Source of the DNA: an uncultured Eubacteriales bacterium
GTDB taxonomy: Bacteria > Bacillota > Clostridia > Oscillospirales > UMGS1783
Reading direction: 5' to 3'
Length of the DNA: 64,000 nt
Assembly: GCA_934456365.1 (NCBI GenBank)
Contig: CAKSHC010000002.1
Coordinates: 211,981 to 275,980 of the forward strand
Part shown: positions 1 through 64,000 of the stretch, piece by piece
Numbering within the stretch: position 1 is the first letter of the stretch
Layout: every line of letters begins with the position of its first letter
Translations under genes and position numbers: made by a program
Notes under the pieces: model-generated
What the model was told of the DNA's origin: nothing
The model's database searches: none
Seen by the model: the letters and a program-made list of their open reading frames with translations, nothing else

Positions 1-150
1 CTGCCCGATGAAAAGCTCTTTTCCTTCTCGGCCTCCGGCGCGGCGCTGCGGGAGCTCTATTTCGCGGCCGAGCGCTATCTGCTTGATCAGACGGACCTTC
101 ACCCCCGATCCCTGAAATTTTTCCGATCCCTCCAAGGAGAAACTCCATGA
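1..150 (+). CDS. 3' end of an unidentified gene (partial, continues upstream of window)
   Basis: Frame 1 is open from the window edge to TGA 148-150. GC3-rich codons. The stop overlaps the mutS2 ATG (ATGA coupling). Confidence 0.4.
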   Translation: MPDEKLFSFSASGAALRELYFAAERYLLDQTDLHPRSLKFFRSLQGETP

Positions 151-2513
151 CCGATGAAAAATGCTTGAGGCTGCTCGAATTCGATAAGATCCTCGAGCGC
201 CTTTCCCAGGAGGCGCAAACGGCCGCCGGCCGTCAAAAATGCCTCGCTCTTTCGCCCGAGTCCGACCGGATCGTCGCGCAGGAGCAGCTCGACCAGACCC
301 GCGCCGCCCTCTGGCTCTACGACCATAAGGGCAGCTTCTCAATGCCCGCCCTCGGCGATCTGAGCGAGCTTCTGCGCCGCACCGGCGCGGGCGGGCTTTT
401 GTCGCCCGCCGAGCTGTGCGATGTGGCCCGCGTCCTCGAGGCCTCCCGCCGCCTTGCAGCCTACCGCGGCGAGGAGGAAATTCCCGAGCCGGCGCTCGAC
501 GATTATTTCGTCCGCCTGCAGGGCAATAAATTTTTTGAAGACCGCGTTTTCCGCTCCTTCACCCCCGAGGGTGAGCTGTGCGACGCCGCATCCCCCGCCC
601 TCGGCGACATTCGTCGTAAAATGCAGCAGGCCCGCTCCCGCGTGCGCGAGGCGCTGCAGAAGCTCATCCGCTCGGCCCAGTATCAGAAGGCCCTGCAGGA
701 CCCCGTCGTCACCCAGCGCGGCGGGCGCTTCGTCGTGCCGGTCAAGGTCGAGCATAAGGGCGAGATCCAGGGTCTTGTCCACGACGTGTCCCCCTCGGGG
801 ATGACGCTTTTCGTCGAACCGGCCTCGGTCGTCGAGGCCAACAACGAGATCCGCATTCTGGAGGGCAGGGAAAAGCAGGAGGAGGAGCGCATCCTCGCCG
901 AGCTCTCGGCCGCCGCCTGCGACGAGGCCGAGCGGCTGGAGGAGGATTATGCGCTGCTCGCCTTTTTCGACCTCTGCTTTGCCAAGGCGCGCCTCGCCGC
1001 CGCCTGGAAAGCCACCGAGCCCCGGCTCAACGAGCAGGGCAGGGTGGTGCTCAAGCGCGCCCGCCATCCGCTGATCGACCGGGAAAAGGTGGTGCCCATC
1101 GACCTCTCGCTCGGCAAAACGGCCGATACCCTCATCATCACCGGCCCCAACACCGGCGGCAAAACCGTCACTCTGAAAACCACCGGCCTTCTCTGCGCCC
1201 TCGCCGCCTCCGGCCTCTTTATCCCCTGCGACGACGGCTCGGAAATCGCCCTGTTTGACCGCATCCTGGTCGACATCGGCGACGAGCAGTCCATCGAGCA
1301 GTCGCTCTCCACCTTCTCCGGCCACATGACCAATCTGGTCGCCATTCTGAAAAAGGTCACCGGCCGCTCCCTCTGCCTCTTCGACGAGCTGGGAGCCGGC
1401 ACCGATCCCATCGAGGGCGCCGCATTGAGCCAGGCCATTTTGGAGGAGATCCGCGAAAAGGGCGCCAGGATCCTCTGTACCACCCATTATCCCGAGCTGA
1501 AGATCTATGCCCTCCAAACCGAAGGGGTGCAGAATGCCTCCTGCGAGTTTGATGTGGCCACCCTTCGCCCCACCTATCGGCTCATCCTCGGCACCCCCGG
1601 CCGCTCCAATGCCTTTGCCATTTCCGAGCGCCTTGGGCTGCCGCGCCCGATCCTGGAGCGCGCCGCCAACCATCTCGACCAGAGTGACGTCGACTTCGAA
1701 AAGCTTCTCCAGCGCATCGAGGAAAACCGACTGGAAACCGAAAAAATGCGCCGCGAAGCGGAGGACGCCGAGCGTCGCGCCCGGGAAACTGAAAACCGCG
1801 CCAAAACCATGGCGCGCGACTACGAGAAAAAGCTCAATCAGGAGCTCGACCGGTCCCGCGCCGAGGGCAAGCGCGTCGTTGCTTCGGCCCGCGCCCGTAT
1901 CGATTCGGTGCTCGACGAGCTCGATTCCCTCATCAAAGAAAAGGAACGCGCCGACTTCAAGGAGCGCGTCGGCGCCTTCCGCAGCAAAACGAAAGCCACC
2001 CTCAAGGAGCTTGACAACGAGATCGACCCCGTCCGCGAAGAAAAAACGGTCTATGTCCTGCCCCGTCCTCTCAAAATCGGCGATACGGTGGAGGTCCCCG
2101 GCATCGCCCGCGCCGCCCGTGTCCTCTCCCTGCCCGACGGGAAGGGCAAGCTGCGTGTTTCCTCCGGCTCGATGAGCTTTGAGGTCGCCGCCTCTTCGGT
2201 GCGCCTGATCAGGCCGCCCCGCGAAAAGAAGGCCTATGTACCATCATCCACCGGCAAAGCGCAGGGTGCCGGCACCTCGCTCAATATCATCGGCAAGCGC
2301 GCCGCCGAGGCCGAGCCCGAGGTCGAGCAGTTTATCGACCGCGCGGTGCTCTGCAACCTTTCGGAGGTCACCATCGTCCACGGAAAAGGCACCGGTGCGC
2401 TGCGCCAGGCTGTTTGGGATCTGCTGCGCGCCCATCCCTCGGTCGAATCCATGCGTCTGGGCGCCTACGGCGAGGGCGACGCCGGGGTCACAGTAGTCAA
2501 GTTAAAGCAGTGA
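147..2513 (+). CDS. mutS2: Endonuclease MutS2 (MutS ATPase core plus C-terminal Smr domain)
   Basis: 788 aa. Walker A ITGPNTGGKT, DELGAGTDP motif, coiled-coil region, C-terminal Smr-like VTIVHGKGTGALR. Confidence 0.95.
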   Translation: MTDEKCLRLLEFDKILERLSQEAQTAAGRQKCLALSPESDRIVAQEQLDQTRAALWLYDHKGSFSMPALGDLSELLRRTGAGGLLSPAELCDVARVLEASRRLAAYRGEEEIPEPALDDYFVRLQGNKFFEDRVFRSFTPEGELCDAASPALGDIRRKMQQARSRVREALQKLIRSAQYQKALQDPVVTQRGGRFVVPVKVEHKGEIQGLVHDVSPSGMTLFVEPASVVEANNEIRILEGREKQEEERILAELSAAACDEAERLEEDYALLAFFDLCFAKARLAAAWKATEPRLNEQGRVVLKRARHPLIDREKVVPIDLSLGKTADTLIITGPNTGGKTVTLKTTGLLCALAASGLFIPCDDGSEIALFDRILVDIGDEQSIEQSLSTFSGHMTNLVAILKKVTGRSLCLFDELGAGTDPIEGAALSQAILEEIREKGARILCTTHYPELKIYALQTEGVQNASCEFDVATLRPTYRLILGTPGRSNAFAISERLGLPRPILERAANHLDQSDVDFEKLLQRIEENRLETEKMRREAEDAERRARETENRAKTMARDYEKKLNQELDRSRAEGKRVVASARARIDSVLDELDSLIKEKERADFKERVGAFRSKTKATLKELDNEIDPVREEKTVYVLPRPLKIGDTVEVPGIARAARVLSLPDGKGKLRVSSGSMSFEVAASSVRLIRPPREKKAYVPSSTGKAQGAGTSLNIIGKRAAEAEPEVEQFIDRAVLCNLSEVTIVHGKGTGALRQAVWDLLRAHPSVESMRLGAYGEGDAGVTVVKLKQ

Positions 2514-2514
2514 T

Positions 2515-2850
2515 GAACGAGGAATGAGAAATGAGAAATTAAGGTAGGCGCGGGGCGCGCCATCCGATAGAATGCCCTTGTCCTTTAACGCGCCGCAGGC
2601 GCGGCACCGATGAGCAAAAAGAAACGCCCCACACGCAAAAAGAACGAAGTTCTCTGCGTGGGGGCGGAGCGTTTGCGAGTCGAAAGGAGGGGAGCGAGCC
2701 GACCGCCGCCGGTGGCGGAGGAAGGAAGGCGAGCGAGTGGCCGCGGTCGAATTTTTCAAGCGAGCGCTGCGAGCGCCGAAAAAGGCGGGCACCGCAACAG
2801 GAGCAAGGAAGCGGGCGACGACATTTTTTTGTTTTTCAAACAAAAAAATC
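2515..2850 (-). repeat. tRNA-downstream repeat family A, copy 1 (inverted relative to copy at 60487-60775)
   Basis: The 123-nt core (2679-2801) differs from the reverse complement of 60508-60630 only at one base and one short 6-8 nt patch. Shared terminal module: GGCGCGC hairpin plus CTCATTY heptads (2515-2580). Begins right after the tRNA-Thr terminator. Confidence 0.75.
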
Positions 2851-2878
2851 GTCGGAGCAAAGCGAACTTTGCTCCGAC
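2842..2878 (-). terminator. Rho-independent terminator of tRNA-Thr(CGT)
   Basis: 12-bp stem GTCGGAGCAAAG/CTTTGCTCCGAC with a 4-nt loop, followed on the minus strand by a T7 run. Confidence 0.8.
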
Positions 2879-2879
2879 G

Positions 2880-2954
2880 TGGAGCTGGTGAAAGGAATCG
2901 AACCTTCAACCTGCTCATTACGAATGAGCTGCTCTACCATTGAGCCACACCAGC
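2880..2954 (-). tRNA. tRNA-Thr (anticodon CGT), 3' CCA encoded
   Basis: Hand-folded cloverleaf. Acceptor GCTGGTG/CACCAGC, anticodon stem GCTCA/TGAGC, loop TTCGTAA, T-loop GGTTCGATTCC. Confidence 0.92.
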
Positions 2955-2967
2955 GATTGCAAAAGAT

Positions 2968-2997
2968 ATTGTACCAAATCCGTTTAGGTTTTGTCAA
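2968..2997 (-). promoter_or_regulatory. Sigma-A type promoter for tRNA-Thr(CGT)
   Basis: Minus strand TTGACA (2997-2992), 18 nt, TACAAT (2973-2968), about 13 nt upstream of the tRNA 5' end. Confidence 0.55.
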
Positions 2998-3026
2998 TCA
3001 TTTTTCAAGGATTAGGAGGAAAAATC

Positions 3027-3230
3027 ATGAAAATCCAGCTTTCCGTGTCCGGAATGGCCTGCGCCCACTGCGCCGCGCGCCTGAAAGCCGCTTTGGAGGC
3101 GCAGGCGGGCGTACTTTCCGCCGAGACTTCCCATGAGGCGGGTCAGGCCGTCGTCACCTACGACGAAGCGAAGACCGATGAAAAGGCCATCCGCCAAACG
3201 GTGGAAGACGCCGGCTTCGATCTCAACTGA
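3027..3230 (+). CDS. copZ: Heavy-metal-associated (HMA) domain metallochaperone, CopZ-like
   Basis: 67 aa with GMACAHC (MxCxxC) motif. Start moved to ATG 3027, which lies behind AGGAGGA. Confidence 0.85.
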   Translation: MKIQLSVSGMACAHCAARLKAALEAQAGVLSAETSHEAGQAVVTYDEAKTDEKAIRQTVEDAGFDLN

Positions 3231-3266
3231 AAAAAGCGGGAGCATGATTCATGCTCCCGCTTTTTT
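3231..3266. terminator. Bidirectional terminator (copZ / LacI-family gene)
   Basis: A5-GCGGGAGCATG-att-CATGCTCCCGC-T6, between two convergent genes. Confidence 0.8.
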
Positions 3267-3271
3267 GCCGG

Positions 3272-4324
3272 TTATTCCTCGTCCTTTAGTCGGCCGCGGG
3301 TGATCAGATAGGGATTGATGGAGATCAGCCCGGCCGAGCCGCCGTCGAGGCAGCTGAGCAGCGCGCGAAACGCCCGCCGCGCCTGCTCCTCCTGTCGCTG
3401 ATCGATGATGGCCGCCAGGCTCCCGCTGCGCAGACAGGCGCAGTTTTCCCGGGTGGCGTCCACACCCACCAGGCGCACCTCCCGGCTTTTTCCCAGCTCT
3501 TCCAGCGCTTTGCAGACCATCCAGGCGCTGTAGGTGGAAACAAAGGCCGCGCGGGGCGCGTCGGGCGAGGAAAAGCGGGCCAGCGCCTTTTCGTAGGCTA
3601 CCTCCGGATAATCGCAGCTGGCATGCACCTGCCCGAGGGAAAGCCCGTAAAAGCCGAGCTCCTGCTCAAAATTGTCGATATAGCGCTTATACATGTCCTG
3701 CGGCGGCACCACCGCGGCAAACACATCGGCCCGCTCGCCCGGAGAAAGCACCGCGCCGAAGAAATCGGCGGCAATGCGCCCGCCCACTGCGCCGTCGAGC
3801 ATCACATGCCCGCAGGTTTTGGTCAGCGTCAGCCGGTCGCCCAGCGAAACCACGGGGATCCCCTGCGCATGAATGCGCTCGATCGGGGCCCGCCGCCGGT
3901 CCTCGTAGATATCCGGATGGGAGAGGATCAGCCCATCGTAGCCGCCTTCGGCCATCTCTTCGAAAACGGATTCCGCGTCTTCGCTGATTGTGGAATAGGT
4001 CAGAAGATGCAGCTCCAGCTTCCCGCCTTCGTATTCGGCCGTGGCCTGCGCAAAGCCCCGGCGGAACTTCTCAAAAATGGAGGGCGGGGTGTTCGGCATA
4101 CCCACGGCGATGCGGATCAGGCTCTTATGAAAATTGCGGGCCACGGTGTTGGGTTCGTAGCCCATCTGCTCGGCCAGCTCGCAGATCTGCGCCCGTTTGG
4201 CCGCGCTGATATTGCTCTTTCCGGCCAGCGCGTTGCTCACCGCCGCCGTCGAAACGCCCGTCATGCGGGCCAGGTCCTTGATCGTCACCTTATGAGAGGT
4301 CAGAACCTCTTTCTGATACAGCAT
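3272..4324 (-). CDS. LacI family transcriptional regulator
   Basis: N-terminal HTH VTIKDLARMTGVSTAAVSNALAG...YEPNTVARNF and a periplasmic-binding-protein-like C-terminal fold. Confidence 0.9.
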   Translation of the reverse strand: MLYQKEVLTSHKVTIKDLARMTGVSTAAVSNALAGKSNISAAKRAQICELAEQMGYEPNTVARNFHKSLIRIAVGMPNTPPSIFEKFRRGFAQATAEYEGGKLELHLLTYSTISEDAESVFEEMAEGGYDGLILSHPDIYEDRRRAPIERIHAQGIPVVSLGDRLTLTKTCGHVMLDGAVGGRIAADFFGAVLSPGERADVFAAVVPPQDMYKRYIDNFEQELGFYGLSLGQVHASCDYPEVAYEKALARFSSPDAPRAAFVSTYSAWMVCKALEELGKSREVRLVGVDATRENCACLRSGSLAAIIDQRQEEQARRAFRALLSCLDGGSAGLISINPYLITRGRLKDEE

Positions 4325-4397
4325 CGCTTCTCTTCCTTTGTTTTAATCCTTTTTATTATAGCATTCGTTTTCCGGGCAAGTCAACCATGCCTTTTGG

Positions 4398-4439
4398 GGG
4401 TAAAACGTTTACCCTCCCCGATCCGTAAAATGTTTTACG
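4398..4439. promoter_or_regulatory. Two LacI-type palindromic operators upstream of the LacI-family gene
   Basis: GGGTAAA-ACG-TTTACCC (4398-4414) and CGTAAAA-TG-TTTTACG (4424-4439). Both share the GTAAA..TTTAC arms. Confidence 0.5.
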
Positions 4440-4461
4440 TTTTTCCATAGGCAAGCAAAAC

Positions 4462-4483
4462 GGGCGCATCCATCGATGCGCCC
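4462..4483 (-). terminator. Hairpin terminator after the membrane XRE regulator gene
   Basis: GGGCGCATC-catc-GATGCGCCC, with a short T run on the minus strand (GTTTTGC). Confidence 0.5.
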
Positions 4484-4494
4484 GCATTTTTCGC

Positions 4495-5070
4495 TTACCG
4501 AGCCTTGATGCGCGACCAGAGCAGGATGATCGCCTGCCCGGGGATCCCCAGCGTGAAGATCAGCCAGAAATTCACCTTGGCGAAAACCAGCAGGGAAAGA
4601 TACACCGAGCCCAGAACCGTCCACATCAGAAGCGAAACGATCAGGAAATTTTTGCGCGGATTGAACCAGACCGAATTGAAAACCAGCCAAAGGATCATCG
4701 AGGCCGGCACGGCGTAAACAAAAGGCATCCAGGGAAACGAGGAGAGCGGCAGGATGAAAAATAAAGTGGCGATCATCCAGACGAGCAGAATGCACATCCC
4801 CGTGATAAAAGCCCGGTTGTGCTTTTCCCGGCGGCTCATCTCGGCGGCCGGCTGATCGTGCTCCGACTCCAAAAGATAATCCACCGAAACCGAAAACAGC
4901 GAGGCGATTTCTTTCAGAACCGACACGTCGGGAATCGATTCGCCCCGCTCCCATTTGGAAACGGCCTTGTCCGAATAGCTCAGGGCCTGCGCCAGCTCGA
5001 TCTGCGTCATCCCGCTTTCCCGCCGCAGCGCCGCGATGTTGCGCGCCACCGTTTGCTTCAGATCTTCCAT
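4495..5070 (-). CDS. Membrane-anchored XRE-family HTH regulator
   Basis: N-terminal Cro/C1 HTH (MTQIELAQALSYSDKAVSKWERGESIPD) followed by about 4 predicted TM helices. Confidence 0.85.
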   Translation of the reverse strand: MEDLKQTVARNIAALRRESGMTQIELAQALSYSDKAVSKWERGESIPDVSVLKEIASLFSVSVDYLLESEHDQPAAEMSRREKHNRAFITGMCILLVWMIATLFFILPLSSFPWMPFVYAVPASMILWLVFNSVWFNPRKNFLIVSLLMWTVLGSVYLSLLVFAKVNFWLIFTLGIPGQAIILLWSRIKAR

Positions 5071-5233
5071 CTTCGTCTCCTTTCCCGAAAGGTTTCTTTT
5101 ATTATAGCATAAAAGCCTCCCGGTGACAACCCGGAAAAATTCGCCCCCGTTCGACGGGATTTTTCATCCTCTTCCTGGTGCGGCCGATCGGTGCGGCGGC
5201 CCCGAATTTTTTGCAGCTTTTTTCGGGCCGTTC

Positions 5234-5284
5234 TTGAATTTGCCGATAGGCTATGGTATAGTATAATTAACTAATCGATCAGTT
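5234..5284 (+). promoter_or_regulatory. Promoter plus TetR-type operator of the surface-protein operon
   Basis: TTGAAT (5234-5239), 17 nt, TGgTATAGT (5254-5262). The 16-bp palindrome AACTAATCGATCAGTT (5269-5284) is symmetric at 14 of 16 positions and sits just downstream of the -10. Confidence 0.55.
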
Positions 5285-5307
5285 GCCAAAAGAAGGAAGG
5301 AACGGAT

Positions 5308-5913
5308 ATGAGAACGACAGAACAGCAGCACAACGAGCGCAAACGCGAGATCATGGAAAAGTGCTTTGCCTGCTATGCGGAAAACGGGCTGACGGGCACG
5401 GGCATCAAGGCTTTGGCAGCGGCCTGCGGCTGTACCACGGGAAATCTGTATTCCTATTTCAATAGCGTGGATGAGCTGATTTTGGAATCGACCGCCTACT
5501 GCATGGCAAAGGTGGAGGACGATTTCATGAAAAAAGCCCCGACCGATCCCCGGGACGCCATGCGCTTTATCGAGGAGATCCCCTATTGGACGGCACGGGA
5601 GCACGGCAAGAAATACCGGCTGATGTATCAGATTTACACCCATCCGAAATATATTGAATATGGCAAGAGGTTTTTCGAGGGCGTGAACGAGCGCTATACC
5701 GAGTATGCCAGGCAGCTGGAACCGAAGATCGGCATTCCCTATACGACGATCACGCCGCTGATCTTCATCTTTGTGCGCGCCTGCGTGCACTACGCCATGT
5801 TCGAGGACGAATACTATCTGAAAGCCCAGATGGAGGTTCTGAAGCAGGGCGTTGCCCTGTTTGCTGATAAATACCGCTCACAATATCTGAATCACGGAGG
5901 GGATGCGAAATGA
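5308..5913 (+). CDS. TetR/AcrR family transcriptional regulator
   Basis: N-terminal TetR HTH (GLTGTGIKALAAACGCTTGNLYSYF). Its stop overlaps the next ATG (ATGA at 5910-5913). Confidence 0.9.
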   Translation: MRTTEQQHNERKREIMEKCFACYAENGLTGTGIKALAAACGCTTGNLYSYFNSVDELILESTAYCMAKVEDDFMKKAPTDPRDAMRFIEEIPYWTAREHGKKYRLMYQIYTHPKYIEYGKRFFEGVNERYTEYARQLEPKIGIPYTTITPLIFIFVRACVHYAMFEDEYYLKAQMEVLKQGVALFADKYRSQYLNHGGDAK

Positions 5914-6992
5914 GAAGATGGCTGCGAGGGATCGTTTGTCTGCTTGTGATGTCGGTCGTGCTTTTCGCCGGGTGCAGCAGCACTCAGCAAACAAGCACGG
6001 CACAGGACCGGCCGGAGGTGCGCAACAACGGCACGGCGATCCAGTGGAAGTATGGCAGTGAGAGCGAGTGGCGCGACCTTGTGGCGCTTGCGGATCTTAT
6101 GGGCGCCTCGGGAGAAAAGGGCGCGGCCGGGATCGCCGGTAAAGACGGCATTGATGGCAGAAACGGCGTCGATGGCAAAAACGGCGCCGACGGCAAAACC
6201 GTTGAGGTGAGAAAAACCGATTCCAGCATTCAGTGGCGGGTTGAAGGCGGCGAGTGGCAGGATCTTGTGGCGCTCTCCGATCTTTCCGGCCCCTCCGGGA
6301 AAAGCGGCGCGGACGGAGCAAACGGCGCAAACGGCAAAACGCCGGAATTCCGGGTGAACGAAAACACCCTGCAATGGCGCTACATCGGCGATGAGATCTG
6401 GCTGAACCTGTATGATCTTTCCGCCTTGAAAGGGCTCGACGGCAAAGACGGCGCAGCCGGGAAAGACGGCGTAAACGGCAAAGACGGCACTGACGGCAAG
6501 GATGGAATCGACGGGCAAAATGGCAAGGACGGCAGCTGCCCAGGCTATTTTTACGCAGAGGGAAGCGTTTCGGCCTGGCCTCTTCAATACGGATCCCAAA
6601 AAATTTCTCTTTCGGAAGTCATCAACAAGGGCGGCCTGATCGCAGCCACACAGGACGGCGGCCTTACCCTGAAAAAGGGGCATACCTACCGCGTTATCAT
6701 AAGCGGCTCGCTCGGGGTGTGCTCGGGCGCTTCCGATGGCAGCGGCTATTATGGCATTCAGCTGACAGACAGCAGCGCCACCCCCGACTTCTGCCGGGAG
6801 ATCACCCGCATAAAACGGGACGGAGTGAGCGCAGCCATTCCCTACAGCACCGACTACCATTCCTTCCATTTCACCAGGCTGTACGACGCGTCCGCGCAGG
6901 ATATAACCCTGAAATTCCTGTTTGAGCAATCCGAATACGATACCTATATCGAACGCTTCAGAGGCACGATCACCATAACCGCCCTGGACTGA
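5910..6992 (+). CDS. Collagen-like repeat lipoprotein with C-terminal globular domain (surface protein P1)
   Basis: Lipobox LFAGC. Three IQW(K/R)Y..W.DL..L.DL modules each followed by Pro-poor GXY tracts (GKDGIDGRNGVDGKNGADG). About 150-aa beta-rich C-terminal domain. Confidence 0.85.
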   Translation: MRRWLRGIVCLLVMSVVLFAGCSSTQQTSTAQDRPEVRNNGTAIQWKYGSESEWRDLVALADLMGASGEKGAAGIAGKDGIDGRNGVDGKNGADGKTVEVRKTDSSIQWRVEGGEWQDLVALSDLSGPSGKSGADGANGANGKTPEFRVNENTLQWRYIGDEIWLNLYDLSALKGLDGKDGAAGKDGVNGKDGTDGKDGIDGQNGKDGSCPGYFYAEGSVSAWPLQYGSQKISLSEVINKGGLIAATQDGGLTLKKGHTYRVIISGSLGVCSGASDGSGYYGIQLTDSSATPDFCREITRIKRDGVSAAIPYSTDYHSFHFTRLYDASAQDITLKFLFEQSEYDTYIERFRGTITITALD

Positions 6993-7022
6993 GCCGATCC
7001 ACAGAAAACGGAGGTGCGGAAC

Positions 7023-8808
7023 ATGAAAAAACGAATCCTCGGCGTCCTGCTCGCCCTTTGTCTGGTGCTTGGAATGATGCCGACGGCCGTCTTTGCCGAA
7101 GGCGGCGCAAAGAAAAAGCATTACCCTCGGCACAACCGCTTTTGAGGGCGTTCAGAAAAGCAGCGTCCGGTTCGGCAGCTACAAGCAGTCGAGCGACGGC
7201 AGCGGCGGCTTTCAGACGGAGCCTGTCAGATGGCGCGTTCTGCGCCGCTCGGAGGGGCTGGTATGGCTCCTTTCGGATAAAATCCTGGATACCTATTATT
7301 ACCACAGCGAAGACGGATGGTATCATGATGTGTACTGGCAGGACACCCTGATGAAGCAATGGCTGAACAGCGAGCTTGAGGAGGGCGGATTTTCCGACGA
7401 GGCATTCAGCCCCGAGGAGTTTAAAGCCATTGCACTGAAAGAAGAACGGCTTGGCCGGGTGCTGCTCCTTTCCCGTGACGAAACGGAAGACCCCGAATGG
7501 TACGCAAACGGGCGCACCGCTCTTTTGGCAAAAGACAGCGATTACACCGCCTCCGGCGGAACGGTCGGGGCCCGCAACTTCGGGAAAAACGGCGCCTGGG
7601 TCCTTCGGGAAGACAAGGCCACGGCATACGTCTATTACGTGGATTCCGACGGGCAATACACCGACATTATGTACGGCGATTATTTTATCTTTGCCGTCCG
7701 CCCGTTTGTTTATATAGACGAAGCAAAGGTCCTCTTCACCTCTCCGGCCGTCGGCGGGAAAACGGCAATGGGGCTGACCGCTGTTTTCGGCTATGACGGA
7801 GAGGATTATAAGCTGACGGTGAAGGACGATGAGAGAAACGGATTTCTTGCAAAGCTGAGGTCTTATGCGGGAAACATCGTTCAGTTTGATTACGAGGGCG
7901 CCAAAACGGGCGGCAATGAGTATCTTTCCGCAATGGTGCTCAACGGCGAAACCGTGAAATACTACGGCAGGCTCAAAAACGTCGGCGCCGCGGGCGAGGA
8001 AAGCGGAACGCTGACGCTCACTCTTCCCGTAAGCGTGGATGCGGAAAGCGGCGATCGGCTGTTTGTTTTCAACGAGCAGTGCAACGGCGACGGCAAAACT
8101 GACTATGCAAGCAGTTTGTGCGAGCTTGCGCTGAAATCGGCCGGCGCCGCGGCGCCCCGACTTCGCATCCATCCCGAAACCGACGAGTGGGAGGTTTCCT
8201 ACGACGAGGGAACCACCTGGACCTCCCTCGGCGTGAAAGCGACCGGGATGAAAGGGGATAAGGGCGACGCCGGAGCGGACGGCGCGACCCCTCAGCTGAA
8301 AATCGGAAGCGACGCCCTCTGGTATGTTTCCCATGACGGCGGAACCACCTGGACCTCTCTCGGTGTGAAAGCCACGGGAGCGGACGGGAAAGACGGTCAG
8401 CCCGGCGCAGAGGGCAAGGACGGCACGACCCCGCAGCTGAAAATCGGAAGCGACGCCCTCTGGTACGTTTCCCACGACGGCGGAGAAACCTGGATCTCTC
8501 TTGGCGTGAAAGCCTTTGGGGATAAAGGCGAAAAGGGAGATCGCGGAGAAAAAGGCGACGAAGGCGACAAAGGAGATAACGGCGCAGACGGCCGGATCCC
8601 CTTCATCGGCGAAAACGGCAACTGGTGGGTCGGGGAAAAGGATACCGGCGTAAAAGCGTCGGCGGCCGCGGCTGCCGCAGGGGATTTGGCGGGCGCTGAA
8701 AAAAGCCCGCTGGCGATCCTCGCGATCGCCGTCGCAGGGGTTTCGCTTTTGATCAACATCGTTTTGATTTCGTATACTGTGCTGAAAAAGAAAAAGAGCC
8801 CTGCTTGA
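7023..8808 (+). pseudogene. Frameshifted DUF6273-like / collagen-like membrane-anchored surface protein (P2)
   Basis: Signal peptide MKKRILGVLLALCLVLGMMPTAVFA is in the frame of 7023 (stop at 7143-7145). The mature part is in the frame of 7093. The frames switch at AAAGAAAAAG (7109-7118). Confidence 0.8.
8155..8520 (+). repeat. Intragenic tandem repeat (about 141-nt period, 3 units) inside P2
   Basis: Units start near 8155, 8287 and 8428. The last two are near-identical and encode TPQLKIGSDALWYVSHDGG.TW.SLGVKA plus a GXY tract. Confidence 0.7.
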
Positions 8809-8919
8809 GTGCCTCACAAGCTTTTTTCCCGCTTATAGGGCATCGATCGGGCGCAAGGCGGAAAACGGCACAAGTTCAAGAACCGCTCTGAATTCCGTTT
8901 ATAAATGGAGGTATGGAAC

Positions 8920-11900
8920 ATGAAAGTACGAGTCCTCGGTATCCTGCTCACGCTTTGCCTGGCGGCGAGCGCCGTGGCGCCCGTGGTGAGCCATTTTGCC
9001 CCGGGCGCAGCAGCCTCGGGCGCATACGGCGCCCTGCTCGCGCCCGACACCACACCCCCTGCCGGATGGGAAGAAGATGCAAGCAACCCATACGGCACAA
9101 AGCAGGGGCAGCCCTTTGCCATCACCCCGTGGTATGAGCCGATTCTCTACGGCACCCGCAACGCGGAAAACGAAGCCGCAAAGGATCACACCAAGGTGTA
9201 CGACAAGCTGACCCTCGGAAAAAATATCATCGAGTCCCCGAGCGGTTCCTACAGCCTATCCTCGGTCGACAATGTCGCCTTCGCGGTCGGGACGGCTTAC
9301 GACCCGCTCGGCACGGGCCGAAACGACCACGCCATCTTTGTCGGCCTTTGCGATCTGGATAATACCAGGAACACGGCGAAGGTCTGCTTCTGGGTGCAGA
9401 ATCTTGTAACCGATCAGCGCTCCGATCTTCAGAAAATCGCCGACGCGCCGAAGTGGGCGTGCAAAACCGACTACGGCGAGCTGGAATATCAGGAATTCCG
9501 CCACTATTTCAATGTCACGGCGGGCGACTACGACGGCGACGGCAAGATGACCGCCGTGATCACCTATGCCGGCAGCGACGACCTCTGGGGGATCGCGGGC
9601 ACGGGGATCGCCGGTGAACCGAAGTTTTACATAAGATCCTTCGCGGGCGCGGATACCTACTTCGGCGGTTGGGAAACAACCGAATACGAAAGAGATCAGA
9701 TCACGAAATCCCTCGTTTCGCTTGACATCGACCGCGACGGCTGCGACGAGCTTGCGGTTGTCGCCGGCGCCGCCGAGCCGCTTCCTTACAGCACCGGTAT
9801 GGCGCCCGGGCTCCCCGGGGTTTCGGCGGATGCTTATGCCCTTTTTGTTTCAAAGCTGACGGTGTATAAAAACAACAGCGGAACCTTTAAGAAAATCTCG
9901 CAGAAAAAGCTGATGACCTTAAACCGCGAGGATGAGAAGGAAGACGGCAACCGATACTACGACCATATCCGCTTCCCGAACATCGCAGCGGCGGATATCA
10001 ACTGCGACGGATACGAAGAGATCGTCGTCGCGGGATACCACAACGAAGTAAAGGAAGAAAAGCTCTACGGTTTTCTCGCCAATTCGGATGCCGACGCTTC
10101 GAATATGGGCTACGCCGTATACTACAGCGAAACCGACGCGATCACAAACGTCCAGAAGATCGCGATGAGCCGCTACACCGCAGGCGGAACGGACAATAAC
10201 GGCGTGAAGCCCAAGCCCGCCATGACCGGCGTTGCCATCAACGGAAGGGGCACGCCCGAGCAGGTCTTCATCGCCGGCGGCCTTTATGAAGTGCAGGAAA
10301 ACGGCGCGCTCAATCTTCTGTGCGATACCGCGCGCGATAAAAACAAGAGCGCAAGATGGTGGTGGTATTATCAGGACGCCATCGCGGGCAACTTCGATCA
10401 TAACACAGAGGGGCGCGAGCAGGTGATCGCGCTTGCCGCCGAACGGCAGGACGGCACCAAAAATGCGCGCAAATTCGACCTCTTTACCGATGTATACTAT
10501 GGCGAGAACTTCGGCAGCGGGGCTTTATCGACCGCCGGCAAATATACGGTGACAGCCGAAAATGATGAATATTCCAAGCTGTGCCACGACGTCGACCTCG
10601 CCTGGGATATGCCGTATAACTGCATCCTGCTTGCGGGGGATGTGAACAAGGACGGTCTGTTTGCCCGCTATGAGGGCAAGGGCTACGGCTATTCCGACGC
10701 CCAGGTGCAGGCGGTGCTTCAGGCGGCTCCCTATTTTTCGGAGATCGGCGACTATGACCTCGACTTCTCCGACGGCTCCACCACCTATACCTTCTCCTCC
10801 GGCTATTCGGACACGAAATCCTCCTCGCACAATACCTCCTTCGGCGCGTCCATCGTTGTGCAGGGCGATCTGAAGGTGTGGCGATACGAGGCGACGCTCG
10901 GATATACCATGGACTTCACAAAAAGCACCGAGGACACCCTTTCAAAGGAATACAGCGCTTCCTTCAATGCCGGCGGCAACGATTCCGTGGTGCTCTACCG
11001 CGTGCCGGCAACAACCTATTACTACTCCGTCTATGACCCCCAAAAGGGCGATTTCGACCTGAGCGAGAAAAACACCATCGCCCTCATGATCCCCGGCCAG
11101 CCGGTCTATACCATGCTCGACCGCGAGTATTACGACGAGTTTGCAAAGCTGTATAACGAAACCTATAAAGAGGATATCGCGGCGGGGAAAGCAAAGGCTT
11201 TGCCGCTGCTGACCCGTCATGTCCTGCCGGAAAACGCCGAGGGTGATCCGTTTGCCTATTGGTCAAATCCCGGCTCTTCCGACGAATCGGTCACGCAATT
11301 TGAGTCGCTGAGCAAGCAGAAATACGAGCTCGGCTTCGGCGCGAGCAGCATCACAAACGACTGGACGATAACCTCCGAGCACGCCGAAGGCATTGAAATG
11401 GCGCACGGGTTCTCCGCCTCGATGAAAAGCACCTGGGGCACGGATGCCTTCAATATGGGATTTGCGATCGATTTCAGCTACAGCCATGCCAAAGGAACGG
11501 TCTATACCACAACCGAGAGCAGCGGCGCCAGCGGCACGGTCAATAATATCGACCGCCGCTCGCTTCTGTCCTCCTACGGAATCGGGTATGACGTTTCCGG
11601 CCAGTACGGCTTTACCTGGGATTTCGGTATGCGCACCTGGACGGCGGGCGATCAGAAGATCCCCGTGTTCGGCTATGTGCTGACCAATCTTCGCGCCGCC
11701 CCGCCCGTGCCGGAGCTGACCGGCGTGTCCGTAACGGATCGTCAAAGCGCCAAAATCACCTGGGAAGCGCCCGCGGCAGACAGCCGCCGCCCCTTTGCCG
11801 GGTATCATATCTGGATGCGCCTGGACGACGGCGAGTTTGAGCGCGTGACCGAAACGCCGCTTTCTCCGGAAATTCTTTCCTACACCTACCCCTCGCTTCA

Positions 11901-12729
11901 GGAGAACACCACCTATACCTTTGCGGTCACTTCCGTGAGCGGCAGCGGCATGGTGTCGGCGTTTTCCAACAGCAAAACCTTCTCAACCTTCTCGGGCGCC
12001 GACGGCCGGGAAATCGAATTCCGAAACAACGGCAGCACCATCCAGTGGCGCTATGCGGGTGAGGGAGACGACGCTTACCGCGATCTCGTTTCGCTCGCCG
12101 ATCTGACAGGCTCCGACGGCGCAGACGGAAAACAGATCGAGCTGCGGGTCTATAACGGGTTTGTGCAGTGGAAGTACAGCGGGGATTCCGCCTGGCGCGA
12201 TCTGATCGCCCTGTCGGATCTGAAGGGCGAAAAGGGCGACCCCGGACAGGACGGGAAAGACGGCATAACGCCGCGGCTGAAAATAGACGACGACAACTTC
12301 TGGTATGTTTCGTATGACGGCGGCCAAAGCTGGATTTCCCTTGGCGTAAAAGCCACCGGAGAAACCGGCGCGCCGGGGCAGGAGGGGAAAGACGGCAAGG
12401 ATGGGCGCGGAATCGCCAAAGCGGAGATCAACGCAAACGGCGAGCTTACCCTCACCTATACGGACGGCACAACGGTCAACCTCGGTAAGGTCGTCGGCGC
12501 GGACGGGAAAGACGGTCAGATCCCCTTTATCGGGGAAAACGGAAACTGGTGGATCGGGGAAAGGGATACCGGTGTGAAAGCCGCGATGGCTGCATCCGCA
12601 GGTTCCGGGGCCTTATCCGCCGCATCTCCCGCTCTGTGGATCATCGGTATCATCGCCGGACTGGCGCTGCTCGGCAATTTCGGCCTGATCCTGTATATCA
12701 TATTGAAAAAGAAAAAGGATATTGTCTAA
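8920..12729 (+). CDS. Giant surface protein P3: FG-GAP/VCBS repeats, unknown beta-rich domain, FN3, collagen-like modules, C-terminal TM anchor
   Basis: Signal peptide MKVRVLGILLTLCLAASA. DxDxDG motifs (DYDGDGKM, DIDRDGCDE, DINCDGYEE, DVNKDG). FN3-like segment at 11.70-11.99 kb. GXY tracts. IPFIGENGNWWIGERDTGVKA followed by TM and KKKK. Start moved to ATG 8920 (GGAGGT RBS). Confidence 0.85.
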   Translation: MKVRVLGILLTLCLAASAVAPVVSHFAPGAAASGAYGALLAPDTTPPAGWEEDASNPYGTKQGQPFAITPWYEPILYGTRNAENEAAKDHTKVYDKLTLGKNIIESPSGSYSLSSVDNVAFAVGTAYDPLGTGRNDHAIFVGLCDLDNTRNTAKVCFWVQNLVTDQRSDLQKIADAPKWACKTDYGELEYQEFRHYFNVTAGDYDGDGKMTAVITYAGSDDLWGIAGTGIAGEPKFYIRSFAGADTYFGGWETTEYERDQITKSLVSLDIDRDGCDELAVVAGAAEPLPYSTGMAPGLPGVSADAYALFVSKLTVYKNNSGTFKKISQKKLMTLNREDEKEDGNRYYDHIRFPNIAAADINCDGYEEIVVAGYHNEVKEEKLYGFLANSDADASNMGYAVYYSETDAITNVQKIAMSRYTAGGTDNNGVKPKPAMTGVAINGRGTPEQVFIAGGLYEVQENGALNLLCDTARDKNKSARWWWYYQDAIAGNFDHNTEGREQVIALAAERQDGTKNARKFDLFTDVYYGENFGSGALSTAGKYTVTAENDEYSKLCHDVDLAWDMPYNCILLAGDVNKDGLFARYEGKGYGYSDAQVQAVLQAAPYFSEIGDYDLDFSDGSTTYTFSSGYSDTKSSSHNTSFGASIVVQGDLKVWRYEATLGYTMDFTKSTEDTLSKEYSASFNAGGNDSVVLYRVPATTYYYSVYDPQKGDFDLSEKNTIALMIPGQPVYTMLDREYYDEFAKLYNETYKEDIAAGKAKALPLLTRHVLPENAEGDPFAYWSNPGSSDESVTQFESLSKQKYELGFGASSITNDWTITSEHAEGIEMAHGFSASMKSTWGTDAFNMGFAIDFSYSHAKGTVYTTTESSGASGTVNNIDRRSLLSSYGIGYDVSGQYGFTWDFGMRTWTAGDQKIPVFGYVLTNLRAAPPVPELTGVSVTDRQSAKITWEAPAADSRRPFAGYHIWMRLDDGEFERVTETPLSPEILSYTYPSLQENTTYTFAVTSVSGSGMVSAFSNSKTFSTFSGADGREIEFRNNGSTIQWRYAGEGDDAYRDLVSLADLTGSDGADGKQIELRVYNGFVQWKYSGDSAWRDLIALSDLKGEKGDPGQDGKDGITPRLKIDDDNFWYVSYDGGQSWISLGVKATGETGAPGQEGKDGKDGRGIAKAEINANGELTLTYTDGTTVNLGKVVGADGKDGQIPFIGENGNWWIGERDTGVKAAMAASAGSGALSAASPALWIIGIIAGLALLGNFGLILYIILKKKKDIV

Positions 12730-12750
12730 ATGCGAAAGGGAGAAAACGAG

Positions 12751-15700
12751 ATGAAGAAACGAACCATCAGTATCCTGCTCACCCTGTGTCTGGCGCTCGG
12801 CCTTGCGCCGATGGTCGTGTTTGCCGCCGGCAGCACGAAAGCCATCCAGCCCGGTGCGAGCGCTCAAAGCACATTGAAGGTCAGCCAAAGCAAGCTGTCC
12901 TTCGCGGGCCACGAATGGTGGGTGTTCAGCAAAAAGGACGGCGGGATCCTCACCCTGCTTGCGGCAAACCACGATTTCGGAGAGGTCGCGTTCCGCACGG
13001 GGGAGGCTGGCCCGTTTGAAAACGCAAGCCGCTACAGCGAGGACAACGGGTATTACGCCAACAACCCGTCGGGCATGGCGCATTGGCAAAAGCCCAACGA
13101 GTATGCGGGGAGCACCCTGCAGCAGAAAATGGTTTCCCTTGCAGGCGAAATCCCCGAAAAGGAGCAGGCGCTCATCCGCGAAAGGGATATCACCACCGGA
13201 ATCACCGGGCAGGCGGTCAGCGCACAGAAGCTCTGGGCCCTGTCGCACGACGACAGCATGTTCTTATCGAATAACGAGGGTCTATTCGCCGCGCAGTGGT
13301 GGACGCGTTCTTCCAATGAGGTCTATGGATACGGATCGTGGACGCTTCATCCCGACGGCAGAAGCGGCAGCGCCCTCAACGTGGACTACACGGCGGCCGT
13401 GCGGCCCGCTTTGGATCTGGATCTCTCCTCCGTTCTCTTCCTTTCCGCCGCCGACGGGAAATCCGGGAATCTGGCAGATCCCGTTCCCGAATACACCGGA
13501 GATGAATGGAAGCTGACGATCGAAGACAGCGAGCGCAGCGGCTTCATGGCAAAAACCGCCGCGGTCAGCGGCAGCGTTGTGACGGTCGGCTATACACAAG
13601 CCAAGGTCGGGAAAAACGAATATCTGTCCGCCATCATCTGCGATGCGGACGGAAGCATTTCCAACTACGGCCGCCTTTTGCAGCTGGACGGCATGCTCAA
13701 CCTGGCAATGGGCTGCGTAACGATCGATCTGTCCGGCATCGATATGACCGGAAAAACTCTGTATGTGTTCAACGAGCAGGATAACGGCAAGGGTATGACC
13801 GACTACGCCAGCTCGCTTCGGGAAGTGAAGCTGACGACCGAGATCGACGAGCAGTTCACCCTTACCCCCGGCGGCAGATACTATTTCGACCTCTCGGCAA
13901 TGGATCTTCCCGGCACGCTCAACGGCAACCTCCCGGACGGCACGCTGCACTACGTTCCTTTCACCTATGCGGGAACGGTCAATGCCTACGTGCTCAACAA
14001 AAATGCCGCCGGAGATAAAAAGGGTTCCGAAGCTGCGGGAGGCACGACCGACAGCAGCGCGCCTTTCGGCTACACCTACGACCATAGCCTCTTTATCGCG
14101 GATTATACCCTGACCCATACCGTGAGATGGGAAATCCTGCATGAAAACGACCTGATTTTCGGAAAAAGCTATACCGGCGGAAAGATCGACTACACGCTGC
14201 GCGCCCCCTCCGTCGGAAGCACCTACACCGGTTCCGGCGCCAGCGAGCGCGGCGTTCCGGCGAACAACGAATGGGATGCGATCCTGGATAAATTCCAGCA
14301 GGACTATATGGATAATGCAGGGTGCATCAAAAACTGGAAAGGCATGTATACCACAGGCCAGGATACCGTTTCCGGATATACCACCTACCGCATGATCCGC
14401 GGTGAAACCTCGGCCCGGTTCCTTTTCTACAACAATGGAGCGCCCTCCTCTCCCAAGCTCGGTTTCCGCCCGGTCCTTGAGCTGCCGGCCGATCTTCCTG
14501 CCGACAGCCTGAAGGCGGTGGAGCTGCAGCTGATGGCCGCCCTGCCCGGCGAGGATGGCACGGAGATCCGCATGGTCGTGAAAAAGGGCGAAAGCTTCTC
14601 CGCCCCCTCGGTCGAGGGGCTGCCCCGGCCGGACGGCGTTTCGGCGGATGCGCCTCTGTGGTGGGTCGACGAAAGCGGAAACTTCTATGAGCCCGGCGAT
14701 TCCGTGCCGGCAAGCGTTGCAAAGCTTTCCCTTACCGACGGCTATGACGTCATCTATCTTCCCGGCGCAGCCGGCACGGGGGAGGCCGTGACCGATACCA
14801 AGCCCTATGACGGTTTCCTCACCCTGCGCGGCACCCTCTTCACCCGCGAAGGGTACAGCCAGACCGGCTGGACGACGATCGACGGCGGCGAAAAGGACTA
14901 CAATTTCGAAGATATCTATCAGGCAAACGCGGCGCTGACCCTCTATCCCGTGTGGACCCCGAATCAATACACCGTCACCTTCGAAGCCAACGGCGGCACG
15001 GTGGATCAGAAAACCATGACCGCCACCTACGGAGAGGCATTGGGGCAGATGCCCATCCCGGAATATCCCGGTTATGTTTTCGACGGCTGGTCTGACAGTG
15101 TGTGGGGCGGCAGGCTATATAGCGACAAAGACGGCCGCGGCACCGTTGCATACGACAAAGCCGGGGACTGCACCCTGTATGCAATGTGGGTAGAGCCCCC
15201 TAGACGAACGGCCACATTTGATCCGAACGGCGGTACGCTGACCGACGAGGCAACCTTTGAACAGAAGCAGGGCGGGCAGATCCGGGAGCCCAGAGATCCC
15301 GTAAGAAAGGGCTATATTTTCTTCCGCTGGTTTCAGGATGCCGCCTGCACAAAGGCGTGGTACTTCGGCGATCCGATCATGGAGGATATAACGCTGTACG
15401 CCGGATGGGTGAGCAAAGAGTACACGGTCTCCTTTGATACCGTCGGCGGCTCCGCTGTCGCCGATAAAACAAACGCGAAGTGGGACGAACCGGTGCTTGA
15501 CGGCGTGGAAGCCCCTGTTCGAAACACCTATGAATTCATCGGATGGACCTGCCAGGGCAAGCCCGTAACGGCCGAAACGGTTTACGCCGATCTCGTGGAC
15601 GACGACAGCATAGAAGGCATTACCCTGACGGCTCAGTGGCGGGATATCGAGAAGCCGACCGGCGAAATCTCCGTCGGCACAAACCGCTGGAACGAGTTTC

Positions 15701-16641
15701 TCAACGACATCACCTTCGGCCTCTTCTTCAAGGAAACCCAGACCGTTACCATCCAGGCAGCCGACAACAGCGGCGAGCCGATCAGGATCAAATACCTGCT
15801 CGCCGACAGAAAAATGACCGAAACCGAGCTTGCGGATGCGAGCTTCACCGAGTATCAAGGCTCCTTTACCATCGATCCCGACCGCGAGTATGTGGTATAT
15901 GCGCTGCTGGTCGACGCGGCGGGAAACAGCCGGTATATCTGCTCGGCGGGTATGGTGCTGGACGGCACCGCCCCCGTGATCCTCGGCGTTGAAAACGGTG
16001 GAGTCTATTGCGAAGCGCAGACCGTTACCATCGACGAGCGGTATGGGTATACCGTCACCGTAAACGGCGCGCCCGTCACACTCGACGAAAACAACAGCTT
16101 TGTCCTCTCTCCGGCAGCCGACAAGCAGGAAATCGTGGTTATCGACGAAGCGGGCAACTCCGCCCAAAAGACCGTAACGGTCAACGACGGGCACACCTTC
16201 GGCGAATGGGAGCCGGGCGACGGCACGCATACCCGCCGCTGCACGGTGGAGGGCTGCGGCGCGTCGGAAACCGATGCCTGCTCGGTCGGAAAAGCCACCT
16301 GCGTCGAAGAAGCGGCGTGCGAAGTCTGCGGAAAGGTTTACGGCGAGCTCGACGCAAACAACCACTCCAGCCTCAGGCACATCGAGGCCAAGGCGGCGAC
16401 CAAGGACACCGAGGGCAATATCGAGTATTGGATCTGCGAAGGCTGCGGTAAGATTTATCGCGATGCCGCCGCAAAGAAAGAGATCCAAAAGTCCGACACC
16501 GTAACGCCCAAACTGCCGGACGGCTCGGGATCTCCCCAGACCGGCGACCATAGCCCCGCGCTGTGGATCGCGCTGCTCTTCCTCAGCAGCGGCGCTGCGA
16601 TCGCGGCGGCTGTCCGCAAAAAGAAAAAGCACAATAAATAA
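12751..16641 (+). CDS. Sortase-anchored surface protein P4: DUF6273-like N-terminus, Listeria-Bacteroides repeats, Ig-like and Cys-rich modules
   Basis: Signal peptide MKKRTISILLTLCLALGLAPMVVFA. Segment homologous to P2 (WKLTIEDSERSGF...YVFNEQDNGKGMTDYASSL). Four G(Y/T)xFxGW repeats. C-terminal SPQTG signal. Start moved to ATG 12751. Confidence 0.85.
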   Translation: MKKRTISILLTLCLALGLAPMVVFAAGSTKAIQPGASAQSTLKVSQSKLSFAGHEWWVFSKKDGGILTLLAANHDFGEVAFRTGEAGPFENASRYSEDNGYYANNPSGMAHWQKPNEYAGSTLQQKMVSLAGEIPEKEQALIRERDITTGITGQAVSAQKLWALSHDDSMFLSNNEGLFAAQWWTRSSNEVYGYGSWTLHPDGRSGSALNVDYTAAVRPALDLDLSSVLFLSAADGKSGNLADPVPEYTGDEWKLTIEDSERSGFMAKTAAVSGSVVTVGYTQAKVGKNEYLSAIICDADGSISNYGRLLQLDGMLNLAMGCVTIDLSGIDMTGKTLYVFNEQDNGKGMTDYASSLREVKLTTEIDEQFTLTPGGRYYFDLSAMDLPGTLNGNLPDGTLHYVPFTYAGTVNAYVLNKNAAGDKKGSEAAGGTTDSSAPFGYTYDHSLFIADYTLTHTVRWEILHENDLIFGKSYTGGKIDYTLRAPSVGSTYTGSGASERGVPANNEWDAILDKFQQDYMDNAGCIKNWKGMYTTGQDTVSGYTTYRMIRGETSARFLFYNNGAPSSPKLGFRPVLELPADLPADSLKAVELQLMAALPGEDGTEIRMVVKKGESFSAPSVEGLPRPDGVSADAPLWWVDESGNFYEPGDSVPASVAKLSLTDGYDVIYLPGAAGTGEAVTDTKPYDGFLTLRGTLFTREGYSQTGWTTIDGGEKDYNFEDIYQANAALTLYPVWTPNQYTVTFEANGGTVDQKTMTATYGEALGQMPIPEYPGYVFDGWSDSVWGGRLYSDKDGRGTVAYDKAGDCTLYAMWVEPPRRTATFDPNGGTLTDEATFEQKQGGQIREPRDPVRKGYIFFRWFQDAACTKAWYFGDPIMEDITLYAGWVSKEYTVSFDTVGGSAVADKTNAKWDEPVLDGVEAPVRNTYEFIGWTCQGKPVTAETVYADLVDDDSIEGITLTAQWRDIEKPTGEISVGTNRWNEFLNDITFGLFFKETQTVTIQAADNSGEPIRIKYLLADRKMTETELADASFTEYQGSFTIDPDREYVVYALLVDAAGNSRYICSAGMVLDGTAPVILGVENGGVYCEAQTVTIDERYGYTVTVNGAPVTLDENNSFVLSPAADKQEIVVIDEAGNSAQKTVTVNDGHTFGEWEPGDGTHTRRCTVEGCGASETDACSVGKATCVEEAACEVCGKVYGELDANNHSSLRHIEAKAATKDTEGNIEYWICEGCGKIYRDAAAKKEIQKSDTVTPKLPDGSGSPQTGDHSPALWIALLFLSSGAAIAAAVRKKKKHNK
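16531..16641 (+). other. Cell-wall sorting signal (SPQTG + hydrophobic helix + RKKKKHNK)
   Basis: TCT CCC CAG ACC GGC at 16531-16545, then ALWIALLFLSSGAAIAAAV and a basic tail. Matches the (S/P)PxTG sortase motif class known from clostridia. Confidence 0.7.
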
Positions 16642-16661
16642 CAAAGCGATTTGACCCGCAC

Positions 16662-16694
16662 GGCGGCTATCGGAAACGGTAGCCGCCTTTTTTA
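16662..16694 (+). terminator. Terminator of the surface-protein operon
   Basis: GGCGGCTA...TAGCCGCC stem followed by T6. Confidence 0.8.
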
Positions 16695-16701
16695 AAAATA
16701 T

Positions 16702-16743
16702 AAAAAGGCATCGACAACGTTAAATTCGTTGTCGATGCCTTTC
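16702..16743 (-). terminator. Terminator of the mrp/apbC-like gene
   Basis: 13-bp stem GGCATCGACAACG/CGTTGTCGATGCC, with a T run on the minus strand. Confidence 0.8.
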
Positions 16744-16753
16744 CTGTAACGAA

Positions 16754-17569
16754 TCAAAGGGAGAGCGCGAGGGGATCGAGGGCGGGAAGATCGATCTCTT
16801 CGATCTTTCCGGCGTCGGCGGCCTGCGCCAGCGCGGGATCGATGGGGAGGCGCGCGCTGTGGGAAATGCCGTGGGCGGCGGTGATCTCATCGAGGCGGCT
16901 TTCGCCGAAGATGGCGTGCTGCTTGCCGCAGTCGGGGCAGGTGTAGGTGCTGAAGTTTTCCACAATGCCCAGAATGGGGATATTCATCAGCTCGGCCATG
17001 CCGATCGCCTTTTCCACGATCATGCCCACCAGCGCCTGCGGCGAGGTGACCAGCACGATCCCGTCGACCGGCAAAGACTGGAACACCGTGAGCGGCACGT
17101 CGCCGGTGCCCGGCGGCATGTCCACCAGCAGAACATCCAGATCGCCCCAGACCACATCGGTCCAGAACTGCTTGACCGCCGAGGCGATCACCGGCCCGCG
17201 CCAGACCACGGGGTCGGTTTCGTTGGCCATCAGCAGGTTGAGGGACATAACCTTGATCCCGCCGCGGCTCTGCGCCGGGAGGATGCCCGATTCGTCGCCG
17301 GTGGCCCGGTCGTGGATGCCGAAGGCCTTGGGAATGGAGGGGCCGGTGATGTCGGCGTCGAGGATGCCGACCTTTTTCCCGGCGCGCATCAGGCGCACGG
17401 CCAAAAGGGAGGTCACCATCGACTTGCCCACGCCGCCTTTGCCGCTGACCACACCGATCACCCTGCCGATGTGGGATCCGGCGTGCGGCGCTTCGCGAAG
17501 ATCCTGCGCGCCCTGGCGCGAGCCGCACTCGGCCGAGCAGGAAGAACAATCATGCGTGCATTCAGACAC
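16754..17569 (-). CDS. Mrp/NBP35 (ApbC) family Fe-S cluster carrier ATPase
   Basis: Deviant Walker A GKGGVGKS, N-terminal CSSCSAEC, conserved CPDCG motif. Confidence 0.9.
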   Translation of the reverse strand: MSECTHDCSSCSAECGSRQGAQDLREAPHAGSHIGRVIGVVSGKGGVGKSMVTSLLAVRLMRAGKKVGILDADITGPSIPKAFGIHDRATGDESGILPAQSRGGIKVMSLNLLMANETDPVVWRGPVIASAVKQFWTDVVWGDLDVLLVDMPPGTGDVPLTVFQSLPVDGIVLVTSPQALVGMIVEKAIGMAELMNIPILGIVENFSTYTCPDCGKQHAIFGESRLDEITAAHGISHSARLPIDPALAQAADAGKIEEIDLPALDPLALSL

Positions 17570-17655
17570 AGATAAGACTCCTTTCGTCTTTGCATTCTGC
17601 TCGTATCATACCACGCTTTCCCGGCCGGGTCAACCGCCGCCCGGCGAAAAAAAAC

Positions 17656-17684
17656 TTGAACAGAATATGAAGGTGTGGTATAAT
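17656..17684 (+). promoter_or_regulatory. Sigma-A promoter for the flippase-like/GT4/TtcA-like genes
   Basis: TTGAAC (17656-17661), 17 nt, TGgTATAAT (17676-17684). Confidence 0.6.
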
Positions 17685-17726
17685 CATACAATCAATAAGA
17701 AGAAACAACTCCCGATAGGAGAGAGT

Positions 17727-18884
17727 ATGGGCGATCAGCTGGAACAACTGAAAAAGGATCGCGAATATGTGGAAGAGCAGAACGAGAAGCTTCTGCCGCG
17801 GGACCTGCGCAAAAAACGGATCAACAAAATTTTGCTGACCGTTGTTTTCATCCTGTTCAACATCGGTGCGATCGTCGTTACGGGGATCCTGGATATCACC
17901 CGCGACTCTTCGTCCGCTTCGGACATTCAGATGCAGGATGTGAACCTTTTTTTCCTGTTTGCCGCCTTTGGCTGCCTGGCGCTGGCTCTGTTTTTGGAAT
18001 CCTTCAAATACCACGTGATGATGCGCGGCATGCTCGGCCGCTCCAACTTCAAGCATGCCTTTGAGGTGGCCGCTCTGGGGAAATACTACGACAGCGTGAC
18101 CCCCTCCGGCGCGGGCGGCCAGCCCTTCCAGATCTATTATCTGCGCAAGGCCGGCTATTCCGCCGGGGTGGCCGGGTCGCTTCCGGTGATGGGCTTTCTG
18201 TCCATGCAGGTCGGGTTTGTGATCCTGGCGGTGATCGCCATGATTTTCGGCGGCAGCTATCTTGCCGAAACTTTGGGTGACTACGCCTCCACCCTCAAGG
18301 CCGCCGCTTCGGTGGGCATTCTGTTTTACCTCTTCGTGCCGCTTGCCATCATCCTCTTCACCATCGCCCCGGGGCAGGTGACCCGCTTTCTGCGCTGGGG
18401 GCTGCGGCTTCTGGGAAAAATGCACCTCGTGAAAAACCCGGATGCCAAGGAAGCCAAAATGGTGGAATCGCTCAGCTCCTACCGCAGCAGCGTCATCGAA
18501 ATGGTCAAAATCCGCTTTCTGATCCCCAAGGTGCTTTTGATCGGGATCCTGTATCAGATCGCGCTCTGCTCCATCCCGTTTTTCGTGCTGCGCGCCTTCG
18601 GCAGCACCCACGGTTATTTTGCTTCCTTCTTTATCACGGTATACATCTACAGCTCCATCACCTTCATCCCCACCCCCGGCAACGCCGGCGCCGCCGAGGG
18701 CATCTTCTATGCCTGCTTCTCGCGGATGCTGAGCAAATACCTCTTCTGGGCGCAGATGATCTGGCGCTTCCTGAGCTATTATATCTTCCTTCTTCTGGGC
18801 GTTGGCATCTACGGCTTCAACGCCATCCAGTCCCGCCGCCGGGCCGCACAGGCCGGCCGGCTGCCCAAATCCCGCGATGAATAG
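17727..18884 (+). CDS. Flippase-like (LPG-synthase TM region / UPF0104) membrane protein
   Basis: Polytopic protein with the TPSGAGGQPFQIYYL motif typical of this family. Start set at ATG 17727 behind GGAGAGAG. The longer track ORF (from 16947) is a shadow of the antisense mrp gene. Confidence 0.8.
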   Translation: MGDQLEQLKKDREYVEEQNEKLLPRDLRKKRINKILLTVVFILFNIGAIVVTGILDITRDSSSASDIQMQDVNLFFLFAAFGCLALALFLESFKYHVMMRGMLGRSNFKHAFEVAALGKYYDSVTPSGAGGQPFQIYYLRKAGYSAGVAGSLPVMGFLSMQVGFVILAVIAMIFGGSYLAETLGDYASTLKAAASVGILFYLFVPLAIILFTIAPGQVTRFLRWGLRLLGKMHLVKNPDAKEAKMVESLSSYRSSVIEMVKIRFLIPKVLLIGILYQIALCSIPFFVLRAFGSTHGYFASFFITVYIYSSITFIPTPGNAGAAEGIFYACFSRMLSKYLFWAQMIWRFLSYYIFLLLGVGIYGFNAIQSRRRAAQAGRLPKSRDE

Positions 18885-20058
18885 CCTACGTACCGCTCAG
18901 TTTATCGACACCTTTTATCCCCACATCGATGGGGTCGTGCGCACCGTGGACCAGTATGCCTCCCGCCTGGCGGGAGAGGGGTGCACGGTTTTTGCCCCGC
19001 GCGCCCGCGCCTATCGTGCCCAGGCGGAAGACGATTTTCCCTATGAGGTGGTGCGCACCCAGGAGCTGCGCCTGCCCTTTGTGGACTACGGCTACCCGCT
19101 CCCCGAGCTTTCGGCGGGGCTGAAGGCGAAGATCGAAACCGGCGGATATGCGCTCTTTCATGCCCATTCGCCCTTTATGCTGGGACGCTATGCCGTGCGC
19201 CTGGGGCGTGAGCTGGGCGTGCCGGTGGTCGCCACCTTCCACAGCAAGTATTACGACGATTTTCAGCGCGTGACCGGCTCGAAGAAGCTGGCCGCCACCG
19301 TGACCCGCGGCATCGTGCGCTTCTATGAGAGCGCCGATGCGGTCTGGACCGTTTCCCCCGGCGCGGCCGCCACGCTGCGCGGCTACGGCTACCGCGGCGA
19401 GATCACGGTCATCCCCAACGGCACCGACCGCTCCCCGCTTCCCGATCGGGAAGAGCGGGTGCGCGCGGCGCGCGAAAAATTTCAGCTCCCGGCGGACAAG
19501 CACCTGCTTTTATACGTCGGGCAGATGGTTTGGCAGAAAAACCTCCGCCAGGTGCTCGATTCCTTTCGCCTGCTCTGCCGAGAAAGCGACGAGTACCGGC
19601 TGGTGATGGTCGGCTCCGGCTTTTATGAAAAGCAGATCCGCGAGTATGCCGGCGAGCTTCTGGAAACGGGGCGTGTTCTCTTTACCGGCAGCATCGCCGA
19701 CCCGACGGAGCTCAAAGCCGTTTACAGCGCCTGCGACCTCTTCTTCTTCCCCTCGCTGTACGACACCTTTTCGCTCGTGGTGCGCGAAGCCGCCGCCATG
19801 GAGCTGCCCTCGCTTCTGGTGCGGGGCGCCGACGCGGCCGACGGGGTGGCCGACGGGGAAAACGGCTATCTTGAAGAAAACGACGCGGCGCGCCTTGCCG
19901 CCAAAATCCGCCGCATCTTTGCCGACGAAGCCGCCCTTCGCGCGGCGGGGGTGCGCGCCGCCCAAACCCTCCCCGTTTCGTGGGACGAGGTGCTGGAGCG
20001 GGTGAAAGCGCAGTATGCCCGGGTGATCGAGGACTATGGACGAAATCAGACGCATTGA
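18877..20058 (+). CDS. Glycosyltransferase family 4
   Basis: GT-B fold signatures (IDGVVRTV..., FFFPSLYDTFSLVVREAAAMELP). ATG 18877 overlaps the upstream stop. Confidence 0.85.
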   Translation: MNSLRTAQFIDTFYPHIDGVVRTVDQYASRLAGEGCTVFAPRARAYRAQAEDDFPYEVVRTQELRLPFVDYGYPLPELSAGLKAKIETGGYALFHAHSPFMLGRYAVRLGRELGVPVVATFHSKYYDDFQRVTGSKKLAATVTRGIVRFYESADAVWTVSPGAAATLRGYGYRGEITVIPNGTDRSPLPDREERVRAAREKFQLPADKHLLLYVGQMVWQKNLRQVLDSFRLLCRESDEYRLVMVGSGFYEKQIREYAGELLETGRVLFTGSIADPTELKAVYSACDLFFFPSLYDTFSLVVREAAAMELPSLLVRGADAADGVADGENGYLEENDAARLAAKIRRIFADEAALRAAGVRAAQTLPVSWDEVLERVKAQYARVIEDYGRNQTH

Positions 20059-20857
20059 GCGCAGCATCATCACAACCTACCGCAAGGATATCTGGAATCG
20101 CTTCATTGAGGGGGTGAAAACCTACCGCCTCGTGCAGGAGGGCGACCGGATCGCCGTTTGCCTGTCCGGCGGAAAGGATTCGGCGCTGCTGGCCAAATGC
20201 ATGCAGGAGCTTCAGCGCCACGGTGAAGCAAAATTCGATCTCGAATATCTCGTGATGGATCCGGGCTACAGCCCCGAAAACCGCCGCCGCATCGAGGAAA
20301 ACTGCGCCCGCCTCGGCCTTTCGCCGCATATTTTTGAAACCGATATTTTTGAAAGCGTGGCCAGCGCCGGGGGCAGCCCCTGCTACCTCTGCGCCCGCAT
20401 GCGCCGGGGCTATCTCTATTCCTTCGCCAAGGAGCTCGGCTGCACCAAGATCGCCCTCGGGCATCATTTCGACGATGTGATCGAAACCACGCTTCTCGGC
20501 CTTCTCTACGGCGCGCAGGTGCAAACCATGCTTCCGCGCGTCAAATCCACCAATTTCTCCGGCATGGAGCTGATCCGCCCGCTTTACTGCGTGCGCGAGA
20601 GGGATATCGTCCGCTTCGCCAACCACAACGATCTCCATTTTCTCCGCTGCGCCTGCCGCCGCACCGAGCTCGACTCTGGCTGCGACGCGGCCGGGGTGAG
20701 CCGCCGCCGCGCCGTCAAGGAAATGATCGCCGCGCTGGAAAAGGAGAATCCGCAGGTCCCGATCAACATCTTCCGCGCCATGGAGCGGGTCAAGCTCTCC
20801 GAGGTGATCGGATATCGCGACCAAAGCGGCCTCCATCGGTTCGACGATTTCTATTAA
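20036..20857 (+). CDS. TtcA-family PP-loop ATPase (tRNA 2-thiocytidine synthase-like)
   Basis: PP-loop SGGKDS, CYLCARMRRG and C-terminal Cys pair. Confidence 0.85.
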   Translation: MDEIRRIERSIITTYRKDIWNRFIEGVKTYRLVQEGDRIAVCLSGGKDSALLAKCMQELQRHGEAKFDLEYLVMDPGYSPENRRRIEENCARLGLSPHIFETDIFESVASAGGSPCYLCARMRRGYLYSFAKELGCTKIALGHHFDDVIETTLLGLLYGAQVQTMLPRVKSTNFSGMELIRPLYCVRERDIVRFANHNDLHFLRCACRRTELDSGCDAAGVSRRRAVKEMIAALEKENPQVPINIFRAMERVKLSEVIGYRDQSGLHRFDDFY

Positions 20858-20863
20858 AACCGT

Positions 20864-20890
20864 AAAACCGCGCATTTTGCGCGGTTTTTT
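20864..20890 (+). terminator. Rho-independent terminator
   Basis: AAAACCGCGC-atttt-GCGCGGTTTT followed by TT. Confidence 0.8.
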
Positions 20891-20950
20891 CGTTGTGTTT
20901 TGCGATGGAGAATGCTATAATAAAGCCAACAAAGAAAGGATGGGGCATTT

Positions 20951-23068
20951 ATGAAAAAACGCTTCGTGGCCTTCCTCGCGCTGATCGCGCTTTTGCTGCC
21001 CGTCGGCTGCTCCGGCGCGCAGAGCTCGTCTTTGCCGCTGAGCGACGGCTGGATCGTCCGCGCCGAGCGCGGCGAAACCGACGGCTGGCAAAACGGGTTT
21101 TCCGAAAAGGATGAGAATCTGGACGGCGCCGAATGGGTTTGGTATTCGCGCCGCTTTTCTGCCTCTCTGAAAAGCGGCGGGCGGGTTTCGCTCGATCTGT
21201 GCGACCTCGGCCGCGAAGCCACCGTGTGGCTCGGCGGCGAGGAGATCGCCTCGCTGCCCGAGGGCGGCTCGGCCTGTCTGGATGTGACCGAGAAGATCCA
21301 CCGCAGCGGCGAGGGCGTGCTGGTCATCCGCGCCCGCGAGGCCTGCCGGGTCGACGCCACCGTGCTCTCGGTGCGCCCCGAGGTCTACCTCACCGCCCTT
21401 TCGGCCACAGGCCAGGACGGCGCTCTTTCGGTTACTGCCGGGGTGCGCCATACCGGCAAAAAGGAGGAAACCGTGCGCGCCGAATGGTCGCTGACTGATG
21501 ACCGCTCGGGTCAGATCCTCGCCTCCGGCTCGGAGGAATGGCTCCTTTCCCCCGGCGAGAGCGAGCAAACCTTCTCCCTTTCGCCGCAGGGCGCGCTCGA
21601 ATGGAAGCCGGAGGACCCGGCCTGTTCCACCCTGCTCCTTTCGATCACCGCCGCCCGGGAAACCGATTCCAAGGCCCTCGGCGCCGCCTTTGCCAAGCCC
21701 TCCTTTGATGGGGCGGCCTTCTGCCTCGGCGGGGAAAAGCTCTTTCTGCGCTCGGCGGTGATCCCGCGCGATGTGCTTTGCGAAACCGAAAAAATGCGCG
21801 CCTTTGTGGATTATGTGCAGATCCTCGGCTTCAATGCCGTTTACCCCGCCTCGGGCGCGCCCACGAGCGCCCTTTGCGACTACGCCCGCCTCAAGGGCCT
21901 GCTGGTGGATGACGGATCCGGCCTGACCGCCGGGCTCACCCGCGTCCCGCTCCCGGCCGGCGCGTCGCTGACCGGCACGGGCAGCGAATTTTCTCTCCCG
22001 GCGCAGATGCAGGTCGAGCGCGTCAATGAATGGTTTGCCAAGTGCTCGCTGGATCGGCTCTACACCACCCCCGAGGAGGCCTACCGCGCCGCGCAGAGAT
22101 CGGTCGTTTCCCGCGCCGCGGACACCCTTTCCGCCATCCTGCTGGAGGAACCCGAAACCGGGATCCGCTATGCCGGGCCGATCGCCATGCAGCCCGAGGG
22201 GATGGAGGAGATCTTCCCCGAAGCGCTCTCCGATCTGCGCTATGTGATTTCTCTTCCCGATTGTCTGGTGGCCGGCGAGGCCTTCCATCTTTCGCTTTCG
22301 CTGCTCAACCGCGGCGTCCTTTGGGACGGTGATTTTTCGGCCACGCTGAAGATCACCGGCGAGCGGGGCGTGCTCTTTGAGCGCACGGTGGCGGTGGAAA
22401 ATGTGGAGGGCGCCCAGCTTCTGATGGATCAGACCGCCCTTCCGGCGCTGGCCGCGGCCGGAGAATATACCGTTTCCATCGAAACCACCGGCGGCATCTA
22501 CCCGACCTGCCGCACCAAAACTCTTACCGTTTTGCCGCAGAGCTCCCTGGAAGCCACGCTCTACCAGCAGGGCCTCTCGGTGGGAGCGCGCACAGCCCTT
22601 GCCTCGGCCGGAGCCCGTCTGCTCCCGCTCGACGCCGCCTCCCTCTCCGAGGGCGAAACGGCGGTCGTGGCCGGAAAGGTGAGCGATTCGCTTTTGCTGG
22701 CGGTGCAGAAGGGCGCGTCGCTGGTGCTGATCGATCCGGACGGGGAAAATAAGCTTCCCTTCGACGGGCAGCTGATCGGCGGGATGAGCGAGGCGGCTTT
22801 GCTTCCCGGCCTCTCCTGCGGTCTTCCCGAAGGGGTGATTTCCGGATCCTTCGGCGGGCTGAGCCTGCGCGCCGGATGGCGCGGCGAGGGAGATTGCCTC
22901 TGCACCGGGCTCGGCTTCGACGCCGACGGGTTCCACTACGGCTCGGTCGTCACCGAATTTTCGTATGGCTCCGGTAAGCTGATTCTGATCACGGCGGATC
23001 TCCGCCGCTCCACCACCGAGGTCGGCAGCGCTTTGCTGACCGCCGCGATTGCGAGGGCTTTGGCATGA
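20951..23068 (+). CDS. Lipoprotein with GH2-like N-terminal sugar-binding domain (possibly non-catalytic)
   Basis: Lipobox LLPVGC. Jelly-roll-like segment WVWYSRRFSASL...ATVWLGGEEI. I do not see a clear NE acid/base motif. Confidence 0.7.
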   Translation: MKKRFVAFLALIALLLPVGCSGAQSSSLPLSDGWIVRAERGETDGWQNGFSEKDENLDGAEWVWYSRRFSASLKSGGRVSLDLCDLGREATVWLGGEEIASLPEGGSACLDVTEKIHRSGEGVLVIRAREACRVDATVLSVRPEVYLTALSATGQDGALSVTAGVRHTGKKEETVRAEWSLTDDRSGQILASGSEEWLLSPGESEQTFSLSPQGALEWKPEDPACSTLLLSITAARETDSKALGAAFAKPSFDGAAFCLGGEKLFLRSAVIPRDVLCETEKMRAFVDYVQILGFNAVYPASGAPTSALCDYARLKGLLVDDGSGLTAGLTRVPLPAGASLTGTGSEFSLPAQMQVERVNEWFAKCSLDRLYTTPEEAYRAAQRSVVSRAADTLSAILLEEPETGIRYAGPIAMQPEGMEEIFPEALSDLRYVISLPDCLVAGEAFHLSLSLLNRGVLWDGDFSATLKITGERGVLFERTVAVENVEGAQLLMDQTALPALAAAGEYTVSIETTGGIYPTCRTKTLTVLPQSSLEATLYQQGLSVGARTALASAGARLLPLDAASLSEGETAVVAGKVSDSLLLAVQKGASLVLIDPDGENKLPFDGQLIGGMSEAALLPGLSCGLPEGVISGSFGGLSLRAGWRGEGDCLCTGLGFDADGFHYGSVVTEFSYGSGKLILITADLRRSTTEVGSALLTAAIARALA

Positions 23069-25965
23069 AACGAAGCATTGGTTTGATCCTGGCGATCCTT
23101 CTTCTGCTGCCGCTTTTCCCGATCCGGGCGCAAGCCAAGGAGGAAACGCCCGCCGCGCTCTGCGGTGCCGCCCAGATCCTGCGCGAGGATTGGGCGATCT
23201 ATCCCGATCCCGACGATCGGGGCGAAAATGAGGAATGGTTCTGCGGTCTGCCCGGCGAGGGCGTTTCGGTCGACCTGCCGGCGACCAGCGCCAATGTGCA
23301 CCCCTATGCCATCAGCTGGTTTGCCCGCCGCTTTGTACCGGGGCAGAGTGTCGGGCCCGGCCAGCGCGCCATCCTCCATTTTGAGGCCTGCCAGTATATC
23401 GCCAAGGTTTGGCTCAACGGCTGCTACCTCGGCGACCACGAGGGCTCCTACGGAAAATTCTCCTTCGATGTGACCGCGCTTCTGCTCCCCGAGGAGGAGA
23501 ATCTGCTCGTGGTGCGGCTCTATTCCGCCGTGGAGGGAGCCACCGTGCGCGGCAAGGAGCATAATCAGCTGCCCCAGTGGGGCACGCGCGCGCAGTACAT
23601 CGGCGTGGCCCCCAGCCTCACCGTGACCCCCGAGGTCGCCATTGTCGACCTCTCGGTTTCCCCGCAGATCGCCACAGGCGAGCTCGAGCTGCAAATGGTT
23701 CTGAGCAACCCCACGGAGGAAACCTTCACCGTCCGCGCCGAAGGCACGGTCTATGCCCCCGAAGGGGCGCAGGTCGCGCAGGTGAGCGAGAGCTTCCGCG
23801 CCGTGCCCGGCCTGTCGCGCCATACCGTGACCGCCAAAATCTCCAACCCGCGCCTGTGGAGCCCCGACCATCCGGATTGCTACACCGTTTCGCTCACCAC
23901 CCGTGCCGAAGACAGCCCCTATGCCGACCGGGCCACCCGCCTTGTCGGCTTCTCGGAATGCAAGCTCGACAACGAGGGCTTTTTCCGCCTCAACGGCGAG
24001 CGCTTCTATCTGAAATCCTGCCACGTCACCACCTGGTCGGACGGGGTGGAAAATTCCGCCAACCTCTGGCGCGACACCGCCCGCTTCAAGCGTCAGATGG
24101 ACGCCTATAAAGCCGCCGGCTTCAATGCGGTGCGCTTCCTCGGCGGCCCGGCCATGCCCGAGCTGCTCGACTACTGCGATAAGATCGGCCTTCTGGTCTA
24201 TGAAGAAACGGCCATGTCCTGGAAAAAGGAAAGCACCGACGCCGAAGCCCTGATGCAGCGCGAGATCCGCCAGCTCCTCGAGCGCGACCGCAACCATCCC
24301 AGCTTCCTCATCCTCGGCCTGCTCAACGAAACCAAGCAGCCCAAAACCACCGAGGGCGATTCCAAGAGCCTCTACCGCAGCGCCGTGGATTCGCTCGACC
24401 TCATCCGCCGCTACGACGAGAGCGTGCTGGTTCTGCTCTCCTCCGGCCGCTGGGATGAAGACACGGCTACCGGCTCGGCCTCCAACCCCGGCAGCCGCAC
24501 CTGGGACGGGCTGCTCGGCGACGAGCGCCAGCGCGGGGCGACCGAGGGCGGCGATGTGCACTACTATCCCAACCTGCCCTATGCCTCCGAAGCCGCCGCC
24601 CGGATCGGCTCGCTCGGCGGCCGCCGCGCCGCCTTCCTGTCCGAAGCGGGAGCCGGCAGCGCCTCCAATATCATCCGCGCCTTCACCCTCTATCAGCAAA
24701 CCACCCGGGGCTCCTACGACCGGCTCAAAACCAATGCCGGCCAGCAGCAGGCCGCGCTGGAAGCCCTTTGGCCGGATTCCGGCCTGTCGGCGCTCTATCC
24801 GCTGCCCGAGGATCTGATCTTTGCCTCCGAGCGGCTCTCCTCCGCCGGGCGCGGCCTTTTGTTTGACTACATCCGCGCCAACCCGCAGATCAACGGCTAT
24901 TCCCTCACCATGGGGCTCGACGCCGCCTACCGCGGCGAGGGCGTGCTGGAGCCGACCGGCGAGTATAAGGCCGGGATGTTCTCCGCCCTGATCGACGGCT
25001 GGAACGACACCCGCCTGTGCCTGACCGTTTCCCGGCCGCTGCTGTATCGCTCCGAAAAGCTTTCGGTGCGCCTGTCGCTGTCCGACCTCGGCGCGCTGCC
25101 CGCCGGCAGCTATCCCGTCACGCTGCGCCTGTGCGGCGAGCAGGGAACCGTGTGGGAGCAGAGCCTGTCGGCCGACGTGCGCCGCAGCGGCTCGGGCGAT
25201 CCGATCTTCGCCACCAGCGTGTTCCATGGGGAGATCGACCTCTCCGAGCTGCCCGCCGGGAAATATCGGCTGGGCGCCTACCTCACCGGCCTCGGGCGCG
25301 GCGCCGTCAAAACCGTGACCGTCATGGCCCGGGAAGACCTTCCCGCTCTCTCGGGCACCGTTTACCAGAAATCCATGCCGGAGGAGGCCATCGCCCTGCT
25401 CGAAGGGCAGGGGCTCACGGTGCTTCCCTTCGACGGGAAGAATATCGTGCCCGGCAGCCTGGTGCTGCTCGGCGGCAAAAACCTCAACGATACCGACCGC
25501 GAGGCTCTTTGGGAAAGCGTGCGCGAAAGCGGCACCCGCGTCGCCGTGGTCAACCTCAAGGCCCTCGGCGACTGGGGCTATCTCAAGCTTCCCACCGAAG
25601 ACGCTGTGGCTGAAAAGAAGATGGAAAACTGGCTCTACCACTACGATACCGCGATCCTGCCCTGCGTTTTGACCGAGGGGCTGGAGTCCGGTCTGATGGA
25701 TCCCAATGTGTGGGGCGACCTGTGGCCGACCACCGGCCTCCCGCTTACGACCGCCGTGCAAACGCCCGCTTTGCAGTCCTTCTTCATCGGCGTGACCGGC
25801 GGTAAGGGCGACGGAACGCTCGACCACCTCTATCCCATGGCCGCCGTGCGCTACGGAGAGGGCGAGATTCTGGTCCACACCCTGCCCCTGCTCGACCACC
25901 TCGGCAATCCCATCGCCGACCGGCTTTTGTGCAATCTGATTCTGTGGGGAGGAAACGCCGCATGA
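23065..25965 (+). CDS. Secreted glycoside hydrolase family 2-like protein
   Basis: Signal peptide. GH2 hallmarks WFARRF...LHFEACQYIAKVWLNGCYLGDHEGSYGKFSFDVT and RDRNHPSFLILGLLNE. ATGA overlap with the upstream gene. Confidence 0.85.
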   Translation: MKRSIGLILAILLLLPLFPIRAQAKEETPAALCGAAQILREDWAIYPDPDDRGENEEWFCGLPGEGVSVDLPATSANVHPYAISWFARRFVPGQSVGPGQRAILHFEACQYIAKVWLNGCYLGDHEGSYGKFSFDVTALLLPEEENLLVVRLYSAVEGATVRGKEHNQLPQWGTRAQYIGVAPSLTVTPEVAIVDLSVSPQIATGELELQMVLSNPTEETFTVRAEGTVYAPEGAQVAQVSESFRAVPGLSRHTVTAKISNPRLWSPDHPDCYTVSLTTRAEDSPYADRATRLVGFSECKLDNEGFFRLNGERFYLKSCHVTTWSDGVENSANLWRDTARFKRQMDAYKAAGFNAVRFLGGPAMPELLDYCDKIGLLVYEETAMSWKKESTDAEALMQREIRQLLERDRNHPSFLILGLLNETKQPKTTEGDSKSLYRSAVDSLDLIRRYDESVLVLLSSGRWDEDTATGSASNPGSRTWDGLLGDERQRGATEGGDVHYYPNLPYASEAAARIGSLGGRRAAFLSEAGAGSASNIIRAFTLYQQTTRGSYDRLKTNAGQQQAALEALWPDSGLSALYPLPEDLIFASERLSSAGRGLLFDYIRANPQINGYSLTMGLDAAYRGEGVLEPTGEYKAGMFSALIDGWNDTRLCLTVSRPLLYRSEKLSVRLSLSDLGALPAGSYPVTLRLCGEQGTVWEQSLSADVRRSGSGDPIFATSVFHGEIDLSELPAGKYRLGAYLTGLGRGAVKTVTVMAREDLPALSGTVYQKSMPEEAIALLEGQGLTVLPFDGKNIVPGSLVLLGGKNLNDTDREALWESVRESGTRVAVVNLKALGDWGYLKLPTEDAVAEKKMENWLYHYDTAILPCVLTEGLESGLMDPNVWGDLWPTTGLPLTTAVQTPALQSFFIGVTGGKGDGTLDHLYPMAAVRYGEGEILVHTLPLLDHLGNPIADRLLCNLILWGGNAA

Positions 25966-26207
25966 AAAAGCTTCTGTCTTTGGCCGCCGCCGCGGCGGCA
26001 GTCGTTTTCCCGGTGTGCGCGCTCGACGAATCGATCCCCATCGAAAAAGCCCCGGAGATCCGCCTTGTCACAAGCGATCCCTCGGTTTCCATTCCCGCGG
26101 TGGTCATCGCCGGGGCGCTGGCCGTGATCTTTCTTTCGGCTGTGATCCTGACCGTCACGCTGCGCCGCTCATCTTCGCGAAAGGAGGAAGATTCCGATGA
26201 AGAATAA
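25962..26207 (+). CDS. Small secreted/membrane-anchored protein
   Basis: 81 aa with a signal-like N-terminus, one TM helix and an acidic tail. ATG 25962 overlaps the GH2 stop (ATGA). Confidence 0.55.
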   Translation: MKKLLSLAAAAAAVVFPVCALDESIPIEKAPEIRLVTSDPSVSIPAVVIAGALAVIFLSAVILTVTLRRSSSRKEEDSDEE

Positions 26208-26847
26208 GGCCTGGCTCTGCCTGCTCGCCGCCCTCCTTCTCCTCTCCCTCCCCGTCTGGGCCGCCCTGCCCGCCTCCACCCCCGCGATCAACGGGTCGCT
26301 CGACGGCGAGGCCTGGGTCGAGGCCGCGGCGCTGCCCGAGGGCACGCTCTACCTCTGCGCCGATTCGCATTCGCTCTATTTCGCTCTGACCCCCGCCGGA
26401 GAAAGCTTTTCCTTCTCGGTGCGCGCCGAGGGAAAGGAATCCCCCGTGTATACGGTTTCGAAAAAAGGCTCCGCGCTTTCCTTCGCCTGCTCGGGCTCCC
26501 TTTCCGAGCGCAGCCTTCCCGCCAGGGAAGACGGCGCGGCAGGGGATTGCTGGGAGTGGCGCATGCCCTTTTCGGCGCTGGGTCTTCTCCCCGGCGGCGA
26601 GGGCGAGCTCGTGGTCGGCGAACAAACCGTTGCCTTCTCGCTGCCCCAAACGGCCGAGATGGCCCGCCCCCATTTCGAAAACCGCACGCAGGAGCATGTG
26701 TCCGACGGCGTGATCGCCCTCGATTCGGTGGCCGATACCGATAAAAGCGCCGCCTTTCTGCTCACCACCGCCCTCATCATCACCCCCATCGCCCTCTTTT
26801 CGGCGCTGATCGCCGGGGTGGTCTGGGTGCGCAGCAAAAAAAGATAA
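26197..26847 (+). CDS. Secreted protein with C-terminal TM anchor (unknown function)
   Basis: Signal peptide LLLLSLPVWA. C-terminal helix followed by SKKR. Overlaps the upstream gene by 11 nt. Confidence 0.6.
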   Translation: MKNKAWLCLLAALLLLSLPVWAALPASTPAINGSLDGEAWVEAAALPEGTLYLCADSHSLYFALTPAGESFSFSVRAEGKESPVYTVSKKGSALSFACSGSLSERSLPAREDGAAGDCWEWRMPFSALGLLPGGEGELVVGEQTVAFSLPQTAEMARPHFENRTQEHVSDGVIALDSVADTDKSAAFLLTTALIITPIALFSALIAGVVWVRSKKR

Positions 26848-26865
26848 AAAATCCTCCTCCCGCTC

Positions 26866-26894
26866 TTGACAAAAGCCGCCCCCGGTGGTAGACT
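26866..26894 (+). promoter_or_regulatory. Sigma-A promoter of the ylxM-ffh operon
   Basis: TTGACA (26866-26871), 17 nt, TAGACT (26889-26894). Confidence 0.6.
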
Positions 26895-26931
26895 GTCATG
26901 AGTAAAGCGATCTACTTTACAGTTAAAGGAT

Positions 26932-27315
26932 GTGAGAGAAGTGCACGAAAAGGATCTGCGCATCGGGCTTCTGTGCGATTTCTACGGCAGATTGCTCACC
27001 CCGAAGCAGTACGAGGCGCTTTCTTACTACTATGACGACGACCTGAGCCTGTCCGAAATCGCCGATCAGGAGGGGATCACCCGCCAGGGCGTGCGCGACA
27101 GCATCAAGAAAGGCGAAGCGCTGCTGCTCGAGATGGAAGAGAAGCTGGGGCTTTGCGAAAAATTTTCGAAGATGGAAAGCGGCCTGCGGGAGATCCGCGA
27201 GGCAGCCGAAGCGATCCGCGAGCAAAACGGGCGGGGCGTGGTCAACGGCGTGATTGAAAATCAGGTGCGCCGCATCCTCGAAGCAGCCGAACGGATGAAT
27301 CAAGATGGCATTTGA
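26932..27315 (+). CDS. ylxM: YlxM/UPF0122 putative DNA-binding protein (SRP operon)
   Basis: LLCDFYGRLLTPKQYEALSYYYDDDLSLSEIA is typical of YlxM, and the gene sits directly upstream of ffh. The GTG start is uncertain: 26932, or 26941 with better RBS spacing. Confidence 0.85.
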   Translation: MREVHEKDLRIGLLCDFYGRLLTPKQYEALSYYYDDDLSLSEIADQEGITRQGVRDSIKKGEALLLEMEEKLGLCEKFSKMESGLREIREAAEAIREQNGRGVVNGVIENQVRRILEAAERMNQDGI

Positions 27316-28639
27316 CAGTCTTTCCGAAAAATTATCCGATATCTTTCGCCGCCTCAAGGGCCGCGGCAAGCTGTCCGAGGCCGATGTCAACGAGGTTCTG
27401 CGCGAAATCAAGCTCGCCCTCCTGGGGGCCGACGTCAACTTCAAGGTCGTCAAGGCCTTTGTGGAAAGCGTGCGCGCCCGTGCCGTGGGCGAGGAAGTCA
27501 CCGCGAGCCTGACCCCGGCTCAGCAGGTCATCAAGATCGTGCATGAGGAGCTCTGCCGTCTGATGGGCGAGGGCGAGGTCAAGCTCAATCTGGCCTCCAA
27601 GCCGCCGACCGTGATCCTGCTGTGCGGCCTTCAGGGCGCCGGGAAAACCACCCATGCCGCCAAGCTCGGCTATTACTGCAAAACCACCCTGGGGCGCCGT
27701 CCCCTTCTCGTCGCGTGCGACGTCTACCGTCCCGCCGCCGTCGATCAGCTCAAGATCGTCGGAGAAACGGCCGGGGTGCCCGTGTATTCCCATGAGGGAG
27801 CCGATCCCGTCGCCATTGCCCGCGAGGGAGTGGAGCATGCGAAAAAGTTCGGCAACGATATCGTCATTCTCGATACCGCCGGCCGCCTGCATGTCGATGC
27901 CGCGCTGATGGAGGAGCTCTCCCGCATCAAGGAAGCCACCCACCCGCAGGAGATCCTGCTGGTGGTCGACGCCATGACCGGCCAGGACGCCGTCCATGTC
28001 GCCCAGTCCTTCCATGAGCAGCTCGGCGTGACCGGCGTGATTTTGACCAAGTTCGACGGCGACACCCGCGGCGGCGCCGCCATGTCTGTGCGGTATATCA
28101 CCGGCGCGCCCGTCAAGTTCGTCGGCGTGGGCGAAACGGTGAAGGATCTGGAGCTCTTCTATCCCGACCGGATGGCCAGCCGCATCCTCGGCATGGGCGA
28201 TATGCTTTCGCTGATCGAAAAGGCGGAGGCCGCCTACGAGGAGGAAGAGGCCAAAAAGCTCGAGGAAAAGCTTCGGAAAAATGCCTTCGATCTGGAGGAT
28301 TACTACGGCCAGCTCGCCCAGATGAAAAAGATGGGCGGCGTCGGCGCCATTTTGGGCAATATGGGCGTCAAGCAGAAGGATATCGAAAAGGCGCAGATCG
28401 ACGAGAAAATGTTTGAGCGTCAGAAAGCGATCATTCTGTCCATGACCCCTCAGGAAAGAAGAAAGCCCGATCTGTTGGCCGCCTCGCGCAAAAGAAGGAT
28501 CGCCGCGGGGGCGGGAGTGGAAGTCAGCGAAGTCAACCGGCTGCTCAAGAATTACGAGCAAACTCGGATGATGATAAAAAAGCTCAATAAGAATCCAAAG
28601 GCCTTCGGCAATCTCGGCGGCTTTGGAAATCTGGGCTGA
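27305..28639 (+). CDS. ffh: Signal recognition particle protein Ffh
   Basis: NG domain GLQGAGKTT, DTAGR, TKFDGDTRGG; Met-rich M domain. Confidence 0.97.
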   Translation: MAFDSLSEKLSDIFRRLKGRGKLSEADVNEVLREIKLALLGADVNFKVVKAFVESVRARAVGEEVTASLTPAQQVIKIVHEELCRLMGEGEVKLNLASKPPTVILLCGLQGAGKTTHAAKLGYYCKTTLGRRPLLVACDVYRPAAVDQLKIVGETAGVPVYSHEGADPVAIAREGVEHAKKFGNDIVILDTAGRLHVDAALMEELSRIKEATHPQEILLVVDAMTGQDAVHVAQSFHEQLGVTGVILTKFDGDTRGGAAMSVRYITGAPVKFVGVGETVKDLELFYPDRMASRILGMGDMLSLIEKAEAAYEEEEAKKLEEKLRKNAFDLEDYYGQLAQMKKMGGVGAILGNMGVKQKDIEKAQIDEKMFERQKAIILSMTPQERRKPDLLAASRKRRIAAGAGVEVSEVNRLLKNYEQTRMMIKKLNKNPKAFGNLGGFGNLG

Positions 28640-28664
28640 TCAATTTGTTTGGAGGTGAATGAAA

Positions 28665-28907
28665 ATGGCAGTAAAAATCAGACTGAGAAGAATGGGCGCG
28701 AAGAAGAATCCCTTCTATCGTATCGTGGTGGCGGATTCCCGCAGCCCGCGCGACGGCCGCTTCATCGAGGAGATCGGTACCTACGATCCCACCAAGGAGC
28801 CCGCAGCGATTCAGATCGACGCCGATAAGGCCAAGCAGTGGATTCTCAACGGCGCTCAGCCGACCGACACCGTGAAAGCGATGCTCAAGAAAAACGGCGT
28901 CCTTTGA
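28665..28907 (+). CDS. rpsP: 30S ribosomal protein S16
   Basis: [38 protein letters not shown] 28665 lies 9 nt from GGAGG; the track start at 28659 is too close to the RBS. Confidence 0.95.
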
Positions 28908-29152
28908 TGGGTGAAACCATGGAAGAATTGCTCACGTATCTGGCCCGCGCCCTCGTGGAAAACCCCGATGGCGTGCGGGTCGCAAAATCGGCCGAAACCG
29001 ACGACACCGTGACCTACCAGGTCCTGGTCGATCCGGCGGATATGGGCCGGGTCATCGGCCGCCAGGGCCGCATTGCCAAGGCCATCCGCACCGTCGTCAA
29101 ATCGGTGGCCGCGAAGGAAAAGAAGAAGGTCGTCGTCAACATCGGCGACTGA
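28907..29152 (+). CDS. KH domain RNA-binding protein (YlqC-like)
   Basis: VIGRQGRIAKAIRTVV KH motif. TGATG overlap with rpsP. Confidence 0.9.
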   Translation: MGETMEELLTYLARALVENPDGVRVAKSAETDDTVTYQVLVDPADMGRVIGRQGRIAKAIRTVVKSVAAKEKKKVVVNIGD

Positions 29153-29204
29153 TCGGAAAGAGGATATGCAAATATCCTCTTTCTTCGTAAAAAGGGAGAA
29201 TGCA

Positions 29205-29705
29205 ATGGATCGTATTTCGGTCGGAAAAATCGTCAACACCCATGGCATCCGCGGCGAGGTCAAGATCGACGTCTGGATGAACGACGCCCGGGATTTCTGC
29301 ACGCTCGAGCGTGTTTATCGGGCCGACGGAAGTTTGCTGGAGATCGAAAGAAGCCGCGCCGCCCGCGCGCTGGCCATCGTCAAATTCAAAGGGATCGATT
29401 CCATCGAACAGGCCGAGGGCCTGCGCGGCAGCGAGCTGTCGGCCGACCGCAGCGCCATCCCGCTGGAGGAGGGCGAGCATTTCGTGGCCGATATCATCGG
29501 TCTTTCGGTGGTCGACGCCGATACCGGCGAGGCCTATGGGAAAATTACCGACGTCTACCTCGGCGTCGCAAACGATGCCTATGAAATCGAGCTCAAGGAG
29601 GGGAAGCGCGTCCTTTTCCCGGCCATTCCCTCCGTTTTGATCGAAACCGATCTGGAAAAGGGGATTCTCCGAATCCGCCCGATTGCGGGGATGTTTGACC
29701 TATGA
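29205..29705 (+). CDS. rimM: 16S rRNA processing protein RimM
   Basis: ISVGKIVNTHGIRGEVKI and a PRC-barrel C-terminus. Start at ATG 29205 behind AAGGGAGA. Confidence 0.92.
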   Translation: MDRISVGKIVNTHGIRGEVKIDVWMNDARDFCTLERVYRADGSLLEIERSRAARALAIVKFKGIDSIEQAEGLRGSELSADRSAIPLEEGEHFVADIIGLSVVDADTGEAYGKITDVYLGVANDAYEIELKEGKRVLFPAIPSVLIETDLEKGILRIRPIAGMFDL

Positions 29706-30430
29706 GAATCGATATCCTCACCCTCTTCGACGAGTATATGACCTACCTCTTCTCGCAGAGCATCCTGGGCCGCGCCCAAAGGGCCGGCTACCTCGAGATC
29801 CATGCCCATAATTTCCGCGCCTTCGCCCTCGATAAGCACCATACCGTCGACGATACCCCCTACGGCGGCGGAAAAGGAATGCTCTTAAAGCCCGAGCCCA
29901 TCTGCGCCTGCTACGATTCCGTCATCGCCGACGCCCCCCAAAAGCCGCATACCGTTTACCTCTCCCCCAAGGGGAAGGTGCTCAATCAGGAGATCGCCCG
30001 CCGCCTTTCGCAGGAGCCGCGGCTGGTCTTTCTCTGCGGCCACTACGAGGGGGTCGACCAGCGCGCGCTCGACCGGATCGTCGATGAGGAAATTTCCATC
30101 GGCGATTACGTGCTGACCGGCGGGGAGCTCGCCTGCGCCGTGGTGGTCGATTGCCTGTGCCGCATGGTGCCCGGCGTGCTCGACAGCGAGGAATGCTACG
30201 AGGAGGAAAGCCATTACAACGGCCTCCTCGAGTATCCCCAGTATACCCGCCCCGAATCCTTCGAGGGCCGGCAGGTGCCGCAGGTTCTGCTCGAAGGCAA
30301 GCACGCCGAGATCGAAGCCTGGCGCCGCCGTGAATCTTTGAAAATCACAAAAGAACGCCGCCCCGACCTTCTGCCCCGGGCGGCGCTGACCCCCGCGGAT
30401 CTGGATTTTCTCGAAAAAGAGAGGAACTGA
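29702..30430 (+). CDS. trmD: tRNA (guanine37-N1)-methyltransferase TrmD
   Basis: DDTPYGGGKGMLLKPEP, GHYEGVDQR, SIGDYVLTGGE. Confidence 0.95.
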   Translation: MRIDILTLFDEYMTYLFSQSILGRAQRAGYLEIHAHNFRAFALDKHHTVDDTPYGGGKGMLLKPEPICACYDSVIADAPQKPHTVYLSPKGKVLNQEIARRLSQEPRLVFLCGHYEGVDQRALDRIVDEEISIGDYVLTGGELACAVVVDCLCRMVPGVLDSEECYEEESHYNGLLEYPQYTRPESFEGRQVPQVLLEGKHAEIEAWRRRESLKITKERRPDLLPRAALTPADLDFLEKERN

Positions 30431-30431
30431 C

Positions 30432-31502
30432 ATGAAAAAACCGCTGTCCTATTGGCTCAACCGCTATTTCATTCAGGCCATGGGCGCCATGGCGCAGGGG
30501 CTCTTCGCCTCGCTTTTGATCGGCACGATCTTCAAGGCTCTCGGCATGATCCCGCATCTGGAGATCCTGTCGGAGATCGGCGGCTATGCCCAGGCCATGG
30601 CCGGGCCCGTGATGGCCGCCGCCATCGCCTATTCCTTAAAGGCCGACCCGCTGGTCATCTTCGCGAGCGCCGCGGTCGGCTATGCCGCCAACTCCCTCGG
30701 CGGCGCAGGCGGGCCGATCGCCGTGTTCTTCATCGCCATTGCCGCTTCGGAGATCGGCATGCTGGTTTCCAAGAAAACCCGCGTGGATATTCTCGTTACC
30801 CCGTTTGTCACGGTTCTGGTCGGCGGGCTTTTATCGATCTTTTTGGCGCCGCTGATCGGGAAGGCTGTCGGCGCCGTCAGCTCGTTTATCGGCTGGGCCG
30901 CATTGCAGACCCCGTTTGTCACCGGGCTGATCGTTTCGGTCGTCATCGGGATCTGCCTCACCCTTCCCATCTCCTCCGCCGCCATCTGCGCCGGGCTGTG
31001 CCTGACCGGCTCGGCCGCCGCGCAGGGGAGCAGCGAGGGCCTCGCCATCGCCGGAGCCGCCGCGGTGGCCGGCTGCTGCGCGCAGATGATCGGCTTTGCC
31101 GTGACCAGCTATCGGGATAACGGATTCGGCGGCTTTGTCGCCCAGGGGCTGGGCACCAGCATGCTTCAGATGCCCAATATCCTCCGCCGCCCCGCCGTCT
31201 GGCTGGCGCCCACACTGGCTTCGGCCGTCACCGGGCCGCTCGCCGTCTGCGTTTTCGGGCTGCGGATGTATGGCGTCGCCATCGATTCGGGCATGGGCAC
31301 CTGCGGGATGCTCGGCCCGATCGGCATGATCCTCGGCTGGATCGACCCGGCAAACGGCTACCCCGGCTCGGTCGGCGCGCTGGAGATCGTCGGGCTGATC
31401 CTGATCTGCTTCGTTTTGCCCGCCCTCCTCTCGCTCGCGTTTGACGCGCTTTTCCGCCGCCTCGGGCTCGTGCGGGACGGCGACCTGAAACTACCGGAAT
31501 AA
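30432..31502 (+). CDS. PTS EIIC-like integral membrane protein (EIIC_2 type)
   Basis: 356 aa, about 10 TM helices, Gly/Ala-rich. The resemblance to the stand-alone EIIC family is from memory and was not searched. Confidence 0.65.
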   Translation: MKKPLSYWLNRYFIQAMGAMAQGLFASLLIGTIFKALGMIPHLEILSEIGGYAQAMAGPVMAAAIAYSLKADPLVIFASAAVGYAANSLGGAGGPIAVFFIAIAASEIGMLVSKKTRVDILVTPFVTVLVGGLLSIFLAPLIGKAVGAVSSFIGWAALQTPFVTGLIVSVVIGICLTLPISSAAICAGLCLTGSAAAQGSSEGLAIAGAAAVAGCCAQMIGFAVTSYRDNGFGGFVAQGLGTSMLQMPNILRRPAVWLAPTLASAVTGPLAVCVFGLRMYGVAIDSGMGTCGMLGPIGMILGWIDPANGYPGSVGALEIVGLILICFVLPALLSLAFDALFRRLGLVRDGDLKLPE

Positions 31503-31520
31503 AAAACAGGGAGAAACGGA

Positions 31521-32879
31521 ATGAAAAAGAAACTGACGGCACGGGAATATATCACCGTGGCCAGTATGCTCTTCGGAATGTTCTTCGGCGCGGGAAACCT
31601 CATCTTCCCGGTGCTCATGGGTCAAATGGCCGGGCGCAACGTCTGGCCCGCCATCCTCGGCTTCCTCATCACCGGCGTCGGCCTGCCTCTTCTGAGCGTC
31701 GCCGCTCTCGGCATCAGCCGCAGCGACGGGCTCTATAGTCTGAGCAGCAAGGTCAACAAGCCCTATGCCATGTTCTTCACCTGCCTGCTCTATCTCACCA
31801 TCGGCCCCTTCTTCGCCATTCCCCGCTGCGCCACCACCTCGTTTACCGTCGGCCTCGAGCAGGTGCTCCCGCAGGACGGCAATATGGGCCTGTTTCTGCT
31901 GCTGTTTTCCGCCCTGTTCTTTGTGGCGGCCCTCCTCTTTTCGCTCTTCCCCGGCAAGATCCTCACCTGGGTCGGCAAGATCCTTAACCCCATCTTTCTG
32001 GCCTTCCTCGCCGTGCTGGTCGTTGTGGCTCTCGTGCAGCCCACCACCGGCATTTCGCAGGTCGACCCCACCGGCAACTACGCCGCCCAGCCCTTCTTCA
32101 CCGGCTTCCTCGAGGGCTATAACACCATGGACGCTCTCGCCGGCCTTGCGTTCGGTATCGTCGTCGTCCAGGTCATCCGCGGCCTCGGCGTGAAGGAGCC
32201 CGGCGCCGTCGCCGGAAACACAGTCAAATCCGGCGTCTTCAGCTGCCTGCTGATGGCCGTGATCTATATCGCCGTCACGATCGTCGGCGTCCAGAGCCGC
32301 GGCGCCCTCGGCGTCGCCGAAAACGGCGGCTCGGCCTTCGCCCAGATCGCCCAGCACTACCTCGGCTTCCCCGGCCTGCTCGTTTTGGCCGGCACCGTCA
32401 CCTTCGCCTGCCTGAAAACGGCCGTCGGCCTCATCACCAGCTGCTCGGAAACCTTCGCCGGCATCTTCCCCAAGGGGCCCTCGTATAAGCTTTGGGCCGT
32501 GATCTTCACCGCGGTTTCCTTCCTCATCGCCAACCTCGGCCTCAGCGCCATCATCGAATATTCCATCCCGGTGCTTATGTTCCTCTATCCGCTGGTCATT
32601 GCGCTCATCCTGCTGGCCCTTTTCGGCAAGTTTTTCCGCCACGATAAAGCCGTATATAACTGGGTCATCGGCTGCACGCTCATCGCCTCGGTCTACGACC
32701 TGCTGGCCGCCCTGCCGTCCTCCCTTCTGGAGGCGCTCCATCTGGATTCCGTCCTTCCGCACATCGGAAAGCTCCTGCCGCTTTCCAACCTCGGCCTCGG
32801 CTGGGTCTGCCCTGCCGCCGTCGGATTGGTCATCGGCCTGATCTTCCACCTGGTGCGCCGTAAAAAGAAACTTGTCTGA
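31521..32879 (+). CDS. brnQ: Branched-chain amino acid transport system II carrier BrnQ
   Basis: N-terminal MLFGMFFGAGNLIFPVLMGQ signature; 12-TM protein. Confidence 0.9.
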   Translation: MKKKLTAREYITVASMLFGMFFGAGNLIFPVLMGQMAGRNVWPAILGFLITGVGLPLLSVAALGISRSDGLYSLSSKVNKPYAMFFTCLLYLTIGPFFAIPRCATTSFTVGLEQVLPQDGNMGLFLLLFSALFFVAALLFSLFPGKILTWVGKILNPIFLAFLAVLVVVALVQPTTGISQVDPTGNYAAQPFFTGFLEGYNTMDALAGLAFGIVVVQVIRGLGVKEPGAVAGNTVKSGVFSCLLMAVIYIAVTIVGVQSRGALGVAENGGSAFAQIAQHYLGFPGLLVLAGTVTFACLKTAVGLITSCSETFAGIFPKGPSYKLWAVIFTAVSFLIANLGLSAIIEYSIPVLMFLYPLVIALILLALFGKFFRHDKAVYNWVIGCTLIASVYDLLAALPSSLLEALHLDSVLPHIGKLLPLSNLGLGWVCPAAVGLVIGLIFHLVRRKKKLV

Positions 32880-32880
32880 G

Positions 32881-32910
32881 AAAAAAGAGAGCCGCAAGGC
32901 TCTCTTTTTT
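32881..32910 (+). terminator. Rho-independent terminator after brnQ
   Basis: AAAAAAGAGAGCC-gcaa-GGCTCTCTTTTTT. Confidence 0.85.
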
Positions 32911-32970
32911 GATGCGACAGTTTTGGTGCCTCCGATCCGCTACAATAAAGGGGAAAGGAAGGGATATGGA

Positions 32971-33630
32971 ATGGGAAAAGATTTGTTTGCTCTGGAAACC
33001 GTCCGCAAAGAAATTGAGGATCTTTGCGAAAGCGCTGAGAGCGGCGTCCTGCGCTTGGAGGATTATTTCACGCCCGATCTCGATGTAGAAACGAGCATCG
33101 ATCTTGTGGCGTTAATCCCCACCGTCGGGAAAAATCATCTGGAAGACCTGGTCCAAACCTGCGCCGACCACCTTGCCGCAATGAAGAGGCTTCTTGAAAT
33201 TCCCGAGGAGAAACGGGAGGAAGCGATCTCCGAGGCCCTCGCAGGGGAAGGCCGGATCGCCGCATTTTGCAAAATCTATTTGGAGCCGATTCGGATCAAA
33301 GAGCTCCGCGAGGAAGATCAGGAAATTTTGGAACGGGTGCAAAACAGCGATATGACCGGCGAAGAAACGACCCCCGAGGAACGGGATTTCTACGATCGCG
33401 TCTATTCGCTGTATCTGGCCGCCCGCGAATCGGCTGCGCAGAAACGGCTGCTCCTGCCGGACAGCGACGGGCTCGTCGCTCTTCGCTGCATCATCCATGC
33501 TCGCCGGCTCCTGCGCCTTTGGGAGCTGGAAGCCCCCGAAATCGTTGTGGAGCATGAATGGAGAAGGTGGCTCCAGTCGGAATTTGTCGCCCGCTGGGGG
33601 AAGGACATCAGAAGAGACCCGCGGCCGTAA
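32971..33630 (+). CDS. Hypothetical acidic helical protein
   Basis: 219 aa from ATG 32971 behind a purine-rich RBS. GC3-rich. No family recognised. Confidence 0.55.
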   Translation: MGKDLFALETVRKEIEDLCESAESGVLRLEDYFTPDLDVETSIDLVALIPTVGKNHLEDLVQTCADHLAAMKRLLEIPEEKREEAISEALAGEGRIAAFCKIYLEPIRIKELREEDQEILERVQNSDMTGEETTPEERDFYDRVYSLYLAARESAAQKRLLLPDSDGLVALRCIIHARRLLRLWELEAPEIVVEHEWRRWLQSEFVARWGKDIRRDPRP

Positions 33631-33647
33631 GGCTGCGGGTCTTTCCT

Positions 33648-34475
33648 TCAAAGCCGGGCCATCAGCGGCCCCAGCGCCTCTTCGAAATTCACGCCGTAGG
33701 TGCGCGCCTGCGGATCGGCCATCGTTTTGGCAATGGCGTTCACCGTGAAGTCCACCGCGATCGTCACCGCATCATACAGATTCTTGTCCCGCGCCAAAGC
33801 TCCTGTCACCGCCGAGGCAAAGAGATCCCCCGTGCCGTGGAAGGAAACCGGCAAATGCTCCCGCTCGACCACAAAAAATTCCCCGGTGTCCGAGTCCAGC
33901 CCCGCCGCGCCCAGCTTGCCCGGCGTGCGGGAAATGCCCGTCAGAACCGCCTGCCGGCAGCCCAGTCCGCAGAGCCCTTCGCAGAGCTCCTTCACCCGCT
34001 CCGGCCCGGGATTCGGCTCGTAGGGGAGCCCCAGCAGGAAAGCAGCCTCGGAAAGGTTGGGCAGGATCACATCCGCCGCCCCGCAAAGCTGCGCCATCCG
34101 CCCGGCAAACTCTGGCGAAAACCCGGCATAGAGCTTGCCGCCGTCGGCCATTACCGGATCCACAACCTTCAGGGCTCCCTGCCCGAATTCGGCAAACAGC
34201 CGCTCCATCCAGGCGATCTGCTCGAGGGAGCCGAGATAGCCCGTGTAGATCGCGGAAAAGTCGATTCCCTCTTTTTTCCAGTGCGCCATGATCGGCTCCA
34301 GATCCCCGGTCAGATCCCGGAAGGTGTAGCCCGAAAAGCCGCCGGTGTGGGTGGACAGGATCGCCGTCGGCAGCACAGCCGTTTCCAGCCCCATTGCGCT
34401 CAAAACCGGCAGCGCCACCGTCAGCGAGCATTTGCCCACGCAGGAAATATCCTGCACCGTTAAAATCCGTTTCAT
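33648..34475 (-). CDS. pdxK: Pyridoxamine/pyridoxal kinase
   Basis: MKRILTVQDISCVGKCSLTVALPVLSAMG N-terminus and a ribokinase-fold GTGDLFAS motif. Confidence 0.88.
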   Translation of the reverse strand: MKRILTVQDISCVGKCSLTVALPVLSAMGLETAVLPTAILSTHTGGFSGYTFRDLTGDLEPIMAHWKKEGIDFSAIYTGYLGSLEQIAWMERLFAEFGQGALKVVDPVMADGGKLYAGFSPEFAGRMAQLCGAADVILPNLSEAAFLLGLPYEPNPGPERVKELCEGLCGLGCRQAVLTGISRTPGKLGAAGLDSDTGEFFVVEREHLPVSFHGTGDLFASAVTGALARDKNLYDAVTIAVDFTVNAIAKTMADPQARTYGVNFEEALGPLMARL

Positions 34476-34561
34476 CCCGATCCCCTCTTTCTTTTTTCCA
34501 TAGCATATCAGCTTTCTGGTTATCTGAAAAGCGCCAATTCAAAACAAAAGTATCAGGCCAG

Positions 34562-34590
34562 AAAAAGAGCCTCCGGAAGCACCCGGAGGC
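34562..34590 (-). terminator. Terminator of the metQNI operon
   Basis: GCCTCCGG-6 nt-CCGGAGGC, with a T run on the minus strand. Confidence 0.8.
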
Positions 34591-34605
34591 ATTTTTTCGA
34601 TTCGA

Positions 34606-35325
34606 TTAGTCCTGCCCCTTCTTGTCGCGAATGCGCTTGTCGCAGCGGGTCGCCAGATGCGTCCCCACCGCCTGGAAAAGCTGCACCAGCAAAACAAGCA
34701 AAATCACCGCCAAAACCATCACCAGGTATTTATAGCGGTAGTAGCCGTAGTTGATGGCGATCTTGCCCAATCCGCCGCCGCCGATCACCCCCGCCATCGC
34801 CGAGTAGCCCAGAATGGTCGTCACGGCAATGGTCGCGTTGGAGATCAGGGAGGGCACCGCCTCGGGGATCATCACCCGGCAGATGATCTGCAGGGGAGAG
34901 GCGCCCATGCTCTGCGCCGCCTCGATCACATTCGGATCCACCTCGCGCAGGCTGCTCTCGCACAGCCGCGCCACAAAGGGGAAGGCCGCGATCACCAAAG
35001 GTACGATCGAGGCCACCGTCCCCACCGAGGTCCCCATCAGAAAGCGCGTCAGCGGGATCACCAGGATCATCAGGATCAAAAAGGGAACCGAGCGCAGGAT
35101 GTTGATGACCACATCGATCAGCTTCAGAAGCGGCTTGGGCAAAGGCATCACCCCGCCCTTTTCTCCCGCCACCAGAAGCACACCCAAAGGCAGCCCGAGA
35201 AGAATAGCAAAAGCCGTGGCCAGAATGGTCACATAAAAGGTTTCCCCCAAAGCCGTGAGGAATTCCGATTCCACAATCCGCCAGGTTTCCTGAAAAACCT
35301 CACTGGAAAAAAGAGCGTCAGCCAC
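34606..35325 (-). CDS. metI: Methionine ABC transporter permease
   Basis: MetI-type EAA loop (IEAAQSMGASPLQII); 5 TM helices. Confidence 0.92.
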   Translation of the reverse strand: MADALFSSEVFQETWRIVESEFLTALGETFYVTILATAFAILLGLPLGVLLVAGEKGGVMPLPKPLLKLIDVVINILRSVPFLILMILVIPLTRFLMGTSVGTVASIVPLVIAAFPFVARLCESSLREVDPNVIEAAQSMGASPLQIICRVMIPEAVPSLISNATIAVTTILGYSAMAGVIGGGGLGKIAINYGYYRYKYLVMVLAVILLVLLVQLFQAVGTHLATRCDKRIRDKKGQD

Positions 35326-36328
35326 GGTCGCTCACCTCCTCGATCACAATATCGGGCACGCTCTGCAAATAGGCAATGGCCTCGCGCGTCTTTTCCGGGC
35401 CTCCCGGAATGGAGAGGATCATGTGCCCGAAGGTCTTGTCGCCGATCGCCTTGGCCGAGGCCGCTAAGATGTTGACCGGGATCTGCTTTTCCATCGCCAT
35501 GCGCGCGATTAGGGGAGTGTGGGTCGATTCCGCCCCGTTGAACACCACCCGGATCACATCCTCCCCGGCCACCGCCGTGAAGGATTCGTTCACCCCTTCC
35601 GGGAAAACCAGCCGCTTGGCCGCGTCGCTTTTGGGCGAGGAGAAAACGGCGCTCACTTCGCCAACCTCCGCCACCGCGCCGCCGTCCAGAATCGCCACAT
35701 GCCGGCAGATCTCCTCCACCACGCTCATCTGATGGGTGATCAGGATCGCCGTGATCCCCAATTTGCGGTTGATATCCCGGATCAGCTCCAGAATGGAATG
35801 GGTCGTCGTCGGGTCAAGCGCCGAGGTCGCCTCGTCGCATAAAAGCACCTTCGGATCGCTCGCCAAAGCCCGCGCAATGGCGATGCGCTGCTTCTGCCCG
35901 CCCGAAAGCTGCGCCGGATAGGCAAGGGCCTTGTCCGGCAGCCCCACAAGCTCCAGAAGCTCGGCCGCCCTTGCGCGCGCCGCCTTTTTCGAGGCGCCCG
36001 AAAGGGTCAGCGGAAAGGCGATGTTGTCCAGGCAGGTTCGCTGCATCAGAAGATTGAAGCTTTGGAAAATCATCGAAATGCTGCGGCGCTTGGCGCGAAG
36101 CTCCTTGGGCGAAAGCCCGGCCAGATCCACTCCGTCGATCCGCACCGTTCCCGCCGTCGGCCGCTCCAGCATGTTGATGCAGCGCACCAGCGTGCTCTTG
36201 CCCGCGCCGCTCATGCCGATGATCCCGTAGATGTCGCCGTCTTCAATGGTCAGCGAAACATCCTTGAGCGCCTCCAGCGTGCCGCTGTCGGTGGAAAAGG
36301 TTTTGCTCAGATGCGATATCTCAATCAT
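35318..36328 (-). CDS. metN: Methionine ABC transporter ATP-binding protein
   Basis: Walker A GMSGAGKST, LSGGQKQR, C-terminal NIL/ACT-like domain. Start at ATG 36328 behind GGGAGGCA; the track ORF is over-extended. Confidence 0.95.
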   Translation of the reverse strand: MIEISHLSKTFSTDSGTLEALKDVSLTIEDGDIYGIIGMSGAGKSTLVRCINMLERPTAGTVRIDGVDLAGLSPKELRAKRRSISMIFQSFNLLMQRTCLDNIAFPLTLSGASKKAARARAAELLELVGLPDKALAYPAQLSGGQKQRIAIARALASDPKVLLCDEATSALDPTTTHSILELIRDINRKLGITAILITHQMSVVEEICRHVAILDGGAVAEVGEVSAVFSSPKSDAAKRLVFPEGVNESFTAVAGEDVIRVVFNGAESTHTPLIARMAMEKQIPVNILAASAKAIGDKTFGHMILSIPGGPEKTREAIAYLQSVPDIVIEEVSDRG

Positions 36329-36386
36329 AGTGCCTCCCGAGGCAAATTGCCTGCACCCCGAAGGGGGGCGCAGGCAAAGAGGTTTT

Positions 36387-37238
36387 TTATTTCTTGATGG
36401 CGTCGAGGCTGGTCTGCTTGCCACCGTAGATGCCCATCGGCTCCACATGAATATCGGCGATCGAAACCAGATGCGTGCCCTTTTCCTTGTTGAAGTTGTC
36501 CAGATAGGGAACATGCTGGAAGAAGTTGGCGTCGAGCTCGCCCGATTCCACCACATCGTTGGGAATCACATAATCGGTGTATTCCACGATCTTCAGAGTG
36601 ATTTCCTTTTCGGCCAGAATCTCCTGCGCCACCTTCAGAATTTCCGCGTGCGGGTTGGGCGAGCAGGCCACAGACACCGTCTGTCCCTTGAGAGCTTCGT
36701 AGTCCACCGAGGCGTCCGTCCCGTTGCCCGAGTCCTTCACGGCCGAAACCACCGAGCCGCCGTAGGTGCTGCCGATATAATCAGCCACCTTCTGGCTCTC
36801 CAGAGCCGCCTTGAGAGCTTTGATGATGTCCTTTTCCTCGTTGCCGGACTTCACAACCAAAACATTGTTATAGGCCGAGAAGGAATCCTCCAGCGCCAGC
36901 GCGTCGGTCTTGGGCTTGAGGCCTGCGTCGATCGCGTAGTTGGAGTTGATCACGGCATAGTCGGAATCCACCAAAACATTCGGCAGCTGCGCGGCCTCCA
37001 CCTCGTTGAACTGCAGATTGTACGGGTTTTCCACAATGTCGAGCGGGGTCGCCGTCAGACCGGCGGATTCGGAAAGCTTGATGTAGCCCAGGTGCTCAAG
37101 CAAAAGCAGCGCGCGCCCTTCGTTGGTCGCGTCGTTCGGGATGGCGATGGTCATGCCCTTTTTCGCGCCGCCGGCGCATCCGGCGGCCAGAAGAACAGTC
37201 AGGGTCAGAGCGAGGACGAGCGAGAGAATCTTTTTCAT
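36387..37238 (-). CDS. metQ: MetQ/NlpA family methionine-binding lipoprotein
   Basis: Lipobox LLAAGC and NlpA-family body. Start at ATG 37238. Confidence 0.9.
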   Translation of the reverse strand: MKKILSLVLALTLTVLLAAGCAGGAKKGMTIAIPNDATNEGRALLLLEHLGYIKLSESAGLTATPLDIVENPYNLQFNEVEAAQLPNVLVDSDYAVINSNYAIDAGLKPKTDALALEDSFSAYNNVLVVKSGNEEKDIIKALKAALESQKVADYIGSTYGGSVVSAVKDSGNGTDASVDYEALKGQTVSVACSPNPHAEILKVAQEILAEKEITLKIVEYTDYVIPNDVVESGELDANFFQHVPYLDNFNKEKGTHLVSIADIHVEPMGIYGGKQTSLDAIKK

Positions 37239-37270
37239 GGCTTTTGTTTCCTTTCGAATTTTTTTGCATA

Positions 37271-37301
37271 AGAAAAAGCGGGAAGCCCGGAGCTTCCCGC
37301 T
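37271..37301 (-). terminator. Leader (attenuator) terminator upstream of metQ
   Basis: 10-bp stem AGCGGGAAGC/GCTTCCCGCT followed by TTTTTCTT on the minus strand. Sits between the leader ORF stop and the metQ start. Confidence 0.75.
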
Positions 37302-37314
37302 GATGCACAACCCA

Positions 37315-37413
37315 TCAGTCCGCGAAGGCAACCCCGGCACAATCGGCGCAGCAAAACATGCGCATGTCCATCATGCACATCATCGCCATATCCATCGCCG
37401 TAAAACGAACCAT
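37315..37413 (-). CDS. Met/Cys-rich leader peptide (32 aa) of metQNI
   Basis: AGGAGG, 9 nt, ATG, then MVRFTAMDMAMMCMMDMRMFCCADCAGVAFAD and a stop codon. It is the C-terminal end of track ORF 37315..37818. Confidence 0.6.
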   Translation of the reverse strand: MVRFTAMDMAMMCMMDMRMFCCADCAGVAFAD

Positions 37414-37441
37414 GCCGGTTTTCCTCCTCGATTTTTGCCCT

Positions 37442-37470
37442 ATTATATACGAACCCCTCCCGCTTGTCAA
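37442..37470 (-). promoter_or_regulatory. Consensus sigma-A promoter of the met leader/metQNI
   Basis: Minus strand TTGACA (37470-37465), 17 nt, TATAAT (37447-37442). Confidence 0.7.
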
Positions 37471-37531
37471 CCCCCTAATTTGTTTTTTTTTGTCAAATCC
37501 GCGCCCCTTTTGGGGAAAAGGGGCGCTTCCG

Positions 37532-37636
37532 TTACCGCTCGCTCTCGTGCCATTCGCAGCCGTAAAAAATGTAATCGTCCAGATCACCGACCGGCTCGCG
37601 CGCCGTTTCCGTTCCGGCAAAAAGCTCCTGTTCCAT
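37532..37636 (-). CDS. Possible small acidic protein (34 aa)
   Basis: GAGGAGGA RBS, then ATG 37636: MEQELFAGTETAREPVGDLDDYIFYGCEWHESER. Followed by the hairpin GCGCCCCTTTT/AAAAGGGGCGC. Below the track's size cut-off. Confidence 0.25.
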   Translation of the reverse strand: MEQELFAGTETAREPVGDLDDYIFYGCEWHESER

Positions 37637-37720
37637 GGCGTCCTCCTCGTTTTTCTCAGATAATCCAGTATATGATCCGACGCCAAAAAAATACCGGGAA
37701 AAACTTTCATTCCAAACATC

Positions 37721-37752
37721 AAAAGCGGCAAGGCATCGCCTTGCCGCTTTTT
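37721..37752. terminator. Hairpin terminator after the four-helix-bundle gene
   Basis: AGCGGCAAGGC-atc-GCCTTGCCGCT flanked by A4 and T5. Confidence 0.7.
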
Positions 37753-37818
37753 GGAGAGGAATTCAATTTCGAAAAGAAGCCGACTGGAACAAATGAGAAA
37801 ATAGGTGTAACCGATCAC

Positions 37819-38175
37819 TCATTTTTCTGTTCCTTTCGCTGTGTTGATGGAAGCGATCAGCATCCTGCGAATGGTGCCGCATGAATTGTGCAGGGGCTTT
37901 GCTTTCTCACTGTTGATCAGATTGGATTTTTCAAATAGCGCAATCCAGTATTCGGTTTCAAAGCATTCCTTCAAAGCGATCTGAAGCTTTGCAATGAAAT
38001 CCGCTTTTCCATGGGCATAATTGGCTTCATGGATATTTGCGCCAATGCTCGTGGCCGCTCGTTCAAATTGATTGACAAGAGAATAATGTCCCTTAATATT
38101 TTCACAAAGTCGGATTGCTTCTACGGAAAAATCCATGGAAAAATCAACGAGCTTATTTTCCTTCAATCCATTCAC
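37819..38175 (-). CDS. Four-helix-bundle protein (23S rRNA intervening-sequence protein family)
   Basis: 118 aa with family-typical ERAATSIGANIHEANYAHGKADFIAKLQIALKECFETEYW. Visibly AT-richer than all neighbouring genes. Confidence 0.85.
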   Translation of the reverse strand: MNGLKENKLVDFSMDFSVEAIRLCENIKGHYSLVNQFERAATSIGANIHEANYAHGKADFIAKLQIALKECFETEYWIALFEKSNLINSEKAKPLHNSCGTIRRMLIASINTAKGTEK

Positions 38176-38190
38176 CTCTGCAAAAAGTTG

Positions 38191-38377
38191 TTCATGAAAT
38201 ATCGCTGCGCGATATGAAATAATTTGCTGCGTAAATTATGAAATTTTCCGCTTCGCGGAAAGTGAAATAAAATTCGCCTTTTCATATTTGGCAAAGCCAA
38301 ATATTTCATACGCTTTAGCGTATTTCATAGCGAAGCTATTTCACTCGCCGGTAGGCGAATTTCATTGAAAAATGGAC
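38191..38377. repeat. Repeat family B, unit 1 (187-nt hairpin array)
   Basis: Differs from unit 2 at only 3 positions. Seven short GC-cored hairpins separated by TGAAAT (left half) or ATTTCA (right half). Confidence 0.85.
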
Positions 38378-38436
38378 GATAAAAAGGTTTTGTCCGATTC
38401 GGGATTTTTGCGCAGACAAAAAGCGTATTGTTTTTC

Positions 38437-38623
38437 TTCATGAAATATCGCTGTGCGATATGAAATAATTTACTGCGTAAATTATGAAATTTTCCGCTTC
38501 GCGGAAAGTGAAATAAAATTCGCCTTTTCATATTTGGCAAAGCCAAATATTTCACACGCTTTAGCGTATTTCATAGCGAAGCTATTTCACTCGCCGGTAG
38601 GCGAATTTCATTGAAAAATGGAC
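38437..38623. repeat. Repeat family B, unit 2 (187-nt hairpin array)
   Basis: Direct repeat of 38191-38377 at a 246-nt period. Abuts the tRNA-Tyr terminator. Confidence 0.85.
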
Positions 38624-38646
38624 TTGCTTTTAGCAAGTCCATTTTT
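38614..38646. terminator. Bidirectional terminator downstream of tRNA-Tyr
   Basis: A5-TGGACTTGCT-ttt-AGCAAGTCCA-T5. Confidence 0.8.
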
Positions 38647-38647
38647 C

Positions 38648-38732
<85 letters not shown>

Positions 38733-38735
38733 ATC

Positions 38736-38811
38736 TGGAGCTGGTGAACGGAATCGAACCATCAACCTGCTGATTACAAATCAGCTGCTCTGCCAATTGA
38801 GCTACACCAGC
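38736..38811 (-). tRNA. tRNA-Thr (anticodon TGT), CCA encoded
   Basis: Acceptor GCTGGTG/CACCAGC, anticodon stem GCTGA/TCAGC, loop TTTGTAA. Confidence 0.92.
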
Positions 38812-38845
38812 AAGAGGCTCGTTCTTTTCATCAGGGGCATGATGT

Positions 38846-38874
38846 ATTATAGCAAACGCGCGCCGGGTTGTCAA
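38846..38874 (-). promoter_or_regulatory. Consensus sigma-A promoter of the tRNA-Thr/tRNA-Tyr operon
   Basis: Minus strand TTGACA (38874-38869), 17 nt, TATAAT (38851-38846). Confidence 0.7.
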
Positions 38875-38957
38875 TAAGATTTTCGCAGTTTTTTCCCCTT
38901 CCTCTTGCCGAAGCAGGTGCGCTATGATAAAATCTTCTCAAAAAGGAGGCGCTTTTT

Positions 38958-40001
38958 ATGAAAATCAAAACGCTTGCCATCGTGAGCCTGTCCGGCGGAG
39001 TGCTCGGCGAAAGCTTTTTGGCCCACGAGCGCCGGCTCGGTCTGAGCCGGCTGGAAAAGCTTGGTGTGACCGTCCGCTTTATGCCCCATGCCCTCGACGG
39101 GCTCGACTTTCTGAAAAATCATCCCGAGGCCCGCGCGCAGGACCTTTTGGATGCCTTCCGGGATCCCTCGATCGACGGGATCCTCTGCGCCATCGGCGGC
39201 GACGATACCTATCGCCTCCTGCCCGCCCTCTTCGAGGAAAACCAGCTCGCCCGCGCCCTGTCCCCCAAGCCCTTCCTCGGCTTTTCCGACACCACGGTCA
39301 ACCACCTCATGCTCCATAAGCTCGGCCTCCCCACCTTCTATGGCCAGGCCTTTCTGCCGGATGTCTGCGAGCTGGATCGGGAGATGCTCCCCTATACCCG
39401 CTCCTTCTTCGAGGAATGGCTCCAAACCGGAACCGTCCGCGAGGTGCGCCCCAGCCCCGTCTGGTATGAATCCCGCGAAGAAAACGGCGGCTTCGGCCCC
39501 GACCGCCTCGGCACCGCCACCCCCTCCCATCCGGATTCCGGCTTTGTCCTTCTGCAGGGGGCTCCCGTCTTTTCCGGCGAGATCCTCGGCGGCTGCGTCG
39601 ACACGCTTTTCGACCTCTTCAGCCCCGAGCGCTACGCCGATCAGCCCGCCCTCTGCCAAAAATATGAGCTCTTCCCCCGTGCGCAGGAGTGGAAGGGAAA
39701 GATTCTGCTGCTGGAGTCCTCGGAGGAAAAAATGCCCCCGGAAAAATACCGCCGCGCCATCCGCTTCCTCAAGGAAGCCGGCGTGTTCGAGGCTGTGTCC
39801 GGCGTGCTCGTCGGCAAGCCGATGGACCGCGCCTTTGAGAAAGACTACCACCAGGCCCTTCTGGAGGAAATCGCCCGTCCCTCGCTTCCCGTGCTGGCCA
39901 ACCTGAACGTCGGCCACGCCCTCCCGCACTGCATTCTGCCCCTCGGCGTTCCCGCCCGGGTCGATGCAAACGCGCAGAAAATCACCTTTTCTGCCCTGTA
40001 A
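38958..40001 (+). CDS. S66 family LD-carboxypeptidase (MccF-like)
   Basis: IVSLSGGV..., DPSIDGILCAIGGDD, C-terminal NLNVGHALPHCILPLG. Confidence 0.88.
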   Translation: MKIKTLAIVSLSGGVLGESFLAHERRLGLSRLEKLGVTVRFMPHALDGLDFLKNHPEARAQDLLDAFRDPSIDGILCAIGGDDTYRLLPALFEENQLARALSPKPFLGFSDTTVNHLMLHKLGLPTFYGQAFLPDVCELDREMLPYTRSFFEEWLQTGTVREVRPSPVWYESREENGGFGPDRLGTATPSHPDSGFVLLQGAPVFSGEILGGCVDTLFDLFSPERYADQPALCQKYELFPRAQEWKGKILLLESSEEKMPPEKYRRAIRFLKEAGVFEAVSGVLVGKPMDRAFEKDYHQALLEEIARPSLPVLANLNVGHALPHCILPLGVPARVDANAQKITFSAL

Positions 40002-40161
40002 TTCTCTTTTTGCCGGTCGGTTGGCAAAAAATTTAGGCTGTTTTTGAAATCGGTGCGCAAAATCGGTTGCATTTTCAGAAAAAGAGTGCTACAATGTGAT
40101 TGATTAAGACTTCCTCAAGAAGTCGATTACAAAAGCCATCAACCAAACGGAGGGATTCTTT

Positions 40162-40755
40162 ATGGCAACGGCAGCAGATCATGAAAGAATGAGACACGAT
40201 TTGATGGACGGCGCGATCGTCGCCGTGGCGCAGCGCGGCATGGAGGGGCTGACCACTCGGGCCATCTCGGCGCAGAGCAAGCTCAACGAAGCCTATATTT
40301 ACCGCTATTTTCTGGATCGGGACGATCTTTTGCGCAAGGCCTTCCTGCGCTGGGATGCCCGTATGTTCGACACCTTCTGCCAGTACCACGACGAGCTGAG
40401 GGAGGAAGATGGAGACTACGAAACCCGTGTGCGCCGCTTCTTCGATAAGTGCTGGAGCTTCATGCTCAGCGACTTCGATTCCTGCAAGTTTTATCTCCGC
40501 TTCTACAGCTCCACTCTCTTCAACGCCGACGTGCTGGCGGACCACTACCGCGTGTGCGACCGGCTCTTCTCCCGCGTGCGCGACCGGTTTTTGGAGGGTG
40601 TGGATTCCGAAATGCTGATGCAGCATATCTTCTCCACCACCATCGGCTATGTCATGAGCGTGGCCACCGGCCTGATTCAGGACAGCGAGGAAATGCGCGC
40701 CAAGATCTTCTCCATCCTCTTCAAAACGCTCAACCAGTTCGTCGCCAAAATCTGA
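40162..40755 (+). CDS. TetR/AcrR family transcriptional regulator
   Basis: HTH GLTTRAISAQSKLNEAYIYRYF. Upstream promoter TTGCAT, 17 nt, TACAAT at 40065-40093. Confidence 0.88.
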   Translation: MATAADHERMRHDLMDGAIVAVAQRGMEGLTTRAISAQSKLNEAYIYRYFLDRDDLLRKAFLRWDARMFDTFCQYHDELREEDGDYETRVRRFFDKCWSFMLSDFDSCKFYLRFYSSTLFNADVLADHYRVCDRLFSRVRDRFLEGVDSEMLMQHIFSTTIGYVMSVATGLIQDSEEMRAKIFSILFKTLNQFVAKI

Positions 40756-40765
40756 AGCTTCAAAA

Positions 40766-40801
40766 GAAAACAGGCAGATCATCGGATCTGCCTGTTTTTT
40801 A
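40766..40801. terminator. Bidirectional terminator (TetR gene / acyltransferase gene)
   Basis: ACAGGCAGATC-atcg-GATCTGCCTGT flanked by A and T runs. Confidence 0.8.
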
Positions 40802-41603
40802 TTTCCCAGCGCACCTTTTCGGGCGAATCCACCCGAATGTAGGCATATCGCGCGTCCGGCGAGGATTGATATTGCTCGCACCGCTCCCTCATCCGTTCCT
40901 TGACCCGCCGGCACAGATCCGCCTTGGCCTGCGCCGCGGGAAGCTCGGGATCGGGATAGAAGGGCCCGTCGTAAACCACCATCCGCCGGGTCCGCCCCGA
41001 GCGGGTTTTCCGATAAATCGTCGTGCGCGCAAAGCAGGGCGCGTTCAGACGCACGGGATAGGCGAAGGAAACGGCCGGGAAATCCCGGATGGCGGAATAT
41101 TTCGGCCAGATGTGCGCCTCGGGGAAAATCGAGATCGCCCCGCCGCGCTCGTAAATGCGCCGGATCTCCGCCTCAAAGGGGCGGAAGGAGGCAAGAGCCT
41201 GCGGCGTGGGAATCGCCCCTAAAAAGCGCAGCAGAAGCTTCATCCCCGGTATGCTCAGCGCGTCCGGCCCCACCACCACCGAGCACGGCCGCGGAAAAGC
41301 GGCCGCCGGCGGGGAAATGGCGTCGGTCAGATAAGAGGTGTGGTTGCTGTAGAGAAAATATCCCTTTTTCCGATCGCGCCGCCGCAGCAGCACCCGCCGG
41401 TTCTTCACCGGCACAAAAAGCAAAAGCCGCACCTCCACAACCACCAGAAGCAAAACCAGATAGTAAACGATCGGCTTGAAGAAACGGTAGAATATGTTTT
41501 TCGGCTGATAATCGTAGTCCGCAGGGGTGGGCTTGGTGTGGATATCCGTCGCCGCAAAATCGTCGCTTCTCTCGTCGAAATAGTAGTAACGGCGCTCTTT
41601 CAT
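40779..41603 (-). CDS. Putative lysophospholipid acyltransferase (PlsC/LPLAT-like)
   Basis: N-terminal TM helix, NHTSYLTD (non-canonical HX5D) and an IFPEAHIW block. Confidence 0.6.
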   Translation of the reverse strand: MKERRYYYFDERSDDFAATDIHTKPTPADYDYQPKNIFYRFFKPIVYYLVLLLVVVEVRLLLFVPVKNRRVLLRRRDRKKGYFLYSNHTSYLTDAISPPAAAFPRPCSVVVGPDALSIPGMKLLLRFLGAIPTPQALASFRPFEAEIRRIYERGGAISIFPEAHIWPKYSAIRDFPAVSFAYPVRLNAPCFARTTIYRKTRSGRTRRMVVYDGPFYPDPELPAAQAKADLCRRVKERMRERCEQYQSSPDARYAYIRVDSPEKVRWEIKNRQIR

Positions 41604-42733
41604 CGATCGCCGCCGATCTGATCCAGAAGCATTTGCTCCATCCGATCCATGCAGGCTTCCTGATCAAAGGCCCGCCCTTCCCGGAGATAGAGAGCGCGCA
41701 GCTTTTCCGTTTCCTCGGGATGCTCAATAAAATAATCGAGCTTTCGGGCCAGATCGCGGCTGTCCCCCACCCGGAAAAGGCACCGGGGATCGAGCGCAAA
41801 GGCCTTGGTTGCGCAGCGCGGCGAATCGGCGATTAGGGGCACCAGTCCGCATCGGATGGCCTCCAGGCAGGCGATCGCCTCGATCTCCACCTCGGCCGGA
41901 TGGCAATAAAGATCGCAGGAGCGGATCAGCTCCACCAGCTCGTCGCGCGAGTAAAACCCGATGATCGGCGGATGCGGCAGGCGCGCCCCCATCCGGCGGA
42001 TCTGCTTTTCGCGCGGCCCCTGCCCGGCAAAATGCAGCTGAATGCGGTCGCGGTAGCGCGAGCGGTTCACCGCCCGCAAAAGCACCTTGTGCGATTTCTC
42101 GTTGGAAATCCGCCCGGTGAAAAGCACATGATAAAGCCCGTCCCCGAAGGGCTTGCCCTCGCCGGGGGTGAACCGGTCGTTGACCCCGTTGGAGATCACA
42201 TATCCGTTGGTCCTGCGCCCCACCTCTTTTTCAAACACATCCCGGATAAACTGGGTTGGGTAGTGGATCGCGTCGGCTCGGCAGAAAAGATTCCTGTCGT
42301 ACCAGCGGTAGATGATGTGGTTGATCGGGTTCCAGTGCAGAAGCCCGAGATGCACGGTGAAATTCTCGGCCTGCGCGTGGAAGCCCGCCGTGAGCGGCTT
42401 GCCCAGGCGCTTGCAGAGCTTCGAGGCCCGCCGCGCAATGAAAAGCGGAACCATAATGTGCACCACATCCGCCCCCCGGATCGCCTCGGTCAGCAGAGCC
42501 TCGTCGTAGCGCGGCAGCACCACATTGTTTTTGCGGAAAAACCAGTCCACCACCGGCCCCATGTTGCTGCGCGGCAGCACCACATACCCCGGCTCGCCCC
42601 GGCGGTTCTCGTCCGGGCAGACAACCGTCACCTCATGCCCCTTTTTGCGCAGATGATGAATCAGATTGTATGCCGCCACCGAGGTCCCGTTGTTGGGCTC
42701 GCCGAGCACCTCGCAAAGAATGGTAACCTTCAT
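41600..42733 (-). CDS. Glycosyltransferase family 4 (glycolipid synthase-like)
   Basis: GT-B/GT4 pattern (NGTSVAAYNL..., HPAEVEIEAIACLEAIRCGLVP). 4-nt overlap with the acyltransferase gene. Confidence 0.85.
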   Translation of the reverse strand: MKVTILCEVLGEPNNGTSVAAYNLIHHLRKKGHEVTVVCPDENRRGEPGYVVLPRSNMGPVVDWFFRKNNVVLPRYDEALLTEAIRGADVVHIMVPLFIARRASKLCKRLGKPLTAGFHAQAENFTVHLGLLHWNPINHIIYRWYDRNLFCRADAIHYPTQFIRDVFEKEVGRRTNGYVISNGVNDRFTPGEGKPFGDGLYHVLFTGRISNEKSHKVLLRAVNRSRYRDRIQLHFAGQGPREKQIRRMGARLPHPPIIGFYSRDELVELIRSCDLYCHPAEVEIEAIACLEAIRCGLVPLIADSPRCATKAFALDPRCLFRVGDSRDLARKLDYFIEHPEETEKLRALYLREGRAFDQEACMDRMEQMLLDQIGGDR

Positions 42734-42742
42734 AATTCTCCT

Positions 42743-43006
42743 TTATCCGGCCGATCCGACCGAGGCCTTTTTCGGCAAAATATCCACCAGATCGCTCAGC
42801 CCGCACCGCAAAACCATGCAGATCTTGGCCAGCGTCTCCAAATTCACAGCCTCCTGTCGCCCCATCTTGGCGATCACCGAGGGGCTCAGGTGGGCCTGAC
42901 GGCTCAGATCCTTCTTTTTCATCCGCCGCGTTTTCAAAAGCCGCCACAGCTTGTCGTAGCAATATTCGCAGGGCGCTTCCTCCAAAACCGTGTTTTTTGT
43001 GCGCAT
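42743..43006 (-). CDS. Small XRE-family HTH regulator
   Basis: KKKDLSRQAHLSPSVIAKMGRQEAVNLETLAKICMVLRC. Start at ATG 43006 behind AAAGGAG. Confidence 0.8.
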   Translation of the reverse strand: MRTKNTVLEEAPCEYCYDKLWRLLKTRRMKKKDLSRQAHLSPSVIAKMGRQEAVNLETLAKICMVLRCGLSDLVDILPKKASVGSAG

Positions 43007-43156
43007 ATTCGACTCCTTTCGACCAACCGGCCAAATAGGAGCATACCACACCCTGTTCATATTTTCAACATAATTTTCACGAAACAGAAATTTTCTTTTT
43101 TCCTTGCCAAGCGCGCCCGCCTTGCAGTAAAATGGAAAAGGAAAGGGGAGAGGGGT

Positions 43157-44497
43157 TTGCGCAATCTGACCGAAGGGAGCCCGCTGCGGCTGATCCTTTC
43201 GTTTTCGCTTCCGCTTCTGCTGGGCAATTTTCTGCAGCAGCTCTATAATGTGACCGACGCCGTCTTAGTCGGCCGCGCCCTCGGCGCGCAGGCGCTGGCA
43301 GGGGTGGGCGCCGCCTCGAGCGTTATGCTCTTGGTTATCGGCTTCTGCACGGGGGCCACAGCCGGTTTTTCTGTTCCGGTCGCGCGGTTTTTCGGAGCGG
43401 GCGATGAGGGGAAAATGCGCGAGCGCATCTTTCAGGGGGCTCTGCTCTCGCTGGCGCTGGCCGCCCTCCTTACGGCGCTCACAACCGTTTTCTGCTCGGA
43501 TATCCTGCGCCTTCTGCAAACCCCGGCCGCCATCTTTCCGGAAGCCTATGCCTACCTCTTTCTGATTTTTCTCGGCATTCCCTTCACCGTCCTCTATAAT
43601 TTTCTCGCCGGGATCCTGCGCGCCGTGGGCGACAGCCGCACCCCGCTTTTCATGCTGCTGGCCTCCACGCTGCTCAATGTCGTGCTGGATCTGCTTCTGA
43701 TCCTCGTGATCCCCCTCGGCGTCACCGGTGCCGCATTGGCTACCGTTTTGGCGCAGACCGTCAGTGCGGGGCTCTGTCTCCTCGTGATTGGAAAGCGGTT
43801 TCGGGCTTTGATCCCCGGGCGGGAGGATCGGCGGCTGAACGGAGCGGGCGTGGGCGAGCTGTTGGGCATGGGGCTGCCGATGGGGCTTCAGTATTCCATC
43901 ACCGCCATCGGCAGCATGCTGATGCAGGCGGCCAACAACGCCCTCGGCGGCGTTTATGTTGTCGCCTTTACCATGGGGATGCGCGTCAAGCAGCTCGTTT
44001 TGGCTCCCTTCGACGCGCTGGCTACCGGCCTTTCGAATTTTTGCAGCCAGAATCGCGGCGCCCGCCGTCCCGATCGCATCATCGGAGGAGTACGCCGCTG
44101 CTTTTGGGTTGGGTTGGGCTATGCCGCCGGCATGGGACTTTTGCTGATTTTTGCCGGAGGTGCGCTTTCGCAGATGTTTCTCGATGCCTCGGAAACCGGA
44201 GCCATCGCCGCCTCCGCCCAATATCTGCGTACCATCGGATGCTTTTTGTGGTGCGTCTGGATCCTGATCCTCTGCCGCATGACGGTTCAGGGGCTTGGCT
44301 TCGGCGGCCGCTCGATGCTCTCCGGTATGATGGAGATGCTCGCCCGCGGCGCCATGAGCCTGTTTGTTATCCCTGTTTTCGGCTTTTCCGCCGTCTGCTT
44401 CACCGACCCCGTTTCCTGGGCCGCCGGAAGCCTGCTGATCGGCCCGATCTGCCTGTGGTGTCTGCATAGAGTCAAAAAAAGCTGCCGTCCCGATTGA
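43157..44497 (+). CDS. MATE family efflux transporter
   Basis: LTEGSPLRLILSFSLPLLLGNFLQQLYNVTDAVLVGR; 12 TM helices. Proposed TTG start at 43157 behind GGGGAGAGGGG. The upstream part of track ORF 41900..44497 is a shadow of antisense genes. Confidence 0.85.
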   Translation: MRNLTEGSPLRLILSFSLPLLLGNFLQQLYNVTDAVLVGRALGAQALAGVGAASSVMLLVIGFCTGATAGFSVPVARFFGAGDEGKMRERIFQGALLSLALAALLTALTTVFCSDILRLLQTPAAIFPEAYAYLFLIFLGIPFTVLYNFLAGILRAVGDSRTPLFMLLASTLLNVVLDLLLILVIPLGVTGAALATVLAQTVSAGLCLLVIGKRFRALIPGREDRRLNGAGVGELLGMGLPMGLQYSITAIGSMLMQAANNALGGVYVVAFTMGMRVKQLVLAPFDALATGLSNFCSQNRGARRPDRIIGGVRRCFWVGLGYAAGMGLLLIFAGGALSQMFLDASETGAIAASAQYLRTIGCFLWCVWILILCRMTVQGLGFGGRSMLSGMMEMLARGAMSLFVIPVFGFSAVCFTDPVSWAAGSLLIGPICLWCLHRVKKSCRPD

Positions 44498-44511
44498 GAC
44501 GGCAGCTTTTT
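44474..44511. terminator. Bidirectional terminator (MATE / aldo-keto reductase)
   Basis: A7-GCTGCCGTC-8 nt-GACGGCAGC-T5. Confidence 0.8.
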
Positions 44512-44512
44512 C

Positions 44513-45628
44513 TCAAGCATTTTTTTTCGTTTCAAAGGTCTCGGCCACGGTTCGCAAAAGCTCCCGGATGGGCAGGTGCTGCGGACAGGCCTTCTCACAC
44601 CTGCCGCACCCCAGACAGTCCGAAGCGCGTCGGCCCGGCGCGGTGTGAACCGAGTGGTAATAGAAGTCGGCGTTCCAGTCGTTGTAGAGCTTTTTGTTGT
44701 TGAGGGTGGCAAACAGGCTGGGAATGTTGATATGCCTCGGGCATCCGGCCGTGCAGTAGCGGCAGGCCGTGCAGGGGATCAGGTTTTTGCCGCGGAAAAT
44801 TTTCTGCACCCGCTCCACCGCCGTCCGCTCCCGCTCGTTGAGCGGCCGGAACTCCTTCATATAGGAAATGTTGTCCTGCATCTGCGCAAGACTGCTCATC
44901 CCGGACAGCACCATGCGCACCCCCTCAAAGCCTGCGGCAAAGCGAATGGCGTAGCTTGCATAGGAGCCGCCCAGCTCGTCGAAAACCGCCCGGGCCTCCT
45001 CGGGAAGATTGACCAAATTGCCTCCCTTGACCGGCTCCATCACCAAAACCGGCTTGCCGTGCTTGCGGCAGACCTCGTAGCAAAGCCGGCTCTGCACGGA
45101 AGGGTCGTCGTAGTCCACATAGTTGAACTGAATCTGCACCATCTCGATCTGCGGATAATCGGTCAGAATCCGGTCCAGAACCTCGGCCTTGTCGTGGAAG
45201 GAAATGCCCATGTGCCGGATCTTCCCTTCCTCCTTGAGAGCAAAAACAGTTTCATAAGCGCGGCAGGAGCGGAAATAGAGGTATCTTTCCTCGTTTTGCG
45301 CGTGCATCAGGTAGTTGTCAAAATATTCTACTCCGCAGGCCTCCAGCTGGCTCTCGAAGAAGGGGCGGATGTCTGCCTCGGACTTTATATAGGAATCGGT
45401 CAGCTTGTCGGTCAGTATGTAACGGTCGCGCGGATAGCGGGAGGTCAGGCAGTCCCGTAAGGCCGCCTCGCTTTTGCCGCCCAGATAGCCGTGAGCCGTG
45501 TCAAAATAGTTGAACCCGGCCTCCAGAAAAGCGTCCACCATCCGGCAGGTTTCCTCCCGGTCCACCTCGTCGCCCTTCATGGGAAGGCGCATACAGCCAA
45601 ATCCGAAATTCTTTTTCCAAAGATCCAT
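44513..45628 (-). CDS. Aldo/keto reductase with C-terminal 4Fe-4S ferredoxin domain
   Basis: AKR N-terminus FGFGCMRLP...FDTAHGY. C-terminal CTACRYCTAGCP and CLGCGRCEKACP. Confidence 0.88.
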   Translation of the reverse strand: MDLWKKNFGFGCMRLPMKGDEVDREETCRMVDAFLEAGFNYFDTAHGYLGGKSEAALRDCLTSRYPRDRYILTDKLTDSYIKSEADIRPFFESQLEACGVEYFDNYLMHAQNEERYLYFRSCRAYETVFALKEEGKIRHMGISFHDKAEVLDRILTDYPQIEMVQIQFNYVDYDDPSVQSRLCYEVCRKHGKPVLVMEPVKGGNLVNLPEEARAVFDELGGSYASYAIRFAAGFEGVRMVLSGMSSLAQMQDNISYMKEFRPLNERERTAVERVQKIFRGKNLIPCTACRYCTAGCPRHINIPSLFATLNNKKLYNDWNADFYYHSVHTAPGRRASDCLGCGRCEKACPQHLPIRELLRTVAETFETKKNA

Positions 45629-45768
45629 GTTCGTTTCCTCCGTTTCCGGTTGAATGTAAAACTATTTTATCATGCTTTCCCACCCTTCGCTATCCCTAAA
45701 ATTGCACAAATTTCGCCGTCATGCCCGCGCCCGCCCCGCCATATAAATAAAGGGAAAGGGGTGAGGAA

Positions 45769-46041
45769 ATGAGCCTGCTGCGAATCAGCGAGCTGGGCGA
45801 AAAGGAGGTCATCAACCTCTGCGACGGAGCCCGCCTCGGCTGCGTGTCCGACGTTCTGATCGATTCCTCCACCGGGCGGCTGTGCGCCCTGCTCATTCCC
45901 GCCAAAAAGGAGGGGCTCTTCGCCCCCAACTGCGAATACGAGGTCCCCTGGTGCGACATTGAGCGCATCGGCAGCGACTATATCTTCCTGCGCACCCTCG
46001 CCCCGCCCCGGCCGGTACCCAAAAAAGGCCTCTTCGGCTGA
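45769..46041 (+). CDS. YlmC/YmxH family sporulation protein (PRC barrel)
   Basis: ISELGEKEVINLCDGARLGCVSDVLIDSSTGRLCALLIP. Confidence 0.85.
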   Translation: MSLLRISELGEKEVINLCDGARLGCVSDVLIDSSTGRLCALLIPAKKEGLFAPNCEYEVPWCDIERIGSDYIFLRTLAPPRPVPKKGLFG

Positions 46042-46129
46042 TGAAAAAAGGCCTCCCCGCGTCCTTTTTTTCTTCCCCTGCAAAGAATTTTGTGGTAAAA
46101 TGAAGAAAAAAGAAGGGATTTGTGAGAAA

Positions 46130-47263
46130 ATGGCCAATCTTTTCGATTATCTGGACTGGCGCGGCGACCTCCGCCTGGAAGACAGCCCCTTCTGCGAGGT
46201 TGACGCCATGATCCTCGCCCGCCTGTCCTACCTCCCCTTCGAGCGCACCTCGCTCGCCGGCGGAAGCGAGCTTACCGTCAAGGCCGCAGCCGCCGAGATC
46301 CTGGCGCTGCCGGAAATCGAAACCTCCCTCCTTCTGCGTGACGATCTGCGCTTTCTGCGCACCCTCTCGGCATCCCGGCGCTTTCGCTCACTGGCACTGT
46401 TCGGCCAGGAAAACGAAACCTGCGCCGAAACGCAAACCCAGTTTTCCGCTATCGGCGTCCGCCTCTCGCCCAAGCGGATCCACCTCTCCTTTCGCGGCAC
46501 CGACAACACCCTCATTGGCTGGAAGGAGGATCTGGATATGGGCTTTGTCTGCCCCGTGCCCGCCCAGTCCCAGGCCGTGCGCTACCTCGAAAAAATGGCC
46601 TCCGCCCACCCCGGCGAGATCACACTCGGCGGCCACTCCAAAGGCGGCAACCTCGCCGTCTATGCCGCCGCCTTCTGCCGGGAAGAGATCCAGAGCCGTA
46701 TCCGCACCGTCTATAATTACGACGGCCCCGGCTTCGACGACTGCGTCCTCCAAACCGAGGGCTACCAAAAAGTCTGCGCCCGGGTGAAAACCTATGTGCC
46801 CCAGTCGTCGGTCGTGGGAATGCTGCTGGGCCACCGCGAAAAAACCATCACCGTCCACAGCGACAACCAGGGACTCACCCAGCACGATCTCTATTCCTGG
46901 GAGGTCGCGCGCAACCGCTTCGTCACCCTCCGCTCGGTCACCCAGTCCAGCCGCTTTGTCGACCAAACGCTCAAGCATTGGCTCGGCGAGCTCTCACACG
47001 ACCAGCGCGAGCTGTTTGTCGACGCCGTCTATACCGTGCTGCGCGATACCAACGCTTCCACCCTCCGGGAAATGGGCGAGCGCCGCTGGGAAAGCGCCAT
47101 GCGGATGCTGCGCTCCTTTTCCAATCTCGATCCCCTCACCCGCCGCGCCGCCATGACCGCAGTGGGCATGCTCCTCAAAAGCACCAAAGCCGGGTTCGAC
47201 GGGCTGCGCGCTGCCGGGGAGGAAGGCGAAAAAGAGAAAAGCGCGCGCAAAAAAACCATTTGA
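46130..47263 (+). CDS. DUF2974 (Mbeg1-like) alpha/beta-hydrolase family protein
   Basis: MANLFDYLDWRGDL N-terminus, lipase-like GHSKGGNLA. Start at ATG 46130. Confidence 0.8.
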   Translation: MANLFDYLDWRGDLRLEDSPFCEVDAMILARLSYLPFERTSLAGGSELTVKAAAAEILALPEIETSLLLRDDLRFLRTLSASRRFRSLALFGQENETCAETQTQFSAIGVRLSPKRIHLSFRGTDNTLIGWKEDLDMGFVCPVPAQSQAVRYLEKMASAHPGEITLGGHSKGGNLAVYAAAFCREEIQSRIRTVYNYDGPGFDDCVLQTEGYQKVCARVKTYVPQSSVVGMLLGHREKTITVHSDNQGLTQHDLYSWEVARNRFVTLRSVTQSSRFVDQTLKHWLGELSHDQRELFVDAVYTVLRDTNASTLREMGERRWESAMRMLRSFSNLDPLTRRAAMTAVGMLLKSTKAGFDGLRAAGEEGEKEKSARKKTI

Positions 47264-47309
47264 GATTTTTTTGCCGGTGTGCTATGCTAAGGGCAACGAG
47301 CAGCAGAAT

Positions 47310-47346
47310 GCGTAAGTCCAGTTTGGACTTGCGCATTTATTTTTTT
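47310..47346 (+). terminator. Rho-independent terminator
   Basis: GCGTAAGTCC-agttt-GGACTTGCGC (one G-U pair), then ATTTATTTTTTT. Confidence 0.8.
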
Positions 47347-47606
47347 GCTCTTTTGGAGGTCAAAATGGAAAACAGTCCAACAAACCCTGCCTCCGAAAAT
47401 CCGGAAAGCGGATGGGGCGCTGTGCTGCCCCCGCGCACCTCTCTTCTGGTCGGCGCACTGTGCTGCTCGCCCAAACCTATCGCCGCCTCCGGGAGGGCGC
47501 GGCTTCTCCCACCCGGCTCTGATCTTTCGGAAGAAAGGCTTGTGTTGCGCGGCAAATTGTGCTACAGTATAAGGGTCATTTCGGAATCGGAAAGGAAGCT
47601 TGATTC

Positions 47607-48188
47607 ATGCGGATTCTTTCGATTTTTCTAACAGCCCTCGCCCTGAGTATGGACGCGTTTGCCGTTTCCATCTGCAAGGGGCTCTCCATCGGCAAGATCC
47701 GCGGCCGGGACATGCTCGTCGCGGGCGCCTGGTTCGGCGGCTTTCAGGCCATTATGCCGGCCATCGGCTATTTCCTGGGCGGCGCCCTTGAGGAGGCCAT
47801 CCGCGCCTTCGACCATTGGGTCGCCTTCGGGCTTCTGGCTCTGATCGGAGCCGGCATGATCCGCGAAGCCTTCTCCAAGGAGGAGGAAAAGCAGGATAGC
47901 TCGCTGAGCGTGCGCGTCATGCTCCCCATGGCCATCGCCACCAGCATCGACGCTCTCGTCGTCGGCATCACCTTCCGCTCCGCCTTCGCCATCGAAACGG
48001 TCGGCGCCATGCTGGGCGCCGTGGCCCTCATCGGCGCTACCACCTTCCTCTGCTCTGCCGCCGGGATGAAGGTCGGGAGCCTGTTCGGTACAAAATACAA
48101 AGCCCGCGCCGAGCTCGTGGGCGGAATCCTCCTGATCCTCATCGGGATCAAGGTTCTGCTCGAGCATCTGGGCGTGATTTCTTTCTGA
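47607..48188 (+). CDS. mntP: Manganese efflux pump MntP
   Basis: LSMDAFAVSICKG and SIDALVVGITF (DUF204 repeats); 6 TM helices. Confidence 0.92.
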   Translation: MRILSIFLTALALSMDAFAVSICKGLSIGKIRGRDMLVAGAWFGGFQAIMPAIGYFLGGALEEAIRAFDHWVAFGLLALIGAGMIREAFSKEEEKQDSSLSVRVMLPMAIATSIDALVVGITFRSAFAIETVGAMLGAVALIGATTFLCSAAGMKVGSLFGTKYKARAELVGGILLILIGIKVLLEHLGVISF

Positions 48189-48199
48189 GGAGAAACAAA

Positions 48200-48859
48200 A
48201 TGAAACTGGAAAACCTCCGTGTCGCCGTCCTGGGCGACAGCATCACCCAAGGCGTCGGCGTGGCCGACCCGAAAAGCTGCTACCATGCCCTCCTTGCCGA
48301 AAAATACCACTGGAACGCCACGGTAGACGGCATCTCCGGCACCCGCATCGCCCCGCAGGAAAAGGTGTGGGATTGGGAGGAGCCCCGCATGAAGGAGGAT
48401 TTCTGCGGCCGTGTGAAAAACCTCCCGCAGGACGCCGACCTGCTGATCTTCTTCGGCGGCACCAACGACTTCGGCCATGGCGATACCCCCTTCGGCGCCT
48501 GGGGCGACCATAAGCCCACCACCTTCTGCGGCGCCGTCTTCTCCATGATGCGCGAAATGGTCGAGCGCCTGCCCGGCGCGGTGAAGGTCATCTGCACCCC
48601 GCTCCACCGCCTCAACGAAGGCAACCCCTGCGGCGACGTCAAGCCCCAGCCGGTGGCCACCCTCGAGGAATATGTGGAGATCATCCGCAAAACGGCTGCC
48701 TATTTCGCCCTGCCCGTGATGGATTTCTATGCCCTCTCCGGCCTCCAGCCGCGCGTGCCCATCATCCAGCAAACCTATGTGCCCGACGGGCTCCATCCCA
48801 ACGAGGAAGGCCATAAGCTCCTTGCCGCCCGCCTCGAGGGCTTCCTGCTCTCCCTCTGA
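48200..48859 (+). CDS. SGNH/GDSL hydrolase family protein
   Basis: Block I VAVLGDSITQG; C-terminal DGLHPN. Confidence 0.85.
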   Translation: MKLENLRVAVLGDSITQGVGVADPKSCYHALLAEKYHWNATVDGISGTRIAPQEKVWDWEEPRMKEDFCGRVKNLPQDADLLIFFGGTNDFGHGDTPFGAWGDHKPTTFCGAVFSMMREMVERLPGAVKVICTPLHRLNEGNPCGDVKPQPVATLEEYVEIIRKTAAYFALPVMDFYALSGLQPRVPIIQQTYVPDGLHPNEEGHKLLAARLEGFLLSL

Positions 48860-49712
48860 TGCGCCTCGAGCAGATCGCCCGGCGCGAAGGCACTCTTCAA
48901 AGCCTCCTGCGCTTTCAGCTCGGCCTCTCCTGCGGCCTCATCCAGCGCATCAAGCGGCAAAACGCCCTCCTGGTCAACGGCCGGGCGCGCCATACCAACG
49001 AAAGAGTCGCCGCCGGGGATCAAATCACCGTCCTGCTCGACGAGCACCCCTCCGGCTACCCGCCTGAGGAGAGGGAGCTTTCCCTTCTGTATGAAGACGA
49101 GGCCGTCCTCGCCCTCGATAAGCCCCCCGGAGTGCTTGTCCACCCCTCCTCTTCCCGCAACACCGGTACCCTCGCCAATTTCCTGCTCGCCTATTATCGG
49201 AAAACCGGGCAGGCCTGCGGCGTCCACCCCCTCACCCGCCTCGACCGCGATACCTTCGGCGTCGTCCTCTTTGCGAAAAACGCCTTTGTGCAGGATGTCC
49301 TCATGCAAAAAGGCGAGCTGAAAAAGATTTATCGCGCCCGGGTGTTCGGCGCCCCGGAAAAGGAAACGGGCGAGATCTGCGCCCCCATCGCGCGCCGCCC
49401 CTATCCCAGCCTGCTGCGCGAAATCCGCCCGGACGGGAAAAAGCGCTCACCCGCTATCGCGTGCTGGAGCGCGGCGAGGATTGCTCGCTGCTTTCTCTCG
49501 AGCCGGTCACCGGGCGCACCCACCAGCTTCGGCTCCATTGCCAAAGCGCCGGGTTTCCCATCCTGGGCGATCCCCAGTATGCCACCCCCGCCTCGGCCGC
49601 CCTCTCGCAAAAAATGGGCCTTACCTCGCAGGCCCTCTGCGCCGCCGCGCTCTCCTGGTCCGACCCGATCACAGGTGAAAGGCGCGCGGTAAGCTCCAGG
49701 CAGTCCGTCTGA
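48859..49712 (+). pseudogene. RluA-family pseudouridine synthase, frameshifted
   Basis: The N-terminal part (ALDKPPGVLVHP, HPLTRLDRDTFGVVLFAK) is in the frame of 48859. The C-terminal part (YRVLERGEDCSLLSLEPVTGRTHQLRLH) is in the frame of 49461. The switch is at GGGAAAAAG (49435-49443). Confidence 0.8.
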
Positions 49713-49715
49713 ACG

Positions 49716-49754
49716 AAAAACCGGCAAGGAAATCCCTTGCCGGTTCTTTTTTTT
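49716..49754. terminator. Bidirectional terminator
   Basis: AACCGGCAAGG-aaatc-CCTTGCCGGTT followed by CT8. Confidence 0.85.
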
Positions 49755-49768
49755 GCGGTCGAGGCGTT

Positions 49769-50242
49769 TCAGAGAATTTCCTCCAGCCCGATCTTCTGCG
49801 TTTTCAGCCCAAGGCTTTGGTAAAAGCCGAGCGCCGCGTCGTTGCCCGCCCAAACGTTCAGCGTCAGATTGTAACAGCCCAGCGCCCGGGCCTGCTCGCG
49901 CACATGGTTTAGAAGCGCTCGCCCCAGCCCCTTGCCGCGCGCCGCTTCGTCCACACAAAGATCGTCCACATAAAGCGTCCGGATGTCCGTGCGCCCGGAA
50001 AGCCCCCGCGTCTCCTCCAGCTGGCAGAAGGCATAGCCCTCCACCGCCCCCTCGCATTCGGCCACATAAATCGGCCGCCGCTCGTCTTTCAGAATGCCGA
50101 GAAGCTCGCCGTCGTCGTATTTGCGCCCGCCCGGCGTGAAAAGATCGGGGCGCGCGTCGGAATGCACCCGATGCACCTGCAAAAGCAGCCGCCCCAAGGC
50201 CGGCAGATCGGAATCCTTTGCCCGGCGAAGAATCGGTTCCAT
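49769..50242 (-). CDS. GNAT family N-acetyltransferase
   Basis: Acetyl-CoA motif ARGKGLGRALLNHV. Start at ATG 50242 behind AAAGGAGG. Confidence 0.88.
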   Translation of the reverse strand: MEPILRRAKDSDLPALGRLLLQVHRVHSDARPDLFTPGGRKYDDGELLGILKDERRPIYVAECEGAVEGYAFCQLEETRGLSGRTDIRTLYVDDLCVDEAARGKGLGRALLNHVREQARALGCYNLTLNVWAGNDAALGFYQSLGLKTQKIGLEEIL

Positions 50243-50292
50243 AAAAAGCCTCCTTTGGAAAAGCCCGGAAGGCCAAAGCCTTCCGGGAAATT

Positions 50293-50781
50293 TTATAAAT
50301 CGATCAAACAGGGCTCGTGCCCGCTCTCGGTCAAAAGCCGCACCAGATCGTCGGGATCGAGCCAAACGGTCGCCGTGTTGTCGCAGGGGTGAACGCCGAT
50401 CTTCCGGGGCTCCTTCCAGAAATCCCGATCCAGATAAAGGCGCACAAGCCCGTCCCCATCGCAAAGCGCCCCCAAAGGCGTCACCGACCCGGGCCTTAGC
50501 TCAAGATAGCGCTCCAGCTCCTCGGGCGAGGCAAAGCTCAGCGGCCGCAGCCCCTGCGCGCGCCGGAAAGCCTTGAGATCCACCCGCTTGTCGCCCCGCA
50601 CCGTAATCAGGCAAAAGACCTGCCGCTTGTCGTCGTGCACAAAAAGATTCTTGGCGTCGGCCTCCGGGTAGGGGAGAGGCGCCGAGGAAAGCTGTGCCAT
50701 GTGAAACACGGCTTCATGCTCCGTCGCCTCATAGGGGATCCCTTTTTGATCCAAAAGCGCATAAACCTCCTGCTTGGTCAT
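50293..50781 (-). CDS. YbaK/prolyl-tRNA synthetase-associated editing domain protein
   Basis: AKNLFVHDDKRQVFCLITVRGDKRVDLK...GSVTPLG. Confidence 0.85.
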   Translation of the reverse strand: MTKQEVYALLDQKGIPYEATEHEAVFHMAQLSSAPLPYPEADAKNLFVHDDKRQVFCLITVRGDKRVDLKAFRRAQGLRPLSFASPEELERYLELRPGSVTPLGALCDGDGLVRLYLDRDFWKEPRKIGVHPCDNTATVWLDPDDLVRLLTESGHEPCLIDL

Positions 50782-51164
50782 GCCTGATTTCCCATCTTGG
50801 CCTTCACATGCCGCTTGATGGCCGCAAAGGATTCGTCGCTGATGTCATGCTCCATTTTGCAGGCGTCCTCCGCCGCGCGCGCGGGATCCACCCCCAGCCG
50901 GGTGAGAAAATCGGTGAGAAGGGTGTGGCGCTCGTAGATCTTCTCGGCCACCTCCCGCCCCGCGTCGGTCAGCGAAAGAGAGCCGTCCTTGAGCATCTCC
51001 ACATAGCCCCCCTCGCGTAAAAGCCCGATCGCCCGGCTCACGCTCGGCTTGGAAAACCCCATATATTCGGCCACATCCAAAGACCGGACGTAGCCCTGCT
51101 TTTTCGAAAGAACCAAAATCGTTTCCAGATACATTTCTCCGGATTCCATCAGGTGCATATCCAT
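50778..51164 (-). CDS. DtxR/MntR family metal-dependent transcriptional regulator
   Basis: EMYLETILVLSKKQGYVRSLDVAEYMGFSKPSVSRAI and a metal-site region HTLLTDFL...ACKMEH. Confidence 0.88.
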   Translation of the reverse strand: MDMHLMESGEMYLETILVLSKKQGYVRSLDVAEYMGFSKPSVSRAIGLLREGGYVEMLKDGSLSLTDAGREVAEKIYERHTLLTDFLTRLGVDPARAAEDACKMEHDISDESFAAIKRHVKAKMGNQA

Positions 51165-51302
51165 GCCTCCTTTTTCTTTATTATACCCCCTCTCGCCCCC
51201 AATTTCAAGAAGCCCGCCTCCGGCAAAGCCTCCAAATTTCAGTTAGCAAACGCGAACTACTTTGTGCGACTCGCCAAAACGGCATTTTTTGACGAAAAAA
51301 TC

Positions 51303-51354
51303 TTGACTTTATCCGGCCATTAGGGTATGCTAACTATGGTTAGCGAGAGCTAAC
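51303..51354 (+). promoter_or_regulatory. feo promoter with DtxR-type operator candidates
   Basis: TTGACT (51303-51308), 17 nt, TATGCT (51326-51331). TTAGGGTATGCTAAC overlaps the -10. Perfect GTTAGC-gaga-GCTAAC at 51339-51354. Confidence 0.5.
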
Positions 51355-51411
51355 TTTCAAAACGTTTCAAAGCCCCGGCGCCTCGGGCGCCCTGCCAAAG
51401 GAGGAAGAAAC

Positions 51412-51621
51412 ATGCCGCTTTGTTATGCCGAGATCGGCGAAGAGAATATCATCAAGCGGATCGGCGGAAGCAATGAGGTCCGCCGCCACCTGGAGAATCT
51501 TGGATTCGTGGTCGGCGGCACCGTCACCGTCGTCACCACTCTGGCGGGCAATGTGATCGTAAACGTCAAGGACACCCGCGTGGCCATCAGCGAAGAGATG
51601 GCGCGCAAGATCCTTGTGTAA
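51412..51621 (+). CDS. feoA: FeoA family protein
   Basis: 69 aa SH3-like FeoA (GFVVGGTVTVV...). Confidence 0.88.
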   Translation: MPLCYAEIGEENIIKRIGGSNEVRRHLENLGFVVGGTVTVVTTLAGNVIVNVKDTRVAISEEMARKILV

Positions 51622-51636
51622 TAAAGGAGGAGAGAG

Positions 51637-51858
51637 ATGAAAACGCTCAAATCGGTAAAGATCGGCGAGACCGTCAAGGTGGTTCGCCTGCACGGTGAAG
51701 GCGCCGTCAAGCGCCGGATCATGGACATGGGCCTTACCCGCGGCACGGAAGTCACTGTGCGCAAGGTGGCGCCCCTGGGAGATCCGATCGAAATGACGGT
51801 TCGCGGCTACGAGCTTTCGCTTCGCAAGGCCGATGCCGAAATGGTCGAAGTCGAATAA
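51637..51858 (+). CDS. feoA: FeoA family protein (second copy)
   Basis: 73 aa, RRIMDMGLTRGTEVTVRKVAPLGDPIE. Confidence 0.88.
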   Translation: MKTLKSVKIGETVKVVRLHGEGAVKRRIMDMGLTRGTEVTVRKVAPLGDPIEMTVRGYELSLRKADAEMVEVE

Positions 51859-51873
51859 GAGAGGAGAATGGGA

Positions 51874-54336
51874 ATGGATCTGAGGATCGCATTGGCGGGC
51901 AACCCGAACAGCGGTAAAACCACTCTGTTCAATGCCCTGACGGGTCAGAACCAGTTCGTCGGCAACTGGCCCGGCGTAACGGTTGAAAAAAAAGAAGGCA
52001 AGCTGAAAAAGCATGACGGCGTGGTCATCACCGACCTGCCCGGTATCTATTCGCTGTCGCCGTACACTCTGGAAGAGGTCGTCGCAAGAAACTACCTCAT
52101 CGGCGAGCGTCCGGACGCAATTCTGAACATCATCGACGGTACCAACCTCGAACGCAACCTCTACCTGACCACCCAGCTCACCGAACTGGGCATCCCGGTT
52201 GTGGTGGCGGTCAACATGATGGATATCGTGCGCAAGAGCGGCGATAAGATCGACACCGCCGAGCTCTCCCGCGCGTTGGGCTGCCCCGTGGTGGAAATTT
52301 CCGCCCTCAAGGGCACGGGCGTGATGGAAGCGGCCGAAGCCGCCATCCAGGCCGCCAAAACCGGCAAAACCATCCCGATGCACGCCTTCTCCGGCCCGGT
52401 GGAGCATGCGCTGGCTCATATCGAAGAAGCCGCCGTGCATAACCTGCCCGAGGAACAGCAGCGCTGGTATGCCGTCAAGATCTTCGAGCGCGACAGCAAG
52501 GTCCTCGAAGGCCTGAAGATCGCCCCCGAGGTCAGCCGGCATATCGAAGCGGATATCGCCGCCGTGGAAAAGGAGCTCGACGACGACGCCGAGTCCATCA
52601 TCACCGGCGAGCGCTATGTCTACATCGCTTCCATCATCAAGAGCTGCTATCATAAGAAAAACGCCAAGAAGCTCAGTTATTCCGATAAGATCGATAAGAT
52701 CGTCACCAACCGCTGGCTCGGCCTGCCGATCTTCGCGGTGATCATGTTCTTAGTCTACTTCATCTCGATGGTCACCGTCGGCTCCGCCGCGACCGACTGG
52801 GTCAACGACGGTGTCTTCGGCGATGGCTTCCATCTCTTCGGCATCGGCGCCGGCGCCTACGAAAAAGCCGTGGAAGACTACGGCGATACCAACGAAATCC
52901 TGGCCGCCGTCAACGAAGCCTACGGCAGCGAGAAGATCGCCGCCGCCCTCGAGGGCGACGACGAAGAGGCCGCTTCCGCGGCGCTCGAAGAGCTCAAGGC
53001 CGCCGTCCCCGCCGGGGCTTCGGTCGAGTATGAGCTCGAAGACGAAGAAACTCTCGAAACCACCACCGAAACAGCCGATTATGCCGCCATCTCGGAGGCG
53101 CTGGGAAAATACGGCACCGAGCCCGACCCCGCCGATTATCCCGTCTGGGTCCCGGGGCTCCCGGTTTTGGCTGAGCGGGGTCTCGACGCTTTGGGCGCTG
53201 CCGATTGGGTCAAGGGCCTCCTGCTCGACGGCATCCTCGCCGGCGTGGGCGCGGTTCTGGGCTTCGTGCCCCAGATGCTGGTTCTGTTTTTGCTGCTCGC
53301 CTTCCTCGAGGGCTGCGGCTACATGGCAAGAATCGCCTTCGTGCTCGACCGCGTCTTCCGCAAGTTCGGTCTGTCCGGCAAATCCTTCATCCCCATGCTC
53401 ATCGGCACCGGCTGCGGCGTGCCGGGCATCATGGCCTCGCGTACCATTGAAAACGAGCGCGACCGCCGGATGACCATTATGACCACCACCTTCATTCCCT
53501 GCGGAGCCAAGATTCCCTTCATCGCCATGATCGCAGGCGCTATCTTCGGCGGCAGTCCCTGGATCGCCACCTCGGCCTACTTCGTGGGCATGGCGGCCAT
53601 CATCGTGTCGGGCATCATGCTGAAGAAAACCCGTCCCTTCGCCGGCGACCCCGCTCCCTTCGTCATGGAGCTTCCGTCCTACCATCTGCCCACCGTCCCC
53701 AACCTCCTGCGTTCGATGTGGGAGCGCGGCTGGTCCTTCATTAAGAAGGCGGGCACCATCATCCTGCTGTCCACCATCCTCGTGTGGTTCACCAGCTACT
53801 TCGGCTTTGTCGACGGCACCTTCCGTATGCTCGAAGAAGCCGAGCTCAACTACTCGCTGCTGGCCACGGTCGGCTCGGCCATCTCCTGGATCTTCGCTCC
53901 TCTCGGCTGGGGCACCTGGCAGGCTGCCGTCGCTTCCATCACGGGCCTCGTCGCCAAGGAAAACATCGTGGGCACCATGGGCATCCTCTACGGCGCGTCC
54001 GGCAATGTCTATGCCGCTCTGAGAGAAGCCTTCACCCCGATCAGCGGCTATTCCTTCCTGGTGTTCAACCTCCTGTGCGCTCCCTGCTTCGCCGCCATCG
54101 GCGCCATCAAGCGGGAGATGAACAGCGCCAAGTGGACTTGGTTCGCCATCGCCTATCAGTGCCTGTTTGCCTATGCCATCGCCTTGATGGTCAACCAGTT
54201 CGGCCTGCTCTTCACGGGCGGCGTCCAGCCGGTGGGCCTTGTGTTCGCCATCCTGATTCTGGCCGGTATGCTCTATATGCTCTTCCGTCCGTATAAGGAA
54301 GCAACCAAGCTGACCGAAAAGGTTCGCGTAAAGTAA
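51874..54336 (+). CDS. feoB: Ferrous iron transporter FeoB
   Basis: G-domain GNPNSGKTTLFNALTG, DLPG, NMMD; polytopic C-terminus. ATG 51874 has better RBS spacing than 51868. Confidence 0.95.
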   Translation: MDLRIALAGNPNSGKTTLFNALTGQNQFVGNWPGVTVEKKEGKLKKHDGVVITDLPGIYSLSPYTLEEVVARNYLIGERPDAILNIIDGTNLERNLYLTTQLTELGIPVVVAVNMMDIVRKSGDKIDTAELSRALGCPVVEISALKGTGVMEAAEAAIQAAKTGKTIPMHAFSGPVEHALAHIEEAAVHNLPEEQQRWYAVKIFERDSKVLEGLKIAPEVSRHIEADIAAVEKELDDDAESIITGERYVYIASIIKSCYHKKNAKKLSYSDKIDKIVTNRWLGLPIFAVIMFLVYFISMVTVGSAATDWVNDGVFGDGFHLFGIGAGAYEKAVEDYGDTNEILAAVNEAYGSEKIAAALEGDDEEAASAALEELKAAVPAGASVEYELEDEETLETTTETADYAAISEALGKYGTEPDPADYPVWVPGLPVLAERGLDALGAADWVKGLLLDGILAGVGAVLGFVPQMLVLFLLLAFLEGCGYMARIAFVLDRVFRKFGLSGKSFIPMLIGTGCGVPGIMASRTIENERDRRMTIMTTTFIPCGAKIPFIAMIAGAIFGGSPWIATSAYFVGMAAIIVSGIMLKKTRPFAGDPAPFVMELPSYHLPTVPNLLRSMWERGWSFIKKAGTIILLSTILVWFTSYFGFVDGTFRMLEEAELNYSLLATVGSAISWIFAPLGWGTWQAAVASITGLVAKENIVGTMGILYGASGNVYAALREAFTPISGYSFLVFNLLCAPCFAAIGAIKREMNSAKWTWFAIAYQCLFAYAIALMVNQFGLLFTGGVQPVGLVFAILILAGMLYMLFRPYKEATKLTEKVRVK

Positions 54337-54373
54337 GAAAGACCGGAGAAAATACTTAAGGGAGGTTCGGACA

Positions 54374-54544
54374 ATGTTGGAATGGCTTTCTCAGAATATC
54401 GGTACGATTGTGGCCTGTCTGGTGCTGGCGCTGATAGTCGCCGGGGTGATCGTCCACCTCGTCCGGCAGCATAAAAAGGGCAAGAAAAGCTGCGGCTGCG
54501 ACTGCGCGCATTGCGCCTTGTCCGGCACCTGCCACAAAGAGTAA
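54374..54544 (+). CDS. FeoB-associated Cys-rich membrane protein
   Basis: 56 aa MLEWLSQNIGTIVACLVLALIVAGVIVHLVRQHKKGKKSCGCDCAHCALSGTCHKE. RBS AAGGGAGG. Absent from the ORF track because it is under 60 aa. Confidence 0.75.
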   Translation: MLEWLSQNIGTIVACLVLALIVAGVIVHLVRQHKKGKKSCGCDCAHCALSGTCHKE

Positions 54545-54580
54545 GAAAAAGGAGGAGCTCTGCGGAGCCCCTCCTTTTTC
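54545..54580. terminator. Bidirectional terminator
   Basis: A6-GGAGGAGCTC-tgcg-GAGCCCCTCC-T5 (one mismatch). Confidence 0.75.
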
Positions 54581-54583
54581 CGT

Positions 54584-55312
54584 TCAGTTCGATTTCTTCT
54601 TTTTCCAAAGGAAATAGCCGCCAAAGCCCAGCCCCGCGCAGAGCACAAGCGCGGCCGGGAAGATCCACCAAAGGAAAGCGTTCTGTTTTTTCTCAGCCTC
54701 CGGCGATTCTGCGATGGGCTCGGGGAGGCTCGGATCTTCGCTCGGCATGGGCTCCGCCTCGCTCGGCCCCGGATCGGAGCTTGCCGGCGGCGCGGGCGTC
54801 CCGGGCTGTTCGGAAACGGCCGGCGGCTCTGGATTTGAGGGCGGCGTGATCGCCGTCTGCGTCTTTTCGATCCGATAGGTGTCGGTCTTGGAGTAGATCT
54901 GATATTCGTGCACATCCAAATATTTGGAGCCGGATTCGCCTTCTTCCGTGGCGTCCCCATCCAAAATGTTGCTGCTCTCAAAATGGTCAAACTTCATGGA
55001 GGAGCTGGTCTGATGATCCAGAATCTTCGCGTCGCCGATCGCCGCGGCCACCCTCGCTTCATAAACAGCCAGCTCGGCTGCCGGCCCGTCTTCGCCCATC
55101 CCGCCTTCCACGAATTCCGATTCGTATTTCACCGTCTTCGTCTCTTCCGAAAGCAGCTCGCCCGCCTCGCTGCGCACCTGCAGCGTGATCTCGGCGCGCC
55201 CCACGATCTGCGTGTGGTAGGTGTGCTTGTAGCCGGAAACGGCCCGGGCCGGCAAAACGAGAGCCCCGGCCGCCAGAAGCCCGGCCAGCAGCCGGGTCAA
55301 ATGCTTTTTCAT
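54584..55312 (-). CDS. Secreted protein with Pro-rich linker and C-terminal TM-KKKK anchor
   Basis: Signal peptide LLAAGALVLPARA. PPSNPEPPAVSEQPGTPAPP linker. FLWWIFPAALVLCAGLGFGGYFLWKKKKSN. Confidence 0.65.
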   Translation of the reverse strand: MKKHLTRLLAGLLAAGALVLPARAVSGYKHTYHTQIVGRAEITLQVRSEAGELLSEETKTVKYESEFVEGGMGEDGPAAELAVYEARVAAAIGDAKILDHQTSSSMKFDHFESSNILDGDATEEGESGSKYLDVHEYQIYSKTDTYRIEKTQTAITPPSNPEPPAVSEQPGTPAPPASSDPGPSEAEPMPSEDPSLPEPIAESPEAEKKQNAFLWWIFPAALVLCAGLGFGGYFLWKKKKSN

Positions 55313-55462
55313 AAAATCCCTCCCGTAAAAATTTTTTTCAGTCTATCGGAAAACGAGAAAAGAAGCAAGAGAAATTTCCGAACTGGCACGGGCCAATTCG
55401 GAAATCAAAAAAGTATTGCACCGCAAAAGGGAAAGGCGTATACTGTCGCTGAGGTGAGAAAA

Positions 55463-55876
55463 ATGTGGTTTGTCTGCGCGCTTCTTTCTTCTGTTTTCGC
55501 AGCCCTGACCTCGATTTTGGCCAAGGTAGGCCTCGGCGGCATCCCTTCGCATCTGGCCACCGCGCTGCGCACCGGCGTGGTGCTCCTGATGGCCTGGGGC
55601 ATGGTTTTGCTGACAGGGCAGGGCGCTTCGATCGGCGCCATCGATAAAAAAAGCTGGATCTTCCTGATCGCTTCGGGCTTGGCCACCGGCGCCTCCTGGC
55701 TCTTCTATTATCGCGCCCTCCAGCTCGGCAAGGTCAGCCAGGTCGCCCCGGTCGATAAGCTCAGCGTGGTGCTCACGCTGATTTTAGCCGTCGTCTTCCT
55801 GCATGAAAAGTTCGACTGGAAATCGCTCGTCGGCTGTATCCTCATCGGCGGCGGCACCGTTCTGATGGTTCTGTAA
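55463..55876 (+). CDS. EamA-like (DMT superfamily) half-size transporter
   Basis: 137 aa, 4-5 TM helices, VSQVAPVDKLSVVLTLILAVVFLHEK. Promoter TTGCAC, 17 nt, TATACT upstream. Confidence 0.8.
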   Translation: MWFVCALLSSVFAALTSILAKVGLGGIPSHLATALRTGVVLLMAWGMVLLTGQGASIGAIDKKSWIFLIASGLATGASWLFYYRALQLGKVSQVAPVDKLSVVLTLILAVVFLHEKFDWKSLVGCILIGGGTVLMVL

Positions 55877-55877
55877 A

Positions 55878-55912
55878 AGAAAAAAGGAGCTCCCGCGGGA
55901 ACTCCTTTTTTT
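55878..55912. terminator. Bidirectional terminator
   Basis: A-run, GGAGCTCCC-gcg-GGAACTCC, T7 (one mismatch). Confidence 0.7.
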
Positions 55913-55916
55913 ATGG

Positions 55917-56651
55917 TCAGATCGTGGTGGTCGAGGGTTCCACATACTGATTTTCGGCAATGGAAAGCAGCAGCGCGCCCTCCTGCTCGGTCGCCGGATA
56001 CAGGGGCGCCTCGTCCGCGAAAGCCGATTCCCCCTCAATGCTCAGGTAAACGATCCCCGTGTCCAGATCCCGGAGGATCTGCACCTTGTAGTCCACCGCC
56101 ACCAAAGGCCCGATCAGGCAGCTGACATCCTCGATCGGCGCAATGAATTCCCGGCGATCGTCCACCGAGGCCGCCCTCCGCCGCAAAACAGCCAGAAGCG
56201 CCTGCTTCTGCTCCTCCTGAATGGGAACCTGCACCGTAATGCCGCTCTCCCCGGTCGGGCGCAGCTTGGTCGTCGCATACACCCGCCGCTCAGGCTCGCG
56301 CAGCATCTGCACATACTCCTCGTAACAGCTCTCCTCCACATAAACCGCAAAATCCATGTGGGTAAACAGAATGGCCGTCCGATCGTCGGAAATCATGATC
56401 TGATTCCCCGCAACCCCCGACAGCAGAACCGGAATCTCCGGATCGTTCACACAGTTCCCCGTCGTGGCAGGGTTGTAAAAATAAGTGTTTTCCAGGCCGA
56501 TCGGCCGGTAAACCTTCCCGCCCAGAATCAGATTTCCATCCTTCTGATAGGCCATATTGCGCTTCATTTCATCCAGCTGATGGCACCCCGCCAAAGAAAA
56601 GCATACAATGCCCAGAAGCAAAGCAGCGGCCCAACGTTTCCATGTTTTCAT
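55917..56651 (-). CDS. Lipoprotein of unknown function
   Basis: Lipobox FSLAGC. Last gene of the GntR-ABC operon. Confidence 0.7.
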   Translation of the reverse strand: MKTWKRWAAALLLGIVCFSLAGCHQLDEMKRNMAYQKDGNLILGGKVYRPIGLENTYFYNPATTGNCVNDPEIPVLLSGVAGNQIMISDDRTAILFTHMDFAVYVEESCYEEYVQMLREPERRVYATTKLRPTGESGITVQVPIQEEQKQALLAVLRRRAASVDDRREFIAPIEDVSCLIGPLVAVDYKVQILRDLDTGIVYLSIEGESAFADEAPLYPATEQEGALLLSIAENQYVEPSTTTI

Positions 56652-56663
56652 GCTCGCGCCTCC

Positions 56664-57476
56664 TTATTCGAGGTTCAGGTGCTTCCGCAGGGTCTGCACC
56701 GTGATCAGATAGTAAATTCCGCCCAGGATCGCATTCCAAACCATCCCGCCGATCAGCAGAAGATGCACAAACAGCCGCGGAGACGTCGCGGCAAACCGCG
56801 AAAGCTCATCCAAAAGAGGCGGCTGCTCGGTCGAGAGCGTGAGGAAGATTAGCAGGATCGTCCCCAAAAGCTGACGCACGAAGTAGTAGCCCATGAAAAT
56901 GCCCACCGCCGCCAGAAACCGGGCCCGCCGCGCCCGCTGTCCCAAGGCCAGGCAGGCGTAAAAGAGCAGATAAAGAGAGCAGGAAGCAAAGAAAAGAATC
57001 CCCAAAGCCTCCAAAACATAGCCCGCAAAATTCCAGCCAACCCCGCGCCAGGCCAGCTTGCAGAGATAGCCGCCCGCCGCCAGAAGCTCGTAAAACACAT
57101 CGCCCGCCGTCGCGATCGCCACGGCTAAAATCAGGGTCGCAAAGGTGCAGAGCGTCGCCAGAATCGCCGCGAAAAGCTTGGCCCGCACATGCTGCTCGGT
57201 CGTGGCCGGCAGCGTGAAGGAAAGATAGCCCTCGCCCGAGAAAAGATTGCGATAAAAATGGCTGATGGAAATCACCACCGTCATCACGCATAAAACCACT
57301 CCCGCCACCACCAGCGCCGTGATCGAGGAATTCGAAAGAATGGAGAAAACGGTCGTCTCCGTTTCAAAGAAGAAGAGCACCCTTGTCAGCGCCGCCAAAG
57401 CAAGCACCACAATCTGCGCCGGCAGAAGCGTGCGGAAAAAGGCGATCATCTCGTATTTCATCAATTTCCTTACCAT
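56664..57476 (-). CDS. ABC-2 type transporter permease (unknown substrate)
   Basis: 270 aa, about 6 TM helices. Overlaps the ATPase gene by 7 nt. Confidence 0.7.
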   Translation of the reverse strand: MVRKLMKYEMIAFFRTLLPAQIVVLALAALTRVLFFFETETTVFSILSNSSITALVVAGVVLCVMTVVISISHFYRNLFSGEGYLSFTLPATTEQHVRAKLFAAILATLCTFATLILAVAIATAGDVFYELLAAGGYLCKLAWRGVGWNFAGYVLEALGILFFASCSLYLLFYACLALGQRARRARFLAAVGIFMGYYFVRQLLGTILLIFLTLSTEQPPLLDELSRFAATSPRLFVHLLLIGGMVWNAILGGIYYLITVQTLRKHLNLE

Positions 57477-58168
57477 CGGAACACCTCCCGGAACACTTCG
57501 TCCACACTCTTGCCCCGCTCGGCGCGCAGCGCGTCAACCTCCGCCTGCAAAACAATCCGCCCGCGGTCAATGAAAATCACCTCATCCAGAACCGATTCGA
57601 TGTCGGCGATCAGATGCGTCGAGATCAAAACGGTCGAGGAAGGGTCGTAGTTTGATAAGATCGTGGAGATCACATAATCGCGCGTCGCCGGGTCCACCCC
57701 CGCGATCGGCTCGTCCAAAACATAAAGCGAGGCCTTGCGCGCCATCGTCAGGATCAGGCAAACCTTCTCCTTATTCCCCTTGGAAAGAGTCTTGAGTGCG
57801 CGGTTTTCGTCGATCCCGAGCCGCGCCAGCATCTCACAGGCCGCCTCCCGCCGGAAATCCGGATAAAAATCGCAGAAATAGTCCAGAAGTCGCCGCACCG
57901 TCATCCAGCTGTTGAGATAAACCTGATCCGGCAGATACGCCACAACCCGCTTGCTTTCCACTCCCGGCGCATGGCCGCACACCGTGATCGTGCCCGCCGT
58001 GGGCGTGATCAGCCCGTTGATCAGCTTGATCAGCGTCGTCTTGCCCGAGCCGTTGGGCCCCAAAAGCCCCACGATCCGCCCCGCCTGCAGGCGAATGTCC
58101 ACTCCGTCCAATGCCGTGATCGCCCCGAAGGTCTTTGTCAGCCCTTCGGCTTTCAAGCATTCACTCAT
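57470..58168 (-). CDS. ABC transporter ATP-binding protein
   Basis: Walker A GPNGSGKTT, signature LSKGNKEK, Walker B LYVLDEP. Confidence 0.93.
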   Translation of the reverse strand: MSECLKAEGLTKTFGAITALDGVDIRLQAGRIVGLLGPNGSGKTTLIKLINGLITPTAGTITVCGHAPGVESKRVVAYLPDQVYLNSWMTVRRLLDYFCDFYPDFRREAACEMLARLGIDENRALKTLSKGNKEKVCLILTMARKASLYVLDEPIAGVDPATRDYVISTILSNYDPSSTVLISTHLIADIESVLDEVIFIDRGRIVLQAEVDALRAERGKSVDEVFREVFRW

Positions 58169-58523
58169 GTTTCCACTCCTTTACCAGTTGTTTGGTTTCT
58201 TCTTCGCTCAATCCAAGGCGCGCCATGTCGGAAAAGTAGCGGCGGGTCGTTTCCTCCCGGCGCTCGGCCACCGCCGTCCGGGCCACATCCGTCCGGTCGC
58301 TCACATACCACCCCGAGCCCCGCACCGAATAAATCAGCCCCTTCTCCTGCATCCCTTCAAAGGTCTTCTGCACCGTGTTCGGGTTTACCCCCGCCAGAAG
58401 CGCCACCTCGCGCACCGAATAGAGCCGGTCTCCCGCCCGAAGCTCGCCCGAGGCGATCTTCACACTCAGCTCCTGCGCGATCTGCTCGCCCAGCGGCCGG
58501 CTTTTGTCCAGCGTCCAGCTCAT
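58161..58523 (-). CDS. GntR family (YtrA-like) transcriptional regulator
   Basis: LYSVREVALLAGVNPNTVQKTFEGMQEKGLIYSVRGSGWYV. Confidence 0.9.
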   Translation of the reverse strand: MSWTLDKSRPLGEQIAQELSVKIASGELRAGDRLYSVREVALLAGVNPNTVQKTFEGMQEKGLIYSVRGSGWYVSDRTDVARTAVAERREETTRRYFSDMARLGLSEEETKQLVKEWKHE

Positions 58524-58590
58524 GCCCTTCCTCCTTTCTGAATTGTACTACTTTACTATTACAGTAATACAGTTTTCCCCGTTTGTCAAG

Positions 58591-58628
58591 AAAAAATTTC
58601 CCGAAGAAGGAAATTTCCTTCTTCGGGA
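58591..58628 (-). terminator. Terminator after the ArsR-family gene
   Basis: Perfect 15-bp palindrome TCCCGAAGAAGGAAA/TTTCCTTCTTCGGGA, followed on the minus strand by ATTTTTT. Confidence 0.8.
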
Positions 58629-58644
58629 GAAATTGCGGCAAATA

Positions 58645-59013
58645 TCAAAGCCAGGGCACGAAATCGTCTTTTTTGCGGGGCTTGGGAGCCGGCTTTTCCG
58701 GCGCGGGCTCGGCAGCGGGAGCCGCCGGAGCAGGGGAGGGAGCGGGCGGCGCGATGGCGGCCAGCGCCTCGTAAACCCGGTCGAGCCCCGAAGGGGAGAG
58801 GCGGTAGAAGGTCCACTTCCCGTTTTTGCGGGTCGAGCAAAGCCCGGCCTCGGTGAGGGTTTTCATATGGTGGGAGAGGGTGGATTGGCCAACGCTCACA
58901 CAGTCCAGCAGCTCGGCGGCCGTCTTTTCGCCGTCGCGCAAAGCGGCGAGGATCTGCAGACGGTTGTGATCGGCCAGCGCGCGCAGCGTTTCGGCGCAAA
59001 GAGTCCATTCCAT
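58645..59013 (-). CDS. ArsR/SmtB family transcriptional regulator with Pro/Ala-rich tail
   Basis: LADHNRLQILAALRDGEKTAAELLDCVSVGQSTLSHHMKTLTEAGL. Start at ATG 59013. Confidence 0.88.
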   Translation of the reverse strand: MEWTLCAETLRALADHNRLQILAALRDGEKTAAELLDCVSVGQSTLSHHMKTLTEAGLCSTRKNGKWTFYRLSPSGLDRVYEALAAIAPPAPSPAPAAPAAEPAPEKPAPKPRKKDDFVPWL

Positions 59014-59075
59014 AAAGAGCACCCCTTTCTTTTCTCCAGTATAGCGTAGGGCGCCGGAAAAGTCAAACGGAAAAG

Positions 59076-59107
59076 AAAAAAGGCAGGGCATAAAGCCCCG
59101 CCTTTTT
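59076..59107 (-). terminator. Terminator after the csp gene
   Basis: GGCAGGGC-ataaa-GCCCCGCC (one mismatch) flanked by A6 and T5. Confidence 0.7.
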
Positions 59108-59117
59108 GCCGGTTCTC

Positions 59118-59327
59118 TTACTCAGGAATGACGTTGACCGCGCGCAGCTTGCTCGCGTTCTTGGGATCCTGCTCGGTTTCGAAGGAAACCTTCTGGCCCT
59201 CGTTGAGGGTCTTGAAGCCGTCGACCTGGATCGCGGAGAAATGCACAAAAACATCCTCGCCGCCTTCATCGTTGGCGATGAAGCCATAGCCCTTTTCTGC
59301 ATTGAACCATTTGACAGTACCGGTCAT
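59118..59327 (-). CDS. cspA: Cold-shock protein (CspA family)
   Basis: [17 protein letters not shown]...DVFVHFSAI (RNP1 and RNP2 motifs). Confidence 0.95.
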
Positions 59328-59370
59328 GTTACCGTACCTCCAATAAAATGTTATTCCGATCGAAGGCTAT

Positions 59371-59428
59371 AAAAAACTCACATTTTGTGTAAATCATCAA
59401 CGAACGAATGACTTACATAAAATGTGAG
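59371..59428 (-). promoter_or_regulatory. Terminator-like hairpin inside the csp 5' leader
   Basis: 16-bp arms CTCACATTTTATGTAA / TTACACAAAATGTGAG (one mismatch) with a 20-nt loop, followed by U6. About 45 nt upstream of the csp ATG. Confidence 0.5.
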
Positions 59429-59457
59429 TCGTACAGCGCTGTTCAGAACACGCGTTT

Positions 59458-59487
59458 AGTGTATCACGCCCTTTCCCGTTTTGTCAA
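59458..59487 (-). promoter_or_regulatory. Sigma-A promoter of csp
   Basis: Minus strand TTGACA (59487-59482), 18 nt, TACACT (59463-59458). Confidence 0.6.
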
Positions 59488-59505
59488 GCGGAAAAAGAGA
59501 AAAAT

Positions 59506-59961
59506 TCAGCCCGGATAGGAAAAACCATGCAGGAATCCGTTGAGCGCCACCGAGCAGATATCCCCCGCAATCACCCGGTCGCGGTAAAGGAAAAGATGCG
59601 CGAAAACCTCGCCGTCAAACCCCGGATAATTGACCACCCGATAGGTGTAGCGGCGCACAGTCATCCCCCGGTAGGGAGTCAGATCCAGCCCCTGAGCCGT
59701 CTGAATGTCGTTGTAGGATTGGTAGGTCGCGTCAAATTCGGCCGGGATGATGACCTGCAGAATTTCGGTCGGCTCTTCCTGCGCCTCCCAGCCGTAACCG
59801 GCCAAAAATTGCAGCCGCCCGGCGTTGTCCGAAAGGGGAGCGGATGCCGGAAGAGCCGCCTTGGGCGAAAAAAGAGCCGCCGCCGTGGCTAAAAGCGCCA
59901 GGCAGATCGCCCCCGCCGCCGAAAGAAACTGCTTTTTCAGATGAACGGTGCGCACAAACAT
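59506..59961 (-). CDS. DUF4830 domain protein
   Basis: N-terminal TM helix, then NAGRLQFLAGYGWEAQEEPTEILQVIIPAEFDATYQSYNDIQTAQGLDL. Start at ATG 59961 behind GGAGGGA. Confidence 0.8.
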   Translation of the reverse strand: MFVRTVHLKKQFLSAAGAICLALLATAAALFSPKAALPASAPLSDNAGRLQFLAGYGWEAQEEPTEILQVIIPAEFDATYQSYNDIQTAQGLDLTPYRGMTVRRYTYRVVNYPGFDGEVFAHLFLYRDRVIAGDICSVALNGFLHGFSYPG

Positions 59962-60052
59962 CAAAAATCCCTCCGTTTCCCTTTCAATATATCGCCCCCG
60001 GCGGGATATTATGACCGGGACGGGCATAGGATGGACAGGGGGTGAGAAGAAA

Positions 60053-60304
60053 ATGAAGGAAATTCTTCCGGTCATCGGAGTGGTCGTCGGCGCCGTCTTG
60101 CTGCTGGGCGGCCTGATCTGGCTCGCGTTTCGGCAGCGTGCCGTCTTTTTCGCCGCCCTTTTGGGCGTCGGCGGCCTGCTTTTGCTCAACGCCACTGCCG
60201 CCTGGACCGGCGTTTCGGGCGGAAATTCGCTCTTTTCCGGCCTCATCGGAGCCGTTTTGGGGCTTCCCGGCCTGGCTGTTTTGCTTTTTTTGCGCCTTCT
60301 TTGA
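60053..60304 (+). CDS. bofA: BofA-like pro-sigma-K processing inhibitor
   Basis: 83 aa, 2-3 TM helices. C-terminal GLIGAVLGLPGLAVLLFL resembles the BofA GxPG motif. Start at ATG 60053. Confidence 0.65.
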   Translation: MKEILPVIGVVVGAVLLLGGLIWLAFRQRAVFFAALLGVGGLLLLNATAAWTGVSGGNSLFSGLIGAVLGLPGLAVLLFLRLL

Positions 60305-60323
60305 AATTTTTTTCGAAAAAAGG

Positions 60324-60352
60324 TTGATTTTTCTTTCCGTGTGTGGTATTCT
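60324..60352 (+). promoter_or_regulatory. Promoter of tRNA-Arg
   Basis: TTGATT (60324-60329), 17 nt, TGgTATTCT (60344-60352). Confidence 0.55.
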
Positions 60353-60369
60353 TTTTGAGCACGGAAAAT

Positions 60370-60446
60370 GCGCTATTAGCTCAGCTGGATAGAGTGACTG
60401 GCTACGGACCAGTAGGTCAGGGGTTCGAATCCCTTATAGCGCGCCA
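60370..60446 (+). tRNA. tRNA-Arg (anticodon ACG), CCA encoded
   Basis: Acceptor GCGCTAT/ATAGCGC, anticodon stem ACTGG/CCAGT, loop CTACGGA, T-loop GGTTCGAATCC. Confidence 0.92.
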
Positions 60447-60486
60447 CGTCGTCGCGGACTTCACTTGTTCGCGACGACGTTTTTTG
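60447..60486 (+). terminator. Terminator of tRNA-Arg
   Basis: 11-bp stem ACGTCGTCGCG/CGCGACGACGT followed by TTTTTG. Confidence 0.85.
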
Positions 60487-60775
60487 TTTCTCAAAAAACA
60501 CGCCATCCCTGTTGCGGTGCCCGTCTTTTTCGGCGCTCGCAGCGCTCGCTTGAAAAATTCGACCGCGGCCACTCGCTCGCCTCCCTTTTTCCGCCACCGG
60601 CGGCGGTCGGCTCGCTCCCCTCCTTTCGACGCGTAAAATGCTTAGTCTATTCTATCGAATGGCGCGCCTCGCGCGCCTACCTCAATTCCTCATTTCTCAT
60701 TCCTCATTGCCCTTCCTGCGCGCCTACCTCAATTCCTCATTTCTCATTTCTCATTCCTCATTGCCCTTTTCTCGC
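60487..60775 (+). repeat. tRNA-downstream repeat family A, copy 2, with tandemly duplicated terminal module
   Basis: Core 60508-60630 matches the reverse complement of 2679-2801. The terminal module GCGCGCCTACCTCAATTCCTCATTTCTCATT... is present twice (60671-60717 and 60718-60771), with 3 versus 4 CTCATTY heptads. Confidence 0.75.
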
Positions 60776-60800
60776 ACCAAGGCCCCCTTGTTAATGGGGG

Positions 60801-60832
60801 AGCGAACCGGCCCCGCCCGGTTCGCTTTTTCT
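60801..60832 (+). terminator. Second terminator closing the repeat-A region
   Basis: AGCGAACCGG-ccccgc-CCGGTTCGCT followed by TTTTCTT. Confidence 0.7.
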
Positions 60833-60853
60833 TGTCAAAAGGAATCTCCTGTT

Positions 60854-60926
60854 TTGACATTTAGTGCTTGTCATTTCGGAAAGAATGTGCTATACTTTGC
60901 CTATGAATGACATTCAGTAAATGTCA
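60854..60926 (+). promoter_or_regulatory. Promoter/operator cassette copy 1 (TGACA-N9-TGTCA x2)
   Basis: TTGTCA (60868-60873), 17 nt, TGcTATACT (60888-60896). Operators at 60855-60873 and 60908-60926. About 85% identical to 61574-61646. Confidence 0.6.
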
Positions 60927-60959
60927 TTCAACTTTCAAAAGAGAAAAGGAGAGCAAAAA

Positions 60960-61280
60960 ATGAGGTATTCGATCGGGGATAAAATCAAGGTGTGCGCCCA
61001 TGTGATCCTGGGCGTGGGGCTGGCGGTGCTTCTCTTTGCCGCGCTGAAATACAATGCCTTTATGATCCTCTATTTCGGAGGCTTTTCCATGGTGGCCGTT
61101 TGGCTTTCCATGTATGGCTTCGGCGAAACGCTGGACGCCAACACCCAGCTGAGAGACGATCTGCAGGAGATCCGCCGGGAGCTGGCGGCCCGCAGGGAAA
61201 TTCCCGGCGCCGATCCCCGGCGGGAGTTTGTCTTTGATCCGGGAAGGGATCTGCCGTCCGATCCTCCCGCACAGGAGTAA
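60960..61280 (+). CDS. Small membrane protein (2 TM) with charged C-terminal tail
   Basis: 106 aa from ATG 60960 behind AAAGGAGAG. No family recognised. Confidence 0.6.
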   Translation: MRYSIGDKIKVCAHVILGVGLAVLLFAALKYNAFMILYFGGFSMVAVWLSMYGFGETLDANTQLRDDLQEIRRELAARREIPGADPRREFVFDPGRDLPSDPPAQE

Positions 61281-61287
61281 AGAAGCG

Positions 61288-61317
61288 AAAAGAAGCCGCC
61301 CGGATCGGGCGGCTTCT
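61288..61317. terminator. Hairpin terminator between convergent genes
   Basis: 12-bp stem AGAAGCCGCCCG/CGGGCGGCTTCT with a 3-nt loop and a T run on the minus strand. Confidence 0.65.
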
Positions 61318-61559
61318 CAGGCTTTCAGCAATTCTTCGAAGGAGCGGTTCAGCGCCTTTGTCAACGCCACCAGCTCAATATCCGTCACAAACCGCTGCCC
61401 CGATTCCATGCGCTGAATGGCATTTTTATCCACATCCAGCCCGATCAGCTGCAGGCGGTCGGCCAGCGCCCGCTGCGAAAGCCCCAGCTCCTTGCGAAAG
61501 GCCGCCACATTCTTCCCGCAGAGGTTATTCTTGTGGTCGCTCGTCTTGTTGATAAACAT
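61317..61559 (-). CDS. XRE-family HTH transcriptional regulator
   Basis: GKNVAAFRKELGLSQRALADRLQLIGLDVDKNAIQRMESGQR. Start at ATG 61559 behind GGAGGTGG; the track start at 61580 lacks an RBS. Confidence 0.85.
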   Translation of the reverse strand: MFINKTSDHKNNLCGKNVAAFRKELGLSQRALADRLQLIGLDVDKNAIQRMESGQRFVTDIELVALTKALNRSFEELLKA

Positions 61560-61573
61560 CTTCCACCTCCGAT

Positions 61574-61646
61574 TTGACATTTAGTGCTTGTCAATATCGA
61601 AAGTATATGCTATAATGCCTGTTGATATGACATTCACTGAATGTTA
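61574..61646 (+). promoter_or_regulatory. Promoter/operator cassette copy 2 (TGACA-N9-TGTCA / TGACA-N9-TGTTA)
   Basis: TTGTCA (61588-61593), 17 nt, TGcTATAAT (61608-61616). Operators at 61575-61593 and 61628-61646. Divergent from the XRE gene. Confidence 0.6.
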
Positions 61647-61668
61647 AAAACGTTGTGTGAGGTGGATT

Positions 61669-62490
61669 ATGAAATACTGTGTGCATTGCGGAAAAGAGCT
61701 TTTGGATGAAGCCGTGATCTGTCCGGGGTGCGGCTGCGAAACCGGATACCGAAGACTGGCTCCGGCTCGAAAAGCCGATTATCGGGTAGAGGAGCTTTCC
61801 CGAAAGATCCGGACCTATGGGATCTTCTGGATCATCCTTGCCTCCTTTCAGATTCTCTTTTTTCTGATCCAGTTTGCGCTGTCGCAGCTCAGCCCGGTGC
61901 TTTTTCGGCTCAGGCAGTCTTCGCAGTCCTTTTGGTTTGTCGGGATCATCGGCGTTCTGAATCTGATTTCCGCCATCAAGGATGTGCGCTACAGCGGGAA
62001 GATCCAAAGAGATCCGTCCGGCATCGTCCGGAAATTTGAGCCGCTCGCGGGAGCGATCCTCGAATTGATCTGGAATGCGGGGGTCGCCCTGGGCGGCCTG
62101 ATCGACGGCGGCCTTCTCGGCGGGCTGATCTGCGGGGTCGGCGCGGGCCTGTCGATCTATTATCTGGCTGGGATCCGCGGCTTTGTCATGCGCAATCGGA
62201 AAGTCTATGAGGAATACGACCGCAAAAAAGCGATCGCCCGCGCGGCTCGCGATCCCCATGCCGGCGATATCCTGCCCCACAGCAAGTGGCTCGAGGTCCT
62301 CCTGGCAGACGGCCTGATCACCCAGGAGGAATACGATCAGATAAAAGCAAACCCCGCCCCGCAGTACGCCGGGACAGACACCATAAACTACCGGGAAACG
62401 CTCCAGTCCCTCAAGGAAATGTACCAGGCCGCCGAGATCACCGAAAGCTACTATTGCCAGAAGCGCGCCGCTATTTTGCGCCAGCTCTGA
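61669..62490 (+). CDS. Zinc-ribbon membrane protein with C-terminal SHOCT-like repeats
   Basis: MKYCVHCGKELLDEAVICPGCG, about 4 TM helices, LLADGLITQEEYDQIK and EITESYYCQKRAAIL. Start at ATG 61669 behind GAGGTGG. Confidence 0.75.
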   Translation: MKYCVHCGKELLDEAVICPGCGCETGYRRLAPARKADYRVEELSRKIRTYGIFWIILASFQILFFLIQFALSQLSPVLFRLRQSSQSFWFVGIIGVLNLISAIKDVRYSGKIQRDPSGIVRKFEPLAGAILELIWNAGVALGGLIDGGLLGGLICGVGAGLSIYYLAGIRGFVMRNRKVYEEYDRKKAIARAARDPHAGDILPHSKWLEVLLADGLITQEEYDQIKANPAPQYAGTDTINYRETLQSLKEMYQAAEITESYYCQKRAAILRQL

Positions 62491-62619
62491 CCCAACCCTC
62501 CGCACCCCCGGGCGCGGAGGGCTTTCTTTCTCTTGCATTTCCCGCGCGCTCCTTTTATAATGAAAGAAAGAGAAGCCTCCACCCGGCGGCTTTCCATTTC
62601 TTGCAAAGGAGAATGTGTC

Positions 62620-63180
62620 ATGCGTAAAAACTTCGGCCCCAAATCCGCCGCCTATCCCATGCCCGTCTTTATCCTTGCCGCCTACGACGAATCGGGAACC
62701 CCCAACGCCATGAACGCCGCCTGGGGCGGCATCAGCGAGGAAAACGAAATCTCCATCTGCGTCAGCGCCACCTATAAAACCACCGAGAATATCCTCCTCA
62801 AAAAGGCCTTCACCGTCAGCATGGGCACCGCCGACCAAACCACCGCCTGCGACTACGTCGGCCTCGCCTCCGGCAAGCAAACGCCGGATAAATTCGAAAA
62901 AGCCGGCTTCCATGCCCTTCCCGCCGAGAAGGTCGACGCGCCCCTCATCGCCGAGCTTCCCGTCGCTCTCGAGTGCCGGCTGCGCGCCTATGATCCCGAA
63001 ACCTGCCGCCTCGTCGGCGAGATCGTCAACGTCAGCGTCGACGAAGCCGTCCTCGACGAGCAGGGCCTCCCGGATGTCCGGAAAATCCGCCCCATCACCT
63101 ACGATTCCTTCACCCACAACTATATCGCCCTTGGCGAGATCGTCGGAAAAGCCTTCCACGACGGCAACTCCCTCCGCTGA
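62620..63180 (+). CDS. Flavin reductase-like (FMN-binding split-barrel) protein
   Basis: PMPVFILAAYDESGTPNAMNAAWGG... Start at ATG 62620 behind AAAGGAGAA. Confidence 0.85.
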   Translation: MRKNFGPKSAAYPMPVFILAAYDESGTPNAMNAAWGGISEENEISICVSATYKTTENILLKKAFTVSMGTADQTTACDYVGLASGKQTPDKFEKAGFHALPAEKVDAPLIAELPVALECRLRAYDPETCRLVGEIVNVSVDEAVLDEQGLPDVRKIRPITYDSFTHNYIALGEIVGKAFHDGNSLR

Positions 63181-63189
63181 TTTCCAAAG

Positions 63190-63218
63190 AGCCGCCGCCT
63201 CGCGCCGCGGCTTTTTTT
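63190..63218 (+). terminator. Rho-independent terminator
   Basis: AGCCGCCGC-5 nt-GCCGCGGCT (one mismatch) followed by T7. Confidence 0.6.
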
Positions 63219-63280
63219 GCGCCCGGTGTTTGCCTTTGTCGATGGATGATGATATAATAAAAGAAAAAAGGAGTGCCGCC

Positions 63281-64000
63281 ATGTTAAAACCTCTCCGGAT
63301 TTCCCTCCGCGTCATAGCCGGCCTGCTCGCTCTCGTGCTGCTCGCCGCGCTGGCGTATGTCGGCTATGTTGTCTTCTCCTATTCCCGCATCCCCGATCAT
63401 CAGGCCCTCGCCCCCGAGGGCGAGGCCTCCGCGCTCGCGCAGACCGGCCGGGCCTATACCGTCGTCACCCAAAACCTCGGCTTCGGCGCCTATACCCCGG
63501 ACTTCACCTTCTTCATGGACGGCGGCGTCGGCTCGCGCGCCGTGAGCCCGGAAAGCGTCCGGGCCTGCATCGGGGAGGGCGCCCGCACCGTCGCCGCCCT
63601 CTCGCCCGACTTCGTCTTCTTCCAGGAAGTCGATATCGATTCCGACCGCAGCTACCACATCGACGAGCGCACCCTCCTTTCCCCCTTCTTCGAGAGCTGC
63701 ACCTCCGTCTTCGCCCAAAACTACCATTCCGCCTACCTCTTCTATCCCTTCTATGAGCCCCACGGCGCCTCCCAAAGCGGTCTGCTCACCGTCAGCCGCC
63801 TCGCCGTGTCGCAGGCCTCCCGCCGCAGCCTCCCCATCTCGGAGGGCTTCTCCAAATTTCTCGACCTCGACCGCTGCTATTCCGTGTCCCGCGTCCCCTG
63901 CGAAAACGGAAAGGAGCTCGTCCTTTTCAATGTCCACCTCTCGGCCTACGGCGGCAGCGACGAGATCCGCACCGCCCAGATGACCCAGCTCCTCTCGGAG
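63281..64000 (+). CDS. Endonuclease/exonuclease/phosphatase (EEP) family protein, N-terminal TM, partial (runs off window)
   Basis: ATG 63281 behind AAAGGAG. Promoter TTGCCT, 17 nt, TATAAT. YTVVTQNLGFG...VFFQEVD...LFNVHLSAYG. Open to the window end, which is why it is absent from the ORF track. Confidence 0.8.
   Translation, partial: MLKPLRISLRVIAGLLALVLLAALAYVGYVVFSYSRIPDHQALAPEGEASALAQTGRAYTVVTQNLGFGAYTPDFTFFMDGGVGSRAVSPESVRACIGEGARTVAALSPDFVFFQEVDIDSDRSYHIDERTLLSPFFESCTSVFAQNYHSAYLFYPFYEPHGASQSGLLTVSRLAVSQASRRSLPISEGFSKFLDLDRCYSVSRVPCENGKELVLFNVHLSAYGGSDEIRTAQMTQLLSE

Follow-up and report, generated by a model that had tools for sequence, protein, structure and literature searches.

What is the hairpin-rich DNA that follows two different tRNA genes, in opposite orientations, in one stretch of an uncultured Eubacteriales genome? 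The stretch analyzed here, referred to as the window, is 64,000 nt long. A first-pass annotation described a single oriented element in it, consisting of a 123-nt core and a tail of heptads, and offered three identities for it: the scar of an integrative element, a MITE or a non-coding RNA. We put at about 60% the probability that the two copies derive by rearrangement from a mosaic of hairpin repeats, specific to the lineage, that has accumulated in tRNA 3′ flanks, and that one of its modules, A, is a non-autonomous insertion element.

The Two Copies in the Window

The repeats are a mosaic of modules. The former core is module A, the tail is module C and an insert of about 105 nt in one copy is module D. 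T1 and T2 are the segments next to the tRNA genes, and B, E and F were recognized from sister contigs, E also occurring once in the window.

Copy 1 follows the tRNA-Thr(CGT) gene (2880-2954, minus strand; ARAGORN, and the Rfam tRNA model at 72 bits) in the order T2-A-D-C, all on the minus strand. T2 (2823-2879) begins with a terminator hairpin (2850-2879) that abuts the CCA end of the tRNA and is scored in the terminator scan as a 13-bp stem plus ATTTTTTTGT; a T-run and an A/T palindrome complete the module. Module A (2689-2801) is 113 nt long, has two stem-loops and reads forward from CCTGTTGCGG to GCTCGCTCCCC; the nhmmer match covers 2688-2802 (E=9e-30), and the body is 109 nt with GG on either side. 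Beyond A come the 10 nt TCCTTTCGAC (2679-2688) and then D (2574-2671), which has two hairpins and a T-rich run after the first. The additional segment noticed earlier is real and is itself a repeat. C (2516-2573) is made of ATTCTATCGGATG, the hairpin GGCGCGCCCCGCGCC (2547-2561) and TACCTTAATT with CTCATTY heptads. Copy 1 occupies the entire gap up to the convergent mutS2 gene. It was said to end exactly at the mutS2 stop codon; the two are indeed adjacent, but 3 nt separate the tail from the stop (2511-2513, plus strand).

Copy 2 follows the tRNA-Arg(ACG) gene (60370-60446; ARAGORN and Rfam) and lies, like it, on the plus strand, in the order T1-A-C-C′-E. T1 (60447-60507), with its terminator hairpin, T-run and A/T palindrome, again abuts the CCA end. 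A (60508-60620), delimited by repeat search, blastn and nhmmer, is forward on the plus strand. C (60649-60714) has its hairpin at 60661-60677, followed by TACCTCAATT and heptads. A partial second C (60717-60770) is a tandem duplication with one additional heptad (47-nt spacing, 97% identity), the duplicated tail covering 60671-60708 and 60718-60755. The module E hairpin CCCCCTTGTTAATGGGGG (60777-60805) is found again in two sister contigs, L090 and L091, and the copy gives way to what is probably the original terminator of the locus, GCGAACCGG..CCGGTTCGC and a T-run (60802-60835). The terminator scan finds a strong intrinsic terminator behind tRNA-Thr and behind tRNA-Arg. The earlier description set the tRNA terminator apart from the repeat. 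At the tRNA-Arg gene this does not hold: T1 belongs to the repeat family and is near-identical behind tRNA-Glu(TTC) and tRNA-Pro(TGG) in sister contigs (blastn 96-100%, L088-L091). T2 likewise lies behind other tRNAs in relatives (L093, and the read-through ORFs P0009 and P0019).

The resemblance of the two copies is as described. The segments 2672-2801 (minus) and 60508-60637 (plus) are 95% identical over 130 nt, and alignment of the cores confirms that they differ at one base (CCCGCC vs. CCCGTC) and in one short patch (TTCCTTCCT vs. TCCCTTTTT). The hairpin and heptad tail are present at both loci; the tail CTCATTTCTCATTCCTCATT has five matches against 0.00 expected, confined within the window to these two places. 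An nhmmer profile and a repeat search found no third core copy in the 64 kb. The shared unit stands, but not its length of 123 nt: the part common to other loci stops at ...GCTCGCTCCCC (113 nt), and the last 10 nt, TCCTTTCGAC, are absent from alignments of A elsewhere and belong to the two window copies only. These 10 nt in common suggest that one window copy was probably derived from the other by recombination, rather than that the two arose by separate insertions.

Coding potential was considered and rejected. The long ORFs in the repeats (e.g., 2502-2918 and 60465-60794) have no Pfam domains, and indels, together with the 7-nt heptad changes, break every reading frame between copies.

Reaching the Relatives

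The MutS2 protein of the window is present in identical form in several human-gut metagenome contigs, Hadza samples included. Its best GTDB representative among the matches listed is 47% identical, which points to a poorly represented lineage of spore-forming Clostridia as the host; GerA, YabP and YqfD genes adjoin mutS2. Searches with nucleotide words gave little. An exact 25-mer of the core had no match in GTDB species representatives, a 19-mer had three chance matches within coding sequence in JGI metagenomes, and core and tail patterns had none in IMG/VR. A profile of A found nothing in 605 kb around mutS2 of 80 other Clostridia, and the gene that lies downstream of copy 2 had no counterpart in an exact-protein look-up.

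The relatives were reached by way of an annotation artifact. Gene callers place spurious ORFs through the arrays (P0001-P0005), and the six-frame translation of the element could be used as a protein query; the contigs of these ORFs provided four further loci of the same clade. An HMMER scan with P0002 against 1.84 billion representative proteins gave 59 clusters of spurious ORFs, many with a divergent translation of A (signature CCGAR-x12-DR[GC]HSLASL-PPPAA-GSLP). In IMG/VR, a two-box pattern retrieved four contigs and a relaxed version the identical four.

Arrays behind tRNA Genes

When the modules were mapped by blastn over about 140 kb of the window and sister loci, every match lay just downstream of a tRNA gene. 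The tRNAs followed by arrays are Thr-CGT, Arg-ACG, Glu-TTC and Pro-TGG, and two more are likely from read-through ORFs with T1 or T2. The makeup of the arrays changes from place to place. L088 and L089 have T1-A-B-C-D-T1′-A-B-C at tRNA-Met and tRNA-Glu(TTC). L091 and L092 have T1-B-C-E-A(reversed)-E-F-heptads behind tRNA-Pro(TGG). L093 has T2 behind tRNA-Thr(CGT), then a 17-nt piece of A, then B-C-D-T1′-B-C-C. The D of the window is 93-94% identical to that of L088/L089 (blastn), and D is also in L093. An oriented element of one core and one tail is not what these loci contain: A, C, D and T1/T2 are separable and occur in varying combinations and orders. Nor is the orientation fixed. All other modules keep the direction of the tRNA; A alone flips, and in L091, as in most of the other lineages, it runs against the tRNA.

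How such arrays grow and shrink can be read from their borders. The second unit of L089 begins within a terminator hairpin and L093 retains a 17-nt remnant of A; from these we deduce that units are gained when they are duplicated in tandem and lost through deletions at short homologies. The T1+A unit of the window tRNA-Arg locus is 98.9% identical to that of the tRNA-Glu locus of L089, and such near-identical units behind different tRNAs appear to have spread by recombination between loci. The locus syntenic to copy 2 is L090, where the flanks are 94-96% identical and the arrays measure 364 nt (window) and 1014 nt (L090). Here a copy of the original-terminator sequence abuts tRNA-Arg and the array lies downstream of it: 120 nt after this native terminator there are two units, each with a tRNA-Arg 3′ fragment (T-loop to CCA), T1 and A.

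The window has a second hairpin-rich repeat, also in tandem and directly behind a tRNA terminator, which matches the Gut-1 RNA motif (RF01706; 38188-38623). It is present in one and absent from the other of the window and L090, and its second unit starts inside a terminator hairpin.

Could the arrays instead be miniature integrative elements, or their scars? The units, 250-500 nt long and provided with their own T1, would have entered by tyrosine-integrase-type recombination at the T-loop or anticodon loop and accreted in tandem like tiny CIMEs. We consider this doubtful as an account of the arrays. Tandem accretion at tRNA 3′ ends, and CIMEs as defined there, are established (PMC5704250), as are tRNA fragments as footprints of integration (PMC9897764). 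In L090 three copies of GAATCCCTTATAGCGCGCCA, the T-loop to CCA segment of tRNA-Arg, bound the units, and there, as in L102 and L105, the tRNA 3′ end is directly repeated at either border. At least four different tRNAs have T1 immediately at their CCA end. The window itself, however, has no tRNA-fragment repeats: each tRNA 3′ 20-mer occurs only inside its own gene, that of tRNA-Thr also matching the paralogous tRNA-Thr(TGT) gene with one mismatch. The duplication borders are irregular, the second units of both L089 and Gut-1 starting inside terminator hairpins as in ordinary tandem duplication, and the same T1+A unit stands behind tRNAs with different 3′ ends.

T1, T2, B, C and D never change orientation, and each has a GC hairpin that, read in the direction of the tRNA, leads into a run rich in pyrimidines or in T. 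This raises another reading: that selection maintains the arrays because, behind strong tRNA promoters, a pile of back-up terminators or insulators shields convergent genes (mutS2) or genes downstream. The way copy 1 fills the gap to convergent mutS2 would suit it. We think it very improbable. Terminator-like sites are not enriched (4 vs. 2.7 expected in shuffled sequence), the native terminators are already strong, and array content varies freely between close relatives. The tRNA-Leu genes of L091 do without an array altogether. Only T1 and T2 combine a GC-rich hairpin with the T-run of an intrinsic terminator, and A does not have the shape of one.

Module A Beyond the Window's Lineage

Module A has a distribution of its own. 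Its DNA copies were read in L094 and L097-L105, where it is found at tRNA-Leu adjoining prophage lysis genes (L094), tRNA-Pro (L101 and L105), tRNA-Met/Trp (L102), and tRNA-Lys/Glu with 5S rRNA (L103), and among coat, tail or portal genes in the four IMG/VR contigs. Four human-faecal phage records in GenBank match it. In a cultured member of the Oscillospiraceae, Vescimonas fastidiosa, A is at 24 places of the 861-kb replicon pMM35_01. The dispersed nature of the repeat, claimed from two copies, is borne out by the sister contigs and many gut lineages; "only these two copies" had been named as the outcome that would count against it, and further ones exist in the sister contigs, in phages and in V. 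fastidiosa. By these comparisons A is a separate element of many gut Firmicutes/Clostridia and some of their phages.

The body of A is 106-110 nt long and has four conserved sequence boxes and two stem-loop domains. The forward consensus reads CCTGTTGCGGTGCCCG, a variable hairpin, GACCGC[GT]GCCACTCGCTC, about 12 nt, CCGCCNCCGGCGGCG, about 6 nt, and TCGCTCCCC. There are no terminal inverted repeats: 5′-CCTGTTGCGG at one end and TCGCTCCCC-3′ at the other do not complement each other. Domain 1 has a closing helix GCGGU/ACCGC with a 3-nt bulge and an inner helix of at least five different sequences across lineages. A test for covariation on aligned copies had been proposed, and it turns up compensatory changes: the predicted helices are 96% paired, seven pairs have both partners altered, and a covariation score as high as the observed one was reached in 0 of 500 shuffles. 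A is small, non-coding and multi-copy, it is polymorphic for presence and absence, and it remains GC-rich in AT-rich hosts.

The four boxes along the whole length and the covariation would fit a functional RNA as well. A, most likely its reverse strand (5′-GGGGAGCGA...GCAACAGG-3′), could be a structured RNA made from tRNA-type promoters, by read-through or from 3′ UTRs, and its copies would then be gene copies; copy 1 lies in the direction of the mutS2 3′ UTR. To the two helices with compensatory changes and the GC-richness one may add the setting of the reverse strand, which comes directly after a promoter and a tRNA 5′ fragment in L094, L101 and L105. It runs in the direction of the neighboring tRNA in 8 of the 9 lineages that lie outside the window's clade, and in the direction of the adjacent phage genes in L097 and L099. 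We nevertheless regard a functional RNA as quite unlikely. A occurs in both orientations relative to the nearest gene and is mostly forward in the window's clade. Neither a conserved promoter nor a conserved terminator marks its borders, and the sequences that flank it are unrelated. It is present or absent at given sites and is found inside other palindromes. Strand-specific signs are slight: the wobble pairs are symmetric, with two G-U cells on each strand, and whole-unit folding favors the tRNA-sense strand modestly (z = -6.8 vs. -4.8). At the gathering threshold, Rfam 15 has no match over A, B, C or D in the window and 10 loci, and at E up to 10 the window loci give chance-level matches only. 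Comparison by eye with consensus sequences showed no resemblance to known RNA families, attC/dif-like sites or group II intron domain V.

Empty and Filled Sites

The case for A as an insertion is made by sites seen with and without it. GG flanks A on each side in all 14 tabulated copies. In L103 an empty palindrome reads ...GTGTCCGGT-GG-ACACTTGC..., and the filled site has identical flanks with a 106-nt body and a second GG. Filled and empty versions are likewise both known for the tRNA-Pro D-loop (L105), the tRNA-Leu D-arm (L094) and the E-F junction (L091). In L105 the GG that A interrupts is in the D-loop of a tRNA-Pro 5′ fragment, and in L094 A splits tRNA-Leu 5′ fragments in their D-arm. 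In L101 and L105 it comes after the GG of the anticodon loop in pieces of tRNA-Pro; in L102 the GG at which it lies belongs to the T-stem of pieces of tRNA-Trp. For the phage insertion in L099 an empty counterpart was searched for and none was found.

The 240 kb read from V. fastidiosa contain five full copies of A, and four of them occupy the loop of a palindrome that is REP-like, CGGGCCGATGT[GA]GGCATCGGCCC; three of the filled palindromes are exact and the fourth has a variant arm, and ten more in the 240 kb are empty. One V. fastidiosa copy has AG instead of GG on the left. The filled palindromes have flanks in common, so palindrome and A could have spread as one unit, without repeated targeting.

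The junctions are not perfectly regular. A purine always follows the right-hand GG (the CAACAGG side), and in three of the first four comparisons it is not the base that the empty site has. Such differences are seen in L105, L094 and L091, and in V. fastidiosa G becomes AT or GT. The empty and filled sites show that A, whose ends are sharp and constant in unrelated contexts, is a discrete insertion; in the cases that can be reconstructed it sits at GG (once AG) in or beside the loop of hairpin-forming DNA. Its mobility is inferred from these comparisons.

Three other kinds of insertion or interruption were set aside. Targeting of the IS200/IS605 type, as in PATEs, expects a conserved target of 4-5 nt right beside the left end, on its 5′ side, and no flank of A is conserved: the left flanks vary on either strand (ATC, GCT, TCC, CGC, TTT, TGT ...). 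An attP beside a phage integrase does not agree with the position of A among coat, tail or portal genes in the phage contigs. A is not the intron of a functional tRNA either, the interrupted copies being truncated fragments and ARAGORN finding intact genes only.

How General Is the tRNA Link?

Association with tRNA 3′ flanks holds in the window's lineage but not for the core family as a whole. The five full copies in 240 kb of V. fastidiosa are 9.9-35 kb from the nearest of 15 tRNA genes. Among the 59 spurious ORFs, at least 16 contain tRNA-derived stretches, a proportion biased by the ORF-based discovery, which favors long non-coding arrays. The less biased sample being V. fastidiosa, the tRNA link is specific to lineages, namely the window's clade and several other array-bearing lineages.

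The outlying loci also bear on the miniature integrative elements considered above. In L102 and L105 the layout is an intact tRNA, terminator, spacer, A, spacer, a tRNA 3′ fragment starting from the T-loop, and the native terminator, as integration would leave it. The tRNA-Pro 5′ halves of L101 end in the anticodon loop, and the array of L094 abuts the prophage lysis module. Such elements would not readily account for A, which in V. fastidiosa is distant from tRNAs and integrases, in phages sits between structural genes, and within tRNAs is found in D-loops, not a usual att position. On the mini-element view A would belong to the recombination arm; the arrays could also be mini-elements with A still independent.

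What Might Move Module A

The preferred reading remains that of a hairpin-repeat mosaic with A as a non-autonomous insertion element. Of the identities first offered, MITE and integrative-element scar come close to it in direction, but A lacks the terminal inverted repeats of a classical MITE. A has GG on either side and duplicates nothing of its target beyond the GG. The recombinase that mobilizes it would act in trans, from a gene located elsewhere. One candidate is a serine transposase of the IS607 type, which would exchange GG for GG and need no inverted repeats; another is an IS110-like enzyme that targets palindromes. No autonomous partner, i.e., a transposase between A ends, is among the called genes of the fetched loci. 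Neither the 30 window ORFs scanned nor the called genes of L001 include a recombinase, and an IS607-like serine transposase with the same ends was absent from the window, the called genes of the fetched loci, and the annotation of the 240 kb of V. fastidiosa, which is an incomplete gene table.

Flanks of tRNA genes would collect modules probably because they offer hairpins (terminators and cloverleaf arms) and neutral DNA from earlier integrations. Between genomes about 95% identical the arrays do differ, as a result of tandem duplications and of deletions at short homologies. If the modules have a cellular role, for instance as additional terminators or in protecting mRNA ends, it would be secondary. 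A bolder proposal, which we advance only tentatively and expect to be wrong, is that A represents a hitherto undescribed class of very small structured mobile elements, at home in gut Firmicutes and the phages of these. They would home to GG in hairpin or cloverleaf loops, among them the D-, anticodon- and T-arms of tRNA genes; their stem-loops might serve for recognition or as guide in an IS110/IS607-like system in trans, and tRNA loci would be broken, duplicated and reshuffled as they move.

For annotation the practical message is modest: these window stretches are non-coding repeat DNA, not genes. The arrays explain assembly breaks or mis-joins at tRNA flanks (L004 and L093) and the spurious "hypothetical proteins" of gene callers (the 59 clusters). 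If A is a mini-element that seeks hairpin loops, it would be a force remodeling tRNA loci and phage genomes in abundant, poorly studied gut Clostridia. The four boxes and GG borders would then be a sequence handle for the recombinase that moves it, small recombinase/RNA systems being currently of interest as genome-editing tools.

Comparison with Known Systems

IS607 inserts at GG, has GG termini, lacks inverted repeats and makes no target duplication (PMC6188088). A resembles it in its GG ends and GG target without duplication, and in the short direct repeats within its ends (GAGCGA words). It differs in being about 110 nt long and encoding nothing, and no IS607-like gene was found beside any copy. 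The right junction of A carries one or two altered bases, and this irregularity does not fit IS607 simply; nor is a preference for hairpin loops reported for IS607.

The IS110/IS1111 family (ISPpu9, IS621) provides a different likeness: insertion in palindromic repeats, no inverted repeats and a two-base core on each side. The ISPpu9 report describes insertion of this IS110-family element into REP sequences, and further copies of its structured small-RNA gene elsewhere in the genome (PMC12288879). Unlike that system, no DEDD transposase is seen with A, and the targets of A share no sequence beyond GG and the hairpin context.

With CIMEs the units of L090, L102 and L105 share the lack of recombinase genes, the direct repeats of tRNA 3′ ends and the tandem layout (PMC5704250). 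The units, however, are 250-500 nt, the window copies have no direct repeats and the duplication borders are irregular. Typical decayed islands are far larger than 250-500 nt.

Gut-1 came out of human-gut metagenomes and is listed as a small-RNA candidate (PMC2864571). It is hairpin-rich, tandem, placed behind a tRNA terminator and polymorphic between the window and L090, as the present arrays are; its sequence is unrelated and AT-rich, and module A, unlike it, has no Rfam entry. The likeness raises the question whether this Rfam "sRNA" is also a mobile repeat.

Mosaic intergenic repeats are familiar from the BIMEs/REP sequences of E. coli, the NIMEs and Correia elements of Neisseria and the BOX elements of pneumococci. 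The present arrays are similar in consisting of short hairpin modules that are shuffled, that change in copy number between strains and whose sequences are restricted to species. Their sequences are unrelated, and here the arrays are specifically behind tRNA genes, include the tRNA terminator and, in relatives, carry tRNA fragments; they are not known to be accompanied by a RAYT-type gene. REP/BIME elements (described in PMC2817692) are palindromic units of 20-40 nt in alternating orientation with a link to RAYT, whereas A is about 110 nt with two different stem-loops and the other modules keep a single orientation. The palindrome that hosts A in V. fastidiosa is REP-like, but a different sequence. 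In sum, neither Rfam nor the literature searched appears to describe this family, which is nonetheless repeat DNA of kinds already known from bacteria.

Gut-1 and other repeats

The Gut-1 array lies on the minus strand of the window (38188-38623) and holds two Rfam Gut-1 matches (38298-38367 and 38544-38613), both of which are parts of one 246-nt tandem duplication. The duplication follows directly upon the tRNA-Tyr terminator, and its second unit starts within the terminator hairpin. In L090, a related contig, an insertion of about 390 nt (3655-4046) contains a Gut-1 copy, and the orthologous site in the window (54554/54577) is without it. Because of the tandem duplication and of an insertion that has no counterpart in the window, Gut-1 behaves like a dispersed, polymorphic repeat and not like a single-copy sRNA gene.

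Repeats in tRNA flanks are a cause of breaks and mis-joins in metagenome assemblies. The end of the metagenome contig L004 falls within the counterpart of window copy 1 (the repeat array after tRNA-Thr(CGT)). In L093, a contig of 965 nt with a coverage of about 2x, the array has on one side the tRNA-Thr flank of window copy 1 and on the other the sequence that in the window comes downstream of copy 2 (the array after tRNA-Arg(ACG)). This junction is probably an assembly chimera, the alternative being a real rearrangement.

In 240 kb of the Vescimonas fastidiosa replicon pMM35_01 (L107-L111), the REP-like palindrome CGGGCCGATGT[GA]GGCATCGGCCCCTACG has at least 10 empty occurrences, and domain 2 of module A (the second stem-loop domain of the 113-nt core repeat) is found alone in three short matches of 32-35 nt. 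The replicon, labeled a plasmid in its record, resembles a chromid or a portion of the chromosome, since dnaK, groEL, ftsH and 15 tRNA genes are present in 1-241 kb and gaps in its gene table probably contain rRNA genes.

Other features of the window

A 118-aa 23S rRNA-intervening-sequence (four-helix-bundle) protein (PF05635, E=2e-25) is encoded on the minus strand at 37819-38175; its gene directly follows the Gut-1 array, both being behind tRNA-Thr(TGT) and tRNA-Tyr. Several large ORFs (5308-16641) have collagen-like G-X-Y 9-nt repeats and repeated units of about 141 nt. Matches of the DUF4988/BNR/FG-GAP type were found for them in the identical contig L001, and their products are probably surface proteins. 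The Rfam match to the cspA thermoregulator (59075-59456, minus strand), which barely exceeds the gathering score (80.7 vs. 78 bits), has a cold-shock gene downstream and is kept in L090. Finally, two copies of a 42-nt promoter-like segment (TTGACATTTAGTGCTTGTCA...TGCTATA; 60853-60894 and 61573-61614), 86% identical and spaced 720 nt, flank a small gene (60921-61280).

Comparison with a phage

About 100 nt past module A in the phage contig L099 (the same phage as L100), the stretch 2700-2790 has the hairpin GTCGGCGTAGCCGAC, followed by ACCTTAATT and then by TTTTGAA/TTTTGCA heptads. Its likeness to module C of the window (a hairpin with CTCATTY heptads) may be a chance resemblance; ACCTYAATT is common to the two, which are alike in layout but differ in the heptad.

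Follow-up and report, generated by a model that had tools for sequence, protein, structure and literature searches.

Within the window (the whole 64,000-nucleotide stretch of DNA that was analysed), a forward-strand gene encodes a surface protein of 1274 aa, here called P3 (Table 1). The translation and Pfam matches placed, from the N- to the C-terminus, a signal peptide, an FG-GAP beta-propeller, an unassigned domain and an FN3 domain, followed by a DUF4988 region with short G-X-Y runs and a C-terminal transmembrane (TM) helix with KKKK, a type of tail that recurs in many homologues. Pfam matched aa 269-375 (FG-GAP), 937-1016 (fn3) and 1068-1193 (DUF4988), and no Pfam match was obtained for aa ~380-937. 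A first-pass annotation of this DNA had given the same order of propeller, domain, FN3 and TM anchor; however, its "collagen stalk" consists of G-X-Y runs of only 5-6 triplets in a DUF4988-type region, and the protein that it called giant is large rather than giant. The propeller carries DxDxDG-type loops (GDYDGDG, DIDRDGCDE, DINCDGYEE and GDVNKDG) and was all-beta in the AlphaFold2 (AF2) model of the full head. Two lectins were among the Foldseek matches of the P3 head: UmbA4 (lectin subunit; 9oee, E 1.8e-8, TMt 0.32) and the fucose lectin AOL (5eo7, TMt 0.49). Judged from these models, the propeller is possibly lectin-like.

Table 1. Features of the P3 gene and its product (positions are those of the window; domain residues follow the domain's own numbering, 1-348).
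Feature	Position	Strand	P3 residues (aa)	Basis and remarks
Gene for surface protein P3	8905..12729	+	1274 in all	ORF list, translation, Pfam
FG-GAP beta-propeller region	9202..10656	+	~100-584	Pfam FG-GAP and FG-GAP_3
Unassigned conserved domain	10657..11700	+	585-932	Homologue search, AF2
Conserved N-terminal motif Y-x-Y-S-D-P-x-V-x-A-V-L-Q-A-A-P-Y-F	10684..10737	+	594-611	Alignment A1 consensus
Long beta-hairpin 1 (strands, domain residues 41-72 and 75-105)	10777..10971	+	625-689	DSSP, column profile
Amphipathic distal part of hairpin 1	10834..10917	+	644-671	Column statistics, shuffle test, PDB profile hits
Middle alpha/beta base	10972..11346	+	690-814	AF2 secondary structure, pLDDT 90-97
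Invariant loop motif E-G-(N/D)-P-x-x-Y	11239..11259	+	779-785	Alignment A1
Long beta-hairpin 2 (strands, domain residues 231-261 and 265-296)	11347..11544	+	815-880	DSSP of AF2 model
Amphipathic distal part of hairpin 2	11404..11487	+	834-861	Column statistics, shuffle test, PDB profile hits
C-terminal part of the domain	11545..11700	+	881-932	AF2 pLDDT 94-97, conserved columns
FN3 domain, last part of the conserved head	11713..11952	+	937-1016	Pfam fn3, E 1.4e-7
DUF4988-type region, short collagen-like G-X-Y runs, variable stalk	12106..12483	+		Pfam DUF4988, E 7e-11; translation
C-terminal TM helix, then KKKK; cell-surface anchor	12634..12717	+	1244-1267	Translation

Searches of Pfam, NCBIfam and the PDB sequences with the 348-aa domain returned no match, in keeping with the earlier description of a Ser/Thr-rich segment of ~340 aa without a recognisable motif, which corresponds to aa ~589-932. 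The Ser plus Thr content of 50-aa windows was 26-36% over the two regions from which the first-pass annotation quoted peptides, compared to 4-18% in the propeller, and the P3 domain contains no cysteine. Homologues were nevertheless numerous: at thresholds of E<=1e-3 and E<=1e-10, the domain matched 291 and 202 clusters (50% identity), respectively. Almost every match spanned domain residues 1-348 and lay in the same place in the protein, about aa 600-950. Its neighbours were constant across the family, with an FG-GAP beta-propeller on the N-terminal side and FN3 on the C-terminal side. In 94 full-length homologues, conservation reached about aa 1020, which delimits a conserved head of ~1000 aa (propeller, domain and FN3), and the stalks and anchors beyond it differed (TM helix, SLH, CWB2, ChW, dockerin-like and sortase-like types). 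These proteins bear recognisable cell-surface anchors and are not free toxins. The hosts of the family are commensal Oscillospirales and Lachnospiraceae, and gut and rumen Clostridia carry the head at the tip of the variable stalks. The cultured Eubacterium sp. OM08-24 has an orthologue of P3 with 93% identity. Word-indexed homologue searches with the domain, alignment A1 and a parasporin-2 fragment gave near-identical fragments or no match, and plasmid sequences searched by tblastn with the parasporin-2 fragment likewise gave none. No conserved accessory or partner genes were observed in the gene neighbourhoods of three distant members, and literature searches on FG-GAP with aerolysin or pore-forming yielded no description of the P3-type architecture. 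The domain is a genuine conserved family, new and unnamed, of ~345 aa, and P3 belongs to a clostridial propeller/hairpin domain/FN3 head family that is defined in this analysis.

AF2 modelled the domain with a pLDDT of 87 and a pTM of 0.77, as a compact alpha/beta base from which two beta-hairpins of ~65 residues each project; by DSSP, the two hairpins comprise four strands of 31-32 residues. In the base, a long loop accompanies short strands and helices (D-x-Y-N-x-F-V-x-x-Y-N), and the residues R115, P117, Y121, Y123, Y159, N160, Y166 and N167 were nearly invariant in alignment A1, where P25 in the N-terminal part was invariant. The E-G-(N/D)-P-x-x-Y motif of the loop, with G196, P198 and Y201 invariant or near-invariant, was detected by regular expression in 70 of 102 members. 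The C-terminal part adds a further hairpin, the third and shorter than the other two, which carries Y-G-F-x-W-x-F-G-x-W and P-V-x-G-Y, together with two short helices. The hairpin bases had pLDDT values >90, compared to 60-78 for the distal hairpins in the domain-alone model and <50 in the full-head model. In the latter, the distal hairpins made no packing contacts with either the propeller or FN3; therefore, their hydrophobic faces have no predicted intramolecular partner. Such values, and MSAs of just 44-46 sequences behind the AF2 models, could also reflect a prediction artefact, in which AF2 over-extended the hairpins from a shallow alignment and the segment would in fact be an ordinary, compact beta-sandwich or else a Ser/Thr-rich linker with some disorder. 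We regard this explanation as improbable, because residue alternation, conserved Gly and aromatic residues and cross-strand hydrophobic pairing were maintained in ~100 sequences of <40% identity, the hairpin bases were confidently predicted, low-complexity expansions were absent, and no sandwich family was matched.

The two hairpins share a sequence pattern that holds family-wide. The distal 11-13 residues of each strand alternate between hydrophobic and polar, and the proximal ~20 residues are Ser, Thr or charged on both faces. Column analysis showed that, at distal positions 60-72/75-87 and 252-262/265-275, columns with a hydrophobic fraction of 0.6-0.98 alternated with polar or charged ones, and that the hydrophobic positions paired across strands. 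In hairpin 1, seven such cross-strand pairs were interleaved with Ser, Gly or charged positions, the cross-strand pair Gly65-Gly82 was invariant, and the aromatics Y83 and W/F87 lay at the boundary. The distal pattern of hairpin 2 reads H-G-F-x-F/A-x followed by hydrophobic residues, a Gly-rich tip whose length varies through indels in alignment A1, and F-x-M-G-x-x-I-x-F-x-Y-x-H. Strong alternation scores were obtained in the 348-aa segment for 6 non-overlapping windows of 13 residues, a count that only 3 of 2000 shuffles reached; the four best windows coincided with the four distal strands, and 44 homologues (26-36% identity) retained the alternation at the level of individual columns. The two peptides quoted in the first-pass annotation as examples of alternation occur in P3 without a mismatch, one at aa 626-659 (nt 10780-10881) and the other at aa 836-877 (nt 11410-11535), and the alternation that it pointed out exceeds chance. 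At the sequence level, the combination, in each hairpin, of a polar neck, an amphipathic foot, boundary aromatics and a Gly-rich variable tip is the signature of beta-barrel pore-forming toxin stems.

The same annotation had offered an ordinary beta-sandwich adhesin domain as the alternative, had named a confident match to an Ig-like or CnaB adhesin fold as the result that would speak against a pore former, and had proposed a search for thioester/isopeptide signatures. No Ig-like, CnaB, thioester (TED), G5 or other adhesin family was found in Pfam (44 members), PDB profiles or Foldseek, and the P3 domain, lacking cysteine, has no Cys-Gln thioester pair. Moreover, strands of ~30 residues are not sandwich-sized, and proximal strands that are polar on both faces are incompatible with a sandwich core.

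Profile searches against 177,635 PDB sequences were then used to compare the domain and its hairpins with known proteins. With the whole-domain profile, the top two matches were parasporin-2 and LSL. The hairpin-2 profile retrieved aerolysin-type toxins alone (Mpp75Aa 7ml9, Sip 8hx3, Cry78Aa 7y78/7y79 and Bin 5g37/5foy), with the exception of liver FABP, and 9 of the 11 matches of the hairpin-1 profile were LSL, C. perfringens enterotoxin (CPE), monalysin and a Bin-like toxin, another being the outer-membrane barrel NspA. The aligned segments were the insertion hairpins of CPE, Mpp75Aa, LSL and monalysin: the hairpin-1 profile matched CPE 70-121, which includes TM1 (aa 80-106; PMC4810218), and the Mpp75Aa match, 129-184, overlaps the hairpin that is locked by K125C/N153C (PMC8504720). 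All toxin matches were, however, non-significant (E 0.028-10), and reversed-sequence controls retrieved the same class (the anthrax PA stem, Mpp75Aa, monalysin, aerolysin and parasporin-2) with E-values just 5-10 times weaker than the forward ones. The resemblance therefore lies in composition and periodicity at the level of the class, and is neither evidence of descent nor proven homology. The anthrax protective antigen (PA) illustrates this point. Its 2beta2-2beta3 stem is likewise long, with a neck of polar residues and a tip that is amphipathic, but residues 281-333 were retrieved by the reversed hairpin-1 profile, matched in that orientation only and without a Binary_toxB match, indicating pattern similarity rather than homology. 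Furthermore, the soluble beta-clam proteins liver FABP and CRBP2 outscored all toxins on hairpin 2 (E 0.004) and were its best PDB matches in both orientations, so that the same pattern is possible in soluble folds.

The latter matches bear on a reading in which the domain is structural or adhesive and non-lytic, with the hairpins serving as rigid beta-ribbon arms without involvement of a membrane. The hydrophobic faces of the tips would pack mutually, as a 2+2 sandwich or clam-like foot, or on a neighbouring molecule or ligand, and the arms would act as a spacer, as a dimerisation or lattice contact, or as a hydrophobic-ligand site beside the ligand-binding propeller. We take this to be a serious possibility, if well below an even chance. 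The classic adhesin arrangement of N-terminal head, stalk and anchor is seen throughout the family, the hosts are commensals, the toxin matches are direction-independent as well as non-significant, and the Gly65-Gly82 pair with many other invariant residues suggests that the hairpins pack tightly and specifically, unlike a loose stem. On the other hand, no adhesin family was matched, ~20 residues per strand that are polar on both faces would be unusual for a stable soluble fold, and AF2 confidently places the tips against nothing, even when the model includes the propeller and FN3. The overall layout and anchor repertoire indeed resemble those of Gram-positive surface adhesins (FN3, Flg_new, Big, SLH, CWB2 and ChW modules), whereas the central domain of P3 matches no known adhesin head or stalk fold.

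Foldseek showed no global fold match (TM <=0.17 in PDB and <=0.19 in BFVD). The only PDB matches below E 1e-3 were 24 secretin chains (InvG, GspD, PilQ, pIV and BfpB), with a best E of 2.5e-6 (TM 0.12), probabilities up to 0.96 and ~337 of 348 residues covered. Secretins form a self-inserting oligomeric beta-barrel, and those of InvG, GspD, PilQ and phage pIV gave the best local 3Di matches and share four long strands per subunit with the P3 domain. The domain could accordingly be pictured as a self-assembling ring or channel: subunits contributing four strands each would assemble constitutively into a large beta-barrel in the envelope of the producing cell, where it might serve, for instance, as a conduit or as a scaffold of the cell wall or S-layer. 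This appears very unlikely. The superpositions were poor (TM 0.09-0.17, rmsd 18-24 A), sequence similarity was lacking, and none of 44 members matched Pfam Secretin (PF00263) at a cut-off as loose as E<=10. The location differs as well: secretins reside in the outer membrane of diderms, whereas the P3 domain is extracellular and belongs to Clostridia, monoderms with no outer membrane, where it lies in the distal head, >300 residues from the anchor. Moreover, Foldseek E-values are inflated for long-hairpin models: the junk-like long-hairpin models among the BFVD viral structures, which we discarded as matches, reached a top E of 4.5e-9.

The aerolysin-type toxins compared were ETX/MTX2 (Mpp75Aa 7ML9 and parasporin-2 2ZTB), LSL 1W3A, CPE, monalysin 4MJT and Toxin_10/Tpp (Cry78Aa and BinAB). 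Like these toxins, the P3 domain is elongated, beta-rich and Cys-poor, and the amphipathic alternating hairpin between Ser/Thr-rich strands occurs in it twice and family-wide, with reversed controls behaving similarly. However, there was no significant sequence or fold match. In Foldseek, Sip, Cry51Aa2, parasporin-2 and aerolysin ranked 28-50 (E 0.011-0.33, TM 0.10-0.12), rigid superposition being defeated by the extended hairpins of the model. Aerolysin, ETX_MTX2, Toxin_10 and Clenterotox gave no Pfam match that reached the curated threshold in the window domain or 44 members, although ETX_MTX2 was the second most recurrent weak match (4 of 44 members, best E 0.023) and Toxin_10 appeared in 1 of 44 (E 2), both sub-threshold. 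The aerolysin-type core has been defined as two antiparallel strand pairs with an insertion hairpin (PMC8504720). In contrast to the one stem-like hairpin per protomer in the toxins, the AF2 model has two equivalent long ones, on a base that differs (AVLQAAPYF, EGNPxxY and YGFxWxFGxW motifs), and the toxins are secreted protoxins of 30-50 kDa, whereas the P3 domain sits in a cell-anchored multidomain protein. MACPF/CDC/gasdermin proteins also have two hairpins (four strands) per protomer, with ~125 residues including helices between them. In the soluble form of those proteins, however, the hairpin segments are helices or lack order, unlike those of the P3 model. The strict MACPF signature (Y/W-G-T/S-H-F/Y-x6-G-G) was present in 0 of 102 members by regular expression, MACPF and Thiol_cytolysin had no Pfam match at E<=10 in 44 members, and neither was among the Foldseek top 50. 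H-G-F-H-F-x6-G-G of some members was rejected as a MACPF signature, since even a relaxed form was found in 4 of 102 and its topological position is different. Thus, of the two readings between which the first-pass annotation hedged, that of pore-toxin hairpins gained support from the sequence signature and the retrieval of toxin stems, and no membership in the aerolysin, ETX-MTX2 or MACPF families was detected.

We propose, as a good possibility that falls somewhat short of an even chance, that the domain is a cell-tethered, contact-dependent membrane-inserting or pore-forming module with four strands per protomer. In favour of this reading we counted the family-wide hairpin pattern, the retrieval of toxin insertion hairpins by the PDB profiles, the recurrent weak ETX_MTX2 matches, the Foldseek matches to secretins as oligomeric beta-barrel channels, and the hydrophobic distal faces with no predicted partner within the head. 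The propeller would bind a ligand on the surface of a putative target, after which several heads may associate, each giving both hairpins to a shared beta-barrel; the amphipathic feet would then span the lipid bilayer, and the polar necks would form the extramembrane wall. By analogy, a lectin-like propeller joined to a stem-bearing module would parallel the haemolytic lectins LSL and Tpp/Toxin_10, in which an N-terminal carbohydrate-type recognition domain precedes the insertion-hairpin module. The recognition domain there is a beta-trefoil rather than an FG-GAP propeller, and P3 continues into FN3, stalk and anchor. Against this membrane-inserting model we counted the non-significant toxin matches, the reversed controls, the better-scoring soluble beta-clam proteins, the missing global fold match, the inflated Foldseek E-values, the moderate to low distal pLDDT, the two hairpins, the commensal hosts, the cell anchoring and the lack of partner genes. 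The broader claim, that commensal gut Clostridia hold a family of cell-tethered beta-barrel pore formers with lectin-like propeller targeting and two aerolysin-like stems per protomer, that is, a contact-dependent pore-forming adhesin with a fold unrelated to known beta-PFT families, is doubtful. If true, it would add a new beta-pore-former family that is propeller-fused and tethered rather than secreted, with hundreds of sequence clusters among the dominant Clostridia of the human gut and the rumen. Such a family would widen the range of known beta-barrel pore architectures and allow contact-dependent permeabilisation of host, protist, fungal or bacterial membranes by commensals. Even if non-lytic, the domain is an unannotated fold of wide occurrence, unusual in its long, thin beta-arms. 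As part of the working head of abundant surface proteins, it merits definition as a family and the determination of its structure.

The two halves of the domain were also compared for internal duplication. The hairpins alone aligned, and hairpin 1 and hairpin 2 showed a weak mutual alignment (hhalign probability 54%, P 1.3e-4).

The surface protein P3 carries, at a fixed place in its surface-displayed head, a new and conserved domain, here called the hairpin domain. The first-pass annotation had described this region (10670-11700, approximately P3 aa 589-932) as a Ser/Thr-rich beta domain of no known motif, located between FG-GAP repeats and FN3. This observation was confirmed, because the two peptides cited in it were exact in the P3 translation (aa 626-659 and aa 836-877), the segment gave no database matches, Ser+Thr amounted to 26-36% per 50-aa window across both cited regions, and polar/hydrophobic alternation exceeded that of shuffled sequences. 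Pfam showed no match between the FG-GAP repeats and fn3 of P3, and NCBIfam and phmmer against all PDB chains were empty for the hairpin-domain segment. In the P3 domain sequence alone, six 13-residue windows alternated strongly, a number equalled in 3 of 2000 shuffles, and the four top-scoring windows were the four distal strands of the predicted long hairpins. Two descriptions were overstated: P3 is a large rather than a "giant" protein, and the "collagen stalk" contains just 5-6 G-X-Y triplets per run, within a DUF4988-type region.

Features of P3, its hairpin domain and the gene cluster (domain numbering plus 584 gives P3 numbering)
Feature	Position	Description or source
Gene 1 of cluster	window 5910-6992	360-aa lipoprotein, collagen repeats
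Gene 2 of cluster		571-aa DUF6273/DUF4988 protein
Gene 3 of cluster	window 8905-12729 (+)	P3, 1274 aa
Gene 4 of cluster	window 12730-16641	1303-aa DUF6273/Flg_new protein
Conserved head of P3	N-terminal ~1020 aa	signal peptide, propeller, hairpin domain, FN3, in this order
FG-GAP propeller	window 9202-10656
FG-GAP repeats	P3 aa 269-375	Pfam
Hairpin domain	P3 aa 585-932	window 10657-11700
Short hairpin	domain N-terminus	AlphaFold2
Long hairpin 1	domain strands 41-72 and 75-105	AlphaFold2
Compact alpha/beta region	domain 106-230	two helices and a long loop with an invariant E-G-N/D-P-x-x-Y motif; AlphaFold2
Long hairpin 2	domain strands 231-261 and 265-296	AlphaFold2
Two short helices and third, shorter hairpin	after long hairpin 2	AlphaFold2
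fn3 domain	P3 aa 937-1016	Pfam
DUF4988	P3 aa 1068-1193	Pfam

When P3 aa 585-932 were compared exhaustively by HMMER with 1.84 billion cluster representatives, 291 homologous proteins matched at E<=1e-3 (202 at E<=1e-10), with identities of 27-41% and query positions 1-348 covered whole in nearly all of them. The domain lies at about residues 600-950 of proteins of 1100-2800 aa, which are named "hypothetical protein" or "Ig-like domain-containing protein" and come from MAGs of Lachnospiraceae and Eubacteriaceae. About 15 human-gut Oscillospirales/"Eubacteriales" genomes carry orthologues that are 90-95% identical, among them Clostridium sp. CAG:964 and an isolate, Eubacterium sp. OM08-24. Pfam gave significant matches to the hairpin domain in 0 of 44 diverse members, and none of Pfam, NCBIfam and PDB describes the family; the literature searches gave no description of the propeller, hairpin domain and FN3 architecture. 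Full-protein comparison with the homologues showed that the head is a single conserved unit, and that the C-terminal parts differ (CWB2, Flg_new_2, YDG, Big_3, CHB_HEX, CFSR/collagen-like and ChW modules). In the 94 full-length members examined, the tails carried recognisable surface anchors of several kinds: a C-terminal TM helix plus basic tail, by hydrophobicity, in 32, as well as SLH-type TRAE motifs, CWB2 and ChW repeats, dockerin-like repeats and sortase-like motifs. Among members P0016-P0163, one ~1000-aa head is joined to at least six anchor types (TM+KKKK, SLH, CWB2, ChW, dockerin-like and sortase-like), therefore indicating extensive module shuffling on one conserved functional head.

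The hairpin domain was modelled alone by AlphaFold2 from an alignment of 44 sequences (mean pLDDT 87, pTM 0.77). The base was at pLDDT 90-97 and the distal halves of both long hairpins at 60-78; in the model of the whole head (aa 30-1030), the distal hairpins were below 50, and they were therefore not packed onto the propeller or FN3. We regard a prediction artefact as improbable. Column statistics over the 44 sequences showed that in the last 11-13 residues of each strand, positions that are 60-98% hydrophobic alternate with Ser, Gly or charged ones, with hydrophobic facing hydrophobic across both hairpins. Over the proximal ~20 residues, every strand is Ser/Thr/charged on both of its faces. 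The inner boundary is marked by aromatic residues or His (F62, Y83 and W87 in hairpin 1; H250/F252 and Y275 in hairpin 2), and the tips are Gly-rich, that of hairpin 2 being variable in length. Thus, both long predicted hairpins carry a conserved pattern of ~30 Å polar on both faces and then a ~40 Å foot with one greasy face, which is not that of a sandwich domain. The stems of aerolysin, lysenin, alpha-haemolysin and anthrax PA have a long part polar on both faces that ends in a foot with one greasy face, and the P3 hairpins look like them. The alignment of hairpin 1 to hairpin 2 was weak (hhalign probability 54%, P 1.3e-4), which is compatible with duplication or shared constraints.

Foldseek with the full head matched the propeller to the teichuronic acid-bound lectin subunit UmbA4 of Streptomyces umbrella toxins (9oee, E 1.8e-8, TMt 0.32) and to the fucose lectin AOL (5eo7, TMt 0.49); because of these matches, the propeller may be glycan-binding, which we treat as a lead. 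The coupling of a recognition domain to a downstream module with insertion hairpins is a known concept, of which the hairpin domain would be a variant. We tentatively infer that the propeller would bind the target surface, after which the hairpins would insert into the target membrane, and that several heads would assemble one barrel with four strands per protomer.

Profile searches were conducted against 177,635 distinct PDB sequences. The whole-domain profile gave no significant match there; the top two were both aerolysin-type (parasporin-2, E 0.028; haemolytic lectin LSL, E 0.072). The hairpin-1 profile found LSL, six C. perfringens enterotoxin (CPE) sequences, monalysin, a Bin-like toxin, the outer-membrane barrel NspA and one CBM. 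The hairpin-2 profile found only aerolysin-type toxins (Mpp75Aa, 7ml9; Sip, 8hx3; Cry78Aa, 7y78/7y79; BinAB) beyond its first match, the betaB-betaD region of liver fatty-acid-binding protein (FABP; E 0.004, from aa 834-861, window 11404-11487, and homologues). Reversed hairpin 2 matched cellular retinol-binding protein 2, and both these scores beat every toxin score; the FABP match may just reflect the common G-x-F-x-F…G…G pattern. The aligned toxin segments are insertion hairpins: CPE 70-121 includes TM1 (aa 80-106; PMC4810218), and Mpp75Aa 129-184 shares residues with the hairpin that the K125C/N153C lock disabled (PMC8504720). Reversed-sequence control profiles still found stems of beta-barrel pore-forming toxins (beta-PFTs), with E-values 5-10 times weaker, including the anthrax PA 281-333 stem region, Mpp75Aa, monalysin, aerolysin and parasporin-2, and again the iLBP family. 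Because reversed profiles find the same stems, we conclude that the likeness is a physicochemical signature at class level (polar stem plus amphipathic tip) and gives no evidence of shared ancestry; across PDB, this pattern-level resemblance is almost exclusive to beta-PFT stems. That the toxin matches are non-significant and independent of direction also favors the main rival of membrane insertion, which we take as a serious possibility: a non-lytic beta-arm domain whose greasy tip faces pack against each other or a partner. The adhesin-like layout, the commensal hosts and the FABP-type matches are likewise consistent with it.

Foldseek of the hairpin domain against PDB gave 24 matches at E <1e-3, all of them secretins (InvG, GspD, PilQ, pIV and BfpB), as a secretin-like self-assembling ring would predict; however, TM-scores of 0.09-0.17 and rmsd of 18-24 Å make such a ring unlikely. 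Sip, Cry51Aa2, parasporin-2 and aerolysin followed at E 0.01-0.3. The best BFVD match was junk-like at E 4.5e-9, which shows that long-hairpin models receive inflated Foldseek E-values. Ig-like and CnaB folds, raised beforehand as ordinary adhesin alternatives, were absent from the Foldseek matches listed, as were integrin-thigh, MACPF/CDC and gasdermin structures. The MACPF signature, also suggested earlier, was found in 0 of 102 members, and a suggested thioester was ruled out because the P3 hairpin domain has no cysteine. Of the hint at pore-toxin hairpins, the amphipathic hairpins stood, as the sole aerolysin/ETX-MTX2 characteristic found; the sequence characteristics of that superfamily and its one hairpin per protomer were not found, the fold comparison gave the Foldseek matches at E 0.01-0.3 listed above, and membership is not established. 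The domain is therefore described as beta-PFT-stem-like and not filed as a member. Returning to membrane insertion, the domain may work like, or at least looks like, a beta-PFT stem module.

P3 is encoded by the third gene in a co-directional run of four genes for surface proteins (5910-16641), which share collagen-like G-X-Y/DUF4988 modules and encode hydrophobic C-terminal tails of TM-KKKK or sortase type. The P3 stop codon (12727-12729) directly abuts the next ATG at 12730, which suggests that these genes form one operon. The 1303-aa neighbour has, in its C-terminal ~200 aa, an SPQTGD motif immediately upstream of the hydrophobic tail and KKKK, which resembles a clostridial (S/P)PxTG sortase signal. 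A little further upstream, an extracellular stretch is rich in Cys and contains CxxC pairs (…CTVEGCG…CEVCGK…CEGCGK…). The 360-aa lipoprotein combines a lipobox (LFAGC) and collagen triple-helix repeats with a C-terminal globular part of ~150 aa that had no Pfam or PDB sequence match, a layout recalling collagen-like exosporium/surface proteins with a globular head. The rest of the region is housekeeping chromosome (MutS2, Ffh, FeoB, a GH2 enzyme, PTS and BCAA transporters). ORFs at 20951-23068 (705 aa, +) and 61591-63315 (574 aa, -) had no Pfam match at E<=1e-5. The listed 865-aa ORF at 41900-44497, whose MatE match starts at aa 438 with none before, is probably over-extended, because its N-terminal half overlaps a 377-aa minus-strand ORF (41600-42733). 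Neighbourhoods of three distant family members were unrelated and contained no conserved partner gene. A distant homologue, P0018 (1276 aa; locus L020, 8001-13158), is probably split by a frameshift or assembly error, because it runs into the beginning of the following ORF (456 aa, Flg_new + SLH) and its cluster contains longer members (1762 aa). P0018 has a divergent 7TMR-DISM two-component system upstream of it.

Follow-up and report, generated by a model that had tools for sequence, protein, structure and literature searches.

The leader ahead of the metQ-metN-metI (metQNI) operon is probably a ribosome-mediated transcription attenuator that reads charged Met-tRNA and, possibly, Cys-tRNA. 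It lies on the minus strand of the window, the whole 64 kb stretch of DNA that was analysed. Dozens of gut Clostridia show the same arrangement, which gives good reason to see in it a previously undescribed methionine sensor read by the ribosome. Leader-peptide attenuation is textbook knowledge for Trp, His, Leu, Thr, Phe and Ile/Val; methionine is absent from that list, a gap that the metQNI leader would fill. In Gram-positives, S-box, T-box or protein regulators are the accepted means of methionine control, with the S-box (SAM-I) and the Met T-box as the usual regulators of metNPQ/metQNI in Firmicutes. The original prediction, a Met-codon attenuator taking the role of an S-box or T-box, is supported by every comparative test run.

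Leader and operon in the window

All elements of the leader are found in close succession on the minus strand (Table 1). The boxes of a sigma-70-type promoter lie at 37470-37465 (TTGACA) and 37447-37442 (TATAAT) and form the single promoter-like site between 36800 and 38000; several related leaders are preceded by comparable TTGACA-17-TAnnnT boxes. The AGGAGG-9 nt-ATG 37413 unit is placed 24-30 nt past this promoter. It opens a leader open reading frame (ORF) that ends at TGA 37317-37315, with nine Met codons (1, 7, 9, 11, 12, 14, 15, 17 and 19) and four Cys codons (13, 21, 22 and 25). The intrinsic terminator that follows has a stem of 11 pairs, 7 of them G-C, a loop of 3 and the run TTTTCTT. 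The promoter, AGGAGG, start codon and 32-codon ORF with its nine Met and four Cys had all been predicted and are read in the sequence, and the predicted order of terminator and then metQ, metN and metI is confirmed by folding and family scores. The terminator had also been positioned correctly, except that its distance to metQ, given as 33 nt, is about 31 nt from the end of the T-run to the ATG (37238), a trivial difference.

The metQ product carries the Pfam domain Lipoprotein_9 in identical public contigs, and metN is also called as a gene in one of these (L091). A pyridoxamine kinase gene comes next after the operon. The window holds no Met-rich mini-ORF besides the metQ leader. The tRNA genes near the leader are those for Thr and Tyr, not Met.

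Table 1. Features of the metQNI leader and operon (positions in the window; pairing partners and energies as predicted by folding)
Feature	Positions	Strand	Details
Sigma-70-type promoter, TTGACA / 17 nt / TATAAT	37470-37442	-	12/12 match
P1 5′ strand: Shine-Dalgarno, spacer, AUG, codon 2 (putative anti-antiterminator strand 1)	37430-37409	-	pairs with 37343-37321
Shine-Dalgarno AGGAGG of leader ORF	37428-37423	-	9 nt 5′ of ATG 37413
Leader ORF, 32 codons + TGA, peptide MVRFTAMDMAMMCMMDMRMFCCADCAGVAFAD	37413-37315	-	read from sequence
Regulatory codon cluster, codons 7-19, 8 Met + 1 Cys; proposed stall zone	37395-37357	-	
P2 hairpin within the Met cluster, AUGUGCAUG / CAUGCGCAU, then GUUUU	37380-37358	-	-8.0 kcal/mol
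Region 2, 3′ strand of long leader hairpin	37354-37321	-	P1 37343-37321, P1b 37348-37344, P1c 37354-37349
Putative antiterminator 5′ strand, CUUCGCGGACUGAUG, includes stop codon	37327-37313	-	pairs with 37305-37293
Putative antiterminator 3′ strand, CAUCAGCGGGAAG, common to terminator 5′ arm	37305-37293	-	folding
Intrinsic terminator, stem 37301-37277 + T-run	37301-37269	-	-19.6 kcal/mol
metQ, Met-binding lipoprotein (MetQ/NlpA)	36387-37238	-	TIGR00363 7e-50, PRK11063 6e-49
metN, ABC ATPase with NIL domain	35318-36328	-	TIGR02314 3e-109
metI, permease	34606-35325	-	PRK10782 9e-59

Recurrence of the leader ahead of metQ

For comparison, 80 related metQ loci were drawn from GTDB species representatives. 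A Met/Cys-rich mini-ORF of 25-48 codons, preceded by a Shine-Dalgarno (SD) sequence, is present in 38 of these loci, which together with the window make up 39 leader-bearing loci spread over several families of Clostridia. Conservation in relatives had been named as a check on the original prediction, and the mini-ORF is accompanied by a terminator in all 38; in each of the 39 loci the terminator lies within about 45 nt past the leader stop. The peptides share the consensus MK..MMMxMCMxxMCM.. and contain 5-12 Met and 0-6 Cys each.

In public data these peptides are labelled "hypothetical". Gene calls for the exact window peptide exist in 90 assembly blocks, each time before metQNI, and one variant occurs in 1605. 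Four leader peptides compared with Pfam/NCBIfam gave no family at E ≤ 1. A peptide-profile search returned 148 small proteins of 31-75 aa, none with a Pfam domain; four of them, from three distinct upstream neighbourhoods, all run into Lipoprotein_9 / ABC_tran+NIL / BPD_transp_1 genes. One family member precedes metN in an operon of the order metN-I-Q. Without exception, the leader accompanies the Met ABC transporter operon, regardless of upstream genes or gene order. The metagenome DNA pattern ATGTGCATGN{3,6}ATGTGCATG was a poor choice, matching mostly microsatellite-like repeats and one true member. If the proposed role holds, a small "hypothetical" gene that is very common in abundant Oscillospirales of the human gut would be reannotated as a cis-regulator, and the leader would mark Met-regulated transport in uncultured species by a simple sequence feature and might serve as a compact Met-responsive genetic part.

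Known RNA families were sought in the same loci. At gathering thresholds no Rfam family covers the leader in the window, in agreement with the predicted lack of an S-box or T-box. Between 37150 and 37600, a permissive scan returned noise only (best E-value 0.095, a CRISPR repeat model on the upstream terminator), with no match to SAM riboswitches (S-box/SAM-I and others) up to E = 10. Across the window and 60 related loci, no SAM, T-box or other family was found over the leader, and none of the 20 leader-bearing loci examined for Rfam cis-regulators has one. The T-box model RF00230 has no match in the window either, a meaningful negative because the same model detects T-boxes of 95-110 bits ahead of metQ in eight sister loci. 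All eight lack the leader, and the T-box of one (L033) has AUG in the specifier position. The T-box replaces the leader in the same regulatory slot of these sister loci.

Predicted alternative pairings of the leader RNA

The 5′ domain of the leader folds at -46.9 kcal/mol, and the 3′ end of Region 2 within it overlaps the antiterminator strand. Its P1 duplex has an energy of -24.2 kcal/mol in the window (z = -3.4). RNAalifold on a whole-leader MAFFT alignment called P2 as the sole helix, since the alignment does not bring spacers and terminators into register; P1 was therefore tested through named pairs and a duplex permutation. Between the two strands of the same locus the P1 duplex energy is -14.9 kcal/mol, compared with -13.4 kcal/mol across loci (permutation p = 1e-4). 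On an unguided MAFFT alignment, 79.7% of the P1 cells pair, against 27-62% for slid controls, and eleven pairs are altered on both sides. The covariation of P1 (0.174 vs 0.135) was reached by none of 500 shuffles. In a near-identical strain (L092), the leader departs from that of the window at just two positions, C37430U and G37321A, which pair with each other in P1; the C:G pair becomes U:A, a compensatory change. G37321A also weakens one predicted antiterminator pair. These comparisons support P1 as a putative anti-antiterminator (pairing 1:2) that joins the ribosome-binding site (RBS) of the leader to the 3′ end of its ORF. Conservation of the SD and AUG is partly confounded with their role as a P1 strand.

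Nearly all loci form an equivalent of P2 (94% of its cells are paired), and a terminator scan flagged P2 as terminator-like. As a speculation from the alignment, P2 with its U-run might act as a pause site.

The presumed antiterminator is formed by CUUC-G-CG-GA-CUGAUG and CAUCAG-CG-G-GAAG, a segment that folds at -16.8 kcal/mol. In silico, its strands pair once the RBS strand is masked or the terminator lacks its 3′ arm. Complementarity between UGCUUUCC and GGGAAGC is kept in most loci. Cross-locus permutation gave no antiterminator covariation beyond conservation (p = 0.7, mean shuffle z = -0.77); since GGGAAGC is common to most terminator 5′ arms, this pairing of Region 2 with the arms of other loci cannot discriminate. 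The predicted antiterminator is thus conserved, without demonstrable covariation.

Ribosome positions were simulated by masking. With no ribosome, P1 and the terminator form; a ribosome at the stop codon leads to the terminator, with the upstream pairing of the arm falling to 0.04 and the antiterminator abolished; masking of the RBS or early codons leads to the antiterminator. In equilibrium folds of 34 loci, a ribosome on the cluster gives an antiterminator pairing of 0.48, not significantly different from 0.46 with no ribosome (p = 0.16) or 0.43 with a ribosome at the stop (p = 0.31). In the window fold, P1 persists with a ribosome at codons 11-21. A thermodynamic picture with one ribosome is therefore insufficient, and since P1 survives a cluster ribosome, the model has to invoke a second ribosome or else steric or kinetic effects. 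According to the equilibrium folds, release of the ORF 3′ segment would also require that the 5′ strand (RBS and first codons) be occupied or hindered.

These folds bear unevenly on the switch as originally conceived. Folding recovers the alternative pairing of the leader end with the terminator arm through its CUGAUG/CAUCAG core, and masking reproduces the proposed effect of a ribosome at the stop. The companion idea, that a stall on the Met cluster frees the arm, fails for a single late-cluster ribosome in equilibrium folds. Of the covarying stems that had been suggested as a check, P1 covaries, and the antiterminator shows no covariation beyond conservation. The predicted competition between terminator and antiterminator is kept in the model, but the two-way scheme was incomplete: it missed P1, which competes for the 3′ segment and makes the switch three-way.

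In the proposed mechanism, sensing would rely on successive AUG codons with UGC codons scattered among them, and a leader RNA of roughly 170 nt would choose among three pairings: an anti-antiterminator, an antiterminator and a terminator. The 1:2 pairing would join the RBS and first codons to the 3′ end of the ORF in a long hairpin, with P1, P1b and P1c around P2. The 2:3 pairing would join the ORF 3′ end, including the stop codon, to the terminator 5′ arm, and 3:4 would be the terminator. Without a ribosome, or once it has departed, 1:2 and then 3:4 would form and transcription would stop. When Met-tRNA is plentiful, a pioneer ribosome would trail RNA polymerase to the stop codon and cover strand 2, leading to termination. 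When Met-tRNA is scarce, the ribosome would stall 6-8 codons from the start codon, on the first AUGs of the cluster. By itself or with a second ribosome queued behind it, this ribosome would cover strand 1 and allow strand 2 to capture the terminator arm, resulting in read-through into metQNI. Judging from the sequence, the leader ORF is presumably translated and stalls ribosomes, and may sense Cys as well. Met limitation also cuts the charging of initiator tRNA, which would favour termination in such a design.

Competing readings and known attenuators

Methionine is also the initiator amino acid, which poses a design question for any such device, and P1 may explain how a Met device works. A layered system has been considered in this context, in which antitermination by the Met/Cys leader needs both a stall on the elongator-Met codons of the cluster and RBS occupancy, and a second upstream ORF (uORF) of the relatives acts as a Met-dependent arrest/release sensor. 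P1 would make the leader read initiation and elongation together, addressing the dual role of methionine. The second uORF, carried by many relatives and without a terminator behind it, would be independent and ends in the invariant CGA-AUG-UG(A/C/U). This elaboration is conceivable, if doubtful.

Unlikely, but in keeping with some of the folding results, is a leader-peptide device with a non-classical read-out, such as an action of stalled ribosomes mainly on Rho access or mRNA stability, or RBS occupancy (initiation rate and hence fMet-tRNA) sensed via P1. P1 sequesters the RBS, masking of the RBS or early codons is the sole condition that flips the fold to the antiterminator, the antiterminator lacks covariation, and the uORF without a terminator hints at non-classical layers. 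However, every leader-bearing locus has an intrinsic terminator, and in most loci the conserved 3′ motif of the ORF is complementary to the 5′ arm of that terminator. Moreover, sensing of initiation only would shut the importer off in Met starvation, which is the wrong sign.

Quite improbable is an RNA switch that works without translation, as a riboswitch or by binding a regulatory protein, with an incidental ORF; here the long P1/P2 hairpin and the AUG/UGC repeats would serve as an aptamer or as a triplet-repeat binding site like that of TRAP. Such a switch would agree with the conservation of P1 and P2 and the covariation of P1. What looks like "peptide" conservation is in large part nucleotide conservation, as in UGCUUUCC and in the Cys codons of the family (TGC 100, TGT 13); the location of SD and AUG inside P1 means that their conservation alone is no proof of ribosome binding; and the open stretch past the cluster is no longer than the chance expectation for a stretch without stop codons. 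Nevertheless, the start lies 4-12 nt past a strong SD in essentially all loci: an automatic search found the SD-like motif in 37 of the 39, and the remaining two have an SD ahead of a GTG or TTG start. The AUG run is always in frame with the start, despite ten start-to-cluster distances (1 to 16 codons) that are all multiples of three in non-repetitive sequence. This frame concordance is judged a better argument than the count of stops in the flank codons (0 of 827 in frame 0, 55 and 33 in the other frames), which is partly circular as the ORFs had been chosen as open. Further arguments against an incidental ORF are second codons rich in Lys (MK...), as in real genes, and a stop codon in or beside the putative antiterminator strand. 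The number of AUG codons varies freely among close or near-identical relatives, which would be odd for an aptamer, and no SAM or Met-related Rfam family matches.

A functional Met/Cys-rich peptide (metal-binding, redox or RiPP precursor) that merely shares the metQNI promoter, with an ordinary terminator behind it, is highly implausible: Met/Cys-rich motifs do bind soft metals, and many assemblies annotate the ORF as a gene, with an identical sequence across strains, but the peptide is hardly conserved outside the M/C cluster (mean column identity 31-34%, length 25-48 aa), its Met number differs between near-identical relatives, its upstream neighbours differ, it comes without modification, export or immunity genes, and the terminator that separates it from its only conserved neighbours, the RBS-sequestering helix and T-box replacement are hallmarks of a cis-regulator.

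Read as an attenuator, the metQNI leader closely resembles trpL, hisL, leuL, thrL, pheL and ilvL. Like these, it has an SD-preceded short ORF enriched in cognate codons and an intrinsic terminator before the genes; overlapping 1:2/2:3/3:4 pairings, a stop beside strand 2 and termination as the default state are predicted for it as well. Unlike the proteobacterial attenuators, its regulatory codons would be AUG (plus UGC), and its strand 1 would be the leader's own SD/start region and not the regulatory codons. Its target is an importer and not a biosynthetic operon, its hosts are Clostridia, and it has neither a sequence relationship with them nor a match to an Rfam leader model. No description of a Met-codon leader attenuator was found in the literature searched. 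The mechanism of attenuation is known; the Met specificity and the RBS-containing helix appear new.

Within the Firmicutes, a His leader ahead of hisS/hisZ in Bacilli (PMC2965389) and a Leu-rich attenuator peptide in S. aureus ilv-leu (PMC5794164) provide ribosome-mediated attenuation where T-boxes or riboswitches are usual, with peptide and T-box alternating at orthologous genes. The metQNI leader differs from both in amino acid, genes and taxa, and adds a covarying RBS-sequestering helix. A run of sulfur-amino-acid codons in a uORF, here as the proposed sensor, is shared with the Cys leader candidates in Actinobacteria (PMC1262725) and the mycobacterial polycysteine leaderless uORFs, where stalling remodels downstream RNA structure (bioRxiv 10.1101/834739). 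Those Cys leaders are leaderless and Cys-only, and act at the translation level on the RBS of the next gene with no intrinsic terminator, whereas the metQNI leader has a strong SD, favours Met over Cys and is always accompanied by an intrinsic terminator.

With the S-box and the Met T-box, the metQNI leader shares the slot, the operon and, as predicted, the terminator/antiterminator output, but its proposed sensor is the translating ribosome, neither a SAM aptamer nor a tRNA-binding RNA. The sister loci in which a T-box takes its place offer a clean natural example of regulator turnover.

Leader anatomy and conservation in Clostridia

The Met/Cys-rich leader ORF preceding metQ-metN-metI contains nine Met codons, eight of them within codons 7-19, and four Cys codons; no other Met-rich mini-ORF occurs in the 64-kb window. 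Its promoter is the sole promoter-like site within 1.2 kb, and metQ starts at 37238, ~31 nt past the terminator T-run. The genes downstream encode a MetQ/NlpA lipoprotein, MetN (3e-109), MetI (9e-59) and then a pyridoxamine kinase. Sequence and gene scores confirm the originally predicted order of promoter, AGGAGG, ORF, terminator and metQNI. The noted absence of an S-box or T-box also held, as Rfam scans of the window at gathering thresholds and of 37150-37600 at permissive settings returned no family over the leader; its peptide matches no Pfam or NCBIfam model.

Coordinates of the leader, its relatives and neighbouring elements (window positions unless a related or strain locus, L, is named)
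Feature	Position	Strand	Basis
Promoter TTGACA-17 nt-TATAAT	37470-37442	minus	12/12 match
Shine-Dalgarno AGGAGG	37428-37423	minus	9 nt before ATG 37413
Leader ORF MVRFTAMDMAMMCMMDMRMFCCADCAGVAFAD	ATG 37413 to TGA 37317-37315	minus	read from sequence
P1 (SD, spacer, AUG, codon 2 with ORF 3' end)	37430-37409 with 37343-37321	minus	duplex -24.2 kcal/mol, z = -3.4
P1b, extends P1	37400-37396 with 37348-37344	minus	fold
P1c, extends P1	37388-37383 with 37354-37349	minus	fold
P2, Met-cluster hairpin AUGUGCAUG...CAUGUGCAU, inside P1	37380-37358	minus	fold
Antiterminator CUUC-G-CG-GA-CUGAUG (stop codon included) with CAUCAG-CG-G-GAAG	37327-37313 with 37305-37293	minus	fold
Terminator stem, then TTTTCTT	37301-37277	minus	11 pairs, -19.6 kcal/mol fold
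Leader MRKSFGLNSMMMGMMCMFRMCMMCRAQNSGSPCFISA and terminator before metN	L138:8714-8900	minus	DNA pattern search
T-box leaders upstream of metQ	L012:2589-2840, L031:2579-2827, L033:2579-2826, L044:2344-2575, L046/L050/L057:2657-2888, L049:945-1176		RF00230
Second uORF (examples)	L054:2822-2986, L071:2872-3010, L015:2795-3016, L033:2827-3001		
Terminator GCGCCCCUUUUCCCCAAAAGGGGCGC	37492-37529	minus	
34-aa ORF MEQELFAGTETAREPVGDLDDYIFYGCEWHESER	37532-37636	minus	own SD
Four-helix-bundle protein gene	37819-38175	minus	TIGR02436
190-nt direct repeat, two copies	38188-38623	minus	98% identical, 246 nt apart
Gut-1 RNAs	38298-38367, 38544-38613		RF01706, 60-61 bits
tRNA-Tyr and tRNA-Thr genes	38648-38811		
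cspA thermoregulator	59075-59456	minus	RF01766

With the MetQ protein as query and one genome per GTDB species, 80 related metQ loci (59-71% identity) were collected, mostly from MAGs that carry the labels Oscillospiraceae, Acutalibacteraceae, Ruminococcaceae, Lachnospiraceae or other Clostridia. In 38 of them a mini-ORF with an SD in front lies upstream of metQ; it spans 25-48 codons and encodes 5-12 Met and 0-6 Cys (consensus MK....MMMxMCMxxMCM..(C)A......LS..). In all 38 and the window an intrinsic terminator follows within ~45 nt of the leader stop. Comparison of these loci indicates that the Met-rich leader is a conserved family and no coincidence.

A leader-peptide profile run against 5.8 billion proteins yielded 148 small proteins of 31-75 aa, named, where at all, 'hypothetical protein' and containing no Pfam domain; one variant, P0045, appears in 1605 indexed assembly blocks. 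The genes upstream differ among the contexts of P0045, two other leader-type peptides (P0053 and P0114) and the window peptide, and include alanine racemase, a transglutaminase-core protein, polyprenyl synthetase and a 34-aa ORF. Directly downstream lie Lipoprotein_9, ABC_tran+NIL and BPD_transp_1 in every case, which argues that the element belongs to the Met transporter operon and not to its neighbours. In L138 the leader and terminator directly precede metN of a metN-metI-metQ operon; thus the leader is linked to the operon and not to metQ as such.

A T-box (RF00230, 95-110 bits) occupies the leader slot in eight leaderless metQ loci. In one of them, L033, the aligned specifier position is GAAG-AUG-G, which would be read as Met. 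Twenty leader-bearing loci scanned contain no T-box or other Rfam cis-regulator. Such alternation of T-box and leader peptide at orthologous genes is known for other amino acids (PMC2965389), and its occurrence at the same slot speaks for equivalent functions of mini-ORF and T-box.

Alternative helices of the leader

Besides the terminator arm, the 3′ segment of the ORF can pair with the RBS region of the leader itself, forming a helix, P1, that the original prediction missed. The entire 5′ domain of the window leader folds at -46.9 kcal/mol. P1 is supported by three independent lines of sequence evidence. The duplex between the RBS and the ORF 3′ end is more stable within a locus than with other loci (-14.9 vs -13.4 kcal/mol; permutation p = 1e-4). 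In an unguided MAFFT alignment, the named P1 pairs are 79.7% paired, vs 27-62% when slid, and eleven pairs show two-sided changes; the covariation score lies above 500/500 shuffles. Compensation is seen in L035 (AAAGCA/UGCUUU to AAAACA/UGUUUU), L016 (GAGCG/CGCUU) and L053 (GGUUGUAU/AUACAGCC). The leader of strain variant L092 carries just two changes relative to the window, C37430U and the synonymous G37321A (GCG to GCA), and these positions form the outermost P1 pair.

The hairpin P2 is conserved in nearly all loci. The self-complementarity of AUGUGCAU in P2 would account for the preference for UGC between AUG codons; TGC outnumbers TGT 100 to 13 in leaders, and the same bias in metQ (53 to 5) makes leader codon choice alone uninformative.

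Pairing of the terminator arm with the ORF end and stop codon, as originally proposed, is recovered by folding (-16.8 kcal/mol in the window). In most relatives an ORF 3′ motif UGCUUUCC, encoding xLLS or VLS, lies opposite a terminator arm GGGAAGC. Because both sides are conserved, covariation is not demonstrable here (cross-locus permutation p = 0.7, mean z vs shuffles -0.77). Relatives conserve the mini-ORF and a covarying P1, and in most of them the antiterminator complementarity is conserved without a covariation signal.

Proposed switch and competing readings

The leader is probably a ribosome-mediated attenuator of the Met importer operon, a core interpretation of the original prediction that is upheld and extended by P1. 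Strand 2 (ORF 3′ end) would pair with strand 1 (RBS and first codons) or strand 3 (terminator 5′ arm), and strand 3 with strand 2 or strand 4 (terminator 3′ arm), the same 1:2 / 2:3 / 3:4 logic as in trp-type attenuators. These states were evaluated by folding the window with masked ribosomes and by a family-wide contrast. Without a ribosome, P1 and the terminator form. With a ribosome on the stop codon, the terminator arm hardly pairs upstream (0.04) and the terminator forms, in agreement with the proposed masking of the antiterminator arm. Masking the RBS and early codons yields the antiterminator (0.8-0.87). A single ribosome at codons 11-21 leaves P1 intact (0.22); in these equilibrium folds a stall late in the Met cluster does not release the arm as proposed. 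The one-ribosome equilibrium contrast across the family is not significant.

From these outcomes we infer that the productive stall occurs where the AUG cluster begins, which in most loci is just 6-8 codons past the start. A ribosome stalled there would occupy or hinder strand 1, perhaps still in contact with the SD or with a second ribosome queued behind it. P1 may thus have two roles: enforcing termination in the absence of a stalled ribosome, and shutting the leader RBS as soon as region 2 (the ORF 3′ end) has been transcribed, which would restrict the read-out to the co-transcriptional pioneer ribosome. The alignment, more speculatively, suggests P2 and the following UUUU as a pause site coupling polymerase and ribosome. 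The Cys codons may make the device responsive to Cys as well, or may only serve P2 pairing.

A non-classical read-out (Rho, stability or initiation sensing) is possible as a modifier of this attenuator. A translation-independent riboswitch or protein-binding repeat keeps a low probability because the SD and AUG double as P1 nucleotides, and is disfavored by several features. These include the SD-start geometry, the stop-codon placement and the second codon, Lys in most loci. Ten different spacings, 1 to 16 codons long, separate the start codon from the first Met of the cluster, invariably in frame despite a non-repetitive intervening sequence, and whole AUG or AUG-UGC units vary among close relatives (MMM, MMMM, MMMMM). 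A functional Met/Cys peptide is likewise disfavored, given poor conservation outside the Met/Cys cluster, no accessory genes, the terminator, P1 and T-box replacement.

The attenuator would work like the classical leader-peptide systems, which it resembles structurally; its amino-acid response is predicted. Apparently new relative to these are the amino-acid specificity, the RBS-containing strand 1, the importer target and the abundant gut Clostridia hosts. In line with the original remark that no such class is established, no Met-codon leader attenuator was found in the literature searched, peptide strings included, with subscription journals incompletely covered. For Actinobacteria, a 2005 survey explicitly reports finding no such Met regulator at the RNA level (PMC1262725). 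Conceptually closest among published systems are the His leader of Bacilli (PMC2965389), the Leu-rich attenuator peptide of S. aureus (PMC5794164) and polycysteine uORFs of mycobacteria (10.1101/834739).

Neighboring elements

In 33/80 loci a second uORF, 13-25 codons long and preceded by an SD, separates metQ from the leader terminator (or T-box); in L012, L031 and L033 it follows a T-box. It ends in an invariant CGAAUGUG, in which Arg is always CGA and is followed by Met, after which comes either a UGA stop or Cys (UGC/UGU). It is often followed by a small hairpin, GUGUCC..GGACAC, and has no intrinsic terminator. This uORF matches nothing in Rfam, Pfam or NCBIfam and is absent from the window, where 37268-37239 is too short. 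A role as a second checkpoint, arrest-type or Rho-linked, is conceivable.

Immediately upstream of the leader promoter lie a strong terminator and the 34-aa ORF, which has no Pfam or NCBIfam match and is called as a gene in 4/4 public contigs with the same leader, even where genes further upstream differ. The 190-nt repeats, each holding a Gut-1 RNA, adjoin two tRNA genes. Between them and the met leader sits a gene of the 23S rRNA intervening-sequence protein family (TIGR02436), found in one (L092) of four otherwise identical public contigs and missing from the other three; the spacer upstream of the leader is therefore strain-variable. Elsewhere in the window, the cspA thermoregulator match (80.7 bits vs a gathering score of 78) may be borderline and is unexpected for a Clostridia-like genome.
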